Of a stretch of 64,000 nucleotides of DNA, positions 1 through 64,000 are shown piece after piece. Location of the stretch: positions 1 to 64,000 of the forward strand of contig CAVWBU010000028.1 of assembly GCA_963753345.1 (NCBI GenBank), read 5' to 3'. The position numbers and the translations under genes were made by a program. Positions within the stretch are counted from its first letter, which is position 1; each line of letters starts with the position of its first letter. Source of the DNA: an uncultured Fibrobacterota bacterium (GTDB taxonomy: Bacteria > Fibrobacterota > Chitinivibrionia > Chitinivibrionales > FEN-1185). The notes beneath the pieces are model-generated. The model had not been told where the DNA came from, did no database searches, and saw nothing but the letters and a program-made list of their open reading frames with translations.

Positions 1-2
1 AC

Positions 3-350
3 ACCAACTTGCCCGTAGAACTCCGCCTCCTCCCCCACGCCGGCAAGATGCCGGGCAGCGAGCAATACCGGAAAACCGGTTTTCTCTCCCGGTCCTTTCT
101 CGACAGCGTGATCTTTGCCCAGTATCGCTGCGCAACATGCGCCTGCACGCTTTTTGTCATGACCTGCGCGTCGGACAGCGCGGCCGAAACGAGGCTCAAA
201 ATCATCGGCAAGGAATACGGCGGTGACAATCCGCGCGTCCATGCGTTCGCGTCCCGCAACCGCGTTGCCGGGTGCGTGGGATGCGCGCAGAAGGAATTCG
301 AGGGTAAATGGTTCGGCGTTCTGCTGGAACAGCTGCGTAAGGCGTTCTAA
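3..350 (+). CDS. C-terminal part of a hypothetical protein (possibly DUF6599-like), truncated by window start
   Basis: Open frame from the window edge to TAA at 348-350 with GC-rich codon usage. Family guess rests only on the neighbourhood. Confidence 0.55.
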   Translation, partial: TNLPVELRLLPHAGKMPGSEQYRKTGFLSRSFLDSVIFAQYRCATCACTLFVMTCASDSAAETRLKIIGKEYGGDNPRVHAFASRNRVAGCVGCAQKEFEGKWFGVLLEQLRKAF

Positions 351-445
351 TTGAAGATTGCAGATTTTAGATTGACGAGTGAAAGACGTTTCAATTGCCA
401 GCCATTTTTATTGAATTGAATCCGCATTCCGAAATTCACAATTAA
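350..445. repeat. Inverted pair of degenerate heptamer arrays
   Basis: ATTGAAG-ATTGCAG-ATTTTAG-ATTGACG, then ATCCGCA-TTCCGAA-ATTCACA-ATTAAGA. Confidence 0.65.
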
Positions 446-447
446 GA

Positions 448-564
448 AAACAAAGATAATAGGGAGCTGGTAGGGCCTCCCCGGCCCTAAAACCCGGCAA
501 GGAAAATGCTTATTGAAACAACCCCCGGCGGCCAGAGCGCCGCCACCCCCTTGGAAAGGGGGAA
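448..564. repeat. Family A dispersed palindromic repeat, copy 1
   Basis: Hairpin TAGGGCC..GGCCCTA, then GGAAAATGCTT, then ACAACCCCCGGCGGCCA.AGCGCCGCCACCCCCTTGGAAAGGGGGAA. Near-identical copies lie at ~4135 and ~10042. Confidence 0.9.
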
Positions 565-615
565 AAATCAATCTCATGAATCAACAATTGTCGATTTGTT
601 GGGGGATGAAATGAT

Positions 616-644
616 TTGATTTTTGGAGAAAGAAGAGGTAGATT
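616..644 (+). promoter_or_regulatory. Putative sigma70 promoter TTGATT-N17-TAGATT
   Basis: Canonical 17-nt spacing; almost the same sequence recurs at 10281-10309. Confidence 0.55.
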
Positions 645-694
645 TTTGAGGCAGAGTGGCAGGCTTGATAAATCAACAACATTTTGATTTTGAA

Positions 695-2562
695 ATGAAA
701 CCAAATTTTAAAACCGTCCCCCACCTCACCGCAATCCTGTTCTTCACTTCCTATTTCCTTTTCACCCTCTTCTACATCGACCCCCGCCTTGTTTTCATTT
801 TCAACGGCATTAACAAATATTCCTTTGTTTTCGAATTCAGCAGGACGTATGCCGCAGGGATCGCATTCGTGCCGGGAGGGTTTGCAAAACTTGCCGCAAC
901 GCTTGTCGTGGAAGCGTGCGAACATGGCTGGCTCGGCGCCGTTCTTCTTTCCCTCGTCGCGGGTGGACTGACGGCGGCGACGGCATCGTTCGTGACTCAT
1001 CTGCGCAATAAGCCCCTTTTTGTCCTGCACTATGTTCCGGCGATTCTCTTTCTGGTTGTCCTTGCCCGATACAGCATGTATTACCTTCCGGCGGTCCTGT
1101 CGGCACTTGGATCGATAGCATTCGCTCTTGTCTACCAGCGCATTTCCGGAATATCTGCTGTCAGACGGTGCACCCTCTTTTTTTTCCTGTTCATAATCGC
1201 ATATTTTCTCTTCAGCTTCACCGCTGTCCTTTTCGGCCTGCTTGTGATCATCCATGAGCTGCTATCACCGGCAAAGAAGATTGTGCCGGTCATTTTCACG
1301 GCCGCTGTTCTGGCGGTTGTTCTGTTTTTATTCAGGGCATTCATGTTTCCTTTTGATCGGGTCTTCAATTACGGCCTGATCGTTGATTTCAGGCGGCCGC
1401 TGCTGTATCTCTTCCTTGCGGTTCCGCTTTCGGCATTACTCGCCGGTCTCTCCATATTTTTTTCGGATAGTTTCAACCCAGCTAAAAAGAAATCGGGACG
1501 TGGGCGTGTCGCCATTATCCTGTCTGCGACTCAGGGCATAGTAGTGTTGCTGGCCCTTGCCGCGACAATGCTGTGGGCAACCCGCGACTGGCCAACAATA
1601 ACCCTGCGGGAACTCGGTTCGGCGCTCTATTGCGACCGCAATTGCCTATGGAATGATATTCTTCAAAAGAAACGCTCGTTTCTTTTTAGGAATTCTCCGA
1701 ACTGGCAGTCTCCCACCACGCTTTTGACGACGCATGCGCTGTATCGCGCACTGTACCATACCGGCCGTCTCGGAACAGACATGCTCAGCTTTCCCCAGAT
1801 CGCAGACCCTGAGCCGCTTCTGTTGTGGAAAAGTTCTTCAAGCAACTATCTCCCTGCCTGGGCGGCGTCTCTGGAATCGGCCATGGACCTCGGCGCGTTG
1901 AATTTTGCCGAGAAGACAGCAGGAGAGGCGATGGAAAACATGGGGCCGCTTCCGTTCCTTCTGTTCCGCCGCGCGCTCATCCAGGCCGCGAAAGGAAACG
2001 ATGAATGCGCGCAGGTCTATCTCAATAAGCTTGAACGGAGGCGACGGCGGGATACGGTTTACTTTCGCGGCGATTCGGACATGGCGGCAGCACGCCGGAT
2101 CTTTCCAAGGACACCGGGGTTGTCCGTCTCCGCTCCTGCATGGACACCGCCGATTATATTTTCAACCGGGTCAATGAAGAGACGGTGCTGTCAAATCTCC
2201 TGAAAAGCAACCCCCGCAACCGGATGGCCTTTGAATATCTGATGGCGTATTATCTTCTTTCCCGGCGGCCGGACATGGTTGCGCGGAATCTGTACCGTCT
2301 GGACGATTTCGGCTACACGAAAATTCCTGTGCTTTACGAGGAGGCATTGGAAATTTACCGCGAGGAGGACACGGTCGCGAATATCGCGCTGCCCAAGCTC
2401 GCGCCAAGCCCTGAGACCGCGGCCCGGAGCGAGCGGTTTCTCCAGCTTATGCGGCTCTATGAAACCGGCGCATCCGGTTCCCAGGCTGCGCTGGTCGCCG
2501 AATTCGGTGCGAGCTATTTCTTCTTCTTTATTTTCAGGCATTCGGCCGGGGACCACTCATGA
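695..2562 (+). CDS. DUF6057-like multi-pass membrane protein, frame-broken near 2030-2110 (ORFs 656..2203 and 2140..2562)
   Basis: About 9-10 TM segments. ALYHTGRLGTDMLSFPQ and NPRNRMAFEYLMAYYLL..IPVLYEEA motifs are typical of the family. Overlaps the start of a TolB-like gene. Confidence 0.75.
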
Positions 2563-4088
2563 AACAGGCGGCCTTCCTTTTCCTCGGTCTTAACGTAATC
2601 TTCGGTCTTTCGGGGTGCGGCAACAATCCGAGTTTTACCGCGGTGCAGAAAACAACAGCGGCAGCGGATCGGACGCCTGTTCTCAAACCCGATTACACCA
2701 ACATCACCATTCCGCCGAATATCGGACCGCTTAATTTTGTCATAGAAGAAAGCGGCGCATGTTTCTTTACGCGCATTGCCGGAAAAAAGGGAGAACCGAT
2801 CTTGGTATTTTCAAAGAATGCGGAAGTCCGCATTCCACCCGGGCCGTGGCGCAGACTTCTGTTGAAAAACCAGGGCGATACGCTGAGCGTTGACGTCTGC
2901 GTCAGGCAATCCGGCGGATCGTGGCTCGGGTTTAAAACCGTAAAAAACGCGGTATCCGGCGACCGGACCGATCCGTACATTATGTACCGCACCTTGAGCG
3001 TTCTCTACATTTATTCCCGGGACCTCTGCCTGTATCAGCGGGACCTCCAAACCAACAGCGAATCCGAAATGCTGAATGCGCTGAATTTTTTCCCTGGATG
3101 CTGCAACTGCCACACCTTTTCCGGTAACGATCCTTCTAAAGCGTTTTTTCATATCCGCACCCAGGACTTCGGCAATTCCGCGCTGGTGGTCACCAACGGG
3201 ACCGTCGGCAAGATACCGACAAAGTTCGGATACACCTCATGGCACCCGAGCGGGAAACTCATCGTATATTCCGTCAACAAGGTGGACCAGTGCTTTCATG
3301 CCGCGTGGAAAGACCCGCGCGACGCATTCGATTTCAATTCCGGTCTCAAAGTGTACCGGGTTGACAAGCACAAAATCGTCACCGTGCCGCAGATTTATCA
3401 GGAAACCGCGCTCGAAACATGGCCGTGCTGGTCCGCGGACGGAACGTGTCTTTATTTCTCAAGCGCCCCGCTTACCTGGAGCGACTTCAAGACCAACCCG
3501 CCGGAAAATCTTGAAAAGACGCGCTACAGCCTGATGCGCGTCCCGTACAACGAGAACAGCGACTCATGGGGCACCGTCGATACGGTTTTGTCCGCCAATA
3601 CCACGGGGAAGAGCATCACGCAGCCGCGTGTCTCGCCGGACGGCAGATTCATCGTGTTCTGCATGCATCCCTACGGGCCGTCGCCCTACTTGCAGCCGGG
3701 CAGCGATCTTTACATCATGGACATTGCGACCCGGCACTACGAGCCGCTGGCCGTGAACAGCGAATGGTCCGAGTCGTGGCACTCATGGTCGTCGAACAGC
3801 CGCTGGCTCGCATTTACAAGCAAGAGGAACGGCGGCATCATGGGAAGGATATATCTGGCGCATATCGACGGCAACGGCAAGGCCGCAAAGCCGTTCATCC
3901 TTCCGCAGACCGATCCCCGGTTTTACGATTCGTTTGTCAAGGTGTATAATATTCCCGAATTCGCCATTGCCCGTTTTACCGTACCGCAGCAGGCCCTGGT
4001 GTCCGCGATACACTCGTACAAGCATCTTGATGTCGATGTTCCGGCGGTTACCGGAGCAACGCCGAGGGTTCCGCCGAAGCCGGAATAA
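2559..4088 (+). CDS. TolB-like (PD40 repeat) beta-propeller lipoprotein
   Basis: Lipobox LSGC; PDYTNITIPPNIGPLNF; CCNCH; PD40-like repeats WHPSGK, WSADG, PRVSPDGR, WSSNSRW. Confidence 0.85.
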   Translation: MKQAAFLFLGLNVIFGLSGCGNNPSFTAVQKTTAAADRTPVLKPDYTNITIPPNIGPLNFVIEESGACFFTRIAGKKGEPILVFSKNAEVRIPPGPWRRLLLKNQGDTLSVDVCVRQSGGSWLGFKTVKNAVSGDRTDPYIMYRTLSVLYIYSRDLCLYQRDLQTNSESEMLNALNFFPGCCNCHTFSGNDPSKAFFHIRTQDFGNSALVVTNGTVGKIPTKFGYTSWHPSGKLIVYSVNKVDQCFHAAWKDPRDAFDFNSGLKVYRVDKHKIVTVPQIYQETALETWPCWSADGTCLYFSSAPLTWSDFKTNPPENLEKTRYSLMRVPYNENSDSWGTVDTVLSANTTGKSITQPRVSPDGRFIVFCMHPYGPSPYLQPGSDLYIMDIATRHYEPLAVNSEWSESWHSWSSNSRWLAFTSKRNGGIMGRIYLAHIDGNGKAAKPFILPQTDPRFYDSFVKVYNIPEFAIARFTVPQQALVSAIHSYKHLDVDVPAVTGATPRVPPKPE

Positions 4089-4134
4089 TATTGAATGGCG
4101 TTCAAATCTGCAATCACAAATCCGTCATCAAAAA

Positions 4135-4324
4135 GACAAAGATAACAAAGAGCCGGTAGGGGCTGGCCGCCCCTAAGACCTGCCAGGGAAAATGCTTATT
4201 GTAACAACCCCCGGCGGCCAAAGCGCCGCCACCCCCTTGGAAAGGGGGAACTCCAGTACGTTCTTTCAGGTGCATGTCATTCCCGCGAAATCATGCCCTC
4301 GACCTGATCGGGGGCGGGAATCCA
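4135..4324. repeat. Family A repeat copy 2 plus REP-like GTCATTCCCGCG..GCGGGAATCC palindrome
   Basis: Direct match to 448-564 and 10042-10231. Confidence 0.9.
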
Positions 4325-4439
4325 CTCTTTTGTTTTTCCCTCTGATAGATTTACCGAAGGCTCATGGAATTTGCTTTTTACGACAGAAATACCTAGTTTT
4401 TTAAGGGTGGCGGCACAGGCTTGCCAGCGGAGGCTGCCA

Positions 4440-5282
4440 ATGAACAGGATTATCGTTCTTTCGGTTGTACTTGTCATGGTCGGAATGGGCAGTTGGGCAA
4501 GAACGTACACCACCTCTTTTCCCCTCACCGAAAACCCCATTTCCGAAAACAGCAACTGGATCAACGGCGCAACCATAGGGATCGACTGGGGCGATGTTTC
4601 CACGACGCCGGGCCAGACACACCCCCACCCCGGACCCGCGCGTTATGCCGATGCCACGGCGCTTGTTACCGGCACCTGGGGTCCGGACCAGACCGCGCAG
4701 GCAACGGTGTACATCAACAACGCGTACAATTTTCCCGAGGTGGAATTCCGCTTGCGGTCGACTTTGTCGCCGCACGTTTGCAACGGCTACGAAATAACCT
4801 TCTCGCTCGCGCCGAATTCCTATCTGCTCATTGTCCGGTGGAACGGTCCGTTGGGGAACTACACCGTTTTAAGCAACCCGAGCGGCTCCCAATATCAGGC
4901 GAAAGCAGGCGACGTTGTCAAGGCTACCATTGTGGGAAATGTCATCACGGCGTACAAGAATGGCGTTCAAATGGGCCAGGCCACCGACAGTACCTATGCA
5001 TCAGGGAATCCGGGCATGGGGTTCAACGAACAGGTTAATGGCGATTATGGTTACACCAATTTCACGGTGACCGACGGGATCGCGGCGACAAATGGAGAAG
5101 TGTTGACAGCACAGGCAAAGGTGCAACCTACGAAGCGGTGTTTGACGCTGTTACGGGCACCTCGGGCGGGTGTTTATATTCAAGTCAAAGGTTCAGCGAT
5201 TGATGACGGAACAGCAAGTACGCGGTTTTTTGATCTTTCGGGGAGAGAGATCTCGCAGAAGTTAATCAGGTCATATTGGTGA
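4440..5282 (+). CDS. Secreted beta-sandwich (lectin-like) protein with CTD-like tail
   Basis: Signal peptide MNRIIVLSVVLVMVGMGSWA; T/G/N-rich body; C-terminal FFDLSGR. Confidence 0.75.
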   Translation: MNRIIVLSVVLVMVGMGSWARTYTTSFPLTENPISENSNWINGATIGIDWGDVSTTPGQTHPHPGPARYADATALVTGTWGPDQTAQATVYINNAYNFPEVEFRLRSTLSPHVCNGYEITFSLAPNSYLLIVRWNGPLGNYTVLSNPSGSQYQAKAGDVVKATIVGNVITAYKNGVQMGQATDSTYASGNPGMGFNEQVNGDYGYTNFTVTDGIAATNGEVLTAQAKVQPTKRCLTLLRAPRAGVYIQVKGSAIDDGTASTRFFDLSGREISQKLIRSYW

Positions 5283-5386
5283 AGGACATTATTTATTGCA
5301 AGGTCTGGATTGAACAGCATTTCAATCTACATTCTACAATCTACAATTAAAAAGGCAAAGTTAACAAAGCCAAGGAGGATATTTCC

Positions 5387-5857
5387 ATGACCCACCCAGC
5401 AGACCGCGCTTTACAGATTGCGGTTGAGATGGAGCGGCTCGGCCAGACCTTCTACGAGTCGCTGGCGGAAGGCTGCGGCGACGCGGCCATTGCCGCGCTC
5501 GCATCAAGCCTCGCGCGGGCCGAAAAGCAGCATGTGGCGGTCTTTACGCGCATGCTCGAGGCGCTGCCCCCGGGGCTCCGAGGCCCGAAGTTGACGGAAC
5601 AGGAACTTCTTTCCGCGGCAAAGGAGCTTCGCGTGGACATCATGCCGGGCGCGGCAACGGTGCGCGACGCGGTGCTGTCAACCGATCTCGGCAAAGTTCT
5701 GGACATGGCGATAGACATGGAGTCCAAGGCGGTTGCCTATTACACCGGCAAAAGTTTCGGCACCGATGGCATCGATTCGGCGGCCTTGTCGAGAATCGCC
5801 AGCGAGGAGAAGAAACACCTGAGCGTGCTACGGGAGCGAAGAATGCGGTACAAATAG
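5387..5857 (+). CDS. Ferritin/rubrerythrin-like diiron protein
   Basis: AVEMERLGQTFY..AEKQH and AIDMESKAVAYY..EEKKH pattern; AGGAGG RBS. Confidence 0.85.
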   Translation: MTHPADRALQIAVEMERLGQTFYESLAEGCGDAAIAALASSLARAEKQHVAVFTRMLEALPPGLRGPKLTEQELLSAAKELRVDIMPGAATVRDAVLSTDLGKVLDMAIDMESKAVAYYTGKSFGTDGIDSAALSRIASEEKKHLSVLRERRMRYK

Positions 5858-5907
5858 GCATTTTATTTTTTTCGGAAGCACGCGGCGCGATTATCCATGA
5901 TCGTGTC

Positions 5908-7056
5908 TTACCGTGCCGTCACCAGAATCCTTGATGCCGATTCCCCGTTGTCCATAAGCTTTACAATATATGCGCCGTTCGAAAGCTTGCAAGGCAGCGC
6001 TTTCATCGCATTGTCGCCCGGCCTCATCTGCCTCACCTCGCCGGAATAATCGGCGACCAGTTTTCCGGCAAGGTCGTACACTTTGAGCCGGGCTGTTGAC
6101 GGATTAACAAGAGCAAACGAATGGAGCGGCTGCTGCCTCCTTATATCACCGTTGACACCCACCACTCCCTTCTGGTACACCCTGACGTAATCGACGAGCA
6201 TCTTTGTAGGGAAGATGGCGTTGTTGATATTATATCCCTGATATGACCCGCCTACTGCGACGTTTATTATCCAGTAGAAAGGCGAATGAAACGCCACGGT
6301 GTTCTCAGGCAGATTAATGCTGGGAACGCCGAAATTAATGCCATTCACGATCGGGAAATCCGGGCCCCAGAACAAGGTGTCATCGAAGTAATATTCCACG
6401 TGTGTTGAATCCCAAAGAAGACCATAGGTATGATAACCATCGCACAGGCACTGCGAATAATTGTGCTGACAGGTGTGATAGCTGGGAGCAGGATACGGCC
6501 CGCTGCTATTTGCGTAATGACAGCACGCGATAAATTCATCATCACCGATTGTGGCAGGTACCGGTTGAGGCTGGGTCGCTGTTACGATAGTATCGCTGGG
6601 TCTTTGCTCGTAGATTTCCATCTCGCCGCAAGTTGGCCATGCAACGCCGTGATAGATGCTGTTGCCCAGAAGCCAGACGGCAGACCACAGACCCGGGCCT
6701 GACACCTGGCCGACCGGCATAATCATTCTTACTTCAAAATACCCATAGGTGAAAATTTTCTTGTCATGGGTGTCTATGCGGCCGGACGCGTAAGGAGAAT
6801 AGTCCCCGTATGGGTTACGCTTGCACCATATGACTAAGTTGCCGTTTTCAACCGTGACGCAACCTCGATGATAACTCTCCATTTCCACGCCAGGCACCAT
6901 GCCCGTGTCGTAGTTCCAGTTGTTCACGGTATCCAACGAGGTGCCGTTGAATTCGTCAGACCATGCAAGTCCATATCCTGCGGCCGCCGGCGGCAAGGCA
7001 TACGCCGACACAACGCCGGCAATCAAGATTGAAAGAGAAACGAATAGCTTCTTCAT
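5908..7056 (-). CDS. Glycoside hydrolase family 16 with T9SS-like CTD
   Basis: Signal peptide; WSDEFNG, YASGRI, FTYGYFEVR, WPTCGEMEIYE, MLVDYVRVYQ; CTD VYDLAGK..GAYIV. Confidence 0.9.
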   Translation of the reverse strand: MKKLFVSLSILIAGVVSAYALPPAAAGYGLAWSDEFNGTSLDTVNNWNYDTGMVPGVEMESYHRGCVTVENGNLVIWCKRNPYGDYSPYASGRIDTHDKKIFTYGYFEVRMIMPVGQVSGPGLWSAVWLLGNSIYHGVAWPTCGEMEIYEQRPSDTIVTATQPQPVPATIGDDEFIACCHYANSSGPYPAPSYHTCQHNYSQCLCDGYHTYGLLWDSTHVEYYFDDTLFWGPDFPIVNGINFGVPSINLPENTVAFHSPFYWIINVAVGGSYQGYNINNAIFPTKMLVDYVRVYQKGVVGVNGDIRRQQPLHSFALVNPSTARLKVYDLAGKLVADYSGEVRQMRPGDNAMKALPCKLSNGAYIVKLMDNGESASRILVTAR

Positions 7057-7407
7057 CCTCTTCCCCTTTACTTCTCAACAAACAGTACTCCTTCACTAAT
7101 GAATATAAACACTTCTGGTTGATTTTGTCAAAATTAATAATGGCTGTCCGACCTTTAATCTTCATTGCGAATGAAGAGCGGAAGCACCTATATTTTTTAA
7201 AAGACAACCGGTGTTCTCATGGTTATCAGTCGGCATATAGGCGGTGAGGTTTTCTAAAGGCGTAAGGACGATTTCTGGGAAGATTGTGAAGATGAAATGA
7301 GGATAACTTTGTCGGTGACTACTGCAACTTGCGATCTGTCGTTTTGTGTAAACTAGTGCGCTCGTTAAATAATAAATATTCAGAATTAAAGCATCAATGA
7401 AATCAGG

Positions 7408-7851
7408 TTATACCTTTTTATCAATATCTTCTTGAGTAATCATGTTTCCATCAAGGTCCATAATAACTGATTGGTTAAGAAGTTTCATGACATTTTTTAT
7501 CAAATCGCAATAACTGAATGGTTTTGTTAAAAAACCACTTTTGTATAAAGAAGTTTTATTGAACACTTCTATAAATGGCGCAAAACCTGAAACTACTAAA
7601 ATTGGCAAATCAACATACTTTTGTTGTAATATTTTAATTAATTCGAAGCCATCCATCCTAGGCATATTTAAGTCTGTAATTACAATATCAGGTTTGAAAT
7701 TGTCAACTTTCATTAAAGCATCAAATCCATCAATCGCAGTTTCTACTTCATAGTTAAAATTCTTAAGCATTTCGACACAAAATTCTAAAATCAATTCCTC
7801 ATCATCAACTATTAGCGCACGTTTCTTTATTGGCAAATCTAACGTGGTCAT
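7408..7851 (-). CDS. Single-domain response regulator (AT-rich)
   Basis: LIVDDE, ITDLNMPRMDG, VVSG, FLTKPF. Confidence 0.9.
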   Translation of the reverse strand: MTTLDLPIKKRALIVDDEELILEFCVEMLKNFNYEVETAIDGFDALMKVDNFKPDIVITDLNMPRMDGFELIKILQQKYVDLPILVVSGFAPFIEVFNKTSLYKSGFLTKPFSYCDLIKNVMKLLNQSVIMDLDGNMITQEDIDKKV

Positions 7852-8660
7852 TGAGGTATTTTATATCCCAATATCGCTTTATGGACCAGAGAAATACACA
7901 AATCCAGCTCAACAGCAATTTGACCTAGCAGAGCAGTATCGTCAGTATGAAGATATTTCTCCTTATATAAAAAGTCGGCCTTTGCAAGTCGTGCACAAGC
8001 TTGATTTTTAAGATTATGAAGGTGTGTATTTTCGTTTTCTACAGATAACGACCGACTTGAATAGATGTATTCCTGAAGTTTTAAAACTAGATCTTGTACT
8101 TTGCCAAACGAATAATTGAAGGAAGATTCTCTTGCTAGTCGCAAGTGCTCGGCTCTAAATGGCAACCTATACGCTTCAACATATAACGAACACACCTCCT
8201 TCCATTTGTTAAATATATCCAGGTTAGGGAATTCATTGCTAATGCTTTCAAAATAAATTTCACCCTCTCTTTTCGACACGGCAACAAATGTTTTGTTTTT
8301 TAATGGCACAGGCGTAGATTCGTAGGAAATGGACTTGCTTCCTAAAAGAGGGTGACTTTTAAACTCGTCGTTTAAGAATAGCAATAATTGTTCTCGGCTT
8401 ACGTTCAATACATCCAATTCTTTCAAAATTATTTCTGAGAAATTAACATTAAAATTATTTAATGGTTCGAGTTTTTTCACGGCGTCATCCTTTTGCTTAC
8501 CATCAATTGATAAGCCCTTTTGAGTCTTTTCTTGTACCAGTTTTTTATTTTGCAAGATTAAATTCTTTATCTGATGGATATTTTTTATAAAAGCTATCAA
8601 CCCGCCAATACCTATCAAAAATGCAGTTATATATTTCCAGTAGTCAATTATGAATTTCAT
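7848..8660 (-). CDS. Hypothetical AT-rich protein with N-terminal membrane anchor (start uncertain: 8660, 8672 or 8711)
   Basis: Long ORF in a low-GC tract; TM segment YITAFLIGIGGLIAFI; its stop overlaps the receiver start (ATGA). Confidence 0.7.
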   Translation of the reverse strand: MKFIIDYWKYITAFLIGIGGLIAFIKNIHQIKNLILQNKKLVQEKTQKGLSIDGKQKDDAVKKLEPLNNFNVNFSEIILKELDVLNVSREQLLLFLNDEFKSHPLLGSKSISYESTPVPLKNKTFVAVSKREGEIYFESISNEFPNLDIFNKWKEVCSLYVEAYRLPFRAEHLRLARESSFNYSFGKVQDLVLKLQEYIYSSRSLSVENENTHLHNLKNQACARLAKADFLYKEKYLHTDDTALLGQIAVELDLCISLVHKAILGYKIPQ

Positions 8661-8830
8661 GATTGAAGCCATTTTTAATTGAAGATGAACCATACTATTT
8701 GAAAACTTCAAGTTAAATAAATATAGAATAGGGAAAGAATATGCTTGTGCAAAAACAAAAATGACTAGCCCCTTTATTTATTCTGTAAAAATGCTTTCCG
8801 TTGAACAGCATCACCACGAATAATCGCAAC

Positions 8831-9925
8831 CTATCGCGGTTCTGATGTCGTCTTCGCCTGTCCATTCCATGCGCCGCCCGGGTCCTTGAAGAGATTGGGA
8901 TAATCGCGCTGCAGGATTTCGACGGTCTCGCTGTCCATTTTCGCTTTATACAGATTTCGGGCGCTGCGCAACTGGACAAGCGATAATCCGTTCGCTTCGC
9001 GCAGATCCGACGCGGTGAGCATGGCATTGCCGAAATCCGCGTTGTCCATTCGTGCGTACCGGAGGTCGGCCCCGCGCAGAAACGCATTTCGCAGCGCGGC
9101 GCCGCTCAGATCGCAGTACCGCATCTCGGCGCCGCGCAAGTCGCAGCCCGAAAAGTTCGCTCCCGAAAAATCGAGACCGTTCAGCCGCATCCCCTTGAAA
9201 TCGATCCCCGCAAGCGAGCACGACCTGAAGCAGCGGCGCCCGGACTGGAGCGCGGCAAAAAACGTTTTTGCATCGGTAAAGGCGAAAGTGTCGGCGACGC
9301 GCGCACCGGCGTCCGCGGCCGGCGCCGCGGGCCTGGACTGCTCCGCCTTGGTGAACGACGACAACAGCTTTATCATCGCCTTGTCGTTGTTCCGGGACGC
9401 GACCATTTTTGGCGTGACCCCCGTTGCCGACTTTCTCGTCCGGTCGGCGCCGTGCGCAAGGAGGAAGTACGCGGTCGCGCAGTCTCCCCGCATGACCGCC
9501 GACATCAGGGGCGAGTTCCCCTGTGAATTGGGGCGGTCGACAGCCACGCCGTGCGCCAGAAGAATATCGGCGACCGGGTAAAGACCCTTGTACAAGGCCC
9601 AGTGCAAGGGGTCGAAATTCATGGTATCGGCTATGGATGCATCGGCGCCGTGTTCCAGCAGGACCGTCACCGTTGCGCAATTATCGGCCTGCACCGCGGC
9701 AAGAAGCGGCGTGAGACCGTCTGATCGCCGCGTGTTGACGGAAGCGCCTTTTTCGATGCAGAGGGTAAGCTCGGTGACCGGACCGTCCGCCGCCAGTTGA
9801 AAGAGCAGGCTGTCGGTTTCTTCCGCCGCATACAGTGTGGAAACAAAAATCGGAATCGCCAGGAGAAGCACGCGCACGGTTGATATTTCCCTTGTCATTA
9901 AATTCGATACACGGTGATTTTTCAT
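8831..9925 (-). CDS. Exported ankyrin-repeat plus pentapeptide-repeat protein
   Basis: Signal-like LLLAIPIFVSTLYA; ankyrin GLTPLLAA, DPLHWA, GNSPLMSA; pentapeptide FSGANFSGCDLRGAEMRYCDLSGAALRNAFLRGADL. Confidence 0.85.
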   Translation of the reverse strand: MKNHRVSNLMTREISTVRVLLLAIPIFVSTLYAAEETDSLLFQLAADGPVTELTLCIEKGASVNTRRSDGLTPLLAAVQADNCATVTVLLEHGADASIADTMNFDPLHWALYKGLYPVADILLAHGVAVDRPNSQGNSPLMSAVMRGDCATAYFLLAHGADRTRKSATGVTPKMVASRNNDKAMIKLLSSFTKAEQSRPAAPAADAGARVADTFAFTDAKTFFAALQSGRRCFRSCSLAGIDFKGMRLNGLDFSGANFSGCDLRGAEMRYCDLSGAALRNAFLRGADLRYARMDNADFGNAMLTASDLREANGLSLVQLRSARNLYKAKMDSETVEILQRDYPNLFKDPGGAWNGQAKTTSEPR

Positions 9926-10041
9926 TGGTGCAGTTTGATAAAAATAATGGGAGACGGGTGGAACGAGGAGACGTTTTTATTTCAATCCGTAATCCACTTC
10001 TGCAAGCCGAAATGAAGAAGGCAAAAATGATAATAAAGATA

Positions 10042-10231
10042 ATCAAGATAATAAAGAGATTGGAAGGGGCTGGCCGCCCCTTAGACCTGCCAAGGAAAAT
10101 GCTTGTTGTAACAACCCCCGGCGGCCAAAGCGCCGCCACCCCCTTGGAAAGGGGGAACTTCGGTACCAATCTGGTTGCATGTCATTCCCGCGAAAGCATG
10201 CCCTCGACCTGATCAGGGGCGGGAATCCACT
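10042..10231. repeat. Family A repeat copy 3 plus REP-like palindrome
   Basis: Near-identical to 4135-4324. Confidence 0.9.
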
Positions 10232-10280
10232 TCGTTGCCATCTGATCTTACTCGAAGCTTGACCGGGAGGAGAAATGGAC

Positions 10281-10309
10281 TTGATTTGGGGGGAAAGAAG
10301 AGGTAGATT
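10281..10309 (+). promoter_or_regulatory. Putative sigma70 promoter TTGATT-N17-TAGATT
   Basis: Same -35, spacer and -10 as 616-644. Confidence 0.55.
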
Positions 10310-10369
10310 ATCGGATGATGAAGTAAAGCTTTGGAGTCTAACACTCATTCGGCCTGCGGGGCCAAAACT

Positions 10370-11278
10370 ATGGCTAGAAATCCGAGATTCATTCTGATGC
10401 TTGTTGTCGTCGCCATTTGCATTGGATTTGACTCTCTTCTGGCTGCCCCAATACCACCCGAAGTCAAATCCGTGGTAGTTTTTGTTTTTGTACCGGGAAA
10501 CAAACCCGATCAATACATGCCCTACGGTACGGCTTTCTTCGTAGGAGTCAAGAGCCCAAAATCACCTGACCGATCTTTTGTTTACTTGGTCACTGCCAAG
10601 CATGTCCTCCAAACCCCAGACCAGAAATCCTGGCTTCCGAACATCTTGCTGAGACTGAATACCAAAACGGGTGATTCAGAAATACTCAAAGTTCCCGTGA
10701 CTTTGTCCGGAACCGATAAAACCGTATTTTTTCATCCAGATTCTAGTGTAGATATCGCCGTAATTCCGGCTCTTCCAGATGAGAAGAAGTTCGACTTCAA
10801 GATTCTTCCTGAAGAAATGATTACCACCGAGAAGGATTTTAAAGATCTCAAAATCACTGAAGGATCTGAAGTGTTTTTTACAGGTTTATTCTCGGGCTAC
10901 CTTGGCGCACGCAAAAACTATCCAATAGTTCGTTTCGGTAGGGTCTCGCTTGTTACTGATGAAAAGATCAGGTTTGCAAATCAAGATGCGCAACTTTACC
11001 TGATCGAGTCCGGATCATACGGTGGGAACAGTGGTTCGCCGGTATTTTTTTACTTTGGTTCCGATCGGACTCCAGGAATGCTTGTCGTTGGTCCCCCGGT
11101 GCTAAAGTTGGCAGGCGTCATGAAGGGCTGTTTTCAGGATTGTCAGCCCGTGACTGAAATCGAAACTTCAAAAGCCTCTATTGCGCAATCGAATATGGGT
11201 GTTGCAGCGGTTGTGCCAGCATTCAAGTTGCATGAGCTCCTCTTTGGACCGGAGCTCGCAAAACAGCGTGGGCAATGA
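10370..11278 (+). CDS. Exported trypsin-like serine protease
   Basis: Signal peptide; GTAFFV; catalytic triad motifs LVTAKHV (His), DIAVI (Asp), GGNSGSPV (Ser). Confidence 0.85.
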   Translation: MARNPRFILMLVVVAICIGFDSLLAAPIPPEVKSVVVFVFVPGNKPDQYMPYGTAFFVGVKSPKSPDRSFVYLVTAKHVLQTPDQKSWLPNILLRLNTKTGDSEILKVPVTLSGTDKTVFFHPDSSVDIAVIPALPDEKKFDFKILPEEMITTEKDFKDLKITEGSEVFFTGLFSGYLGARKNYPIVRFGRVSLVTDEKIRFANQDAQLYLIESGSYGGNSGSPVFFYFGSDRTPGMLVVGPPVLKLAGVMKGCFQDCQPVTEIETSKASIAQSNMGVAAVVPAFKLHELLFGPELAKQRGQ

Positions 11279-11587
11279 CGACCTGCGACCTGACCCTTGC
11301 ATACGCGTAGCCAGCGCTGGGCATTCTCTCAGAACTCTTCTCAGAAAATCTATGTAGCAATCTGCCCGGATCTCACAGATCACAAATAAGTAATTCCTGT
11401 TTGTGCGAACTCCTTTCCCGAAACTGAGAATCATCCCTCCTTTCCATCCGGCCCTTACCTCTTGTCATCAGGTCATTTCTTAAATTGAAAAAGTCTGGTA
11501 TTGTTATTGCATACTATTCAATCAAAAGCATTTCGCCTGACAAATTTCTCATAAACCGCATTCTATAATGGAAAGCCGAGAGCTTCC

Positions 11588-13276
11588 ATGACGGCAAGGA
11601 AGGGCATTACAAAGCTGAGCGCGCTGCTGGGCGCAACAGCCCTTCTTTCGACATCGGTAATTTTTGCGGATGTCAAACCCGTATCGCTCACCGGTGCGTT
11701 CAATGCGACCGGCGGGCTCTACGCTTCAAACGGCATCGCGCACAGGCAGGACCCCGCGTACTACCGGCTGGCCCTCTCGCCGACTCTCTCGATTTACGAT
11801 CAGGTGTCCCTCCCCTTCGAGCTCTATCTGTCAAGCACCGGCGGCGGCTACCGGCAGCCGTTCGACCAGTTCGGCGTGAACCCGAATATCGGAAACTGGC
11901 TGACCCTGCACGGGGGATATTTCAGCACCCAGTTGACCGATCTGAGTTTCGGCGATACGCGGCTTTTGGGCGGCGGCATCGATCTTCATCCGTCGATATT
12001 CCGGCTCGTTCTTCTCTACGGCCGAAGCGAGAAGGCGCAGCAGGCCGACACCGTTGCGGGACTTCACGGCGTGTATGACCGCTGGGTCGCCGCGGGCATG
12101 GTGAGCGTGGGGAAGGCGAACGGCAACTTTATCGGCCTTACGGTGCTCCGGGCCGCCGACGACTCCGCTTCCCTTCGCGGCAAGAACAACCCCACCGCTT
12201 CCGATTCCACCCTCATGCAGTATTACAACGGTCCAAAAGAAAACCTTGTGGGGTCGCTGTCGTGGGGCCTCTCAATTGTAAAGAACGTGCTTTCATGGCA
12301 CGGTGAGATTGCGGGATCGGCATTTACCAACGACGCGACCGATTCGGTATCGCTCCGCAACGTCGTCCCGTCGTGGATATATGGCATCTATACGCCCCGG
12401 TTTTCGTCGCAGTACGACCTTGCGGGGAAAACATCGATCATGTTGGTTCCTGCAAAGCAATTTCAGATCGGGCTTAACGGCAAATGGGTTGGACCGGGAT
12501 ACATGACGCTCGGATACACGGGGATGCCCAACGACATGTTCGACGTGACCCTTACTCCGGCGCTGCGGCTGTTTCAGAGCAAATACCAGATCCGTTCCAG
12601 CATCGGGGTCCGGTTCAATAATCTGTACGGTTCGCGCATAGCCACCACCGACCGCACGATTTTTTCGATCACGGGCGTCGCCCAGCCAACCAACGCATTC
12701 GGCTTCGACGTGCAGTACAGCAATTATGGAAACAAATCCAATGCCCGTAACGACACCCTGCGCATTTCGAACGTGGCGCAATCGTTTACGGCCACGCCCC
12801 ACCTGTCCTTTACGTCGTGGGGCGCCGCCCAGGTCGTCACGGCAAATTACGCGTATCAGGACTTTACCGACCAAAACGTGGTAACGTCGGGACTCGACAA
12901 ATACACGGTGAGTTCGGGCATGGCGCTGTGGAGCCTCACCTGGCCTTCCACGTTTTCGCTTTCGACAAACGCGAACGTGGTGAATACTGTTACGCCGCTC
13001 CTTGCCACGACCATTGCCGGCATTACCGCCGCGGTCTCCCGCTCGTTCCTCGTCAAGAACGCGCTGACCGCGGGCGTCAATCTCGGGTACAATCTTGTAA
13101 TGAATTATAAAACCGACGGCCAGTTCACCGCCGGCGTCAATGGTTCGTACTCGTTCGGCCGGTTCGGAACATTTTCGCTGCTGTTGTCGAGCAACCGCTA
13201 TGACTACGGCGAGGCCGGGTCGGTACCTTCGTTTCAGGAGTACCAGGGGACCCTGCAATACACGCTTTCGTTCTGA
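11588..13276 (+). CDS. Putative outer-membrane beta-barrel protein
   Basis: Signal peptide; amphipathic beta-strand pattern throughout; ends YQGTLQYTLSF (BAM beta-signal-like, terminal Phe). Confidence 0.8.
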   Translation: MTARKGITKLSALLGATALLSTSVIFADVKPVSLTGAFNATGGLYASNGIAHRQDPAYYRLALSPTLSIYDQVSLPFELYLSSTGGGYRQPFDQFGVNPNIGNWLTLHGGYFSTQLTDLSFGDTRLLGGGIDLHPSIFRLVLLYGRSEKAQQADTVAGLHGVYDRWVAAGMVSVGKANGNFIGLTVLRAADDSASLRGKNNPTASDSTLMQYYNGPKENLVGSLSWGLSIVKNVLSWHGEIAGSAFTNDATDSVSLRNVVPSWIYGIYTPRFSSQYDLAGKTSIMLVPAKQFQIGLNGKWVGPGYMTLGYTGMPNDMFDVTLTPALRLFQSKYQIRSSIGVRFNNLYGSRIATTDRTIFSITGVAQPTNAFGFDVQYSNYGNKSNARNDTLRISNVAQSFTATPHLSFTSWGAAQVVTANYAYQDFTDQNVVTSGLDKYTVSSGMALWSLTWPSTFSLSTNANVVNTVTPLLATTIAGITAAVSRSFLVKNALTAGVNLGYNLVMNYKTDGQFTAGVNGSYSFGRFGTFSLLLSSNRYDYGEAGSVPSFQEYQGTLQYTLSF

Positions 13277-13287
13277 GAAAGGCTGTT

Positions 13288-16200
13288 ATGAAACGCAACA
13301 TGGCTTTAAGAACCATCGCCAGCACGCTTTGTGCAGTCGCCGTGTTCAGCACAACATCCTGGGGCCTGGTAAACGTGACGCTTATCATCCGTCAACCGGC
13401 GCCGCCCTTGCTTTCCACATGGGAACACGACAAGACGGTCGTGCAGATGGTGATAAGCAACGTAAGCACGACATCGTATGTGAACGCGCACGTGTCGTTC
13501 ACGATACGCGACGTCAACAAAGACAAGATCGTGGTCCATTCGCTCGACAACAACCCGGCCATTCCCCGTTTTATTCTTGCCGCGGGAGGCACGAGCACCC
13601 GGTTCGCGCCTGATCTTATCGCGCAGTCGGCCCTTTCCATCGATCCGTCGCTCAACGCCTCCCTGCTCACCAGCAACAGTTTTCCCGAGGGCGATTACGA
13701 ATTCTGCGTGGGCCTGCTTGACAACAAGGGGGACACTATCGCCACTACCGGCGTATTGTGCAAAATGTTTACCATAACCATTCCCGACCCGCCCACCCTG
13801 GTAGTCCCGGCCGACAAAGACTCGATAACCTCGACGGTGCCGCCCACCTTCACGTGGACCCCTGTTTCTCTTTTGGGCCAGATTCCGAATTACAAGCTCG
13901 TTATCGCCCCGATATTCAACACCCAGTCGGCCGCCGACGCAATCACGATCAACACGGCGCTGGTGAAAAAGACCATCCAGACATCGTCGTATTTCTACGA
14001 ACTGTCGAACCCGGCGTTTACAAGCTCCGTAGGCGCCGTCGGGTTCGCGTGGCAGGTGACCGCGGTTGACAATAACGGAATTCCCTGCGCGCGCAACGGG
14101 GGCGCAAGCGAGGTATTCTCCTTTTACTTTGCGGTCCCGGCCAAAACGGACACTACAAAAGACACCTCGAAGGCCGCGTCGGACACCTCCAAAGCGGCGG
14201 CCGACACCACCCCCGGCGCGTGCATCGCCAGTTGCACTGCGGCAGCGCCCTCGTCGTCGGTGGCCTCATCGAAGACGTTCGCGGCCAACGATACGCTCCA
14301 TATCGGGCTTTTTACCCTCACGATCACCAGCTTGACATCCGCAACAGGCGCATCGCTTTCCGGCGAAGGCACGATAAAAGTCCCGTTCCTTCATGCGCCG
14401 ATCATGGTCAAGTTTACCGGCCTCAAGGCGAACGACGCGAAGCAGGTTTTCGACGGGACCGTGAGCGGCAAGACGGACCCCGGCTCACCCATCGTGGATG
14501 CAGTAGCGAACGCCACGGGGACTCTCGGGTTGACAAGCAGCGACGTCAAGTCGATCACCGACTACGCCAAGCAGCCGGGAAAACTGGTGAGCGCGCTCAT
14601 AGGCTCCACGCCCGTCGGATTGCCCATCGGCCTTGACAATTACATAGACGGTGTCAACATGACCGTGGCGATCATGGGGCTCAATTTCACCCCCACCAAG
14701 GCCACGCTCAATGCAGTGGCTCAGTTTCCCATGCCCGACCTCGGGCCCGGCGTGGGCATCGGCGTGGGCGCGCGGGACATCTGTTTCCATCCCCAGGGAC
14801 TGGCCGCCGGGGCGGGCTCGCTTTTCCTTTCCCAGGACCTTGGATACAACCGTCCCGGGTCGTTCGGCTTTGTCTTTCGCGCTCCGACAAACAGCGATTC
14901 CGGCACGTATCTGAGCTGGGACTGCCGGGGGTTCCAGTTTCTCCACCTGAAAGCCGATGCGGTTTTCCCGCGCGAATGGCTCCTGCCTTCTCCGGACAAC
15001 GGCGACACGGTGAAGGCGACGTTCACGGCCGACATCCGGAAGAGCGGCGACTGGCTTGCTTCGGCGTCCCTTCCCGCTTGTGAAATAAGCGGCACCAACG
15101 GTATGAAACTCGGCGCGACCACAATGACCTACGATCACTCCGACGTTAAGAACCCGACCGGCATTACGTTCCCGACCGGGTATGCAACCACGACGCCCGG
15201 GCCGGATTGGCACGGGTTTTATATCAACAGCGTATCGATCACGCTTCCCGCCGATCTCAAGACCTTCGATGCGTCTGCGCCGACCATTACCGCGACCAAC
15301 CTGATCATCGACGACCAGGGGTTCAGCGCCGCCATCTTGGGCAGCAACATCATCCATTACCCCAACGGCAATTTCGGCCAATGGGGGGCAAGCCTGGATT
15401 CGGTGGGCGTGGTTTTTGTCAAGAGCTCGCTCACCCATGGCGAGCTTGACGGACGGATACAGATACCCATCAGCGACAGCTGTTTTGTCTACCAGGCCCT
15501 GCTCAACCAGGTCCCGGACTCCGGCATGTCGTTTCAGTTCACCATCACGCCGAAATCCGACATTCCGGCAAGCATCTGGGCGGCCACCTTGACAATCGAC
15601 CATACCTCCATGATCTCCCTCACCAAGGGACCATCGAGCGGGTTCAAGGCCCAGGCGACGCTCAACGGGAAAATATCGATACACGGCAACGTGGGCGGCG
15701 TGAACAACATGAATTTCGACCTTATGGAATTCACGGGCCTGGGGGTGGGCACCGACACGCCCTACGTCTCCATCGGCCACTGGTCGTTTGCGAGCCCGGA
15801 CCACGGGGTGATGGGCTTCCCGGTTTCCATTACCAACATCGGCCTCGCCACAGGCACGCGCGGCGGCGGAGGGTTCGGCGTGGGCCTGGCCATGAACTTC
15901 GCGGTGAACCTGTCCGATGCGCTGAGCGGCAACGCGGGGCTCACCGTGTGGGGAAAGCTCTCCATGAGCGGCGCGCAGCATTTCTCGTTCGACGGCGTCG
16001 ATCTCGATTCCATCGGGCTGCACGCCGACATGGGCGCGGTTGACGTGACGGGAACCATCTCGTTTTACCATAACGACGCGACCTACGGCGACGGGTTCCG
16101 CGGGGCGATAGACGCGAAATTCCTCAAAAGCCTCGAGGTGAAAGCCACCGCGCAGTTCGGATCGGTGAGCGGCTACCGCTATTGGTATGTCGACGCGGCG

Positions 16201-19101
16201 GCGATCTTCCCCGACCCCGGCATCATCATGTCGCCCGGGCTTGCGTTCTTCGGGTTCGGCGGCGGCGCATGGTATCACATGAAGAAATCGTCCAACGAAC
16301 TTCCCCCGCCCAAGGCCAACAGCACCGCCGCGCCTAGTCCCGGCGCCACGGCATCGGGGTTCACCTTTACGCCCGACCAGACCATCGCGCTCGGTTTGCA
16401 TGCGTCAATCACCATCGCGGCCACGCCCGAGAACTCCGCGTTCAACGGCGACGTTGCGCTCGACATGCAATTTACCAACAGCGGTATCGGCGAGATGACC
16501 CTGTCGGGCAAGGCCTGGATGATGACCGACCTGGCCACCCGCAGCAATACGATCACCGCGGGCGTGATGATCGACTACAATTTCTCGACCTCCACGTTCC
16601 ACGGCGTGTTCAATTACACGGTGGACTTCAGCCCCATCATATCGAGTCACGGCCAGATGGTCGCGCACGCGGACCCGAGCGTGTGGTACTTCACCGTGGG
16701 CACCCCCAACGAGCCCATCACCGCCCAGCTCCTGAGTCTTGTCGAAGTGAAGTCGTATTTCATGACCGGCAGCAGCATCCCGTCGCCGCCTGATCTTCCC
16801 GACTATATCAAAAGTAAATTCCCAAGTTTTGCAATCGCGCGCAGCCCGTTTATCAGCACCGGCGGCGGTTTTGCATTCGGCGTGAGCGCCGGGTTCCACA
16901 CCGGGAAGGTCACGTTCCTCATTTTCTACGGTCAAATCGACGCGCAGATGGGGTTCGATATCTCGCTCTTGGACGTGGGCACCAAACAAATCTGCAACAA
17001 CGTGAACGGCACGGTGGGAATCAACGGCTGGTATGCATCGGGAGACATCTATGCCTACCTTGCCGCCTCGATCGGCCTTCACGTGGACGTCTGGTTTACA
17101 TCCGGCGATTTCGAAATACTCGGCGTGTCCGCTGCCGCGGCACTGGTGGGCGGGGGGCCTAATCCCACGTGGCTCAAGGGCGGGGTTGATGGAAGCTACG
17201 ACATCCTCGACGGCCTTATCAGCGGAAACTGCCACTTTGAATTCACGCTGGGCAACGTGTGCATCCCCGATCCCGGGACGCCGTTCGACAAAATAGGCCT
17301 TATTTCCGCGGTGCAACCGGGCGGCGGGAACGGCGTCGATGTTTTCGTGCAGCCGCAGGCGGCGTTCAACTTTGCAATCGGCCAGAACATTGAGATCAAG
17401 GAAGTGGGCGACGACGGCACGACGATCATCCGGACGTTCCGCGCGTCCCTCACCGATTTCTCCATGGCGCAAGGCGGCCGCGGCGTTCCGGCAACCTACG
17501 GCGTTTCCGCGGACGGCACGCAGGCGACCCTCACTCCGCAGGAGTGCCTGGCTCCGCGCGCGCAACACGCGGTCCATGTGGCTGCCGCGGGCGAGGAATT
17601 CAAGAACAACGCATGGGGACCGGCCAAGAAGCCCGACGGCACATCGGCGGTCCAAGACACCACGGTCACCTTTACAACAGGGGACCGTCCAGACAAGATC
17701 GACTCCAGCAACGTGATGTACAGTTATCCTTTCACCCGTCAACGGTTCTTCTTGCAGAATGAGAACCACAACGGACGCGTGGCGCTCAGAATCGGGCAGC
17801 AGTATCTGTTCGCGCCGCGAACAGGTTATGAGGTGAGCTTTACCGCGCGGTTCGTCCCGCTTCTCGGCGGCGGCGCGGAGGTGGAGACCCCGCTCGGTTT
17901 CGACGACAAGAGCGTCACCTTCAGCGTTCCGCCGCTTGACAAAGAAAAAGTCTACGCGCTCCAGATCGTCCGCAAGGAGAAGAGCGACTCCCGTTTCCAG
18001 ATGATGTCGAGCAGCGTTCTCTCGTCAGCGGTGACCTCGCAAATGGCCACCAAGACCAGAACGTTCATGAATGCTTCGCTCACAAGCGCGGTCCAGGTGA
18101 ACATCAAGAAACGTGAGCTCCCTGGCGTGCAGGTCCGCCAGGGCGAAAAGCTCCTCTACGTGTACTATTTCCGGACGAGCAAGTACGGGACGTTGCAGGA
18201 AAAAATAGCTTCGCTCCAGCAGCTTGGCGTGGAAAACCGCCCGACTTCCGACGGCCGGGTCGTGCGTGTCAATTACAATTCCGGCGAAGGATGGGACGGC
18301 TGGGACGTGGGCGACCACTCCTACGACGCCGGCAGCGGCTCTACGGGATACCAGCATGCCTTGCTTTCGCTCGAGGCCTACGCAATGGAAAGCCCATGGC
18401 ACAAGAAGTTCGTCAACCCCTGGGTGTACGACGCGGTCACCACGCTGCAGGGCATGGGCGTGTGGGACGGCAGCCAGACGGCCTTGTCAAAAGCTATTTT
18501 CAACACGGATTTGCCCCTGGCGCAGCTTGACGTTGTTGCGCAGCCGCCGCTCAGGGACGATGAGCTTGTGCCGCCCATGAAATGGGCGGCAAGCTTTGCC
18601 GCGCTCGGCATTCACGGGCTTGTCGGGGCCGGCGCGCTGTCGACCGGGAGCGCATCGGCGCCCATGGCGGCAAGCCACCTCTACAGCATGTCCATGGCCT
18701 CGGCCCCTGCCGTATCGAGCCGCCTTTCCGGGGGCTTTGCAACCATGACCGTTGCGCCGGCGCTTCAGGCGCCCACGGGCGATTTTCACGTGCTGTACAA
18801 TCACGACGTGATCGCATCACGGGACTTTTCGCTGGTGAAGCGGAACATCGCAGAGGGAATGGCGAACTTCTGGACCGCCGTGACCATGGTGTCGAACATG
18901 GGCTGGGTGAATACCGAAGTCGCAAAACCGTACGAGACCATATATCCGAAGGACAGCTACAAAATGGAATTCGCGTACAATTATCCAGAAGACAACTGGA
19001 TATTCGGCACGAAGCTGCCGGTGACATTTACAAATGGTACTCCAGTTGCGCCGCAGCCCGTCAAAGGGACCGGTTCAATATTTCATATTCCCCTAAAGTG
19101 A
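13288..19101 (+). CDS. 1937-aa exported protein: TANFOR-like N-terminal domain, long beta-rich core, Ig-like C-terminal region
   Basis: Signal peptide; FPEGDYEFC..DPPTLVVP..FTWTP..WQVTA..NGGASEVFSF resembles TANFOR-type N-termini; G/F/T-rich beta core; no T9SS-like CTD. Confidence 0.75.
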   Translation: MKRNMALRTIASTLCAVAVFSTTSWGLVNVTLIIRQPAPPLLSTWEHDKTVVQMVISNVSTTSYVNAHVSFTIRDVNKDKIVVHSLDNNPAIPRFILAAGGTSTRFAPDLIAQSALSIDPSLNASLLTSNSFPEGDYEFCVGLLDNKGDTIATTGVLCKMFTITIPDPPTLVVPADKDSITSTVPPTFTWTPVSLLGQIPNYKLVIAPIFNTQSAADAITINTALVKKTIQTSSYFYELSNPAFTSSVGAVGFAWQVTAVDNNGIPCARNGGASEVFSFYFAVPAKTDTTKDTSKAASDTSKAAADTTPGACIASCTAAAPSSSVASSKTFAANDTLHIGLFTLTITSLTSATGASLSGEGTIKVPFLHAPIMVKFTGLKANDAKQVFDGTVSGKTDPGSPIVDAVANATGTLGLTSSDVKSITDYAKQPGKLVSALIGSTPVGLPIGLDNYIDGVNMTVAIMGLNFTPTKATLNAVAQFPMPDLGPGVGIGVGARDICFHPQGLAAGAGSLFLSQDLGYNRPGSFGFVFRAPTNSDSGTYLSWDCRGFQFLHLKADAVFPREWLLPSPDNGDTVKATFTADIRKSGDWLASASLPACEISGTNGMKLGATTMTYDHSDVKNPTGITFPTGYATTTPGPDWHGFYINSVSITLPADLKTFDASAPTITATNLIIDDQGFSAAILGSNIIHYPNGNFGQWGASLDSVGVVFVKSSLTHGELDGRIQIPISDSCFVYQALLNQVPDSGMSFQFTITPKSDIPASIWAATLTIDHTSMISLTKGPSSGFKAQATLNGKISIHGNVGGVNNMNFDLMEFTGLGVGTDTPYVSIGHWSFASPDHGVMGFPVSITNIGLATGTRGGGGFGVGLAMNFAVNLSDALSGNAGLTVWGKLSMSGAQHFSFDGVDLDSIGLHADMGAVDVTGTISFYHNDATYGDGFRGAIDAKFLKSLEVKATAQFGSVSGYRYWYVDAAAIFPDPGIIMSPGLAFFGFGGGAWYHMKKSSNELPPPKANSTAAPSPGATASGFTFTPDQTIALGLHASITIAATPENSAFNGDVALDMQFTNSGIGEMTLSGKAWMMTDLATRSNTITAGVMIDYNFSTSTFHGVFNYTVDFSPIISSHGQMVAHADPSVWYFTVGTPNEPITAQLLSLVEVKSYFMTGSSIPSPPDLPDYIKSKFPSFAIARSPFISTGGGFAFGVSAGFHTGKVTFLIFYGQIDAQMGFDISLLDVGTKQICNNVNGTVGINGWYASGDIYAYLAASIGLHVDVWFTSGDFEILGVSAAAALVGGGPNPTWLKGGVDGSYDILDGLISGNCHFEFTLGNVCIPDPGTPFDKIGLISAVQPGGGNGVDVFVQPQAAFNFAIGQNIEIKEVGDDGTTIIRTFRASLTDFSMAQGGRGVPATYGVSADGTQATLTPQECLAPRAQHAVHVAAAGEEFKNNAWGPAKKPDGTSAVQDTTVTFTTGDRPDKIDSSNVMYSYPFTRQRFFLQNENHNGRVALRIGQQYLFAPRTGYEVSFTARFVPLLGGGAEVETPLGFDDKSVTFSVPPLDKEKVYALQIVRKEKSDSRFQMMSSSVLSSAVTSQMATKTRTFMNASLTSAVQVNIKKRELPGVQVRQGEKLLYVYYFRTSKYGTLQEKIASLQQLGVENRPTSDGRVVRVNYNSGEGWDGWDVGDHSYDAGSGSTGYQHALLSLEAYAMESPWHKKFVNPWVYDAVTTLQGMGVWDGSQTALSKAIFNTDLPLAQLDVVAQPPLRDDELVPPMKWAASFAALGIHGLVGAGALSTGSASAPMAASHLYSMSMASAPAVSSRLSGGFATMTVAPALQAPTGDFHVLYNHDVIASRDFSLVKRNIAEGMANFWTAVTMVSNMGWVNTEVAKPYETIYPKDSYKMEFAYNYPEDNWIFGTKLPVTFTNGTPVAPQPVKGTGSIFHIPLK

Positions 19102-19111
19102 CGAGGTGTCC

Positions 19112-21328
19112 ATGCGCTTTTATCGAAATGCCCTGATCCTCACCGCGATCCTTTTGGGCGCCGCGTACGGCGCCAACGCGCCCACAGCCAGCGTAAAGTC
19201 CGGCTCGGCCGCACGTGCTGCTGCTCAGCAGAAATCCGCGGCCCGCACAAAGGCCCTTGCCGCGCTCAATCCCTATGTGCAGGACTCGGCCGCGCTTGCG
19301 AAAAAAGACCTGCCTTTGCACGCGCATATCGCCGTGATCGCCAGGGCTTTCGGCGACTCCGTGGTGGTCAGATGGGCGCCCTCAAAACCCGGCGGCTGGC
19401 TCTTTGGCAACAAGAACGGCTACGTGGTGGAACGCTATGTGATTTCCGGCAATCTGTCCAAAGGCCCGGTCCCATTCGAGCGGCTGAACGCGCAGCCCGC
19501 AAAACCGCTTACACTCGAGGATTGGAAAAAGAACTCAAAGCCCGAAGACCGTCTTGCGGCCATTGCGGCGCAGGTACTGTACGGAAAGCAGATGGTCACG
19601 AAAGGTGCCTACGGCGGCGGACTCTCCTATATCAAGTTCGCGGCCGACGAGCTTGAAAACCGCTGGGGATTCGCCCTCTTCGCGGCGGACAACAGCGCCC
19701 ATGCGGCCGACGGGCTCGGTCTGCGGTTGGTTGACAGAACAGTAAAACCGGGGCAGAAGATCATCTACCGGGTGTACGCGGTTTCCGGCGATGCGTCGTA
19801 CCATCTCGACACCGGCGCGGTGATGGTCGACGTGCAGGCGGCGCGGCCCGTTGAGGGGCCGGGCAATCTCGCCGCCGACGGCGGCGACGGAAGGATCATG
19901 CTGTCGTGGAGCACCGCCTTTCCCGAACACTTCTCGGGCTATTACGTGGAACGGTCCGACGACAACGGCGTGAGGTTTCGGCGCCTGAACGCCGTTCCAC
20001 TTGTCAACGTTCATAATCGTTCGTCAAAAGACGACAACCTGTATTATTCGGACACAAGTGTCATAAATTACCGTCATTACCGCTACAAGGTTTGCGGCGT
20101 TACTCCATTCGCCGAAATTTCAGAACCGGTGGAGATCGAAGCCTTCGGACGCGATCTCACACCTCCGGCGCCTCCTCATGTTAACAAACCGAAACGGACC
20201 GGCGAGCACAAAGTGAAGCTGACGTGGGAGATGCCGGTGCTGTCCCCCGATCTTCACGGCTTTGTCGTCACCCGCAGCGAGAATCCCGTGCGGTTCTTCC
20301 ATCCGCTAACCGACAAATTGCTGCCCGTAAAGGCCCGCGAGTTCGTCGACACCGCGGCGAATTTCGACGAACCGTATTATATCGTAAGTTCCATTGACAC
20401 GGCCGGCAACATTGCGCCTTCGCTGCCGCTCTACGTGGTGTTTCGCGATTCTACACCGCCCGCGCAGCCTACCGGTCTCACCGCCGCAATCGACTCGACC
20501 GGCGTGGTTAAGCTCCATTGGCACGCGAACCCGGACAGCACCCGCATGCTCGGCTACCGGCTCATGTGGGCCAACGACGCCCGCCACGAGTTCTCACAGG
20601 TTACCTCCGAAGTGATCCGCGACACGGCATACGTGGACACCGTTTCGGTGAAGACCCTTACCCGCTCCGTGTATTTCAAATTGGTGGCGCTCAACAGTTG
20701 GTATGTGCCTTCGAAACCATCGGCGATCCTCGAAGTGAAGCGGCCGCATCTTATTAAGCCCGTTGCCCCCGTCATTGTGAGCGTGAGCGTCACCGACTCC
20801 ACCATAAGGCTGGGATGGGCCAGGTCGCCAAGCGCGATGATCGACAGACAGATTATCGTGCGCAAGGGACCTTCGGACACGGGATGGATCACCGTTGCGT
20901 CCCTGCCGCCGCGCGATTCCTTCTGGACCGACCGCAAGGTCACCCGCGCCGTGACCTGCCTGTACGCGATTAGCGTCCACGACAGCGGGGGGCTTTCTTC
21001 CGCGCGGTCGCCCGTCATGCGCGGTCGGCCCTACGATCCCGGCGTTCTTCCGGAGGTGAAAAACCTGAAAGCTGTTTACAATAAGGGAAGCCGCGCGGTG
21101 GAACTGCAATGGGCCTGGGCGACTCCCATTACCGACGCGTGGTTTGTGATTTATCGGGGCGTGGGAAAAGCGGCGATCACCGAATATCAATCTGTCGATG
21201 CAACGAAAACGGCCTTCGTCGATAACGGCGTACCCAACAAATCACAAATCCGGTACGCCGTGCGGTGCGAGACCCGCTCAGGGTCGAAGTCGCCGTTGTC
21301 AAAGGGCGCGGAGGTGCAGACGCCGTAA
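19112..21328 (+). CDS. Exported multi-fibronectin type III protein
   Basis: GAGGTG RBS; signal peptide; repeated FN3 units (VVVRWAP, IMLSWS..GYYVERS, VKLTWE..GFVVTRS, VKLHWH..GYRL, IRLGW, VELQW). Confidence 0.85.
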   Translation: MRFYRNALILTAILLGAAYGANAPTASVKSGSAARAAAQQKSAARTKALAALNPYVQDSAALAKKDLPLHAHIAVIARAFGDSVVVRWAPSKPGGWLFGNKNGYVVERYVISGNLSKGPVPFERLNAQPAKPLTLEDWKKNSKPEDRLAAIAAQVLYGKQMVTKGAYGGGLSYIKFAADELENRWGFALFAADNSAHAADGLGLRLVDRTVKPGQKIIYRVYAVSGDASYHLDTGAVMVDVQAARPVEGPGNLAADGGDGRIMLSWSTAFPEHFSGYYVERSDDNGVRFRRLNAVPLVNVHNRSSKDDNLYYSDTSVINYRHYRYKVCGVTPFAEISEPVEIEAFGRDLTPPAPPHVNKPKRTGEHKVKLTWEMPVLSPDLHGFVVTRSENPVRFFHPLTDKLLPVKAREFVDTAANFDEPYYIVSSIDTAGNIAPSLPLYVVFRDSTPPAQPTGLTAAIDSTGVVKLHWHANPDSTRMLGYRLMWANDARHEFSQVTSEVIRDTAYVDTVSVKTLTRSVYFKLVALNSWYVPSKPSAILEVKRPHLIKPVAPVIVSVSVTDSTIRLGWARSPSAMIDRQIIVRKGPSDTGWITVASLPPRDSFWTDRKVTRAVTCLYAISVHDSGGLSSARSPVMRGRPYDPGVLPEVKNLKAVYNKGSRAVELQWAWATPITDAWFVIYRGVGKAAITEYQSVDATKTAFVDNGVPNKSQIRYAVRCETRSGSKSPLSKGAEVQTP

Positions 21329-21510
21329 TTTAATGTAGAATGTAGAATGGAAATACAAAATCCGTTTTGCAATCTACAATTAAAGAGGCATTTACATCCG
21401 CTTTCCGCAATCCGTATAGATTGTGAATCCTTGGATTGATGATTGAAAAGTGTTTCAATCCGCATTCCGCAATACCTGCCCTGAGCTTTGTCGAAGGGAT
21501 CAATCCACAA

Positions 21511-21700
21511 TTCTCCGTGGGTGCCCCCACACAGGAGTCTGGTTCCGCAACTGCTTCCACTTGGGGGCCACCCAGGAGGGGGAGCGCCCGCCCAACAGGA
21601 AGGGCGGAAAGCGCCGCAGGACACCGCAGGCCGAAGGCCGAGGAGGCCGGAGCGAGGGGGACGACCCTTGGAAGTACCCGACGGGGTAAACTTCCCCCAC
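21511..21700. repeat. Family B structured repeat, copy 1 (with internal insertions)
   Basis: CTCCGTGGGTGCCCCC..GGGGGCCACCCAGGAGGGGG..GGGGGA..TTCCCCC; homologues at 32697, 44141 and 53526. Confidence 0.85.
21662..21688. mobile_element. 27-nt insertion module CGACCCTTGGAAGT plus hairpin, copy 1
   Basis: Absent from the other family B copies; removing it restores the GGGGGAA-AC-TTCCCCC hairpin. Confidence 0.7.
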
Positions 21701-21739
21701 AATTTCTTTTTATAATTCTTCAATCTCCTTTGTTCGCAT

Positions 21740-22978
21740 TTACCAAACACACGCAATCTTCCCGGTCTGAGTTTTTCCCGCATATTCCGCCAAGTACACG
21801 TAGAGTCCCGGCTTGACCCTCTTTCCCTGTTCGTCGATGTTGTTCCACACCGGATTCCTTCCTATCAAGTGACGGACCGCACGGCCCTGCTCGTCGCACA
21901 CCGTCACGGCGATCAGCCGATCTCGGTCCCCGCCCCTTGCCGCAAACGTTGTCCGGCCATGCGCGGCATTGGCGACAACCTGTATACTTTGGGGGGCTTC
22001 GGGAATACCAATTTCAACATCACGTACCCCGCTCTGCGTAGAACCCTGCCACACGCGCACGTAATCGATGTCGAACGTGTCAATGGCGCTCAGGTTCGGC
22101 AGCGTGCAGGCTGCCGCCCGGCACCAGTCGTTTTCCACCATCTGCTGGATCAGGATATAACCAGGGGTCCGGGCGATGTTCGAGTTGTTGGTGCCGGGCG
22201 TGGGGAATGTGCCGGCGGCTGTCCCGTCGAGGTAAAAGGTGAGGTGGTCGGCTTCCCAATCCACGCCGATGGTATGGAACGCGTTGGAAAAATCCCCGGC
22301 CGGTCCGGTGCCGTTGTTGCCGGTTCCGGTGTTGGGGGTCCAGCTCTTGTTGCGGGCCGAGTCGGTGGGCAGGCCGTCGAACCAGTTGTAATGCATCCAC
22401 ATGGTGCGCGGGTCGTTGCCCAGCACTTCCAGAATGTCAATTTCCCATTCGTAATTGTAATTCTTCTTGTCTGGGAGCATCCAGAACGCGCCGAAAAACC
22501 CTGAGACATTGACGATCTTCAGCCGGGCCTCAATGTACCCGTACAGGAACGAAAACTTGTACGGGGTGAGCGAGTTGGTGTTGGCGCGGGCGGAGATAAG
22601 CTCGCCCGACTTGTACGAATTCGCGAACGTGGTGATTCCGGGATTTGGCTGCGCCACAAGATGGCACACCCCGTTGCTCACCTGGATCTGCGACGGATAG
22701 TAATTCTCCCGCCCGTTGTTGAACGAGCCCACCCCGCCCCAGTCGGCATAGGGATTCCAGATTGACGTATCGTAGGCCGTGCCGCTAAAATCATCGTTGA
22801 GGATCAGCTTCCAGGAGCTCATTCCGGTCGGCAGGGGAACGGCGGCCGGCGGCAGCGGATCTGCTGCAAGCACGCGCTCGGGCAAACCGGTGATGAAAAG
22901 CCCAAGCCAAAAAGAGCAGTAAACCGGCACCCATTGACCGCGTGATGCGGAAAGGATTCTTCCTGTCTGCAGCTTCAT
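21740..22978 (-). CDS. Glycoside hydrolase family 16 with FlgD-Ig/CTD-like tail
   Basis: GGAGG RBS; DDFSG, FLYGYIEAR, AFWML, WEIDILE, DIDYVRVWQ; tail DEQGR..PGLYVY. Confidence 0.9.
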   Translation of the reverse strand: MKLQTGRILSASRGQWVPVYCSFWLGLFITGLPERVLAADPLPPAAVPLPTGMSSWKLILNDDFSGTAYDTSIWNPYADWGGVGSFNNGRENYYPSQIQVSNGVCHLVAQPNPGITTFANSYKSGELISARANTNSLTPYKFSFLYGYIEARLKIVNVSGFFGAFWMLPDKKNYNYEWEIDILEVLGNDPRTMWMHYNWFDGLPTDSARNKSWTPNTGTGNNGTGPAGDFSNAFHTIGVDWEADHLTFYLDGTAAGTFPTPGTNNSNIARTPGYILIQQMVENDWCRAAACTLPNLSAIDTFDIDYVRVWQGSTQSGVRDVEIGIPEAPQSIQVVANAAHGRTTFAARGGDRDRLIAVTVCDEQGRAVRHLIGRNPVWNNIDEQGKRVKPGLYVYLAEYAGKTQTGKIACVW

Positions 22979-23065
22979 TTTTCCTCCTTGTTCAAAGACC
23001 ATTGCCCGGGCAATTCGCTATTTGCAGCGCCATACGTTCTTGCACAAATAACGTTTCTTTTCTAT

Positions 23066-24796
23066 CTACTTCCTGTTTCCGGCCGGAAGCGTTTCCAACG
23101 AGTCCGCATCCCGGGGATTCCTGCGGACCGTTGCCAAGGGAACATGCCTGTATGTTGCATATTCTTTTTGCGCTCCACGTGCTTCGCCGAGTCTGTGTAC
23201 GGCCGGCGTAAACAAGGAATCCGCGGCAATGGCCCGGCCGAAACACTCTATTGCCAATGTTGTGTCGCCAAGCATTTCATAAGCATTGCCGCAGTTGAAA
23301 TTCGCAAGGACATCGGTTGAGTCTTTGGCAAGCAATGCTTTGAACAAAGGAATGGCTTCCTTGGGCCTTCCCTGCTTGAGATAGATGAGTCCAAGGTTCA
23401 ATCGAGGCATCCATTGATCCGGTCGCAGCGCAAGCGATGCGGCAAAACAACGAAACGCCTCGTGGTCGCTGTGGTGGGAAAGCAGGTAATTTCCTTTGAT
23501 ATTATAGGCAAAATAATTCGCCTTTGAAACGGCAAGTCCATGGTCGCCGAGGGTAACATCGTTTTGCCAATAATCAACCTGTTTTCGCGTTTGATACGTG
23601 GCACAACAGAGCACAACAAGAGAACCGGTTACAACAATGACTTTGACGATGCTGCTGCGGGACGCAATATCGCGCAGAAGCCATGCGATAATGATGAAAA
23701 GCCCGATAAGGGGAACATAGGTATACCGGTCTGCCATTGCCTGGGATCCGACCGGGACAATGCCGATGACGGGCACCAACGTTCCAAGAAACCAGAGCCA
23801 CCCCATAATTACGTAAGGCATTTTTTTGGCAACGGTGAGCGCAACGCCTGTCAACGCGATGAGGATTATGCAGGAAAACAACAGGTCCCACAACGACGGC
23901 ATGACAACAGGAAAGGGATAAAAGAACGAAAGGTTTACAGGCCAGAACATTTTTCCGATGTAGCTCACATAAGAAATTAGGGAATTTGCAAGTCCCGACA
24001 AAAGGGACAATGAATCGGTTTTTCCAATTGCTTCTCCCCCGTGCTGTGCCAGGACGGTAATGACGCATGAAGCCGCTGCGAGACAAAAAAACGGTATCTT
24101 GTCGACAAGTAGGAATAACAGGTCTTTTTTACGGATGGCATTGCCGGGCGTCAGGTCAGGTTCGGCATGCAAAGCGTGCAGGCGAAGAGGCCAGAAATCA
24201 AGTAGCAGCAGCACAAAGGGCAGCGTTACGAGCATGGGCTTTGCCATGAGGCCAAAGGCAAACGCAATAACCGCCCCAAAATAGCAGAGCCGCCTTCTGC
24301 GGATGGAAAATGATGAATAGAACAGAAGGGTGACCATCATGAAGAACGTGCTCAAAACATCTTTTCTTTCGGACACCCAGGCAACCGATTCGACGTGGAG
24401 AGGGTGAAGCCCGAAGAGCGCCGCGACAAGCGCGCTCCTCCATACGGCGCCCGTTGCGCCCCTGAGAAGCAAAAACAGAAGTAGCGTGTTGAGAACGTGA
24501 AATACCAGGCTGGTAAGATGGTGTCCCGCCGGTTTAAGCCCGTAGAGTTCACAGTCGAGCGTATGCGAAAACCATGTGAGCGGGTGCCAGTTTGCGGCAT
24601 AAAACGAGGTAAATGACCAGAGAATGTTTTTCTTACTAAATCCGGAGGTGATATGATAATTATTGGAGACGTACTGATAGTCATCGAAGGTGATAAAATC
24701 ACATTTGTCAATCTTCCAATACGCAAACAACGTGGCTGCAACAAGCAGAAAAAGTATCAAATACAACGATTGTCGCGACGGTGTTGCGCTGTTCAT
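23066..24796 (-). CDS. GT-C type membrane glycosyltransferase (TMTC-like) with C-terminal TPRs
   Basis: FDDYQYV, NWHPLTW, HPLHVESVAWVSERKDVL, ADRYTYVP, YWQND; TPR tail. Confidence 0.9.
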   Translation of the reverse strand: MNSATPSRQSLYLILFLLVAATLFAYWKIDKCDFITFDDYQYVSNNYHITSGFSKKNILWSFTSFYAANWHPLTWFSHTLDCELYGLKPAGHHLTSLVFHVLNTLLLFLLLRGATGAVWRSALVAALFGLHPLHVESVAWVSERKDVLSTFFMMVTLLFYSSFSIRRRRLCYFGAVIAFAFGLMAKPMLVTLPFVLLLLDFWPLRLHALHAEPDLTPGNAIRKKDLLFLLVDKIPFFCLAAASCVITVLAQHGGEAIGKTDSLSLLSGLANSLISYVSYIGKMFWPVNLSFFYPFPVVMPSLWDLLFSCIILIALTGVALTVAKKMPYVIMGWLWFLGTLVPVIGIVPVGSQAMADRYTYVPLIGLFIIIAWLLRDIASRSSIVKVIVVTGSLVVLCCATYQTRKQVDYWQNDVTLGDHGLAVSKANYFAYNIKGNYLLSHHSDHEAFRCFAASLALRPDQWMPRLNLGLIYLKQGRPKEAIPLFKALLAKDSTDVLANFNCGNAYEMLGDTTLAIECFGRAIAADSLFTPAVHRLGEARGAQKEYATYRHVPLATVRRNPRDADSLETLPAGNRK

Positions 24797-24860
24797 GGAA
24801 TAGGGAAAGATCCTTTAATGGAAAAGCCTTTATCGACCAACGCGCACCCGCGTAACCGCA

Positions 24861-26618
24861 TTATCTGATAACCGTCACCTTTTGCACCGCAGTATTCCTG
24901 TCTTTTGCGATGAAATAGATTCCCTCTGTTTTCAAAGACGTTGGATTAACGGTATTCCCCGCCATATTGTAAACCTTCAAATCTTCCATAGTATGAAGAT
25001 ACCGTTGCAAAAGCGCCGCCTTGATCGGGTTAGGCAGGCGGAGCACAGAGGCATTGGCGGTTTGCATTCCGTAGACTACACCGCCCGTGACTGGATACTC
25101 GTACGCGCCGATGTCCCATGCCGGGCCTTGCGGCCGCACAACACCGTCCTTGTCGTCCGTGAAATAGGTGCTCAGCGAAATCCCCGCATCTTTTGCCACC
25201 GTATCCGTTGACGCGAGATGCAGGTTGTTGTTTGCATTGTTCGGGGAATAACTGACAAATGCCGGTGCGTTGGTCTTGCCGTGCGGCTCCCTGGCGGCGA
25301 CCCAGCCGGCGGCCGAATAATCGGTGCCGTTGTAGTAAATATGTGGAGCTATGGTGCTGTTGTAATAGACGTTGGCGTCAAAAGAAAACGACGCATTGGT
25401 AAAACCGGTGCTGGCCGCGATATAGATATTCTGATACTGCGCCCCGTTGCCGCAGTTGTAGAAGATGTTGTTTTTTATTTCGTTGCCCGAACCGCTGGGG
25501 TTGCTGTTGAATCCGTTGAAGCGCACCGTCACAAAGCCGACATTTTTCCCGTTGTCAAAACCGGTGTTGTCCACAAAGGTGTTGTTGAGCAGCTTGAAGT
25601 TGGTGATGGAAGTCATGGCGTTGCTGGAGGAGTTGTACAACCGGAAATATTCCGGATAGGGGTCGATTACCTGCACTATGTGGAAGAGATTGTTGTAGAT
25701 CCACACGTCGTGCGGCGTTTTGTTGTTATAGCAGTCGTAATCGATATGCGAATCCCCCACGTTGGTGAACTCATTGTCGTAAATTTTATTGAAGTTGCCC
25801 TGAAGCTGGAACATGTCCGGATGCTGATCCGAGGTGATCACCGACGTTGCGGAGACCCTGAAGGTATTTCTGTAGGCGGACATCCCGCCGTAGGGCTGGA
25901 TGCCGTCCGGCCCGCCGCAGGAGTCGTTGTCCAGTGTCTCGATGGAATTATCATGTATCTTCACCTCATCCCACGTGGTTCCGTCCGCCCCCACCGCGAT
26001 CGCCGCATCACCCCGTATTTGTGTAAGATTTGAATATCTTATTTCGGTGCCCGCGGTTCCCGAGAACAGCGCCAGACCGTTGTTACAATTGGTGATATCG
26101 ATATGATCGATAATAACAGCCGTAATTCCATCACCGTAGATGGAGGTTGCCGCCGTGCGATTCGTAATATTGCGCAGGTTTTTCAAGCCGATGTGATTTT
26201 GTCCATTTACATTCCCGCTGATAGTAATGTAGCTGCGGCCGCTTAGGGCAATGCCGCTTACCGTCGCGTTATCTCCCAGCGCATCATAATCAAATACCGC
26301 GGTCCCGTTATGGCTCGCGTTGGCGGCATCCACCGTAATGGTAATCGGATTGCCCGAAGATCCACTTGCTCCGACCGACCATGACTCGGTATACGTTTTT
26401 GTTCCGCCGGACGGTCCGCCGCTGATGTAGACGAAGTCGCCCGGATGAACGCTTGACCATGCAATGTTCGAAAAATTCTTATAAGCGGTCGCCCACGACT
26501 GACCGTTTCCCGAAGCCGCCACCGCATTGTCGACATACCAGGAAGCTGCCCGTGCATCGCCGGCCCCGGACAGTATTGCGGCGAGTGCAACGAACATTGA
26601 TGCTGCTTGCTTATTCAT
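24861..26618 (-). CDS. Secreted right-handed beta-helix protein with choice-of-anchor-Q-like motif and CTD
   Basis: Signal peptide; GNGQSWATA; IYNNLF, NNTF, KNNIF repeats; DKDGVVRPQGPAWDIGAYEY; VYNMAGN..GIYFI. Confidence 0.85.
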   Translation of the reverse strand: MNKQAASMFVALAAILSGAGDARAASWYVDNAVAASGNGQSWATAYKNFSNIAWSSVHPGDFVYISGGPSGGTKTYTESWSVGASGSSGNPITITVDAANASHNGTAVFDYDALGDNATVSGIALSGRSYITISGNVNGQNHIGLKNLRNITNRTAATSIYGDGITAVIIDHIDITNCNNGLALFSGTAGTEIRYSNLTQIRGDAAIAVGADGTTWDEVKIHDNSIETLDNDSCGGPDGIQPYGGMSAYRNTFRVSATSVITSDQHPDMFQLQGNFNKIYDNEFTNVGDSHIDYDCYNNKTPHDVWIYNNLFHIVQVIDPYPEYFRLYNSSSNAMTSITNFKLLNNTFVDNTGFDNGKNVGFVTVRFNGFNSNPSGSGNEIKNNIFYNCGNGAQYQNIYIAASTGFTNASFSFDANVYYNSTIAPHIYYNGTDYSAAGWVAAREPHGKTNAPAFVSYSPNNANNNLHLASTDTVAKDAGISLSTYFTDDKDGVVRPQGPAWDIGAYEYPVTGGVVYGMQTANASVLRLPNPIKAALLQRYLHTMEDLKVYNMAGNTVNPTSLKTEGIYFIAKDRNTAVQKVTVIR

Positions 26619-26900
26619 CGTTTCTCCTTTTGCCCGGTCGTCGCTGGAGAGAGCAGGCGATAAGGCCGCTGTTTCAACCTTGCCTGATCACGGGAATGCT
26701 TCAAAGGTAATATAGGGATATTTGGGCACAATTTGCAAGAAAATCCTCGCTTGCGCACCGCCAGGAAATTAGCGATTATCTCAAACATTTTCGGGCAAAA
26801 CCGATTATATTAATGGGGGAACATTTGGCAGCTTCCTTCAACCAGATTAGTATAGTTGACGACACCGGAAATTAAACCACTTAAACCAAAGGATCTTTGT

Positions 26901-28579
26901 ATGAATCTCAACAAATTCTGCCGGTCGGTTGCGATCTTCAGGAACATCATGGTTATGGCAATTGGTCTTTTCGTGGTCGGGACAACCTACGGACAGAGCG
27001 TTGTATGGATGCGTTCATCCAGCGGCGGGGACAAGCTAAAGACCCAAGCCCTTACGTTTGCCCCAACAGGAACTGCGCCGGCGGTCAGCATTACCGTGAG
27101 CCCCGGCGACCAAGTATCAGACCATGGTGGGATTCGGCGGTTCTTTCACCGATGCAGGCGCCTGGTCTTTGAACTACCTTAGCGCGACAGACCGCGCGGC
27201 AGTGGTGGCAGCTTACTTTGGGCCGTCGGGCGCAAACTATGAAGTCTGCCGCTCACAGATGGGTGCCAGCGATTTTTCCGCCGGCCTGTACAGCTACGAC
27301 GACCAGGCCGGAGACTATTCCCTGAGTCATTTCACCATGGCACACGACTCCGTATATATGCTCCCCTGGGAAAAAGAAGCGATTACCCTCAACCCCGATC
27401 TCAAAATATTCGGATCGCCGTGGAGCGCTCCCGGTTGGATGAAAACGAGTGGCCAAATGGATAACGGCGGAACATTGCTTCCGAGTTGCGACACCACCTG
27501 GTCGCTTTATTTTGTCAAGTGGTATCAGGCATACAAGGCCTTTGGGGTGACGCCATGGGGAGTAACAGTCCAGAACGAGCCGCGGCGCGGTCCAATCCTG
27601 GCCGTCCATGACCTTTACGGATGTTGCAGAGCGCGATTTTGTAAAGAACTACCTTGGGCCTATGTTGGCAAGAAACGGTCTTGGTCCAACCGTACTCAAT
27701 CTCATGTTTCTCGATCATAACAGGGACATGATGGTCCAATGGGCAAACACCTTTTACGCAGATGCCACCGTGACCGGCATGGTCTGGGGTGAGGCGATTC
27801 ACTGGTACGACTACCAGAACCTGTTCAGCGCCGTCAATCAGGTTTACACGCAGTACGATATTGCCGGTCCTCATAAGCACATCCTTGCAACGGAACAGTG
27901 CATCACGGGCTTCAATCAGAACAATCCTCCGTCGTGGCAAAACAGCGCCGAACTATATGCCCACGACATCTGGGGTGATTGCACAAACGGTTCCGAAGGC
28001 TGGGTCGATTGGAACATGATACTTAATCAACAGGGAGGCCCGAACGTATCCAACAACTGGTGCGATGCCGGGATCCTTATCAACACTGCGGCAAAAACAT
28101 ACCAATTCAGGCCGGTTTACTATGCCATGGCCCAGTATTCGAGATATGTCCGGACCGGAGCGGTGCGCATAGGCTGCACGGCTGCCGGCGCCAATTCTCC
28201 GGAAGTGATGGCGTTTAAGAACCCTGACTCCAGCTACGTCGTCATCGCGCACAATGGCGCGAACGCCTCATACAACGGCCGGGTCGTTATCGGGAGCACC
28301 GAGATAGATTATGCCACCACGCCCTATTCCATCGATGATTTCGTATGGTACCCCAACGGGGTTTCGGTCACCAATAATGTCAGCAAAGTCCACTCTGCCG
28401 CGAAAAGCAACCTGACCGCATGGCGGCACGTGATGGGCCTCAACAGTACACCGTACCAGCAGGCTGCCGGTTCGGAAAGCTACACGGTATCGGGCAAACG
28501 GATCGCGCAGTCATCCGCGGTCCGTGTCGGCGCCGGCGTATACGTGGACAAACCAAGCGACAACTCAGTGGCGAAGTAG
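26901..28579 (+). CDS. Glycoside hydrolase family 30 with CTD, two +1 frameshifts (~27105, ~27583)
   Basis: YQTMVGFGGSFTD, MGASDFS, SPWSAPGWMK, VQNEP, AIHWY, LATEQC, WVDWNM; frames join if one base is removed at each site. Confidence 0.85.
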
Positions 28580-28585
28580 GCACAC

Positions 28586-28624
28586 AAGGAACCCCCGCTT
28601 TATGCAGCGGGGGTTCCTTTTTTT
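28586..28624 (+). terminator. Rho-independent terminator after GH30
   Basis: AAGGAACCCCCGCT / AGCGGGGGTTCCTT stem followed by a T-run. Confidence 0.85.
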
Positions 28625-28770
28625 GGTGCGAAGATGCATGCGGCCTCTGCTTCATGGCCTTCCTTGAGATAGTAAAGGACCACGGCCACAGGCCGTGGCT
28701 TTGATGAGGGGGTATAACCCCCGAAATCAAAGAAAAGCGCGTCGGCGCTTTTGCGTAACATTGTGCACCA

Positions 28771-28797
28771 CGACCCTTGGAAGTCCCTGACGAGGGA
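28771..28797. mobile_element. 27-nt insertion module, copy 2
   Basis: CGACCCTTGGAAGTCCCTGACGAGGGA; removing it restores the perfect hairpin ACCACGCCC-ATA-GGGCGTGGT. Confidence 0.7.
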
Positions 28798-28898
28798 CGC
28801 CCATAGGGCGTGGTCTCTTTTCGAGAAAACGCCACAGGCTTACCACAAAAGTCCTTTCAGGCTGCACAAAATAAATTTCCTGGTAGATTAGATGAATT

Positions 28899-28926
28899 TT
28901 GACGGACGTTGTTTTTATTTTATATT
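28899..28926 (+). promoter_or_regulatory. Possible sigma70 promoter TTGACG-N16-TATATT
   Basis: Consensus-like boxes about 190 nt upstream of the 29118 start. Confidence 0.4.
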
Positions 28927-29117
28927 GTAATAGTCCGGCAGTATCGCCCTGCTGTCGCCGTGTAACCAGTTTCGGAACAATAACCTCCGGCGGGTTTCCG
29001 GATTCCGGCGTTGAAAGAGTGCGCCGGAGGCTGGAAAGAAAAGCGTCGGCCTTTACAAAAGCGTCAAATGATTTCCAAAAGACATTCCACCAAACTTTTA
29101 TCAAAGGAGTCTTACGA

Positions 29118-30545
29118 ATGATGAAACACAGGCTTTGCACTGCAGCGATTATCAGCCTTGTGTGCCTGAGCGGTTTGCTAATGGCCGCAAACGCCGAAGG
29201 GATTGACACTGCAAGCTCAACAGCATTGTCGCCGGGTCTGACCACGCTCGGCATGCGTTTCACCGGTTTTCTGTCCTCAGAATTCGGTCAACTGGACAAT
29301 CCCTACATGCTTTCACAGTCGACCGGGCATCAGGATGTCATGAGAACTTACGTAAATTTCGGCGTCGCAAAGCAGTTTGGCGACCGGTTCCAGGTTCAGG
29401 CCGCGTTCGAGGGAAAGATGTATTACAACTCGTTCAACCAAAATGAGAAAGGCGGCGTGGAAGGATTCTTCCTGCCCGCGATGTATTACTCACTTTACTT
29501 TGACCGGGCCTTTGGCAATTTCTACCTCGGTGATGCCGCATCGCCGTACCTGCAGTTCACCCTGGGATACTTTCCGTTCAAGTACAATCCGGAAGCCCGC
29601 GATCTGGGGGAATATCTTTACAGAAGCGGAGCCTACCCGGCGGTTCTCTTCAATCAATTCGATTTTGCGATGGCAAGACTTCTGGGCTTGAAGGTGAGCA
29701 GCGATCTTGGGGGCTTTTTTCACCAGGACCTTCTTCTGACTGCGTCCACCGATATGCCGCCGTTTTTCGATTTGAACCTTGGTTATATCGCAACGTTCGA
29801 TGCCGCGAAAATCTTCAACATAAGCATAGGCGGCATGTATCAAAGTCTCGTGCCTGCCGATGAAGGCGTGACGTCTCCCCATACGGAGTCTCCCGGAGCT
29901 TTTCCCGCATCCAACGGCAATGCGTACAATGTTGTGACGGACAGCACCGGAGCCGTGGTTTCTGCGGATTATTACACAGCCGCGGGCCTCAAGCTCATGG
30001 CGCGTTTTTCATTTGACCCCAAGCGTTTCTGCCAATCGTGCGACCACTTTACGTTCATAGGAAAAGAGGGATTGAAAATCTACGGCGAAGCGGCAATACT
30101 GGGCGTGCAGAGCTATCCTGCGAGCCAAGACAACCCCTACGGTTACGACACGCTCATGCACAAGATTCCGATCATGCTGGGCCTGAACCTGCCGTCGTTC
30201 GACTTCGGGAAATTCAGCATCTTCGACGTGCTTACGGGGCAGGTCGAGTACTACGGCTGCACCTACCCGAACAATTATCAATACAAGGACCAGGCCGTCT
30301 ATCAGCCGGTTCCGGTCCCGTCCGGCCAAATTCACCTGGATGCCCACAACTACGCCAGTCTTGATAACTGGAAATGGGCCGTCTATGCACAGAAAACCTT
30401 CAAGAACGGCCTTTTTATCGTGGGACAGGTCGCGTGCGACCATATCCGGAACGAATCGCCCGTCAATAATTTCTACGATTCGGAGGAAGCGTTGCGCTCC
30501 GATCGTTCCTGGTGGTGGGTGCTTAAGCTGGGATATAAATTCTGA
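29118..30545 (+). CDS. Putative outer-membrane beta-barrel protein
   Basis: AAGGAG RBS; signal peptide; GYFPFKYNPEARDLGEYLYRSGAYP motif; ends WWWVLKLGYKF. Confidence 0.75.
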   Translation: MMKHRLCTAAIISLVCLSGLLMAANAEGIDTASSTALSPGLTTLGMRFTGFLSSEFGQLDNPYMLSQSTGHQDVMRTYVNFGVAKQFGDRFQVQAAFEGKMYYNSFNQNEKGGVEGFFLPAMYYSLYFDRAFGNFYLGDAASPYLQFTLGYFPFKYNPEARDLGEYLYRSGAYPAVLFNQFDFAMARLLGLKVSSDLGGFFHQDLLLTASTDMPPFFDLNLGYIATFDAAKIFNISIGGMYQSLVPADEGVTSPHTESPGAFPASNGNAYNVVTDSTGAVVSADYYTAAGLKLMARFSFDPKRFCQSCDHFTFIGKEGLKIYGEAAILGVQSYPASQDNPYGYDTLMHKIPIMLGLNLPSFDFGKFSIFDVLTGQVEYYGCTYPNNYQYKDQAVYQPVPVPSGQIHLDAHNYASLDNWKWAVYAQKTFKNGLFIVGQVACDHIRNESPVNNFYDSEEALRSDRSWWWVLKLGYKF

Positions 30546-30714
30546 CAAGACCCGGGAACCAGTCCCCTGCCGGACAGGCGCAACGAAGCCTTGTCCGGCA
30601 GCAGCGGCTATTTGTTTTATCATGTTGCGCGATTGTCAAGCAGCCATCCGGAAATTGCAACCAACGCATCCTCTGCGGAAAACCCCGATGACGGAAGAAA
30701 ATAAGGGCGGGTGA

Positions 30715-31272
30715 ATGTCAAGCCATCGCACGGCATCCGTCATTGCGCTCTGGGCGGGCATTGTCGCGCTCACGCTGGGCATCGGCTTCATCGATTACGT
30801 CACCGGCTACGAGTTCAATTTCTTTGTTTTCTATTTTCTTCCCATCAGCATGGCGGCATGGTTTCTCGGAATAGTGCCTGCCGTGGCCATGTCGCTGGTT
30901 TCGGTCACCATCTGGTATCTTGCCGACTATTACACCGGCCACCGGTATTCAACCTACCTGTTTGCGATCTGGAACACGATAATACTTCTCGTGTCATTTC
31001 TTGCCATAGGCTGGACCATGGCGCGGTTGCGCGAACTGCTTCAAAGGGAACGGCAAGTCCGGCAGAAACTGGAGCAGACCATTTCGGAGGTGAAAGTGCT
31101 GGAAGGCATTCTCCCCATTTGCGCCAGCTGCAAAAAGATCAGAAACGACAAAGGAGAATGGCAGCAGATCGAACAATATATCAGACAGAAAACCAACGCC
31201 GAATTCACTCACGGCCTGTGCCCGCAATGCGGGCAGAAGCTCCTGCGCGATGCCGGTATCGGCGGCAACTGA
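30715..31272 (+). CDS. Membrane sensor (DUF4118-like) with C-terminal Cys-rich domain
   Basis: Four TM segments, a coiled coil, then LPICASCKKIR..EFTHGLCPQC. Confidence 0.8.
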   Translation: MSSHRTASVIALWAGIVALTLGIGFIDYVTGYEFNFFVFYFLPISMAAWFLGIVPAVAMSLVSVTIWYLADYYTGHRYSTYLFAIWNTIILLVSFLAIGWTMARLRELLQRERQVRQKLEQTISEVKVLEGILPICASCKKIRNDKGEWQQIEQYIRQKTNAEFTHGLCPQCGQKLLRDAGIGGN

Positions 31273-31331
31273 CGGGAAGCTTGGTTTTTTGCAACGCGGG
31301 TTGTCCCGCATAATCCGAGGAGGCATGCTTT

Positions 31332-32351
31332 ATGACGCACATCAAATCGCTCTGTCGTGTTTCGGTCCTGTCCGCGGCGATGTTTTTGGCACTGGCCTGC
31401 GTCTGGCAATCAACGGCCGGCGCAACGGCGAACCGCCATCATGCTTCGCACGCGGTGCAGCCGCGCTCATTGGAAATGCAAGGCGCAAAGGATGCGAGCC
31501 AGCCCGGCCAGAAAACCATTGACCAGGATCTCGACACCCTTTTCGCAAGGACAAAAACCACGTTCGACAAAATGGCAACTTCCGCGGTTCTAAAGTTCCC
31601 CAAGCCAAAGCCGGTGAACGCCCTTTTCTGGAAGACGCTCAAGGCCCACCAGCCATGGCATTCGCTGCTCCGGACCGACAAGAAGGGTGCGGTTGTCAAT
31701 GAGGTGATCAGAATCGAGGGCGAGTCGAAGGAGAAGCGCTCGGTGGCCGGCGAGGTATGGTTCGCGCAGGTTTCAAAGACCATGAAAGAGCATTTGAGCA
31801 TCGTCAAGAACGAGAAGACCGGCAGATACTACCTGATCTGGGCCGCGCCCATCGTTGCGAAGGTAAAGGGATCGGAAACGTTCCAGGGCGCGGTGGCGGC
31901 GCAAATCGACCTGTGGGACTGTTTCGACCGGTATTCCGACAAATCAACGACGCCGTTCAAGATCCACATCCTGGACCGCGTGGTCCTATTCGAGCACCTG
32001 TGGAGGGACACCATCAAGTACGCCGAGAAGCACCTTATTGTTCCCGGAATCGACAAGATCACGGTGCGGTATCCCAGGATGGAGAACGAGGCGGCCGCCG
32101 TGGGCGCTGCCGATTCCGTGGCGCTCGAGTATGCGCGGCTGGATTCGATACGGATCAAGGCTGCAGGCGATTCGGCCGCCAAGGCGGCTTTGGTAAAAAA
32201 GGCCAGGTCGCATAGGGCCGCCATCATAACGATAGCGGCAATAATCGGGTTGCTGGTCCTCCTCGTGGTGGTGGTCCTGTACGCAAGAAGCCGCAGGCGG
32301 CCGGAAAAAACCGGCACGGATCAAGGCAGAGACCGTTTCGGCAATCTTTGA
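31332..32351 (+). CDS. Exported Cache/PDC-like domain protein with C-terminal membrane anchor
   Basis: GGAGG RBS; signal peptide; EVWFAQV..TGRYYLIWAAPI..GAVAAQIDL; C-terminal TM. Confidence 0.65.
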   Translation: MTHIKSLCRVSVLSAAMFLALACVWQSTAGATANRHHASHAVQPRSLEMQGAKDASQPGQKTIDQDLDTLFARTKTTFDKMATSAVLKFPKPKPVNALFWKTLKAHQPWHSLLRTDKKGAVVNEVIRIEGESKEKRSVAGEVWFAQVSKTMKEHLSIVKNEKTGRYYLIWAAPIVAKVKGSETFQGAVAAQIDLWDCFDRYSDKSTTPFKIHILDRVVLFEHLWRDTIKYAEKHLIVPGIDKITVRYPRMENEAAAVGAADSVALEYARLDSIRIKAAGDSAAKAALVKKARSHRAAIITIAAIIGLLVLLVVVVLYARSRRRPEKTGTDQGRDRFGNL

Positions 32352-32421
32352 CCTTGGCTGAGAAGAAGACAAGATACGAGAAGAGTTGGGCGTTCCGCAG
32401 CGTTATAAGAGAATAATGGAG

Positions 32422-32607
32422 TTGGGCGTTCCCCTCGCGGGGCTCGGGTCGGCCGTCCTTACGGTCTCGGCCTTCGGCCTCGGGCTGCCTGCCACAAGGG
32501 CCTGCGGGCCGTGGTCAGGCAGCACCGCGCTCCAGCGCGGCCTCCAGTCCTGCCTAACGCGCGGCAGAAGAGATATATTCAGTCAAGTGGATTCTCTTAC
32601 GCCAGAC
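32422..32607. repeat. Family C multi-stem structured element, copy 1
   Basis: Colinear motifs and compensatory stems shared with 53276-53460. Confidence 0.75.
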
Positions 32608-32696
32608 TGAATTCTCAAGGAGAAAACAACGGCTTCTCTTTGAACTTCTCAACTCCTAAACTCCTCAACTTTTCAACACTTTTTCTTTTCAACTGC

Positions 32697-32824
32697 TCTC
32701 CTTGGGTGCCCCCACACAGGTGCTTGACTCTTGCAACTGTCTCCACAAGGGGTGCACCCTGGAGGGGGTAGCGGAGGACCGCTGAAGGCGGGCCGGTGCG
32801 AGGGGGGGCCTTCCCCCGCCAGAC
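32697..32824. repeat. Family B structured repeat, copy 2
   Basis: CTCCTTGGGTGCCCCC..GGGGTGCACCCTGGAGGGGG..TTCCCCC. Confidence 0.8.
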
Positions 32825-32859
32825 ATCTGTTTGTATTTGTATTTAGTATTTGTCAACCG

Positions 32860-35800
32860 TCAACTGTCAACTTCTTCTACCCCCCCCCCCCCCCCGTCCA
32901 GCACTCCCCTCACCGCCTGCAAAAGGTCGCGCACGGCATACGGCTTGTGCAAAAAACGGAAGTTGTTCTCCTTGATAAAATCCCAATGCGCCTTTTCGTC
33001 AGTGTAGCCGCTCGTGATGAGCACCTTGAATTTCCCGCGTTTGAGCAGATCCTGCACCATCAGGATGCCGGACCTGTCGGGGAGAACGACATCGCTGAAC
33101 ACCAGGTCGAACTTGCCGTTTTCCCTTTCGAACAGCTCCATCGCCTCTTTCGCGTTCGAAACCGCAAACACGGAATATCCGTTTGTCAATAGCAATTCCT
33201 TCGCGATCGCGCGCACCTCGGCCTGGTCCTCAACGATCATGACCCGCTCGCCTTTTCCTTCCAGGGAAGCAGCGCCGGCCTTCTCTTTGCTTTGCTGTTC
33301 GGGACTCGCTGACGAAGCCGGAAAATAGGCGCTGAACGTGGTCCCGTGCCCGGGTTCGCTGTAAACGTCTATCCAGCCCTTGTGCTGCTGGACAATGCCG
33401 AACACCACCGACAATCCGAGCCCTGTTCCCTTGCCTGCCGGCTTGGTGGTGAAAAACGGCTCGAAAATGTGCTGCTGCGTCAGTTCATCCATGCCGGTGC
33501 CGGTGTCCGACACCGAGATGCGGACAAAGCGTCCGGGGCGGGCCGTCTTGCTCGTTCGGCAATACTCTTCGTCAATGGTCACGTTCTCGGTCTTCATGAA
33601 TATTTTTCCGCCTTCCGGCATTGCGTCCCTTGCGTTCACCGCCAGGTTCATAAGCATCTGCTCGATGTTCCCCTCGTCGCCGAGAATGGTCCAGACGCCC
33701 TTTTCCAGGCCGGTCTCAATCACAATGTCCTCACCGATAAGCCTGTCGAGCATTTTGAGCAGGCGGGTGATGGCGGCGTTGACGTCCATGGGCATCGGCT
33801 CCATGTGCTGTTTCCTGCTGAAAAGAAGGAGCTGGCGCACCACGCCCGCTGCCTTGTCCGCCGCAACGCTCACCTGTCTCAGATCCCTTTGCACCGGATC
33901 GGATTCGTCTATTTTCCCAATGGCAAGGGTCGTGTAGCCGGAAATGGCGCAGAGAAGATTGTTAAAGTCGTGCGCTACGCCGCCGGCCAATGTGCCCATG
34001 GCCTCCATTTTCTGGGCCTGGAGAAGCTGGATCTGTAGGTTTTCCCTTTCCTTTTCATGCTGTTTGCGCTCGGACACGTCGCGGAAAATCCCCAGCATAT
34101 AGTCGCGGCCGTTCATTTGTACCCGTGCGGCCCTGATTTCCACCGGCGTCAATGCGCCGGATTTGGAAATGATCTGGTCGTCGACCGTGATACCCGGATC
34201 GTCTGTCTTATGCTTAACAAAGGCCGCCGATTGACCGTTGAGAAGATTTTGGGCCGGATGAATAACCGACTGCATCTGCCCCACCAGTTCCGTTTTGTCC
34301 ATGCCGACCATGCGGCACAATGCCTGGTTGCATTCCACTATTTTTCCCGTTTCGGAATCGGCAAGCGCAATGCCGTCCTTGGCGTCGTCGAAGAGCGTGC
34401 GGTAACGCTCTTCGCTTTCTTGCAATGCCTTCTCCGATTGCTTGCGTTCGGTGATGTCATGTACATTTTCTACAACCATGGTGACATTGTTATTATTGTC
34501 AAATATTGGATAAGCGCTTACTTCCTTGAACAGCTTGGTATATTCGTTGTAATATTCGACAACAACAGGTTTCCCCGAGTTAAAGACACCAAAGGGCTCG
34601 CATGGTTCACAGGGCGAGTCTCGATGAATGAATGCCTCAAAGCAATGAGAACCTATGGGGAATTCGGTACAGCCGGCATAGAGAGGAGATTTCCAATTGG
34701 ACTTTAGAATTCTTAGATTTCTGTCAACGACAGCAATGAGATCCTCAGAGGAGCTAAATACACTCTCGAGTAACTTGTTAGTATTCTGCAGTTCCTCCTC
34801 GCTCTTTTTGCGTTCGGTGATGTCGCGCTCGAGCGAAACTGCAAAAGTCTTTGAACCGACTTGCATTTCCGTGGCCGAGCACTCGAAATCCCGGACCGTA
34901 CCGTCCTTGCATCGGTGTTTTGTCTCGAATACTTTCCCTAGTCGTGAAAGGATATTTTGCCGCATCTCATTGATCGTTTGGGAACCATCGAACGCCACAT
35001 TTATGAAAGAAACCGGCTGGCCTATCAGCTCGTCTCGCGCGTATCCGAGGAGCCTCAAGGCCGCGTTGTTCGCATCCCGGATCACGGGCATGCCTTTCGG
35101 CGCAATCTCCAGTTGAAGTATGATGTCCGCTGCCTGCTCGAAGAGGATTCGATACCTCGCCTCGCTCTGGCGCAATGCCTTTTCCGCGAGTTTGCGTTGT
35201 GACAACCATTCGGTGATATCGCGGATGTTGCACTGGATCACTTTCTTTCGGCCCACAACATAGACATTGCTCACGAACTCCACGTCGATGCGCCGCCCGT
35301 CGGCGGTTTCCAGGGGCAGATCTACGTAACGGATGTATTCCTTTCGCTGCAATTCCAGGAAATTTTCTTTGTTGGCAATTATGTCCTTGAAGAGCCCCAG
35401 GTCCCATATTGTTTTTCCCATGAACTGTTCATGTGAATAACCCAGCAGTTTAATGAGAAATGGATTTACGTCTACAACCATCCCCGTCTCGGAATCAAGG
35501 ATCAGAATTCCATCTTTCGCCGATTCGAAGAGCCGACGGTACCGGGCTTCCGAAATGCTTAAAGCCTCAGTCGTCAGTTTGCGCTGGATTTCCGCCTCGG
35601 CAAGCTTTTTCCTGTTCTCTATTTCCTCGCACGCGTGCTTCACCTTGACGGGCAATATTTCGTGAAACTGAATGGACTTGGCGACATATTCCACGGCCCC
35701 GAGCTTCATCATCTCAACGGCGATCATCTCGTCGCCGTGACCCGTGATGATCATAAACGGGATTTCGAGGCCGCGGCCGCGCACCTTCTCCACGAACTCC

Positions 35801-36012
35801 CTTGCCGTCATGTCGGGCAGGGAATAATCGAGCAGCAGCAGCACATTGTCGGTATTTGACAATGCCGACACACGTTCCAGCGCTGTGGCGCCCGTAAAGA
35901 ACCCCTCGGATTTCATTCCTGCCCCGTCAAGCAATCTGCGGATTGACTTGTTGAGCAGCTCGTCGTCTTCGACGACAAGAATGGTGGTGGCGGATTTTGT
36001 GTTTTTGTTCAT
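32860..36012 (-). CDS. Hybrid histidine kinase REC-PAS(x4)-HisKA-HATPase-REC
   Basis: LVVEDDE; multiple DITERK PAC ends; [33 protein letters not shown]-terminal SDVVLP receiver. Confidence 0.95.
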
Positions 36013-36025
36013 GGGTCGGCCTTTG

Positions 36026-36484
36026 TTAATGCGTTCCGTTTTTGTTCCCGTTTATCGTCGGCACTTCCACCACCAGAAGGAACAGCCCCAGCTTGCGCAC
36101 CGCATCAATGAACTTGTCGTATTCGATGGGCTTGGTGACGTAATTGCTGCACCCGAGTTCATGGCACTTGTCAACCTCTCGCGGATCGTCGGTGGTGGTG
36201 ATCATTATCACCGGCAGCTTTTTGAGCTCTTTATCATCCTTTACCCGGCGCAGCACCTCGATGCCGTCAACCTTGGGCATGCGTATGTCGAGCAGCAGAA
36301 GGTAGCCGGTGTCGCGCTTCCGATGCGGCCCCTTGCCATTTTCAAACAGGAAATCCAGGGTTTCCTGGCCGTCCTTGAACCGGATAATTTCGTTGAGCAG
36401 GCCCGCGCGCCGCAGGTTGCGGTCTATGAGCGTGGCGTGGCCGTCGTCGTCTTCCGCGATAAGGATGATGACTTCTTTTTTCAT
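36026..36484 (-). CDS. Single-domain response regulator
   Basis: IAEDDDGH, LLDIRMPKVDG, ITTT, YVTKP. Confidence 0.95.
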   Translation of the reverse strand: MKKEVIILIAEDDDGHATLIDRNLRRAGLLNEIIRFKDGQETLDFLFENGKGPHRKRDTGYLLLLDIRMPKVDGIEVLRRVKDDKELKKLPVIMITTTDDPREVDKCHELGCSNYVTKPIEYDKFIDAVRKLGLFLLVVEVPTINGNKNGTH

Positions 36485-36539
36485 GGGAATCCTTTCGGAA
36501 ATTGATTAAGAATGCCTGTTTGTTTTCTTTTTATCTTCT

Positions 36540-36670
36540 AACCTCACCCCGGCCTTCGGCCACCCCTCTCCCACAGGGAGAGGGGAATTCATGCTTGTTT
36601 TTCTTTCGCCCCTCTCCCCGGGGGCGACCCTTGGAAGTGCCCGAAGGGGCAAGAGGGGCCGGGGGTGAGG
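36540..36670. repeat. Inverted CCTCACCCC..CCCTCTCC..GGAGAGGG REP-like pair
   Basis: CCTCACCCCGGCC..CCCCTCTCCCACAGGGAGAGGGG and its inverted counterpart ending GGGGGTGAGG. Confidence 0.8.
36625..36651. mobile_element. 27-nt insertion module, copy 3
   Basis: CGACCCTTGGAAGTGCCCGAAGGGGCA; removing it restores CCCCTCTCCC-CGG-GGGAGAGGGG. Confidence 0.7.
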
Positions 36671-39600
36671 TTACCTTCCCGGCAGCTCCACATAAAACCT
36701 GCTTCCCTTGCCCGGTTCCGATTCCAGCCGCACGTTGCCGCTGAGCCTTGCGACAATTTTCTTGACAATTGCAAGCCCCAGCCCTTCGCCTTCGCACGCC
36801 TTCGGGTCGAGCCGGTGAAATATTTCGAAGACCTTTGACTGATGCTCAGGCGAAATGCCAACGCCGTTGTCTTCGATGCAGTATTCGGAAATGCCTCTTT
36901 GGGTTTTGCCCGAAATCCGGACAACGGCCGGACGGTCCGGCGCCGCATATTTGAGCGCATTGTCAATGAGGTTTGTAAAGACCTGGTTCAATTGGTCGGG
37001 ATCGCCGATGCACGGCGGCAGCGGTTCCGTCTCCACCGTGGCTTTGTTTTGTTGAATTTGGAACTCCATAGCTTTCAGGACGTGCGACAGCAGGCTGTTC
37101 ATGTCGAGCTTCTGAAAATTGACCGCGACCCGGCCGAGCCGGGAAAGCTTGAGCAGGCCCTTGAGAAGAGAGTCCATTTTGACAACGCTCGCCAGAACGT
37201 AATTCTGGTCCTGGGGAAACTCCCGGATCATGATCTCGTCGAGTCTTGCGCGCTGCTTGGCGGGAAAATCGGCATGCGACGTAATCTCCGCAACTTCGTC
37301 GGCAAGAAGCCCCATTTCCCTGCTGAAGCCCTGCACGTTCACCAGCGGCGACCGCAGGTCGTGCGAGGCGATATAGACAAGCTGCTCGAGTTCGGTGTTT
37401 TTCTGGAGAAGTTCGTTGTTCAGAAGGTTTATCTGTTCTTCGGCCAGTTTGCGCTCGGTGATGTCCTCAATAGTGTCGTCGAAAAATATCCCGCCGTCTG
37501 CGTCGATTTTTTTTACTGCATGTATGCGGCACCAGATCAGCTTTCCCTTGAGGGTTTTGAACTTGACTTCATCATCAACAAAACCCTTTGCCACAATGGC
37601 ATCGCTTACGATCTTGCGCTGGCTTTCGTCCCAATAGATTTCGCTCGGATGAAGAGCCATCAACTGTTCACGGCTGTCGGCTTCGAACATTTTAACCATG
37701 GCCGGATTCACATCGATAAAAGCCCCTTGGGGGCCCGGCGTGGTTCGAAGAAGACCAATGGCGACGTTGTCATAAAGCTCCCGGTAAAGCCGCTGCGCTT
37801 CAGCCAGCTCCTTCTCGCTTTTTTTGCGCTCGGTGATGTCCTGGATTATGGCAAGGAAGTACATCAAGCTGCCCTGGCTGTTCCTCACGACGTTGATGCA
37901 GACATCGCCCCAGACAACCTTGCCATCCTTGCGCACATATCTTTTCTGCACCATGGAGCTCTTCTTCTCACCCGTTGCAATGGCCCGCATGTCGGCCATG
38001 CCTATGTCAACGTCCTCCGGAAAGGTGACGTCGGCGATGGTCTTCTGCTTGATCTCATCCTCGCCAAAGCCCAGAAAATCGCAGAACGCCCTGTTGCAAC
38101 CAAGGAACCGTTTGTCCATACCGACCGTGGCGATGCTCACGGGCGCCTGATCGATGGTGAGCTGCAGTTTCTCCCTGCTCTCCTCAAGCTTCTCCTGCGT
38201 CTGCTTGCGCTCGGTGATGTCGCCCACAATGTGAACATATCCCGAAACGCGGCCGTTGCCGTCAAGGATGGGATCGACATACACCGCAAACCAGCGGTCG
38301 CCCATTTCCAGTTCCATGGACTCCCGGTGAAGGCTGTTTCTCGCGCGCAGCACCGGACACTCGGGAATCGCGTCGGCCGTACCGTGCACTATTTCCCAGC
38401 AATGCTTGCCAATCATTTTTTCGCGGGAAAGATTGAATATCTTCTCGGCCATTTTGTTGGAGCGGACTATCTTCTGGTCTTTGTCAAGGAGCCAGATCGC
38501 GTCCAGGTCGGCATCAAAGGTCTTCTGCCATTCATTGCCCACACGTGCCAGCGATTCTTCCATTTCCTTCTGCTGGGTGATGTCGATAACGGAGGTAATG
38601 AAGTAGAGCGCGTTGCCCTTTTCGTCCCTCTGCAGCGCCGTGCCAACATCGGTCCAGACAACGTCGCCGTTTTTCTTTATGTATCTCTTTGTGAACCGGG
38701 CCGCCTTTATACGGCCTGACAATACCTCGTCGATATTCTTCTGCGTCAATTCGGCATCGTCCGGATGGGTTATCTGCTGCCATTTTTTGTTTGCAAGTTC
38801 CTCCTTGGTGTATCCCAGCATGTCGCAGAACGCAGCGTTGACATTCACATGGCCGTCGGGCAGGGTGATGGATTTTCCAACATTCGAGTTGTCGAACACG
38901 TTGCGGAATTTCTCCTCGCTTTCCTTCAACCCCGTTTCGGCCAGATATTGTTTTCTGAAGATTCTCCGCTCGCGCATCATCCACCACATCACCAGCAGGG
39001 ACCCGGCGGCAATAATAACAAGACCCGCTCCAATCATTATGGCCCTCGCGGCGGCCCGGAGCGGTGCAAGCACTTCCTCTTTGTCCACCTTCGCAATAAT
39101 ATACCACGGCGAGTCGGGAATGCGCCTGCCGACCGCAAATACCTTTGCGCCGTGGTAATCCGTGCCTTCCATCAGCCCTTCCCTGCCGCGGGCGAACTGC
39201 GCCGCAGGAAGGTCCTCGGTTCCAACAGGAAACCGGAGATTCAAGGCAGCGCCTTGCCGGAACTTCAGATCGTTCAGAAACACGATTTTGTTGCCGTCCT
39301 GCCTGAACAGAAGGGTCTCCGAAGTTTTGCTCGGAACGGGCCAGGTGCTGATAAGCGGGTATAAAAATTGTTCCGGCGCGCACCGCAGGACCACGACCCC
39401 GGCAACGGCGGCCGCGGTATCGGGCCCGAGCAGGGGCGCAAGCAGGTCGAGCCGAGTGCGGCTGCAGCCAGGGCACCGGTAAAAATCCACAAACCTCATT
39501 TTTCTTTCGGCAACCACCTGTTTGATGGCGCCCGTGTCGAGATACAGCGGCAAGTTCGCCGTGTCGCCCATTTTGTCAATCATCCGGCCTTCAGGGTCGG

Positions 39601-39943
39601 TAACGATCAGCGATTGATACGCGTATTCCTTTTTGCCGGTGGTGAGTATGGGGCCGATCCTGCGCAGGCAGTTGCGGAGCGTTTCTTTTCCGCCGCTGCC
39701 ATTAAAAAGCAGGCCGCCCCGGGAAAGCACCTCGGCGTCGCCGAGCCGTTCCCGCCTCCAGGCGGCAATCTGTTCCATCTTGAGGTTTGCAATGGCGGAA
39801 AGCTCATCCTTGACTTTTGCTACAAAGCGCATTTCCTCAAACTGGTAATACTGCCAGGCCCCAATGACAATTGCCGCCAGCAGCACGGCAAATAGGCCTG
39901 CCGCAAGATATGGAAACCGGGGATTGATCCGTTTCTTTTCCAT
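36671..39943 (-). CDS. Membrane-bound Cache/multi-PAS sensor histidine kinase
   Basis: Two TMs around a periplasmic domain; four PAS/PAC; ASHDLRSPL; NLIDNALKY; DNGVGI; GEGLGL. Confidence 0.95.
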   Translation of the reverse strand: MEKKRINPRFPYLAAGLFAVLLAAIVIGAWQYYQFEEMRFVAKVKDELSAIANLKMEQIAAWRRERLGDAEVLSRGGLLFNGSGGKETLRNCLRRIGPILTTGKKEYAYQSLIVTDPEGRMIDKMGDTANLPLYLDTGAIKQVVAERKMRFVDFYRCPGCSRTRLDLLAPLLGPDTAAAVAGVVVLRCAPEQFLYPLISTWPVPSKTSETLLFRQDGNKIVFLNDLKFRQGAALNLRFPVGTEDLPAAQFARGREGLMEGTDYHGAKVFAVGRRIPDSPWYIIAKVDKEEVLAPLRAAARAIMIGAGLVIIAAGSLLVMWWMMRERRIFRKQYLAETGLKESEEKFRNVFDNSNVGKSITLPDGHVNVNAAFCDMLGYTKEELANKKWQQITHPDDAELTQKNIDEVLSGRIKAARFTKRYIKKNGDVVWTDVGTALQRDEKGNALYFITSVIDITQQKEMEESLARVGNEWQKTFDADLDAIWLLDKDQKIVRSNKMAEKIFNLSREKMIGKHCWEIVHGTADAIPECPVLRARNSLHRESMELEMGDRWFAVYVDPILDGNGRVSGYVHIVGDITERKQTQEKLEESREKLQLTIDQAPVSIATVGMDKRFLGCNRAFCDFLGFGEDEIKQKTIADVTFPEDVDIGMADMRAIATGEKKSSMVQKRYVRKDGKVVWGDVCINVVRNSQGSLMYFLAIIQDITERKKSEKELAEAQRLYRELYDNVAIGLLRTTPGPQGAFIDVNPAMVKMFEADSREQLMALHPSEIYWDESQRKIVSDAIVAKGFVDDEVKFKTLKGKLIWCRIHAVKKIDADGGIFFDDTIEDITERKLAEEQINLLNNELLQKNTELEQLVYIASHDLRSPLVNVQGFSREMGLLADEVAEITSHADFPAKQRARLDEIMIREFPQDQNYVLASVVKMDSLLKGLLKLSRLGRVAVNFQKLDMNSLLSHVLKAMEFQIQQNKATVETEPLPPCIGDPDQLNQVFTNLIDNALKYAAPDRPAVVRISGKTQRGISEYCIEDNGVGISPEHQSKVFEIFHRLDPKACEGEGLGLAIVKKIVARLSGNVRLESEPGKGSRFYVELPGR

Positions 39944-40402
39944 GCAGAAAAACCCCAGCGCGGGGAAAAGACTTTTCGGAAGCGGAAATCTTCGGGAAGA
40001 ATCGGCCCCTTGGGCCCGTCAACCGGGGATGCTGGAGGGTATTGACAAACTCAATCGCTACAAGCAAGCGGCCAAGGTGGCATGTGTAAGTATAGCACCG
40101 CGCGCGTGGGAATACAAGGTAATAAGGTAATACGGAGATATTTTCAGATACGGCGGCGGGGAAGCTTTACGTGCAGGATTACACCGTTTCCGTCAGAAAA
40201 AAGAAACATTCCTTGTTCCTATCCCATCGCCCATGCTGCGGGCATGGCGCCTATGGTGCCGCCGAACAGACGGACGGCGGGATCAGGGGGACAAAGCCCT
40301 TTGCAAGCCTTAAAAACAAACAACCATCAGTTTAATCGCTTGGGCCACCTCTCGTTTATTATTTTTCCAAATGATTAACAGCCTGTCAAAGGAGTCGAAA
40401 AT

Positions 40403-40645
40403 ATGCTCACGGTAAAAGCCAATCGGAGAACCGGGACAATCCGCCTGCCGAATGCTTCCCGCGGCTTTCTTGCTCGAGGGAACAAATTTATTTTTTCCCA
40501 AAGCGGCGACACGATACTGCTCAAGCAGATACAGGAAAAACCCTGGCCTGCTGATATCGGCAAATCTCCAAAACCGATGTTGTTGGAAGAAATTGATGCA
40601 ATTGTCCATTCTGTCCGGAAAAAGTATGCAGGCAGAGGCCTTTAG
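40403..40645 (+). CDS. Putative AbrB/MazE-like antitoxin
   Basis: AAGGAG RBS; GTIRLP..GDTILLK swapped-hairpin pattern; lies immediately upstream of a PIN gene. Confidence 0.65.
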   Translation: MLTVKANRRTGTIRLPNASRGFLARGNKFIFSQSGDTILLKQIQEKPWPADIGKSPKPMLLEEIDAIVHSVRKKYAGRGL

Positions 40646-40649
40646 ATAA

Positions 40650-41069
40650 ATGCCTTTTCGCATTGTTCTTGATACCAATGTTGTCATTTCCGGATTACTG
40701 TGGCGGGGAACGCCGCACCAGGTGCTTAAAGCGGTTTACAAGGGCGATTTTATCGCCTTCGCATCAATACCGCTGCTCGATGAGCTGAGCGGGACACTTT
40801 CTACTCTCAAACTAAAAAGGAATCTGATTTCAACTGGATACACGCCGGAAGAATTGAGATCCTTGTACGAATCCTTTACCACTATCGTCGTCCCTGCCCA
40901 TCTCGATGAAATAATCGTTATTGCCGATCCTTCTGATGATATCGTTATACAGACAGCGCTTGCCGCCAGAGCCGATTTTATAATTACGGGCAATCATCAT
41001 CTTCTTGATCTATTATCCTATCGCGGGATATCCATTTTATCACCTTCCCATTTTCTGCGTACTATTTAG
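40650..41069 (+). CDS. PIN-domain toxin (putative TA toxin component)
   Basis: IVLDTNVVISGLL..LDEL..DPSDD..ADFIITGN..ILSP. Confidence 0.9.
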   Translation: MPFRIVLDTNVVISGLLWRGTPHQVLKAVYKGDFIAFASIPLLDELSGTLSTLKLKRNLISTGYTPEELRSLYESFTTIVVPAHLDEIIVIADPSDDIVIQTALAARADFIITGNHHLLDLLSYRGISILSPSHFLRTI

Positions 41070-41267
41070 AGCCTATCCGGGTTTTCTTGAGAAAACCAGC
41101 CGGGGAAGCAACCTGATACGGGTATCTAGCGTCAAGCTCAAGAAGGTGGGGATCGCCGGTGATTATATACTGAACGCCGCCGTCCACTGCAGCCGGTTAA
41201 ACAGGATGAGGGGGAAACGACCCCTCACCTATTTTTTAATCAACGCTATCCGAAGGAACACATGCAC

Positions 41268-41909
41268 ATGAACAAAAACTCAACGATCCTGGCGCTGGGG
41301 TTACTTATTCCAACGCTCACACATGCCCAGGAAACCGCCGCCGATGCCGATTCGCTTCCCGCATCAAACGGTCAAAGCATGCAAACGGCAACAGTGTCAA
41401 CAACAAACAGGAATCCTTCTGCAACAGGAAGCAAGGACACAAGAAATGTGCGATTTACTTTCTCACAGTCCTATGGTTACACGTTCGGACAGTATAATAA
41501 TTCTGTCGGTCCCGTCGCATCGTTTGGTGTAATAGTCAAAGGCAAAGTTTACATTGGCATAGATCCCACGGTCACATGCTTTGAAGCAACGCAAAGCAGT
41601 GAAGAGGGCACCTGCTATCTCATGGGACTCGGGGCCGTCTGCATGGGTGTGTACAAGCCAAATGACATCTTCTTTGTACAGTATGGCGGCACAGCGGGAT
41701 ATTGGTTCGAGCACAGCGGCTACACAGACTCCTTTGGTCAGGAAACCAATAACGACGCCAGGTATTTCGGCGGCACAAAAATGAAAATGGGGATTGGTTA
41801 CAAAAAGGTTTTTGCGGTATTCAGTCTGATAAATCTGATGGGACTTCAGCAAAATGGCGGGTTTGCATATGCTTCGCCGATCACCTTTGGATTGCAGGGT
41901 GTCTTTTAA
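41268..41909 (+). CDS. Exported protein, possible small outer-membrane beta-barrel
   Basis: Signal peptide ending THAQE; beta-strand pattern; terminal ITFGLQGVF. Confidence 0.65.
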   Translation: MNKNSTILALGLLIPTLTHAQETAADADSLPASNGQSMQTATVSTTNRNPSATGSKDTRNVRFTFSQSYGYTFGQYNNSVGPVASFGVIVKGKVYIGIDPTVTCFEATQSSEEGTCYLMGLGAVCMGVYKPNDIFFVQYGGTAGYWFEHSGYTDSFGQETNNDARYFGGTKMKMGIGYKKVFAVFSLINLMGLQQNGGFAYASPITFGLQGVF

Positions 41910-41948
41910 AGGGGAACCGGAACCGTCGCCGGGTTATTAGCGATGTCC

Positions 41949-42914
41949 TTACCAGATGCGAACCATCATTCTCCGGCGCTCCTGCCCGGAAACAAGGGTG
42001 ATGCCATACATTCCGGCCGGAAGGCAGGCTCTTGACAGCAAGACCCGGTGCGCTCCGGCGTCCCCGCGGAACAGGCGCATTTCCCTGCCCGAAACGTTTG
42101 TCACCCTCAGCGTATATGCGGCAGGCACGGAAAATGAAAGTGCAATGCCCTCGGATACCTTCTGCAAAGACCATTTCGGCAGCAACGATGATTGCCGAAG
42201 CTCCGGGGATGTTATGGCGCTTTTTTGGCCTGGCGCATACGCCGCATACAGTTTTTCCATGTCGGAGAGGGGAACGCTGTTAAGGACCACAATATCGGAG
42301 GAGGGTTTGCCGTTAAAGGAGGTGAGGGTGAGCCGGGAAGATATCTGGGTTGTAACCAGCGTCCCGAGCATCGATGAAGCAACGCTTGCGGGCCCGCATT
42401 TTTGAAGATAGACGACAGTGTCCCATTCATTACCGTACTGGTAAGGACCTGCGTGAACCATGGTTTCGGTAAAAAGCGTATCGGTGTTATACAGCACTTT
42501 GTCAAAAGTCACCTCTGAGGTATCGCCGGGAAACATCGAATCCACGACAAAAGGATTTGTAATGATGGAAACCACGGCAAGGTCAAGGTTCCGTAATGAC
42601 GGAGCAGTCAAGGAATCATGTTCCGGTGTTGTCGTGCTCGTTCCTGTGCCCTCGAATACCGGCATTTCCGTAACCGTATTGGTTCCATCGACTATTGTCC
42701 TCACCTGCCCGGACGGAAGAATCGTAATGGTCACAGTGCCGGAACTCTGAGCGTCTCTTATTTCACCCCCTCCCCAAAAAACCGAACTGGTCGAATACGC
42801 ATATTCCCACGTATTCCCCGGCGTCGTATCCGCAAACGGGTGGACATAGGCGCAGTGCGACGCCGTGAAAACCGCCGCTGCAAGGACGATCTGGAGACCG
42901 GTTCGATGGATCAT
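41949..42914 (-). CDS. Secreted protein with T9SS-like CTD
   Basis: GGAGG RBS; signal peptide; PGNTWEY; tail VTNVSGR..LPAGMYGI. Confidence 0.75.
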   Translation of the reverse strand: MIHRTGLQIVLAAAVFTASHCAYVHPFADTTPGNTWEYAYSTSSVFWGGGEIRDAQSSGTVTITILPSGQVRTIVDGTNTVTEMPVFEGTGTSTTTPEHDSLTAPSLRNLDLAVVSIITNPFVVDSMFPGDTSEVTFDKVLYNTDTLFTETMVHAGPYQYGNEWDTVVYLQKCGPASVASSMLGTLVTTQISSRLTLTSFNGKPSSDIVVLNSVPLSDMEKLYAAYAPGQKSAITSPELRQSSLLPKWSLQKVSEGIALSFSVPAAYTLRVTNVSGREMRLFRGDAGAHRVLLSRACLPAGMYGITLVSGQERRRMMVRIW

Positions 42915-43208
42915 GGGTGCACCTCCCTTTTCCTCAAAGACAAATATATCTCCATAGAACCCAGCGCGCAAGGCAAACAGCGAGAAAGCGTTTTCTGCAA
43001 GAAAACTCATCGCCCGCCCATCCGAAAGGGATCTTCTCTTTTCACAAGCCGCTGTCGTCCACGAAAGCACTCTTGACGATCCCCCACCAAGAGAACTTGC
43101 AAGATTCGTTTTGACTTCTTTTTTGGGAGAGGACCATTTTCTGACTTGCATGCATTCCGACACACAGCGCATTTTCATGCTAACAACCAACTACAAAGGA
43201 GCCTTTCC

Positions 43209-43613
43209 ATGAAACCTTCCTTCACCCTTACCGCCACCTTTCCAGTAACTCCGGAAAAGCTCTTTGCGGCCTGGCTGTCGTCAAAGGAGCATTCGGCTTT
43301 TACCGGCTCCCCCGCCAAGTTTTCCCCAAGAATCGGCGGGAAATTTACTGCCTGGGACGGATATATCTCCGGAACTACCGTGAAGCTGGTAAAAAACAAG
43401 AAGATCATCCAGCAGTGGCGCACCACGGAGTTTTCCGACGCCGATCCGGATTCCCTTGTGGAGCTTTCGTTTGAAAAAGTGAAGGCAGGAACGAGGCTGA
43501 CCCTCACCCACAGCGGAATACCGAAGGGACAGGTGTCAAGCTACAAGCTGGGTTGGAATGATTTTTATTTTGCGCCCATGAAAGAATATTTTGCCAAGGC
43601 GGCAAAGGCATGA
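43209..43613 (+). CDS. SRPBCC/AHSA1-like domain protein
   Basis: PEKLFAAWL..GGKFTAWDG..KKIIQQWRT..TRLTLTH..GWNDFYF. Confidence 0.9.
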   Translation: MKPSFTLTATFPVTPEKLFAAWLSSKEHSAFTGSPAKFSPRIGGKFTAWDGYISGTTVKLVKNKKIIQQWRTTEFSDADPDSLVELSFEKVKAGTRLTLTHSGIPKGQVSSYKLGWNDFYFAPMKEYFAKAAKA

Positions 43614-44020
43614 CCATGGTGAACCTCGGCGTGTGCGGCGACAACTGCGACAAGTGTCCCCGTGGCATTGCGACAAAAACCGGGGATGCGGAGCTTCTCG
43701 AGAAAACCCTTTCTCTGTGGATAAAAACAGGCCTGCTGCCGGCCGGCACGCCGGCAATCTCCCTCTACTGCAGCGGCTGCGCAACCACGGGGCAGTGCGC
43801 GTACGACAAACAGCGGGAATGCGCCGCAAGCAAGGGCCTTGACAATTGTGGTTTGTGCGACGACTATCCCTGCGCAATGGTAAATGAATCCTTCAAGCGC
43901 TCCGATGACTTCGCCGCTCAATGCAGAAAAGTCTGCTCGAAGGAAGACTTTGAGCAACTCGAAAAGGCCTTCTTTATGAAGCGGAAGTACCTCGATGAGG
44001 CGCATGGATCTCCGGCTTGA
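43610..44020 (+). CDS. DUF3795-like Cys-rich protein
   Basis: CGDNCDKC, CSGC, CAASKGLDNCGLCDDYPC. Confidence 0.8.
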   Translation: MTMVNLGVCGDNCDKCPRGIATKTGDAELLEKTLSLWIKTGLLPAGTPAISLYCSGCATTGQCAYDKQRECAASKGLDNCGLCDDYPCAMVNESFKRSDDFAAQCRKVCSKEDFEQLEKAFFMKRKYLDEAHGSPA

Positions 44021-44060
44021 GAAGGCGCGTCCGTCAAGAGTGACACTTCCTACTCTAACG

Positions 44061-44095
44061 GAGATTGCTTCGTCACTTCGCTCCTCGCAATGACA
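44061..44095. repeat. REP-like palindrome GAGATTGCTTCG..CTCGCAATGAC
   Basis: GAGATTGCTTCGTCACTTCGCTCCTCGCAATGACA. Confidence 0.65.
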
Positions 44096-44140
44096 CGTTT
44101 ACTTCTATTTTCCACATCCTGCATTCTTCATTCAAAAATG

Positions 44141-44278
44141 TTTCTTGGTGCCCCCACAAGGGAGTTCCATTCTTGCTGCAGACTCCTCTTGGGGGCTACC
44201 CTCGAGGGGGTAGCGGAGGACGCCGCAGGCCTGAAGGCCGAGGAGGCCGCAGCGAGGGGGAGACCTCCCCCACCAGAC
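44141..44278. repeat. Family B structured repeat, copy 3
   Basis: GGTGCCCCC..GGGGGCTACCCTCGAGGGGG..GGGGGAGACCTCCCCC. Confidence 0.8.
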
Positions 44279-44312
44279 TATCTTTTTTTTAAATCTTCTT
44301 TTATAGTATTTG

Positions 44313-45815
44313 TTATTCGCATTCGGCAAGATAATAAACATGCCGTGGGTCAACGAAGTGGTCGAAGATCTCCTCGTTGTGGGAGATCATAAGCAGGGCG
44401 GCTCCCTTTTTTCGGCGGTCGTCAAGGATGGAAAGCACTTTCTTGACGCTCAGGAAGTCGAGTCCGTTGAGCGGTTCGTCGAGGATGAGGAGGTCGGGGT
44501 TGAGCGCGATGCTGCGCAGCAAATTGAGCCGCTGCTTTTGCCCGCCGCTCAGCATCGCGACCTTCTTGGCGAGAAACGCGTCGGTAACGGCTCCCTCGAA
44601 CAGCTCGGCCATCACCGCTAAAAGCCTTTGAGGCGTCATCTTTTCCGGAAGCGGCAGGCCGTTAAACGTTTCCCGCACCGTGGCGGCAAGATCGAGCGAT
44701 TCGTCGGCGTGCTGAAACACCATGCCCGCCCTCCTGCCCCAGACCTTTGTCTCCCACACTTTTTTGGGCGTGCGCGCGTCGAAGTTTGTGCCGCAGAGGT
44801 TCATCGAAAGGTCCTGCGCCGCGTACAGGCCCATAATCACCTTGGCAAGCGTCGTCTTGCCCACGCCGCTCGGGGCCTTTACATACGCCATTTCCCCCTT
44901 GTGAATGGCGAGATTCGCGGGCTGCCGGTGTCCGGCGTCGCGGAACAGGCACAGGTTGCGTCCGAACACCGAGAAGCGCGCGCCGAAATCAAGCACGGCC
45001 GCAGCCGCGTCCGCGCCCCCGGACGCAGGCGGAACCTCTTTGAGCCAGCTCAGGTAGTCCTGGGCGGAAAAATCGACCACTTCCACGGCCGGCGGCGCGG
45101 CGCGGCGCAGCTCCTTGAGGTGAATGCGCCCGAGAAGCGGCCGGTACTTCGCGTACAGCTCGCTTATAATGGAATAATCGTGGGTGATCACCATCGCCGT
45201 AAAGGGACATTGCGCATATTTCTCAAAAAGCAATTCGAGGAACAGGTTGCGGTAGTTGTTGTCGAGGCTGCCGGTCGGTTCGTCGAACACGAAGAAACTT
45301 CGCGCGTTGGCGCCCTTCCCCGCGGCAAGCACGTTGATCTTCTTGAACGCCATGGCCAGCAGCGCGCGCTGCTTCTCCCCGCCGCTGGGACGGTACGGCT
45401 TTGGAAAAATGTCCAGCACGCGGCGGATCGCGCGCTCGTCGGCGTTCCGCCACAGCCTGCCCACGATCTCCCCTTCGTTCCTGCACAGCCGCAGGCTTCC
45501 CTCATTCAGCTGCTCGGAAATTTTCAAAAGGGAATTGAGGTGCGACGAAGGCTCCTGGAACACGAAGAAACTGTCGTCGAGTATCTCGCGGGTCGCCGGA
45601 TCTGCGCAATACGCCGCATACGGCCTGCCGTTCACCATAACGTCGAGCTCGTCCGGGTCGAGCAGGCCGTACACGGCCTTGGCAACCATGGATTTCCCGA
45701 TGCCCGATTCACCGAACAGAAACGTGATCTCGTTGAGCACAACGTCGTAGTTGTCCGTTGTCACAATGGTCCGCTCGCCGGAGCGGATGCTTACGGCATA
45801 GCGCTCGGCGCTCAT
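44313..45815 (-). CDS. ABC transporter ATP-binding protein with two ABC domains (Opp/Dpp-like)
   Basis: GESGIGKS, FQEP, PSGGEKQR, FDEPT; then APSGVGKT, LSGGQKQR, LDEPL. True start is probably MSAERY, coupled to the upstream stop. Confidence 0.9.
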   Translation of the reverse strand: MSAERYAVSIRSGERTIVTTDNYDVVLNEITFLFGESGIGKSMVAKAVYGLLDPDELDVMVNGRPYAAYCADPATREILDDSFFVFQEPSSHLNSLLKISEQLNEGSLRLCRNEGEIVGRLWRNADERAIRRVLDIFPKPYRPSGGEKQRALLAMAFKKINVLAAGKGANARSFFVFDEPTGSLDNNYRNLFLELLFEKYAQCPFTAMVITHDYSIISELYAKYRPLLGRIHLKELRRAAPPAVEVVDFSAQDYLSWLKEVPPASGGADAAAAVLDFGARFSVFGRNLCLFRDAGHRQPANLAIHKGEMAYVKAPSGVGKTTLAKVIMGLYAAQDLSMNLCGTNFDARTPKKVWETKVWGRRAGMVFQHADESLDLAATVRETFNGLPLPEKMTPQRLLAVMAELFEGAVTDAFLAKKVAMLSGGQKQRLNLLRSIALNPDLLILDEPLNGLDFLSVKKVLSILDDRRKKGAALLMISHNEEIFDHFVDPRHVYYLAECE

Positions 45816-46669
45816 AGGTGGTGCCTTTCCGCGTATCCGTTCGCGATATGGTAAATTGACATAAGCGAGAAGACGATCAGAAAGGAGACGGTGAGCCCCA
45901 GAAGGTGTCCGAAAAACAGGTTGTGGGCGTATCCCGGATGCGTGAGGGTGTACCCGATGGCGAGGATGTCCTGCTTGCTGTCTATTTTCGCAAGCAGGCT
46001 CCCCAGGCTCGCGGGCAGCGTCACCGCGTTCACGTCGGAGGACAGCCCCACCGAGATGATGAAGTCCACGCTGCACTGCAGGAATATCGCGGCGCCGAAC
46101 ACCGAGATCAGCTTGTTGAGAACATGGATGCGGCTGTTCTTCCACAGGATGTCGAAGTTGACGACCCGGCCCTCCGAAATCCCGCACACGCGCATCGCGT
46201 TGTAGAAATCGAGCTTCTGAAAGTGCGCGATTCGCTCCCGCATCAGGTCGACAAATTCGATGAACACGAACAGGCTTATGCTCAGGGCAAGCAGCGAGAA
46301 TATCACGATGGGGCTCCGCAACACCCCGGCCTCCACCAGCGCGCTCACCGCCACGTAGCCGAACAGAATGCCCACGACCTGAGGGACGGACCGGATGAGA
46401 TTGAGCAGGAACGTGAGAAGCAGGTACGGCGTCCTGTTTCTCCATGTGTCAAGAAAGTGCAGTGCGAGCGTGACGCCCCACGCCAAAAGCAGCGTGAAGC
46501 CGACCGCCAGAAACGCGACGGCAAACGTGTTGAAGAATCCGGCCGTCACCTGCCGGAAGGCGGGCTTGTTTAAAAACAAAATGTCCCAAACACCAACGCA
46601 TGACATACCGAGGATCCAAATTGCAACCCAACGAAGATCCTTCTTGCGCAAGCACGAGTAGAAATCCAT
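45812..46669 (-). CDS. ABC transporter permease subunit
   Basis: Multiple TMs; LIRSVP; EAA-like FYNAMRVCGISE. Confidence 0.8.
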   Translation of the reverse strand: MDFYSCLRKKDLRWVAIWILGMSCVGVWDILFLNKPAFRQVTAGFFNTFAVAFLAVGFTLLLAWGVTLALHFLDTWRNRTPYLLLTFLLNLIRSVPQVVGILFGYVAVSALVEAGVLRSPIVIFSLLALSISLFVFIEFVDLMRERIAHFQKLDFYNAMRVCGISEGRVVNFDILWKNSRIHVLNKLISVFGAAIFLQCSVDFIISVGLSSDVNAVTLPASLGSLLAKIDSKQDILAIGYTLTHPGYAHNLFFGHLLGLTVSFLIVFSLMSIYHIANGYAERHHL

Positions 46670-46685
46670 GATCTACCGGTCGGCG

Positions 46686-46713
46686 AGTTGACAGTTGGAA
46701 GTTGAGAGTTGAA
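46686..46713. repeat. Heptamer array (AGTTGRN x4), left flank of four-helix-bundle gene
   Basis: AGTTGAC AGTTGGA AGTTGAG AGTTGAA. Confidence 0.8.
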
Positions 46714-46742
46714 TACGCACAAAATGCAAGTCGCATTTGTTC

Positions 46743-47123
46743 CTATCGATCCAGCGGCCTTAAATTCTTGTCTTTAAGCGACGTTGCAAGGCCCTGGAGC
46801 ATTTTTGATATTGTTTTCAAATCATCGCATAGCATTTCCATATTCTGCTTGTTAAGAATGCCAATACTGCCGGAATATTGCAATATATATACCTGTGTCC
46901 TTAGTTCAGCAGCAGATCCCTTCGCGATGAAAATAAACCTTCTGAAATCTGTGTTGCTGTTTCTCTCACTCCCCTCCGCAATATTTGAAGCAATCGAAAC
47001 AGCCGCGCGAAACATTTGGTCCTTAGATCATAATCCTTACAATTCTTCAAGCAAGGAATGAAGATGAACAGCCAGCCTGCAGGCTTTCTTCCATACTTCA
47101 AGGTCTTCAAACGCGGCACTCAA
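46743..47123 (-). pseudogene. Four-helix-bundle protein (23S rRNA IVP / Avd-like), interrupted by two compensating indels near 47025-47050
   Basis: FEDLEVWKKACRL..(KNCKDY in a shifted frame)..KDQMFRAAVSIASNIAEGSER..FIFIAKGSAAELRTQ; in-frame stops between the indels. Confidence 0.8.
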
Positions 47124-47142
47124 GGTTTCAAGCTGCCTTTCC

Positions 47143-47170
47143 TTCAACATCCAACATCCAACTTTCAACA
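47143..47170. repeat. Heptamer array (TYCAACW x4), right flank, inverted relative to the left array
   Basis: TTCAACA TCCAACA TCCAACT TTCAACA. Confidence 0.8.
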
Positions 47171-47174
47171 ATTT

Positions 47175-48239
47175 TTATTTGTTCTCTATCCTCTTCTCCG
47201 CCCTGTTCGCCATAAGATCAACAACAACCTCCGTCCCCTTGACAGTGTAGAATATGCCCAGTATGATGACCAGCACGATGTCGTAGTTCTTGTACAGCAT
47301 CTGCCGCAGCATTTCGTAGCTCAAATGGCCGTGGATGTTGAGCGCCATTTCGATAATGATGAGGCCGGAGATGAGAAAGGACGCCTGTTCCTTGATCGTG
47401 GAAAGGTACTGGTGGCGCGCGTTGGCAAAGATGTGGCCGAACACGTGGCCGTCAAACCGCTTGAACGGCCGCAGGATCGCGCCGTAGCTTATGCCGCCGC
47501 GGGCGTTCGGCGAATAGGAAGAGGCGAGGTTCTTGACAAGCGCGGTCTCCACGTACCCCTTCCTGCTTTCCGCGGTGAGAAACGCGTAGAACTTGTTCGC
47601 GTAGGTCACCAGCAGGCCGTTCGAGATAACGCCGAGCAGCGCCATGAACACCACGGTGTCGGTGTTGAACTCGGTGCGGATGGAATACGCGATAACGTAG
47701 GCCGGCGCGAACAGAACGAAATACGCCGCGGTTTTTCCCACGGCGGCGGCAACGCGCACCACCACCGCTCCGAACGACCGCTTCTTCCCCGCGGATCGCA
47801 GTTTCCTCCTTGTAAACCTGAAGACGGCGAGCGTCTGGACGCCGTAATACGTGAGCACCATCACCGAGGCATACACGAGCACAAACTTTATGTACATGCC
47901 GAGCAGCTGCCAGAGCTTTCCAAAAGAGAGGCGCTCCTCCACGTTTGCCTTCTGCAGCTTCCTGCCGAATTCCTCTTCCTTGTTCGCAAGGATCCGGTCC
48001 ACGGCGGCGTTGTTCTGTTCGAACCGGTCCGGAAAGAAAATGTTCACGGCGTCGCGAAGCAGGGCCTTGTGAAACGCGTTGTCGAAGTCCACAAACGACA
48101 GGTCGCCGTAGGTCTGGGACGCGGCGGATTCCCGTTCCGTCCGGTGGTGCGCAGCCGCGCGGACCATAAACAGGGCGCACAACAGGACCGCGGTCACAAA
48201 GGCGATGCTGAGAACATGCTCGACAAGTTTCCGTTTCAC
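47175..48239 (-). CDS. ABC transporter permease subunit
   Basis: TMs; ESRKGYVETALVKNL (EAA-like); GLIIIEMALNIHG..DIVL resembles an OppB C-terminus; GTG start overlaps the upstream stop. Confidence 0.8.
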   Translation of the reverse strand: MKRKLVEHVLSIAFVTAVLLCALFMVRAAAHHRTERESAASQTYGDLSFVDFDNAFHKALLRDAVNIFFPDRFEQNNAAVDRILANKEEEFGRKLQKANVEERLSFGKLWQLLGMYIKFVLVYASVMVLTYYGVQTLAVFRFTRRKLRSAGKKRSFGAVVVRVAAAVGKTAAYFVLFAPAYVIAYSIRTEFNTDTVVFMALLGVISNGLLVTYANKFYAFLTAESRKGYVETALVKNLASSYSPNARGGISYGAILRPFKRFDGHVFGHIFANARHQYLSTIKEQASFLISGLIIIEMALNIHGHLSYEMLRQMLYKNYDIVLVIILGIFYTVKGTEVVVDLMANRAEKRIENK

Positions 48240-49114
48240 GGCGTCGCCCCGCTTCCCGCCTTCGGCCTCACGAGGATCTCGCCCTTCCCGGCCACGACCT
48301 CGCACTGTTTGCCGATGAGCATGTTTTCAACGTCGCGTACCAGGTACTGCGTGCTTTCGTCAAGCTGCGGCGTGTTCCGGTACGGCAGGTTGAGGGTGCA
48401 GCGGACTTCGCCGCCGCGCGCCTCACATTGCCATACGGGAACGGTCTTCTCCTGGCGGGTCAACGCGTTGAAATGCCCGAAGTATTCCCCGTACGCCGTG
48501 TTCGCTTCGGCAAACCGCCGGACGATCATGTCCGACAGATACCCGGTGAGGCCCTGGGGTTTCTCGGCCGCATGTTCGAGGCGCTTCCATGCGGACTTGG
48601 GCGCGAGCGCGCTCCATGCGTATTCGGGCCGCGTGCCACCGCGCCTCACATAGAAGGAACCGCCGTAGGAGAATATCCTGACTATGCTCTCCCCTTTTGC
48701 AAAAAACGCGCCCCGTGCCGCGGGCGGGTACTGTTGCGAAAAAGGAACCGCCTTGTCTTCCGTGATTTGCACCGTGTCCCCGAGAACGCCGCATTTCCGG
48801 TACGACTGCCGAAACTGCTTCCCCTTGTCGCCCACGAGGTTGCCGGCTTCGTCCTTCTGCAGAAACCACGTTGTTCCGCCGAAAACAAACCGGAGCGCCC
48901 GGGTGATCTGGTCGCCCATCATTTCGTTTTCATTTTCGACCAGAATCGGCGTGTTCTCGACAAAAAGCGCCTTTTCCTGTTCGGAAACCGGCTGCTGGTA
49001 CTGGTTGAGGATCGAATAGGATCCGGGATTGGACAGGATGATGAAATCTGCGTACTTCTGGGAAAATGCGCATGCGACAAGACTGCAGATAAGAAGTGCT
49101 GTACGATTCATCAT
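48236..49114 (-). CDS. Exported hypothetical protein translationally coupled to the ABC permease
   Basis: Signal peptide MMNRTALLICSLVACAFS; GTGA overlap with the permease. Confidence 0.75.
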   Translation of the reverse strand: MMNRTALLICSLVACAFSQKYADFIILSNPGSYSILNQYQQPVSEQEKALFVENTPILVENENEMMGDQITRALRFVFGGTTWFLQKDEAGNLVGDKGKQFRQSYRKCGVLGDTVQITEDKAVPFSQQYPPAARGAFFAKGESIVRIFSYGGSFYVRRGGTRPEYAWSALAPKSAWKRLEHAAEKPQGLTGYLSDMIVRRFAEANTAYGEYFGHFNALTRQEKTVPVWQCEARGGEVRCTLNLPYRNTPQLDESTQYLVRDVENMLIGKQCEVVAGKGEILVRPKAGSGATP

Positions 49115-49252
49115 ACGTTGTTGGGCTGATAATGAGGTTGATTCTTTATGACCGGCCGGGATGCTGTTCCGATCCTCAGCACGGTCTCAAAATACATGGT
49201 TTCCGGCATATTGAGCATGAATTGACATTAGGTAATCATCCGCCATTACGCA

Positions 49253-50104
49253 TCATCCTCTAAGTGACTTTTCTCCGCCGACAAAATCCCTCCCCTTCAT
49301 CCGCTCCCATTCGCGCGCCACGGCCTCCTCGTCGTTTGTCCATTGAGAAACATAGGTGGCCGCGGCCTTGGCCCCGGGAGAGGCGTTCTTCACGGCCACC
49401 GCAATCCGTGCCGCGGTAAACAGCGGAATGTCGTTGTCGGCGTCGCCGAACGCCGCGGCTTCCGAAAGCGGAACGCCGTACTCCTGCGCCAGCACGGCGA
49501 GGCCCTTGCCCTTATCGGCCTCCGGGCTCAGGAATTCGAGGTAGTAGTCCCATGTCCGCACGATGTACAGCTTGTCGCCCCACCGCTTCCGCAGTTCGTA
49601 TTCTTCTTTATCAAGACCGGCCGGGTCGCCCACGAAGATGATCTTGTGCGGCGAGCTGCCGCGCAGGGATTGCAGGGAATCCACCAAACGGTACTGCGAC
49701 GCGGTCTGCGCGTAGTAGAGGTCGTTCCAGCGCGCCGTGCGCCCGTTCCGCACGGTGTACAGCTCGCCGTCGAGGTAATAGTTGACGGCGTAGTCCGCGT
49801 TTTGGGAATGGTCGACCAGGGCGTCGGCGCATGCGGGCGCGAGCGGGGCCGAATACACGAGCCGCCGCAGGCCTTTTTTCGCGCCGGTAAAGACCGCGGC
49901 GCCGTTGAGCGTGAGCAGCGCCGGATCGCACGACAGGCCGGCCGCGTACTGCAGCATGCTCGAGCCGATGCGGCCCGAGGCGAGCACCACCACCGCGCCG
50001 CAGCGGGCCATGTCTTCGAGCGCCGCGACGCTGGCGCGGGAAAGGCGTTTGTCCGAGGTCAGGAGGGTTCCGTCGAGATCGAGGGCGAGGAGTCTGGGGG
50101 GCAT
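49253..50104 (-). CDS. Cof-type HAD-IIB hydrolase
   Basis: ALDLDGTLL, LASGR, LNGA, DKGKGL, FGDADNDIPL. Confidence 0.95.
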   Translation of the reverse strand: MPPRLLALDLDGTLLTSDKRLSRASVAALEDMARCGAVVVLASGRIGSSMLQYAAGLSCDPALLTLNGAAVFTGAKKGLRRLVYSAPLAPACADALVDHSQNADYAVNYYLDGELYTVRNGRTARWNDLYYAQTASQYRLVDSLQSLRGSSPHKIIFVGDPAGLDKEEYELRKRWGDKLYIVRTWDYYLEFLSPEADKGKGLAVLAQEYGVPLSEAAAFGDADNDIPLFTAARIAVAVKNASPGAKAAATYVSQWTNDEEAVAREWERMKGRDFVGGEKSLRG

Positions 50105-50138
50105 GAAGGATCCCGCCGGGAAAAGGTGTTCCCGTATA

Positions 50139-51986
50139 TCAACGGCTCACGTTCGCCATGTATTGTTCGCGGTAGAAGAACAGTTTGGGATCGGTGAACT
50201 TGTAGAAATAATTGCCGAAATCGATGCCGTCGCCGTGCACGCTTTTCACGCCGTAGCCCACATGCACGTGCGGCCCGCTGGTCTCACCCGTGAGCCCCAC
50301 GGTCCCGACCACAGCGCCTTTTTTCACCATCTGGCCGGTCTGGTAGAACCGCTTGTCCATGTGCAAAAAGGTGAGGATCATGCCCTCCTTCGCAACGCCG
50401 AGCATGTGGCCCCCCGATGTGCTTTCGCGGTCCACCACCATGCCGTCGATCGGCGTGATGATGTTCGACCCGAGCCTCGCGGCAACGTCGATCCCGTAGT
50501 GCGGCGTGCCGCCGCCCATGCCGCGGTCGCACCAGTCCCCCGTGATGTAGGAGCAGGGGTCGTCGACCATCGCCATGAAGTAGTCGTACACGGGGAGCAG
50601 CTGTTTCTCGCGCGGGTTGACGATGGTTGACGGAGGATAAAAGACGACCGAGGTCCCCGACGGCAGCCCGTCGATGCCGGCGATGCGGGCCTCGCCCGGC
50701 AGCCTCGTCCTGTTGTAGATGTCGGCGGTTTCCTGCGCGTACCGACGGACGTCTTCGCCGCCGGGCACCAGCGCCCGGTAGCGGCAGATGACGAACTTTG
50801 CGTATTTGTAAAGAGATTCGCCGGGCAAGAACGTGTGCGCGATGAGCGGCCGCGACGGTTCGACAAGCTGCTGCGGGGCAACGGGACGCGGCGCCAGCGC
50901 GTTCGTGGCGGGAAGTCCGAGCCCCAGCGCTGCGCACACGAGGCAGGCGGCCGCAAGCCTTGGGACAAGGGACGGCATGCGCCTGATGCTCCGCACAAAC
51001 GGACGCGGCTGCGCGGCTGCGGGGCTGTTCAGAACATACTGCACCAGGCGGGAGAGCTCGTCAAACGCCTTGGTGGCCGCGCTGTACTGGTGAAAATCGT
51101 CGAGCGTCCTGCCTTCGTCCTGCGCGTCGCGGATCACGGCCGCCTCCGGAATCTCCAGATCGAACATCACCGATTGCGGAATGGTGGCAACCCCCGTGCG
51201 GGCCTTTAAACGCACCTGTTCGCACAGGCCGTCGAGATATCTGCGGTTCTCGTTCATGGTGCGCGTCTTGCCCTTTATCTTCGAATCCTGTCTGCCGAAC
51301 ACCTCGTTCTTGAGGATGCGCACGCGCACGCTCGGGTGCCTGCGGGCGAGTATCTTGACACTATGGAAATAGTTCTTGAGGCTCTTGGTTGAAAGCGCGT
51401 TGAGCGTCACCGGGATAAGGTTGAGGCTGCTGTGCAGGTACAGTGCTCGGGTAAGGGCGTTCCACACCGACGGCGTGTCGAGGACGATGTACTTGTAGTA
51501 GGCCCGGCAGAGGTCGAGATTGTACAGGAAATTCTGGAGATGAAAAAACAGGACCGGCTTGAACAGGTCGGCATTGGCCGGGACAAGGTCGAGACCGGGG
51601 CGGATGGAACACACCACGTCCGTGAGGGTTCCCCGGCCCACGATCTGGGAAAACACCAGCGATTCGGCGCGGCCGAACCATTCCGCCGCGCGGCCCGCCA
51701 GGGACGCCGGCGTTCCGCTCTCCGCCGGCCGCGGAACGCCGAACCGACGGCGGAAAAGCTCCCATGAGGAATTCCCGGACGCCGCAGGGTCCCTGCCCAA
51801 CGCGACCGTGGCGCTTCCCTGAACGTCAAGGTCGATGCAAAGCGTAGGGCCTTTTCGCGAAAGCGCCGCCGCGAGATTGGTGGCAACCGTCGACTTCCCC
51901 ACCCCGCCCTTGATATTGGCGACATGGACGACACCGCCGTTGTCGCAGTCGGCAAACACGAGCGTATCTGGGGCACGTCTGGCCAT
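50139..51986 (-). CDS. ParA/Soj-family ATPase fused to TM, LysM-like domain and M23 metallopeptidase
   Basis: ANIKGGVGKST, IDLDVQGSAT, IVLDTP; hydrophobic LAAACLVCAALGLGL; HTFLPGESLYKYA; HYGID..HMD..GPHVH. Confidence 0.85.
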   Translation of the reverse strand: MARRAPDTLVFADCDNGGVVHVANIKGGVGKSTVATNLAAALSRKGPTLCIDLDVQGSATVALGRDPAASGNSSWELFRRRFGVPRPAESGTPASLAGRAAEWFGRAESLVFSQIVGRGTLTDVVCSIRPGLDLVPANADLFKPVLFFHLQNFLYNLDLCRAYYKYIVLDTPSVWNALTRALYLHSSLNLIPVTLNALSTKSLKNYFHSVKILARRHPSVRVRILKNEVFGRQDSKIKGKTRTMNENRRYLDGLCEQVRLKARTGVATIPQSVMFDLEIPEAAVIRDAQDEGRTLDDFHQYSAATKAFDELSRLVQYVLNSPAAAQPRPFVRSIRRMPSLVPRLAAACLVCAALGLGLPATNALAPRPVAPQQLVEPSRPLIAHTFLPGESLYKYAKFVICRYRALVPGGEDVRRYAQETADIYNRTRLPGEARIAGIDGLPSGTSVVFYPPSTIVNPREKQLLPVYDYFMAMVDDPCSYITGDWCDRGMGGGTPHYGIDVAARLGSNIITPIDGMVVDRESTSGGHMLGVAKEGMILTFLHMDKRFYQTGQMVKKGAVVGTVGLTGETSGPHVHVGYGVKSVHGDGIDFGNYFYKFTDPKLFFYREQYMANVSR

Positions 51987-52013
51987 TCACCGCTCCCCGG
52001 GAAGTAGTACTGG

Positions 52014-52367
52014 TTACAGGCTGTGCGAAATCGCCTCGACAACGGTTTCGACTTCGGAAGGTTTCGGAAGGACATAGTCCTTTTCGTGTCTGCTCCTGTC
52101 CGGGAGCGTCACGAAATTCGGCGGCGCATTGTAAAAGACCACGGGAACATGCTCGATCTTCTTCCCGATCTGGAAATAGGAATACATGGACCTGCCGCGG
52201 TGCCACGTGTCAAAGTCAATCAGGATCACGCCGGGCAGCGACGCATTGACACAAGCGAGAAAATCGTTGCACGTGCCGCACTGCACGACTTTGTAACGAT
52301 GCTTTTCAAGGATTTCGGCAAGCTTGGTTTTTCTGCTTTTGAGGTCGTCAAGAACAACAATGTCCAT
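52014..52367 (-). CDS. Atypical single-domain receiver protein
   Basis: IVVLDD, ILIDFD, VPVVFY, LPKP; GGAGG RBS. Confidence 0.75.
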   Translation of the reverse strand: MDIVVLDDLKSRKTKLAEILEKHRYKVVQCGTCNDFLACVNASLPGVILIDFDTWHRGRSMYSYFQIGKKIEHVPVVFYNAPPNFVTLPDRSRHEKDYVLPKPSEVETVVEAISHSL

Positions 52368-52404
52368 TTCCTATCCTCCTGTTTTTCGCGATGAATACCC
52401 GGCG

Positions 52405-53094
52405 TTAGTTCGAACGGGAGACTGCCATTTCCTCCACCAGATTTTCCGCCTTTTGCCGGTAGCCGGCGGCCTGGCTCGTGGTGTCGGATTCTATCCGTTT
52501 GCAGTAGCGCGCGGCATCGTCGGCCCTGCCCAGTTCCCTGCTGATGAGCGCGGCTTTCCACGCGATGGCCGACTGCCGATACGTCAAGCGGGAATCATCG
52601 AGGGCTTTCGACAGACACTTGAGCGCTTGCTCTTTGTCTCCCTTCGCTTCATAGCATTCCGAAAGTCCCTCCTGAGCGTCCGCGGCGACAAACGCCGACT
52701 TCGCGGTGCCCGAAGCCGCCACGGTGAACCACGATATCGCCTCGTCGTATTTCTGCTGCCGCAGGAACACCGATCCGAGCACAAAAGCGCTGTACGCCGC
52801 CTGCGGGGAATTCTTGCTGTTGTCAACGACGGTCTTGAACGCCTCGACGGCCCCCCGTTCGTCCCCCGTCGAGTAGGCGACCATTGCCTTTCCGAAGGCG
52901 TCGACGGCCTTTTCTTCGCCGGACCGCATAAGATACCCGTAGACCAGGACGCCGGCCACCACGAGGCAGACCGCGATGCCGGCCGCGGTGAGCGCATTGC
53001 CCCTCGATTCGGCAAAGTCCTTCGCCTTTGCCAGCAGGTCAAGGAACGGGTCCTGCCTCATCTCCTGCTTTTTCTTGCTGAACTTTATTTCCAA
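52405..53094 (-). CDS. YfgM-like membrane-anchored TPR protein
   Basis: EMRQDPF, single TM, then TPR helices. Confidence 0.8.
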   Translation of the reverse strand: MEIKFSKKKQEMRQDPFLDLLAKAKDFAESRGNALTAAGIAVCLVVAGVLVYGYLMRSGEEKAVDAFGKAMVAYSTGDERGAVEAFKTVVDNSKNSPQAAYSAFVLGSVFLRQQKYDEAISWFTVAASGTAKSAFVAADAQEGLSECYEAKGDKEQALKCLSKALDDSRLTYRQSAIAWKAALISRELGRADDAARYCKRIESDTTSQAAGYRQKAENLVEEMAVSRSN

Positions 53095-53275
53095 AATGTC
53101 CTCCCGATATTATTCTTCAAGATTGTTCTTCAAAAAGCGGTTTTGTAAAGGGGTCCGGAGTCAGATTGTTGTAAAATACATTCGCGGGGTGTTGTTTTTC
53201 AATTGCTTTCAAGTGCTTAAGAAGAGTTTGAATTCGGCGTTCCCATCGCCTTCGTTAAAAAAATAGAGCAAATAC

Positions 53276-53460
53276 TTGGGCGCCCCGCCGCTTCGCGGCG
53301 GCGGCCCTCCTTCCAGGCTCGGCCGTTCGGCCTCGTTGCCGGACCGCCCTATGCCTATCGGCCGGGTCGGCCGGCAATCCCGCTACGGCGGGACCATTTC
53401 AGTCCGGCCTGGCGCGCGGCAACAGAATTCTATTCAGTCAATGACTTCTTCCCGCGCCAA
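53276..53460. repeat. Family C multi-stem structured element, copy 2
   Basis: Colinear with 32422-32607. Confidence 0.75.
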
Positions 53461-53525
53461 TCGGCATTCGCAATAAACCGGTTAGGCACCTTGTTCGCAT
53501 TTTCTACTTTTCTTTGTTTCAACTA

Positions 53526-53646
53526 TTCTCCGTGGGTGCCGCCGCAGCAATGCATGGTCTTGCAGCCACTTTGCCAAGGCGGCTACCCAGGAGGGGGTGA
53601 CGGAGGACCGTAGGGCCGCAGGCAGGGGGATACTTCCCCCCCCCCC
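53526..53646. repeat. Family B structured repeat, copy 4
   Basis: CTCCGTGGGTGCCGCC..GGCGGCTACCCAGGAGGGGG..GGGGGATACTTCCCCC. Confidence 0.8.
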
Positions 53647-53769
53647 ACACACACACAATCAATTCTTTTTGCAGAGTGCTTGATACTTGACTTGAAGCAC
53701 AAACAACAAGCGCCCCGCTGGAAGACAGCGGAGCGCCAAATTGCCAAAAGAGATTAACCAATGACCACT

Positions 53770-54960
53770 TTAGGGAGCAGGCCTATACGTGATATCGTCG
53801 AGCGCGTAGCTGGAACCGGCAGTGTATCCGGCTGCCGATGAAACAGGGGCCACGAACATCAGGTACTCCGTGATCGCGCTGAGATCGACCGTGGGAAAAC
53901 TTGAAAGCGGAAGAGTGATCTCGTTCCAGGTGCCGTCGGCAGTATAGCCCAGCGTCGAGAGGTCGACAGCCGTGCCGGCGCCGCCGGTGGACGCGATAAA
54001 CGCGCCGACACTCGGCGAGGTTCCGCGGATGTAGAAATGGATGCTTCCGCCGTAGAAACCGGACATGTCGACCGAGCCGACAGCGGCGCTTACCACAAAT
54101 CCCCATGTGGACCAGCCGACTGTTCCGCAGGTGACCAGCCAGCATTTTGTATTGCCTGTGTAGGGATTGACCGTGCTTGCCCCGTCGAGCGCCGTCGACG
54201 TAAGGTGCAGCGACGTGTCGGCATTGGCGGCAGTGTAGTCCCACACCTGCACGGTTGTGTTCGCCCAATCGATGCTCTTGGTGACCCGCTGCGAATATAT
54301 CGCGGTTTCGGCCGACTTGGGGATCGCCGTAAGCACGCAGATCTGGCCGGAAAGCGTATACGAGGCAATGAACTTCTTGAACGTCTTGTACCCGCCCTTC
54401 GTCGCGATGAGCGTGTCCGAAACATCCGCCGTCTTTGAAAGCGGCCGGCCGTTTATGTCCGGAACCAGCCTGAGTCCCGTCCCGGTAACGCGGACGCCGC
54501 TCAGCGACATTCTGCAAACGCTCGACCACGAGCCGATTCGAACCTTGACAAAATAGACTCCTGACGGGATTTCGGCGGCCGAGGGCGCGAACGAATAGAC
54601 ACCCCTTGCAAGCGTCCTGTCGAGCGCGCCGAGAACCAGGCGACCGTTTATGGAATACACGTCGATCCGGACTGCCGAAGGTGACGCAACGGAAAACCGG
54701 ATCGTGCTGCCGGCAACCGAGGCGGATACTGCCGCCGCATGCTCCTGCATACTCCTGACGGCCGTGGTCTGCGAAAGCGTGAATGAGCCGTCGCTCCCCG
54801 TGGTGGTCGAAATCCCCGCATACATCAGGCTCACTGTGGCGCCGGCAACCGGGTTGGCTGCGGCGTCGATTACGCTCCCCGTGATGCTGATGTCCTGCGC
54901 ACCCGCCTGCAAAGCAAGCGCCGCGACAAACGCGCACAGAACGGATCTTTTACGAATCAT
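53770..54960 (-). CDS. Secreted protein: carboxypeptidase-regulatory-like domain, internal CTD-like domain, CBM-like C-terminus
   Basis: GGAGG RBS; signal peptide; ITGSVID..VAGATVSL..DGSFTL; VYSINGR..SGVYFV; DGTWNEITLPLSSF..LDDI. Confidence 0.75.
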   Translation of the reverse strand: MIRKRSVLCAFVAALALQAGAQDISITGSVIDAAANPVAGATVSLMYAGISTTTGSDGSFTLSQTTAVRSMQEHAAAVSASVAGSTIRFSVASPSAVRIDVYSINGRLVLGALDRTLARGVYSFAPSAAEIPSGVYFVKVRIGSWSSVCRMSLSGVRVTGTGLRLVPDINGRPLSKTADVSDTLIATKGGYKTFKKFIASYTLSGQICVLTAIPKSAETAIYSQRVTKSIDWANTTVQVWDYTAANADTSLHLTSTALDGASTVNPYTGNTKCWLVTCGTVGWSTWGFVVSAAVGSVDMSGFYGGSIHFYIRGTSPSVGAFIASTGGAGTAVDLSTLGYTADGTWNEITLPLSSFPTVDLSAITEYLMFVAPVSSAAGYTAGSSYALDDITYRPAP

Positions 54961-55163
54961 ACAAACCTCCTGCATCGTGAAATGGTTTAAAAGGTACAGT
55001 CCCAGCGTTTTTTCAAGCGACAAATATAATAGAAAATGACGTTTTTCACAATGCAAAATTTACAATACGGGAAAATTTTACGGTCGGAATCGGAGTGAAG
55101 CGCTTTAATCAATGAGTTAGGGAGGCTGAACGGGAAAACGGCCGGGAAAATCTAAAAGGGTTC

Positions 55164-55190
55164 AAAAAAAAGGGGAGCTCGCGCTCCCCT
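55164..55190 (-). terminator. Rho-independent terminator after the CBM gene
   Basis: AGGGGAGC-TCGC-GCTCCCCT stem preceded by an A-run (T-tail on the minus strand). Confidence 0.7.
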
Positions 55191-55215
55191 CATAAGGATC
55201 AACCTATGGCCGGTC

Positions 55216-56013
55216 TTACTTCACAATTGAAATAGCGGAGCGGAATGTCCGCTCGCCGTTGTTGACCGACACCAAATAGGTACCGTTCGAAACGGTCCGC
55301 GTGTTGAAATTGATCTGGTGCGAACCGGCGGTCATGGACCTGAGCGCGGACGAATAATCGGCGACCTGCATCCCGCGCAGGTTGAAAAGCTTGAGCTCGG
55401 CCCTGTCGGGACGGGTGAGGTTGACAATAACGCCGTTCTTGACACAGCGGACATCGGCCGCCGTCCGGGCGCCCACCTGATTGGTCACCTTGGTATTGTC
55501 CACCATGATGGAAACGTTGCTGATGTAAATGGTCGCGCCCAGCGGAACGTTGCCGAAGCCGAGAGAGAAGTTGACCTGGCCGGAATCGTCGTCTGCCGCG
55601 GGCGAAAAGGGAAAGGAGTAGGTGGAATCGGTGGCGCCGATGGACACCATTGAGTCTGAGAACCAAACCGGCTCAGTCGTACCTGTGCCTACGGTCTTTA
55701 CCTGGGTCGAAATGACGGAGGCGGCCGAGGCGTGTGACGTGAATGAATAGATGTAATTGACACCGGCCTGAAGTGTGATGTCCTCAAAATGGTAGAAAAA
55801 GACGTTCCAGGCAGCCGCACCGATTGCAGTTACCGTTAGGTGGAAAACACCGTTGGTGACCCCATAGGTGCTGAACCCCGTGCCCCAGTTTCCAACGATC
55901 CATTCGGGGGCTAGTGCGGCCGAGAAATCACCGTTCGTCACCAGATTGGTCTGCGCCTGCGACGCAGAAAAGGGAATGATACAGACGCACAGAGCAATAA
56001 GAAGACCGCGCAT
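55216..56013 (-). CDS. CBM4/9-like carbohydrate-binding protein with T9SS-like CTD
   Basis: AGGAG RBS; signal peptide; NLVTNGDFS..AWNV..YISNVSI; LFNLRG..GTYLV. Confidence 0.85.
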   Translation of the reverse strand: MRGLLIALCVCIIPFSASQAQTNLVTNGDFSAALAPEWIVGNWGTGFSTYGVTNGVFHLTVTAIGAAAWNVFFYHFEDITLQAGVNYIYSFTSHASAASVISTQVKTVGTGTTEPVWFSDSMVSIGATDSTYSFPFSPAADDDSGQVNFSLGFGNVPLGATIYISNVSIMVDNTKVTNQVGARTAADVRCVKNGVIVNLTRPDRAELKLFNLRGMQVADYSSALRSMTAGSHQINFNTRTVSNGTYLVSVNNGERTFRSAISIVK

Positions 56014-56263
56014 AACAACTCCTTTTGAATAAAGGTTTAGAAAGGCTTGTTTCGTGGTTTGAGAATGCCCCGGTCCCAAGCCCCTTCCCGTTTCTACCGA
56101 GACATATTTCACAATATAAAACATGATCTTCTTTTTAGCAAAGGAAAAAGGACCGCATAAGAAGGCAAGAGGAACACTTTTTTGTGAAATTGCCGCCCAT
56201 AGGTCATATATTTTGGGTAAGGAATTTCGATTTCATCCTGAATGAACCGGAAGAGGCCAATGC

Positions 56264-57106
56264 ATGCAGAAATCACATCAAATCACCCTTGCCGTTCTTT
56301 GTATTATTCAAACAAGTCTCGCCCCAGCTGCGGTCTGCCAGACCTACCGGAACATCGCCCTCAACCCCAATGACGTGCGGGCGCCCGGACACGGTTTTCC
56401 CCATGCGTCGTCGAACAGCGAATACCCCTGCAACTACGACACTGCCCCGAATTGTGTTCCCGACACCACCTTTCTGGCCTTAAGCGCAATCAACGGCGAC
56501 ACCCTCAACACGAGCCACGGGTCCCTCACTTACGCGTCCTGGGGGCCGCAGCTCACCGCACCCAGCCCGCTGTGGTGGAAGGTTGATTTCGGCCACGACG
56601 TGACCGTGGACAAGGTGAAAATCTGGGTGCGCGCCGACTGGTCGGGCGGTCACGACAGCTACTGGAAGCGCGCGACCATTGTCTTTACAAACGGCGCGAG
56701 GGACACCATAACAATCGATTCGCTCAAGACAGGCCAGGAATTTCCGTTTGCAAGCCGCACCACGCAGTCGATAACCATAACAGACCTGGTTGCGAGCAAT
56801 CCCGCCAAATGGTGCGCATTCACCGAAATTCAGGTGTGGGGATACGACCCGGCGACATCGGTTGTCTTGCCTCCCGCAAGCGCTCGCCCAGCATCCGCGT
56901 CGCCGGTAGTTTGTCTCGTGGCGGGAATATCATCCTGCCGCCTCCGCGTTCCCGCAGGAACTTCGCGCGTGGAACTCTATTCGGTTCTCGGAAAGAAAGT
57001 TTGGGAGTTCCCCTGCCAACCCCGCGAGAGCCAAACGCTGATTGACCTGCCCCGGAACCTGCCGCAGGGGGTGTTTGAGGCGAGATATGTGAAGGACGGG
57101 GATTAA
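56264..57106 (+). CDS. Secreted discoidin/galactose-binding-like protein with CTD
   Basis: Signal peptide; RNIALNP..AINGD..SWGP..WKVDFG..FTEIQVWG; LYSVLGK..PQGVF. Confidence 0.8.
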   Translation: MQKSHQITLAVLCIIQTSLAPAAVCQTYRNIALNPNDVRAPGHGFPHASSNSEYPCNYDTAPNCVPDTTFLALSAINGDTLNTSHGSLTYASWGPQLTAPSPLWWKVDFGHDVTVDKVKIWVRADWSGGHDSYWKRATIVFTNGARDTITIDSLKTGQEFPFASRTTQSITITDLVASNPAKWCAFTEIQVWGYDPATSVVLPPASARPASASPVVCLVAGISSCRLRVPAGTSRVELYSVLGKKVWEFPCQPRESQTLIDLPRNLPQGVFEARYVKDGD

Positions 57107-57232
57107 GGGGCGGGGCGCCCATATTCTCTTTTAATCCTCGATTCATTTCTTCTTCCTGCCTCCCTCCTTGATACCCCCAGCCCTCTCCCCGGCCTCAATT
57201 ATTTTTGCCATGTTGAACACGGGAACACCCCT

Positions 57233-58771
57233 ATGGACGAATGGCTCGAACTGCAGGACCTTGTGGACCGGATCGAGGATCTCCTCGAGCTGGGATTCCA
57301 CGAAGACGCTTTGGCGCTTCTTGACGGATACGAATCACTGTACCCGGACGAATGGGAAATCCCGTTTCTCTATTCGCGGGTGTATCTCGAGCAAGACGAC
57401 CCTCGAACCGCAATCCCCTACCTTTACAAGGCGCTCAGGATCGAACGGAAGAACGTCGATGTGCTGCTCGGCCTCTTCTACGCCTATTCGGAGCTCGGCG
57501 CCCTTAAAAAATCCGGCAAGTACCTCTTCCGGGCCGACAAGTACAATCCCGGCACCGAGGCCGTGTTCAGCGCGATGATCTGGTACTACACCGAAACCAA
57601 CCATTTCGACACGGCGGTGCAGTACTTCGAAAAAGCGCTCCAGATCGGGACCGACAACCCGGACACCTTCCGCAACGGAGGCATCGCGTACGAACGCCTC
57701 GGGGATTTCGAAAACGCGGAACATTGTTTCAAGACCGCCCTACAGCTCAATCCGCGTTTCGACGAGGCGAGGGACCTTCTCGCCGATCATTACATCTTTC
57801 TCGGCGAGACCGAAAAAAGCGTGGAGCTCTACCAGGAATACCTCAAGGACTCGCCGAGAAACGTGAAGACCCTTTCGCGGCTGGTGTTCTGTCTTTCGCA
57901 GAACAACCAGATCGACGACGCGCGCGCGCTTGCGCAGGAGACGATCCGCCTCTACCCCAACTCGCCCGTGGGGTACGTGGACCTTGCCTATGTGCACCTC
58001 AACGGCGGAGACCCGAAGGACGCGCTCGCCACGGCCGAAAGGGCGCTCGACGTTTCGCCGCTCGATGCAGAAGCGATCCGCGTCAAGGCAATCGCCTATT
58101 CGGAAATGCACATGGACAAGGAGGCGCGCACGGCGTTCGAGGCGGCGCTCGCCGCAGAGCCCGACAACCCGGAAATCATCCGCGATTACTACCACTTCCT
58201 GCGCGACATCGGCAGCGTCGGCCGCATGGAAAAGTACGTGCAGCGCGTGATAAAGCTGGAGCATCCCTACTGCATAGAAGACTACTGGTTCCTCGCCGAC
58301 TTCTACCGCGAAAACGGGGAAAACCTGAAGGCCTTTGGTTACCTGCACCGCGCGTACGAAAGCATGCCCGGCGAAAAGGAGCTCATTCCCCCCATGGTCG
58401 ACATCATGCTTGACATGGGGCACATTTCGTTCACCACCCCTTTCCTCATGCGATACGTCGAGCGAAGCGGCTGGAACGACATGATGACACGGTTTGCGCG
58501 CCACCGGCGGCTGCGGCACAAGCGGGCCCAGGAAGGCGTCCGGTTTCTGCGGTTCTACGGCCAGCGGCCAGCGGAATTCCGCAATTATGTTTTTTTCGTG
58601 TATCTTGAAAAGTTCGCCGTCCTGTCGCTGCTGTTTCTGCTTCCGTTCCTCGCCGTGCTCCTTTTCTTTCTGTTGGGAGTTCCCGGTCTCGTGGGGCTGT
58701 GCATTCTTGCCGGCTCGCTCGCGTTCGGATGGAAAACCGCGAAAACGGTGCTCAACCGAAGGCTCGCGTAA
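57233..58771 (+). CDS. TPR-repeat protein with C-terminal membrane segments
   Basis: Many TPR units (FKTALQLNP, ALAAEPDN); two C-terminal TMs. Confidence 0.85.
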   Translation: MDEWLELQDLVDRIEDLLELGFHEDALALLDGYESLYPDEWEIPFLYSRVYLEQDDPRTAIPYLYKALRIERKNVDVLLGLFYAYSELGALKKSGKYLFRADKYNPGTEAVFSAMIWYYTETNHFDTAVQYFEKALQIGTDNPDTFRNGGIAYERLGDFENAEHCFKTALQLNPRFDEARDLLADHYIFLGETEKSVELYQEYLKDSPRNVKTLSRLVFCLSQNNQIDDARALAQETIRLYPNSPVGYVDLAYVHLNGGDPKDALATAERALDVSPLDAEAIRVKAIAYSEMHMDKEARTAFEAALAAEPDNPEIIRDYYHFLRDIGSVGRMEKYVQRVIKLEHPYCIEDYWFLADFYRENGENLKAFGYLHRAYESMPGEKELIPPMVDIMLDMGHISFTTPFLMRYVERSGWNDMMTRFARHRRLRHKRAQEGVRFLRFYGQRPAEFRNYVFFVYLEKFAVLSLLFLLPFLAVLLFFLLGVPGLVGLCILAGSLAFGWKTAKTVLNRRLA

Positions 58772-58863
58772 TTTCATTATTGTCATGACCGTTGTCCTGC
58801 TCCGGCCAAACACGCGGGGATTGCGCTGATGGCGGCGTTCATTGTATACTGATTTTCACACCC

Positions 58864-59724
58864 ATGAATATCGCCAACGCCATTAAAACGGTTCCGCAGC
58901 CGCTTCTCGTGATCTTCTACATCGCGGTCATATTCCTGTTCATGGTGCTCGACATCATCACCGGCCCCGACCTTTCGTTCCTGGTGTTCTACCTTCTCCC
59001 CATCCTTATGGCAGCCTGGTTTTCCGGAAGGCGCATTGCATACGTTGTAACGGTCGCGGGCGCTGCCGCATGGATCTATGCCGATGTAGTTTCGCACACC
59101 ACCTACTCACATCCCATCGTTCCTTTCTGGAACGGCACCGTGGAGTTCTCCGTGTTCCTTATTGCCGCGGAAATCCTTTCGCGCCTCAGGGAGACGCTTG
59201 ACCATGAAAAACACCTTGCGCGGAAGGACGAACTCACGGGCGCGGCCAACCGAAGGGCGTTTTACGAGGCGGCGCAGATCGAGATAGACCGCATGCACCG
59301 TTACAAGCACCCGTTCACGCTTGTCTACATCGACCTTGACAACTTCAAATCGGTCAACGACGCCCTCGGCCACGAGGCCGGCGACCGCGTCCTGAGGCTC
59401 ATTTCCGCGGCGATCATGCGCACCATCCGCTCCACGGACATCTTCGCGCGCATCGGCGGCGACGAATTCGTGGTGTTGCTTGCCGAAACCGGTAAGGACC
59501 AGGCCGCGCCCGTTGTCGAGAAGATCCACGCCGGCCTCATTGATGCCATGCGCAGCGGCGGCTGGCCCGTCACCTTCTCCATCGGCGCCATGACCTACCT
59601 CCGGTCGCCCGGCGATGTCGACGCGCTTGTCAAGAAAGCCGACGACCTCATGTACGGCGCGAAACGGGACGGGAAGGACCGGATTAATTTCGGGGTGTGG
59701 AAGGAGTCGGCGTCGGCGAGATAA
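58864..59724 (+). CDS. Membrane-bound diguanylate cyclase (GGDEF)
   Basis: DUF4118-like TMs; DELTGAANRR; IDLDNFKSVND; RSTD I-site; RIGGDEF. Confidence 0.95.
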   Translation: MNIANAIKTVPQPLLVIFYIAVIFLFMVLDIITGPDLSFLVFYLLPILMAAWFSGRRIAYVVTVAGAAAWIYADVVSHTTYSHPIVPFWNGTVEFSVFLIAAEILSRLRETLDHEKHLARKDELTGAANRRAFYEAAQIEIDRMHRYKHPFTLVYIDLDNFKSVNDALGHEAGDRVLRLISAAIMRTIRSTDIFARIGGDEFVVLLAETGKDQAAPVVEKIHAGLIDAMRSGGWPVTFSIGAMTYLRSPGDVDALVKKADDLMYGAKRDGKDRINFGVWKESASAR

Positions 59725-59765
59725 CAATAGCGAAGCTCGTGATGTTTCGGTTATAACAAACTCAA

Positions 59766-59868
59766 GAACAAATACATAATCAAGATATGGAAAGGGCTCT
59801 GCCCTTTAGATCCCGCTGGGAAAATGCTTATAATATCCCCCCTCCGAACCTCCCCCGGGGGAGGATTT
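59766..59868. repeat. Divergent family A repeat
   Basis: AAAGGGC-TCT-GCCCTTT hairpin followed by GGAAAATGCTT. Confidence 0.6.
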
Positions 59869-59902
59869 GACAGGTGGGATGAGAATCCGTTGGACAATTC
59901 CC

Positions 59903-60572
59903 ATGCAAAACCTTTCCTTCCTCCAAGAACCCAAAGTAATCCAATGGCAGAAACCGTCCTTGACGCGGGCTGTTCAATCAACAAGCTCGTCCCCTTGTCG
60001 CTGCTTTACAAAAAGAACGGCGAACTGCTCTTTGCTTTATGCGAGGCTGATGTAACAGATCCGCAAGGCAATAAACTTCCCCGCTATATCTTCATTCGCG
60101 GCCACGCGGTGATCGTGGTGCCGCTTGTGAAGAACAGGGACACCGGCGAGGAGCGTTTTCTCATGATACGCCAGCGCCGTATCGGCAACGGCGGAAACAA
60201 CCTCGAATTCCCCGCCGGCATGCTCGACCGCGAGGTCAACGCGGCCAGGGCGGTTGCGGTGCGGGAATTGTCGGAGGAGACAGGGCTTGACGTTGAGCGC
60301 CAAGGGACCTTTTTCCGCTTCACGACGGCCCGCTGTACAGCTCCCCTGGTGCAGCAGATGAGGGCATTTACTACTTCGGATGCATTGTTTCGCTTGCCAA
60401 TGCGGAATTCTCCTCGCTTGAGGGACGGCGCGCGGGCAGCGCAGACGACGGCGAATCCATAACGGTCACCCTGCGCGACGCCGGGACGGCCGAGCGCGAA
60501 ACCACATCGCTCCAGGTGCGGCTCGGCCTGCATCTTTTCGCCGCCGCCCGGGCTAATGCCCGCTTGCCATGA
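59903..60572 (+). CDS. NUDIX hydrolase (ADP-sugar pyrophosphatase-like), frameshifts at ~59953 and ~60300
   Basis: MQNLSFLQEPKVIQWQK / TVLDAGC..EFPAGMLD..AVRELSEETGL / LYSSPGAADEGIYYF..ESITV; stop overlaps the next ATG. Confidence 0.8.
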
Positions 60573-62129
60573 AATCATACACCGGCAAACAGACCATCCG
60601 CGAACAGCTTCCCGAGATTCTTTACGACGAATCCCGCTTCACCCTGGGCATTCCGGACGCCGTGTATTTTCCGCAAACGGTTTCCGACGTGAGAGACGTC
60701 GTTCTTGACGCACACAAGTCGAAGGTCCCCATCACCGTGATCGGCGGAAAGACCGGCATCGCCGGCGGCAGCGTTCCCATTGACGGATGCGTCGTGCTCT
60801 GCATGTCGCGACATGAACAGGATCGTTCGCGTTTCATCCGACGCGGACAACGGTTATGAGCTTTGCTGCGAGCCGGGCGTCACCCTTGAGAACATCGCCG
60901 CGTTCCTCGCAGATCCCGGCGCATGGCCATCTCCTGTGGACGGCGCGGCCATTATCACCCCGGCCGGTCTCTTCTACCCTCCCGACCCCACCGAAACAAC
61001 CGCCCAGCTCGGCGGCACCGTGGCCACCAACGCCTCGGGCGCGCGCTCGTTTCGGTTCGGGCCCACGCGGGCGCACGTGATTGAACTCCGGATCGTGCTT
61101 GCCAATGGCGACACGCTCCTGCTCAGGCGCGGAGCATGCGGGGAAAAGAACGGCGTCTTTACGGCCAAAACGGAGCAGGGAAACAACGTCACCATCAGCA
61201 AATCCTCGTACCGTTCCCCTTCTGTAAAGAACGCCAGCGGATACTTTTCTTCGCCCGACATGGACCTGATAGACCTGTTTATCGGTTCCGAAGGCACGCT
61301 CGGGATCTTTACGCAATGCACCGTGCGCCTCATGCCGCAGCCGCGTTTCGCCGCCGGGCTCAGCTTTTTTCCGGACAGGAAAGCCGCGTTCGGCGCGGCG
61401 GCATTTCTCAGAAAACAGCGCCAGGTGTCGGCCATCGAGTATTTCGACCAAAGCGCCCTCGGCTTTCTCGAATCGGCGCGGCGCGAGCTTCCGTTCGACT
61501 TGCCGGAATTTCCGGCCGGCCGCAGAAACGCGGTGTACTGGGAATATCTGGAGACCGACAACGCGCCGTTCGAGGATCAGATGGACAAATGGGAAAGCGC
61601 GCTTGCCGGTTTCGGCTCCTCGTTCGAGCACACGTGGAGCGGATTCGAGGCAAAGGAGGTCGAGCGGCTCAAGGCCATCCGGCACGCCGTTCCCGAGGCC
61701 GTCAACGCCGCCGTCGCGCGCTGCAAGCGCGACTGCCCCGGCATCCGGAAAATTTCCACCGACACCGCCCTTCCGGCGTCCGCGTTCGAGCGGGTCTTCG
61801 AAACCTGCATGGAGAGGATTGCCGCAAGTCAATTGTCACACGCCGTGTTCGGCCACCTCGGGGATTTTCACCTCCACATGAACCTTGTTCCGCGGTCCGA
61901 AGCTGAGCTTGACAAAGCCAAACGCCTCTACGACGACCTGATGCGCATCACGGTGGAGAACGGCGGGACCGTGTCGGCCGAACACGGCATTGGAAAGCTT
62001 AAGACCAAGTATTTGCCTATGATGTATGGCGACGCGGCAATTGAAGAAATGCGGGCGGTGAAATCGGCGCTTGATCCATTATGGCTGCTCAACAGAGGTA
62101 CGCTGCTGGAATATCAACAACAAGGCTAA
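60569..62129 (+). CDS. FAD-linked oxidoreductase (GlcD/D-lactate dehydrogenase-like), +1 frameshift at ~60809
   Basis: GGKTGIAGG; YPPDPTE..GGTVATNASG; IGSEGTLG; FGHLGDFHLH; SAEHGIGKLK; DPLWLLNRG. Confidence 0.9.
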
Positions 62130-62221
62130 TGTTCTTTTCGTTTTCTTCCTTGATTTGCTTTCAACTTTCAACCTTCAACTTTCAACTCTTTGGATATGAG
62201 GGACACTTCCCCCACCAAGTG

Positions 62222-63238
62222 CTATTCACACTGTGATGGCGCCTTCTTGCACTTATCAATACAGGCATCAACAATACCCAGCAAAATTGGAAAAGAAGGC
62301 CTGCCCCGGAGCGCAAACCTCAAGCGCGCAAGCGCCACGGGCACGAAGGTCCGGTACCATGCCTTGCCCTTGCGGATCGAGAGATTTCCGTACGCGCCAA
62401 GCGCCTGCATGAGGCGCTGAACCGCGCAGATCCGGAAATTGCGTAAAGGCACGTTGACAGGTGCAACAGACCGGTAGTATTCAAAAAGCCTTTTGCTCAG
62501 CGCAACGGTCAGCCGCGCCACGTAGGGATCGTACAGCAGCGACGCCGCGTCGTAGCCCGCGGGCCCCCGGCGCGCGCCCTGAAAGTCCACGAACCGCACC
62601 GCGCCGCCGGCAAGCAGGATGTTCTCCGACTGGAAATCGCGGTGGATGCACACCTTGGGAAAGGACGCGGCTTCGGCCGCGATCCGGCCGCGCTCTTGTT
62701 CCCACGCGGAAGTGAGCATTGCGTCAAGCCCGAAATAGTCCCTCACGCAATGCTCGGCGAAGTAGTCGCTTTCCCAGAGGAACATCTCCTGGTCCATGTC
62801 ACGGCCGGAAATCACCGCGCATGACCCGGGATCCACGCGCTGCCATACGGCGAGCGCGTCAAGGACCTTCGGGTAGACACGCGCAACGGAGGCGGGAGCC
62901 GCGCGGCTGCAGAACCGCTTGAGCGTTTCTTCCCCAAGGTCTTCCTCGAGAATAAGGCCGTGCCTGTCGTCGTAGGCGTACAGGTGCGGCAAAAACGGCA
63001 CGAACGGCGCAAGGTCCCGCTGGATGGCGATGAACCGGTCCCAATCGCGGTCGACGCTGTCCCACACCACGAGCACGCACGAGTCCTTGGCGCCGCGCGA
63101 AGCGATGCGCACGAACCTGCGGTCCGATCCGGCCCAGCCGGCGCAGGTGACGCTGCACGTCCGGGCGTCGAACCACGGCACGGTTTCCTTGACAAAGCCC
63201 GCCTGCGCGGGCGTCAATTCCACGGTCTTACGCTTCAA
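62222..63238 (-). CDS. amgK: Aminoglycoside-phosphotransferase-fold sugar kinase (AmgK-like)
   Basis: AGSDRRFVR, EDLG, HRDFQSENI, VDFQGARRGP.YDAASLL.D, QRLMQALGAY; adjacent to a nucleotidyltransferase. Confidence 0.75.
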   Translation of the reverse strand: MKRKTVELTPAQAGFVKETVPWFDARTCSVTCAGWAGSDRRFVRIASRGAKDSCVLVVWDSVDRDWDRFIAIQRDLAPFVPFLPHLYAYDDRHGLILEEDLGEETLKRFCSRAAPASVARVYPKVLDALAVWQRVDPGSCAVISGRDMDQEMFLWESDYFAEHCVRDYFGLDAMLTSAWEQERGRIAAEAASFPKVCIHRDFQSENILLAGGAVRFVDFQGARRGPAGYDAASLLYDPYVARLTVALSKRLFEYYRSVAPVNVPLRNFRICAVQRLMQALGAYGNLSIRKGKAWYRTFVPVALARLRFALRGRPSFPILLGIVDACIDKCKKAPSQCE

Positions 63239-64000
63239 AGGGGATCACTCCGTACGGCGTGACGATCGCGCTATGCAACGACGCGTTGTCCGGAACCACT
63301 GCGCCCCGGAACACCACCACGCGCGAAAGGCTGCTTGACAAAGGGACAGCGTCGGCCTCCACCCACGAATACGGGCCGAGGGCCGCGGCCACCTCGGGCT
63401 TCCACGAACGCGGATACGCCCTCTTCCCTGCCGGATCGACGACGATGTCCTGCGGAACGTCGAGGCCGCATGCTCCGTCAATCACGTCGAAATGGACCTG
63501 CGCGAGCTTGGCGGGCGTCCCCAGATCGTTCCAGTAAACCGGGCATGTTTCGACGATCTTCACGCTCATGCCGGTCTTCTGCATCCGTTTCCAGACGGGC
63601 AGAATCGAAAAATCCGCCTGCCTCAACACATTGAGCATCTGCTTCTTGTAGAAAGCGATGCCGAGAAACTCGGCCTCGAGCGCGCCGTCTCCCCCGTGCT
63701 GCGCGGCTGCGGCGTCTTCGGACCGCGCGCCGATATATTCCCGGTCCCGCTTGCGATACCACACGGTCCCGCGGTCCGACGGCATGGCGACAAGTCCTGC
63801 TTCGCAATCGAGCTTCAGAAATTCCCGCCACACCGCGCCCAGATCGATTGCGGCGATGATGTCGACATTCGCCACGCAGAAAACGTCGTCGGTTCCGAGA
63901 AATCCCCTTGCAAAATGGAGCGCTCCGCCCGTTCCCCTGATGCGGCCGGTCTCATGGAAAATGACGCATCGGCCGCCCTGGGAGTCGAGAAATGTTTTGA
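63228..64000 (-). CDS. murU: Sugar-phosphate nucleotidyltransferase (MurU-like), 5' end beyond the window
   Basis: FHETGRIRGTGGAL, ANVDI, FLGIA, YWNDLGTP; frame open to the window edge. Confidence 0.7.
   Translation of the reverse strand, partial: KTFLDSQGGRCVIFHETGRIRGTGGALHFARGFLGTDDVFCVANVDIIAAIDLGAVWREFLKLDCEAGLVAMPSDRGTVWYRKRDREYIGARSEDAAAAQHGGDGALEAEFLGIAFYKKQMLNVLRQADFSILPVWKRMQKTGMSVKIVETCPVYWNDLGTPAKLAQVHFDVIDGACGLDVPQDIVVDPAGKRAYPRSWKPEVAAALGPYSWVEADAVPLSSSLSRVVVFRGAVVPDNASLHSAIVTPYGVIPFEA

Follow-up and report, generated by a model that had tools for sequence, protein, structure and literature searches.

The window, by which we mean the whole 64-kb stretch of DNA that was analysed, belongs to a Chitinivibrionales genome (G000) and carries three exact copies of a 27-nt unit, M, all on the + strand (Table 1). 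Read directly, each copy consists of CGACCCTTGGAAGT and a hairpin with a 5-bp stem and a 4-nt loop, which confirms the three copies and the covarying hairpin of the original prediction. The 14-mer has three exact matches in the window; shuffles, searched at up to two mismatches, give a mean of 0.54, and 2 of 100 reach three. Each copy splits a hairpin of a host repeat, and deleting the 27 nt restores a host palindrome at all three sites, as had been proposed; at copy 2 the boundary leaves 1 nt (A) of ambiguity. Copy 1 was examined for a terminator-like site, and none was found.

Table 1. M copies, host hairpins and host repeats in the window (^, insertion point)
Feature	Positions	Strand	Remarks
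Family-A host repeat of copy 1	21499..21702	+	GC-rich, multi-hairpin, ~200 nt; paralog matches, query 250-453
Family-A repeat terminal hairpin, GGGGGA^AACTTCCCCC	21656..21698	+	split by M copy 1; palindrome restored from 21656-21661 + 21689-21698
M copy 1	21662..21688	+	CGACCCTTGGAAG + TACCC-GACG-GGGTA; subtype usual for family-A hosts
Family-F host repeat	28671..28875	+	~205 nt when filled by M, 178 nt when empty
Family-F host hairpin, ACCA^CGCCC-ATA-GGGCGTGGT	28767..28814	+	M in 5' arm; palindrome restored from 28767-28770 + 28798-28814
M copy 2	28771..28797	+	hairpin TCCCT-GACG-AGGGA; subtype frequent in Myxococcota
Empty family-B/E hairpin, CCCTCTCCC-ACA-GGGAGAGGG	36564..36584	.	40 nt upstream of copy 3
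Family-B/E host palindrome, CCCCTCTCCC-CGG-GGG^AGAGGGG	36609..36658	+	M copy 3 in 3' arm; palindrome restored from 36609-36624 + 36652-36658
M copy 3	36625..36651	+	hairpin TGCCC-GAAG-GGGCA

M is built of a near-invariant 13-nt head, followed by a 14-nt hairpin with a 5-bp covarying stem and a GANG loop. The invariant part had been taken as a 14-mer; 13 of these positions hold, and the core is 13 nt rather than 14 because base 14, T in the window copies and C in most others, is the first base of the stem and varies. Pairing is seen in 96.4% of cells, with double changes in 5/8 pairs and a covariation score of 0.416 versus 0.134 when shuffled (0/500 shuffles reach 0.416). G-T pairs (10) outnumber A-C pairs (2) on the M strand, a weak excess. 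For the first hairpin the support comes from two covarying pairs, in which independent events are few, and ViennaRNA does not predict it; folded alone, M 27-mers do not outperform shuffles (z -0.2 to -1.5). M has no inverted repeats at its ends (CGACCC... and ...GGGTA/GGGGA), and the unit amounts to nine codons, open in five of six frames. Searched against Rfam at the gathering threshold, neither the window nor eight loci yield a match, and seven array-bearing loci give just two chance-level ones (E 0.28 and 0.86).

How often does M occur, and what do its sites look like when empty? The genome-wide motif search that had been suggested as a check, run on G000 with the 14-mer at up to one mismatch, gives 79 matches versus one for the reversed control, and about 87 copies pass the hairpin filter; further copies thus exist, their boundaries are constant and a relative carries an empty site. 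The family-A hairpin is filled 13 times and empty 184 times at an identical insertion point; family B/E, whose empty sites had been noted, has 4 filled and ~100 empty hairpins, and further host sites stand at 30/217, 6/126 and 7/30 (filled/empty). The host repeats are abundant, and at several particular sites within them M fills a minority (about 2-15%, depending on the site). In five family-F paralogs precisely these 27 nt are missing, and one paralog keeps an 11-nt remnant at the insertion point of copy 2. In the relative G001 the ortholog of copy 1 is an empty site and the orthologous locus of copy 2 lacks the entire family-F repeat, the comparison of filled and empty sites being one of paralogs plus this G001 ortholog; the run contigs, which break at the repeats, yielded no allelic filled/empty pair within a single population. 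The hairpin region of copy 1 is identical at 96/98 positions to an empty copy (C35:191175).

At least 43 flank contexts with no relation to one another were compared, covering further GC-rich repeats, a promoter/leader repeat, copies of M itself and open reading frames; in all of them M is either wholly there, with constant ends, or wholly missing. None of these contexts shows a target-site duplication, in line with the original prediction. Insertion favours SSGA^CG-like sites: across the 43 contexts, A stands at -1 in 28 and G at -2 in 26, the word SSGA being favoured but not fixed, and downstream C is found at +1 in 18, G at +2 in 18 and C at +4 in 25. The idea that M targets hairpins fared less well. 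Clean palindromes are found at all three sites in the window and at several elsewhere, but a predicted stem contains the insertion point in 27/39 contexts versus 84/156 control positions, and some copies sit in coding DNA with no hairpin, leaving hairpin targeting only weakly supported by the statistics. M also inserts into itself at a fixed point, CGACCCTTG^GAAG, in G000, its relatives and a Kofleriaceae MAG, and all nine copies examined of the T1..A13 subfamily, from three host contexts, are nested there. In an IS91-like gene of three Myxococcota genomes, M forms in-frame nine-codon inserts relative to an intact paralog, two sites being common to the genomes and one of them holding differing subtypes; the reading frame with its inserts remains open (564 aa). 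The 87 G000 copies include one direct and no inverted neighbour pair within 300 nt, and outside G000 head-to-tail arrays have a period of exactly 27. No strand bias relative to genes or GC skew was seen (52 versus 35, a weak test on draft contigs).

The hosts are uncultured soil and peat bacteria, patchily distributed over at least three phyla. M is present in 8/8 genomes of the family and in 0/33 other genomes of the order, with 71 copies in G000 and 3 in G004, and with counts of 71 versus 1-3 inside one genus. The near-identical 27-mer, with covarying stems, recurs in Myxococcota and Gammaproteobacteria MAGs, including period-27 arrays; 5/401 sampled Myxococcota genomes carry it, four Myxococcota MAGs have 18-54 copies each (controls 0), and 73/89 matches outside G000 complete the hairpin in the portion that the search left unconstrained. 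Single-copy cases (Bacillota, 1 copy) may reflect MAG mis-binning.

Fixed 27-nt boundaries, the occurrence of both filled and empty sites among paralogs and in a relative, and the large number of additional copies bear out the very small non-autonomous unit first proposed, and we consider M to be, on balance, a 27-nt mobile DNA module that encodes no protein. How might such a unit move? Cutting and joining of M would take place at ...GGGA^CGAC..., and M would enter sites that resemble this junction (SSGA^CG), most likely as single-stranded DNA able to fold into a dumbbell with two hairpins; a circle of double-stranded DNA only 27 bp long is physically implausible. A candidate enzyme would act in trans. 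Within a host repeat family, M would spread mainly by homology-assisted copying, through gene conversion or single-strand annealing at the fork, so that each host site would come to have its own subtype, and passage between genomes would be aided by riding mobile genes such as the IS91-like element. Nine codons long and open in five frames, M is compatible with coding and could thus settle in genes, among them the mobile ones that would take it from one genome to another. Searches of 2.9 million viral contigs and of the PLSDB plasmids returned no M, so we infer its inter-phylum vector solely from the IS91-like passenger copies. Tentatively, M would be the first ultra-small (27-nt) transposable unit kept nearly letter for letter across distant phyla, coding-compatible and moved, via a dumbbell intermediate, by an unrecognised single-strand DNA enzyme specific for both site and structure.

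If homologous copying spreads M within families, is an enzyme needed at all? M could be a stable hairpin cassette copied by host replication and recombination, through gene conversion, fork annealing or template switching at hairpins. Each host site has its own subtype: 13/13 family-A copies read TACCCGACGG(G/A)GTA, and composite repeat sites carry CACCCGA(A/C)GGGGTG. Since the subtype tracks the host repeat, homology-driven copying probably does spread M within families. Filled family-A copies are scattered amid near-identical empty ones, the nearest neighbour being empty in 13/13 cases, and form no clade (13 changes for 13 filled copies, equal to shuffled labels), and a chimeric copy (C34:46214) joins a site-1 left flank at M to a family-A right flank; nor does any candidate transposase correlate with M. 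So strict a tie between subtype and host site, together with a 120-nt tree that lacks resolution, fits recombination-only spread inside a family and counts against movement by a dedicated enzyme. Against an origin by copying alone stand the identical 27-nt boundaries in the 43 unrelated contexts, including coding DNA of another phylum without homology to a donor, the single self-insertion point reused in two phyla, the arrays of exact period and the near-invariant head across phyla; we regard such an origin as unlikely.

The enzyme named by the original prediction was an HUH Y1 protein (a RAYT or an IS200/IS605 TnpA) that, supplied in trans, binds single-stranded hairpins and inserts M 3' of a short word. 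The absence of target duplication and inverted ends, the hairpin at each end of M and the favoured SSGA 5' of the insertion would suit it, as would the REPs inside small palindromes, with hundreds of targets empty, described in the available part of PMC3733652. A profile search for PF01797, which detected the family in 6/14 known genomes, nevertheless found 0 matches in the most M-rich genomes (G000, 94% complete, G001, G041, G042 and G043), family counts of Y1 genes (8 in G002, 2 in G004) do not parallel those of M, and M has no GTAG/CGTC tag and no inverted pairs, which makes Y1 transposition very improbable.

Nor does the wider HUH class fare better. An IS91-family (Y2, rolling-circle) transposase could mobilise M, the copies in IS91-like genes then reflecting action in cis; M occupies at least six sites, in both orientations, in one lineage of such genes (G044, G169 and G344), every copy of G169 (4/4) and G344 (2/2) lies inside one, and Y2_Tnp is found in G000 and 5/5 of G041-G045 versus 0/14 control genomes. 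The self-insertion point of M moreover follows CTTG, which we take to be an IS91 target word. Yet Y2 genes are equally frequent in relatives free of M: Y2_Tnp occurs in 15/33 M-free genomes of the order and 3/8 M-bearing ones, with none in G001 or G005. The G000 protein is just 24% identical to its Myxococcota counterpart, the majority of M flanks are neither CTTG nor GTTC, and the repeat adjoining the G000 IS91 gene belongs to a promoter/leader family rather than forming an IS end; we give mobilisation by Y2 hardly any credence. Least credible of all is that M is not selfish but a selected structured motif (a protein-binding, RNA-processing or terminator module) recruited repeatedly, as the conserved head, covarying stems, weak G-T excess and many copies at gene ends might suggest, for M nests in M and forms period-27 arrays, lies in either orientation, whether within one gene or with respect to the genes that flank it, fills a minority of equivalent sites, and has neither an Rfam match nor a terminator-like site at copy 1. 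No known enzyme family explains the movement of M, and no enzyme for it was found; the genes between neighbouring copies are housekeeping genes.

Very small mobile repeats (SDRs and tag-less or CGTC REPs) have been without a mechanism since 2008, and M offers a tractable case. Its exact boundaries, head invariant over three phyla, reusable self-target and uneven counts in sister genomes (71 versus 1-3 within a genus; 5/401 Myxococcota) mean that phylogenetic profiling can name candidate enzymes, and a 27-mer oligonucleotide suffices for a biochemical assay; an enzyme that acts site-specifically on single-stranded DNA and needs a substrate of just 27 nt would, if real, be a useful tool. Because M remodels other repeats, leaders and proteins, annotation pipelines can be expected to misread it as divergence.

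Selfish hairpin DNA that lands in frame within genes and is tolerated as added peptide is familiar from Rickettsia palindromic elements and from mitochondrial GC clusters and 'byp' elements. Most of these elements, such as RPE-1 types and GC clusters, are longer than M, lineage-restricted and without relation to it in sequence, though REP-sized RPE-4/6 and byps overlap it in size. The Rickettsia elements are also mentioned in the available part of PMC3733652. M is not a MITE, having no terminal inverted repeats and no target-site duplication. Y1 (IS200/IS605) systems share with M the lack of target duplication and of inverted ends, the end hairpins, a favoured 5' word and a plausible single-stranded circular intermediate, but M is several-fold smaller than any described substrate, shows no strand bias and abounds in genomes where Y1 was not found.

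The Ssn GIY-YIG single-strand nucleases and their NTS/SRM hairpin repeats (Chenal et al. 2025, PMC11893778) present another parallel: in the part of that paper available, NTS/SRM is a 28-nt hairpin repeat that is present in hundreds of copies, is spread across phyla and is recognised in its single-stranded form by a small protein acting in trans, and it is not described as inserting in blocks into repeats or genes. The SRM pattern (HGTCWY N0-2 YYVSBRH N0-5 WNVSBRG N0-2 RNCYNB) fits 0/94 M candidates taken with 25 nt on either side, on both strands (17 pattern matches genome-wide), and in four loci examined no M was seen to flank a GIY-YIG gene.

In the available part of Di Nocera et al. 2013 (PMC3733652), REPs are defined as single imperfect palindromes of 20-40 nt with a GTAG/CGTC tag at one end, have 8-9-bp stems and mostly form inverted dimers; Thermomicrobium roseum GTAG-23 sits inside CCGSSCC(n3,4)GGSSCGG, with hundreds of targets empty, and REPs also occur inside ORFs. 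Like M, these are short hairpin repeats in small GC-rich, mostly empty host palindromes, found in frame in coding regions, and the CGTC class, in the same account, has no known dedicated transposase. M is tag-less, has a 5-bp stem and a head that stands apart from it, and is found singly or in direct arrays. A REP/REPIN assignment fails on the absence of GTAG/CGTC at the ends (CGTC appears solely in the reverse-strand loop), and a RAYT-flanking REPIN/BIME on the absence of PF01797 from the most M-rich genomes and of inverted dimers.

Together with REPs inserted in palindromes, the cyanobacterial SDR elements are the closest analogues of M. Elhai and colleagues reportedly described in 2008 the small dispersed repeats SDR1-8 of Nostoc and other cyanobacteria, protein-less units of 21-27 nt. 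Like M, SDRs are said to insert with precision, always at one position within a short sequence of the host, to nest, to lie sometimes in genes and to share a common fold backed by compensatory changes, by a mechanism not established. SDR5 inserts precisely inside HIP1, according to the available part of PMC4390886. With its 27 nt, precise insertion, nesting and covariation, M resembles SDRs in behaviour. To our knowledge SDRs have been described from cyanobacteria only, whereas M recurs nearly unchanged in Fibrobacterota, Myxococcota and Gammaproteobacteria and combines a 13-nt invariant head with one covarying hairpin and arrays of period 27.

The three 27-nt copies in the window do share a common start and a hairpin, as the original prediction held: direct reading finds three exact matches to the 14-mer CGACCCTTGGAAGT, all on the + strand, followed by hairpins with a 5-bp stem and a 4-nt loop (TACCC-GACG-GGGTA, TCCCT-GACG-AGGGA and TGCCC-GAAG-GGGCA). 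The genome-wide search proposed there recovers further copies across the assembly (G000; 4.5 Mb, 55 contigs, 56% G+C): with up to one mismatch allowed, the 14-mer has 79 matches vs 1 for the reversed control, and the count after the hairpin filter is about 87. The claimed invariance holds for 13 of the 14 bases; base 14, the first base of the stem, is C in most copies, and thus the invariant head of the unit (hereafter M) is 13 nt long.

The fold was assessed on 35 distinct 27-mers picked for at least 4/5 pairs in the second hairpin, a choice that affects the percentage paired and leaves the first helix unbiased; the 15 of 50 distinct rows left out comprise 4 in which nested or degenerate units break the sequence and 11 that lack the hairpin. 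In the rows so selected, 96.4% of cells are paired, both sides have changed in 5/8 pairs, and the covariation score is 0.416, vs 0.134 in shuffles (0/500 reach the observed value) and at most 0.087 for slid partners. Pairs within the head, 1:13 (CG 33, UA 2) and 5:9 (CG 31, GC 4), suggest that the head may itself be a small hairpin, composed of C:G, two non-canonical pairs, C:G and C:G around a CTT loop, with few events behind it. ViennaRNA predicts the second hairpin only, not this first one, and thermodynamic folding of bare 27-mers does no better than shuffles. The 10 G-T vs 2 A-C pairs on the M strand give a weak hint that this may be the folding strand. A hammerhead-like reading of CUGACGAG was rejected because most M copies lack CUGACGAG.

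What does the DNA look like without M? At all three window sites, deletion of the 27 nt restores a host palindrome, as can be read directly (^, insertion point): GGGGGA^AACTTCCCCC at copy 1, ACCA^CGCCC-ATA-GGGCGTGGT at copy 2 and CCCCTCTCCC-CGG-GGG^AGAGGGG at copy 3; the restored palindromes and the absence of a target-site duplication had both been claimed, and both stand. The terminal hairpin of the family-A repeat, which hosts copy 1, is filled in 13 cases and empty in 184 in the assembly, with the insertion always between GGGGGA and the loop. The nearest relative of a filled family-A copy is an empty one in 13/13 cases (96/98 positions are identical between the window repeat and one empty copy), and in a FastTree tree of the 120 nt upstream, sequences too short for good resolution, the 13 filled copies need 13 state changes, equal to shuffled labels. 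The expected empty allele is found in a relative, G001, where the position orthologous to copy 1 carries the empty hairpin GGGGGA^GACTTCCCCC. Copy 2 sits in a ~205-nt family-F repeat, five paralogs of which measure 178 nt and lack exactly 27 nt (the boundary is ambiguous by 1 nt); a sixth has, exactly at the M point, an 11-nt insert, CGATATCCCTG, which resembles an M that has decayed or been deleted in part and is possibly an excision scar. A diverged family-F subfamily bears M at the equivalent place with a doubly compensated stem (TACCT...AGGTA), and in the sister species G001 the entire repeat is absent at the orthologous locus. Copy 3 sits in a CCCCTCTCCC/GGGAGAGGGG hairpin; 4 such hairpins are filled vs about 100 empty, including an empty one in the window, 40 nt upstream of copy 3, in line with the empty family B sites noted originally, and the orthologous spacers in G004 and G007, two genomes of the same family, contain an empty element or none. 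Most M copies, finally, reside in a large composite repeat with three alternative sites, filled/empty 30/217, 6/126 and 7/30 by approximate patterns. M occupies a minority of equivalent sites. An allelic empty site was not demonstrated in peat, freshwater sediment and soil DNA runs, in which contigs break at repeats; the loose contig ends at window positions 21661 and 28772 belong to empty paralogs. In run X1, another highly repeated window element, related in part to family A, has a summed contig depth of 617 vs ~12 in most other bins and many joints to 21550-21700.

M also enters itself. Three cases of M inside another M, at CGACCCTTG^GAAG, are present in the assembly; the inner copies are of a subfamily that has T at position 1 and A at position 13 and counts 26 members in G005, 2 in G002 and 1 in G001, and all nine members examined (9/9) are nested at CGACCCTTG^GAAG, inside M of three different host contexts. 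The same self-insertion is seen in a Kofleriaceae MAG (L092), and Myxococcota and Gammaproteobacteria have arrays whose period is exactly 27. One G001 locus is triply nested, a family-A hairpin enclosing an M whose head encloses a T1..A13 M; its second hairpin appears to contain a reversed CGACGCTTCGAAG-type unit as well. A second small unit, M2, is 28 nt long and consists of two 5-bp hairpins, TGCCC-CTTC-GGGCA and TCCCT-GAAG-AGGGA, the latter like that of M; of its six copies in the assembly, three follow "TA" in the hairpin of M and three lie in the loop of a CCCCTCTCTT/AAGAGAGGGG palindrome.

Positions of M copies and associated features (C-numbers denote contigs, L-numbers extracted loci)
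Feature	Genome	Position
M copy 1, family-A host	G000	window 21662-21688
M copy 2, family-F host	G000	window 28771-28797
M copy 3, family-B/E host	G000	window 36625-36651
Highly repeated element	G000	window 32361-32901
Empty family-A copy, near-identical to host of copy 1	G000	C35:191175
Family-F paralog with 11-nt insert	G000	C47:146400-146594
Chimeric M locus	G000	C34:46214
Triple nesting (L203)	G001	C222, ~3326-3350
M2	G000	C36:60522
M2	G000	C26:98737
M2	G000	C18:96426
M2	G000	C16:176363
M2	G000	C27:286547
M2	G000	C19:158521
IS91-family transposase gene	G000	C26:285223-286656 (L172:961-2394)
Promoter-plus-leader repeat	G000	C26:286640-286900
Promoter-plus-leader repeat	G000	C19:158340-158680
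Promoter-plus-leader repeat	G000	C41:269960-270200
Promoter-plus-leader repeat	G000	C21:204040-204340
Promoter-plus-leader repeat	G000	C21:291340-291560
Promoter-plus-leader repeat	G000	C18:95600-95900
M in C19 leader	G000	C19:158476

Target preference was read from 43 contexts, defined by clustering of the flanks and not fully independent of one another: A is found at -1 in 28, G at -2 in 26, and C or G at -3 and -4; downstream, C is found at +1 in 18, G at +2 in 18 and C at +4 in 25. The preferred site, SSGA^CGNC, resembles the end-to-start junction of M itself, GGGA^CGAC, a likeness that would also account for the arrays. The idea that M targets hairpins fits the three window palindromes but is weaker over a larger set of contexts: the junction after removal of M falls within a predicted stem (at least 4 bp) in 27/39 contexts (69%) vs 84/156 control positions (54%) in the same GC-rich DNA. 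Orientation of M relative to flanking genes and GC skew in the assembly has no clear bias, judged on crude ORF calls that are unreliable in GC-rich repeats, and nothing resembling a terminator was found at copy 1.

The distribution of M is patchy across phyla. M is present in every genome of the window's family (8/8; 71, 54, 33, 18, 3, 2, 1 and 1 matches to the exact pattern) and in 0/33 genomes from other families of the order. A scan of all species genomes (596 Gb) yields at least 103 matching stretches; among the matches listed, 89 lie outside G000, and 73/89 have a complete hairpin in the 3' half left free by the pattern. Those without a hairpin include a conserved Solirubrobacterales coding stretch and single hits of the kind expected by chance in 596 Gb. 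Full units among the matches listed come from Myxococcota (Myxococcales, Haliangiales/Kofleriaceae and "delta" MAGs), at least seven Gammaproteobacteria MAGs and one Bacillota MAG with a single copy. Five M-bearing MAGs beyond the window's family (G041-G045) have 54, 54, 20, 18 and 3 copies; controls have 0. Mis-binning is counted against because flank G+C (0.62-0.71 at Myxococcota loci vs 0.55-0.56 at Fibrobacterota loci) and M subtypes differ from lineage to lineage. In a Myxococcota sample M occurs in only 5/401 genomes (54, 54, 4, 4 and 2 copies), a patchiness that points to M having arrived horizontally and then multiplied in local bursts. There are no matches in 2.9 million viral contigs, and blastn of a triple M array against PLSDB plasmids finds none.

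M is also lodged in genes. In G044, a Myxococcota MAG, an IS91-like transposase gene (Zn_Tnp_IS91 plus Y2_Tnp) is occupied by five or more M copies, in both orientations, and other copies of the gene in that genome are intact; in two other Myxococcota, G169 (4/4) and G344 (2/2), all M copies are within the same gene lineage. Two sites, KY^IT and WRD^GTR, are common to different genomes, and at WRD^GTR the M subtype in G044 differs from that in G169. The G169 reading frame remains open across 564 aa and includes the 9-residue inserts DPWKSPTGD (twice), RDDPWKSLK and VPRRGLPRV. M is thus tolerated as nine codons, and a mobile gene would offer it a route between genomes. At one G169 locus (L201, contig C211) the IS91-like protein has, compared with an intact paralog, an extra insert, RASRCPEGY, without a recognisable M head, which may be a decayed M or a different small unit. 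A Natronospirales MAG has two copies in coding-looking DNA that, by our reading of its translation, would encode a putative repeat protein. In G000, an intact single-copy IS91-family gene (477 aa, Y2_Tnp) contains no M; six near-identical copies are found in G002. A supposed "IS91 end" 3' of the G000 gene was rejected: the recurring downstream sequence is a promoter-plus-leader repeat of ~140 nt, in which a conserved leader follows TTGACA-17-TATATT, and it precedes unrelated genes. In the C19 leader, M units are inserted at GACGTCGG^GAACGGG, and degenerate units are present in C41.

M thus comes as a block of fixed length, 27 nt, made up of a conserved head and a hairpin whose stem covaries. 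It is inserted with no duplication at many unrelated places, itself and ORFs included, and is probably a discrete mobile insertion unit. But how would so small a unit move? The account that we on balance favor is that of a protein-less, non-autonomous mobile module, joined at GGGA^CGAC-like sites by a putative enzyme acting in trans. The most plausible route, proposed tentatively, would be joining on single-stranded DNA, because a 27-nt strand can close as a two-hairpin dumbbell, a 27-bp duplex circle is not physically plausible, and the IS91-like gene that M has entered repeatedly is part of an element that transposes by a rolling-circle route. Inside one host family a different process may prevail. 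M subtype is strictly tied to host site (family A, 13/13 of one type; the composite repeat, another), and a chimeric locus joins the left flank of composite-repeat site 1 to a family-A right flank at a family-A-type M, suggesting possible recombination between different host repeats at M. Together with the scatter of filled among near-identical empty copies, these observations suggest homology-assisted copying, which would account for most of the spreading within one host family; genuine insertions into new contexts would be rarer. That recombination alone moves M is unlikely given the many unrelated contexts that M occupies.

Movement by a Y1 HUH enzyme (RAYT or IS200/IS605-like) supplied in trans, as the original prediction had it, is improbable: PF01797 has no matches in G000, G001, G003 and G007, has 8 in G002, 2 each in G004 and G005 and 1, weak, in G006, and among G041-G045 matches G044 only, a pattern that does not follow M. 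The IS91-type Y2 enzyme is likewise an improbable candidate; PF04986 is found in 5/5 of G041-G045, yet also in 15/33 M-free genomes of the order, and within the window's family G000 has one intact gene, G002 six and G004 two, the other five genomes having none. Neither phyletic pattern tracks M. The genes between four neighboring M pairs are housekeeping (acyltransferase, YchF, aminotransferase, HAD, epimerase, ABC, BatA), and the published Ssn motif (SRM pattern) fits 0/94 M candidates. No candidate enzyme emerges from the Y1/Y2 profiles, the Ssn motif, neighbor genes or orientation. That M is instead a selected functional motif, for which the conserved head and covarying hairpin might speak, is very unlikely in view of its sporadic occupancy.

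Is M related to any known element? At gathering score Rfam reports nothing in the window or 8 loci, and chance-level matches only on 7 array loci. A literature text search found no match to the 13-nt head, and searches on M returned REP/RAYT, HIP1 and Ssn papers, nothing on M itself. By the tests that define them, M is distinct from REP/RAYT, MITEs and Ssn motifs, and probably from IS200/IS605 derivatives. Two likenesses in behavior are closest. One is to cyanobacterial SDR elements, reportedly described by Elhai in 2008 as 21-27 nt long, nested, precisely inserted and sharing a fold. Precise insertion of SDR5 inside HIP1 is described in PMC4390886. The other is to REPs, which, according to PMC3733652, are inserted in small palindromes, many further targets being empty, and also lie within ORFs. 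M would then be a variant of a known, poorly understood kind of element; what is new is its near-identity across three phyla, a fixed self-target, arrays with a 27-nt period and repeated in-frame entry into a transposase gene.
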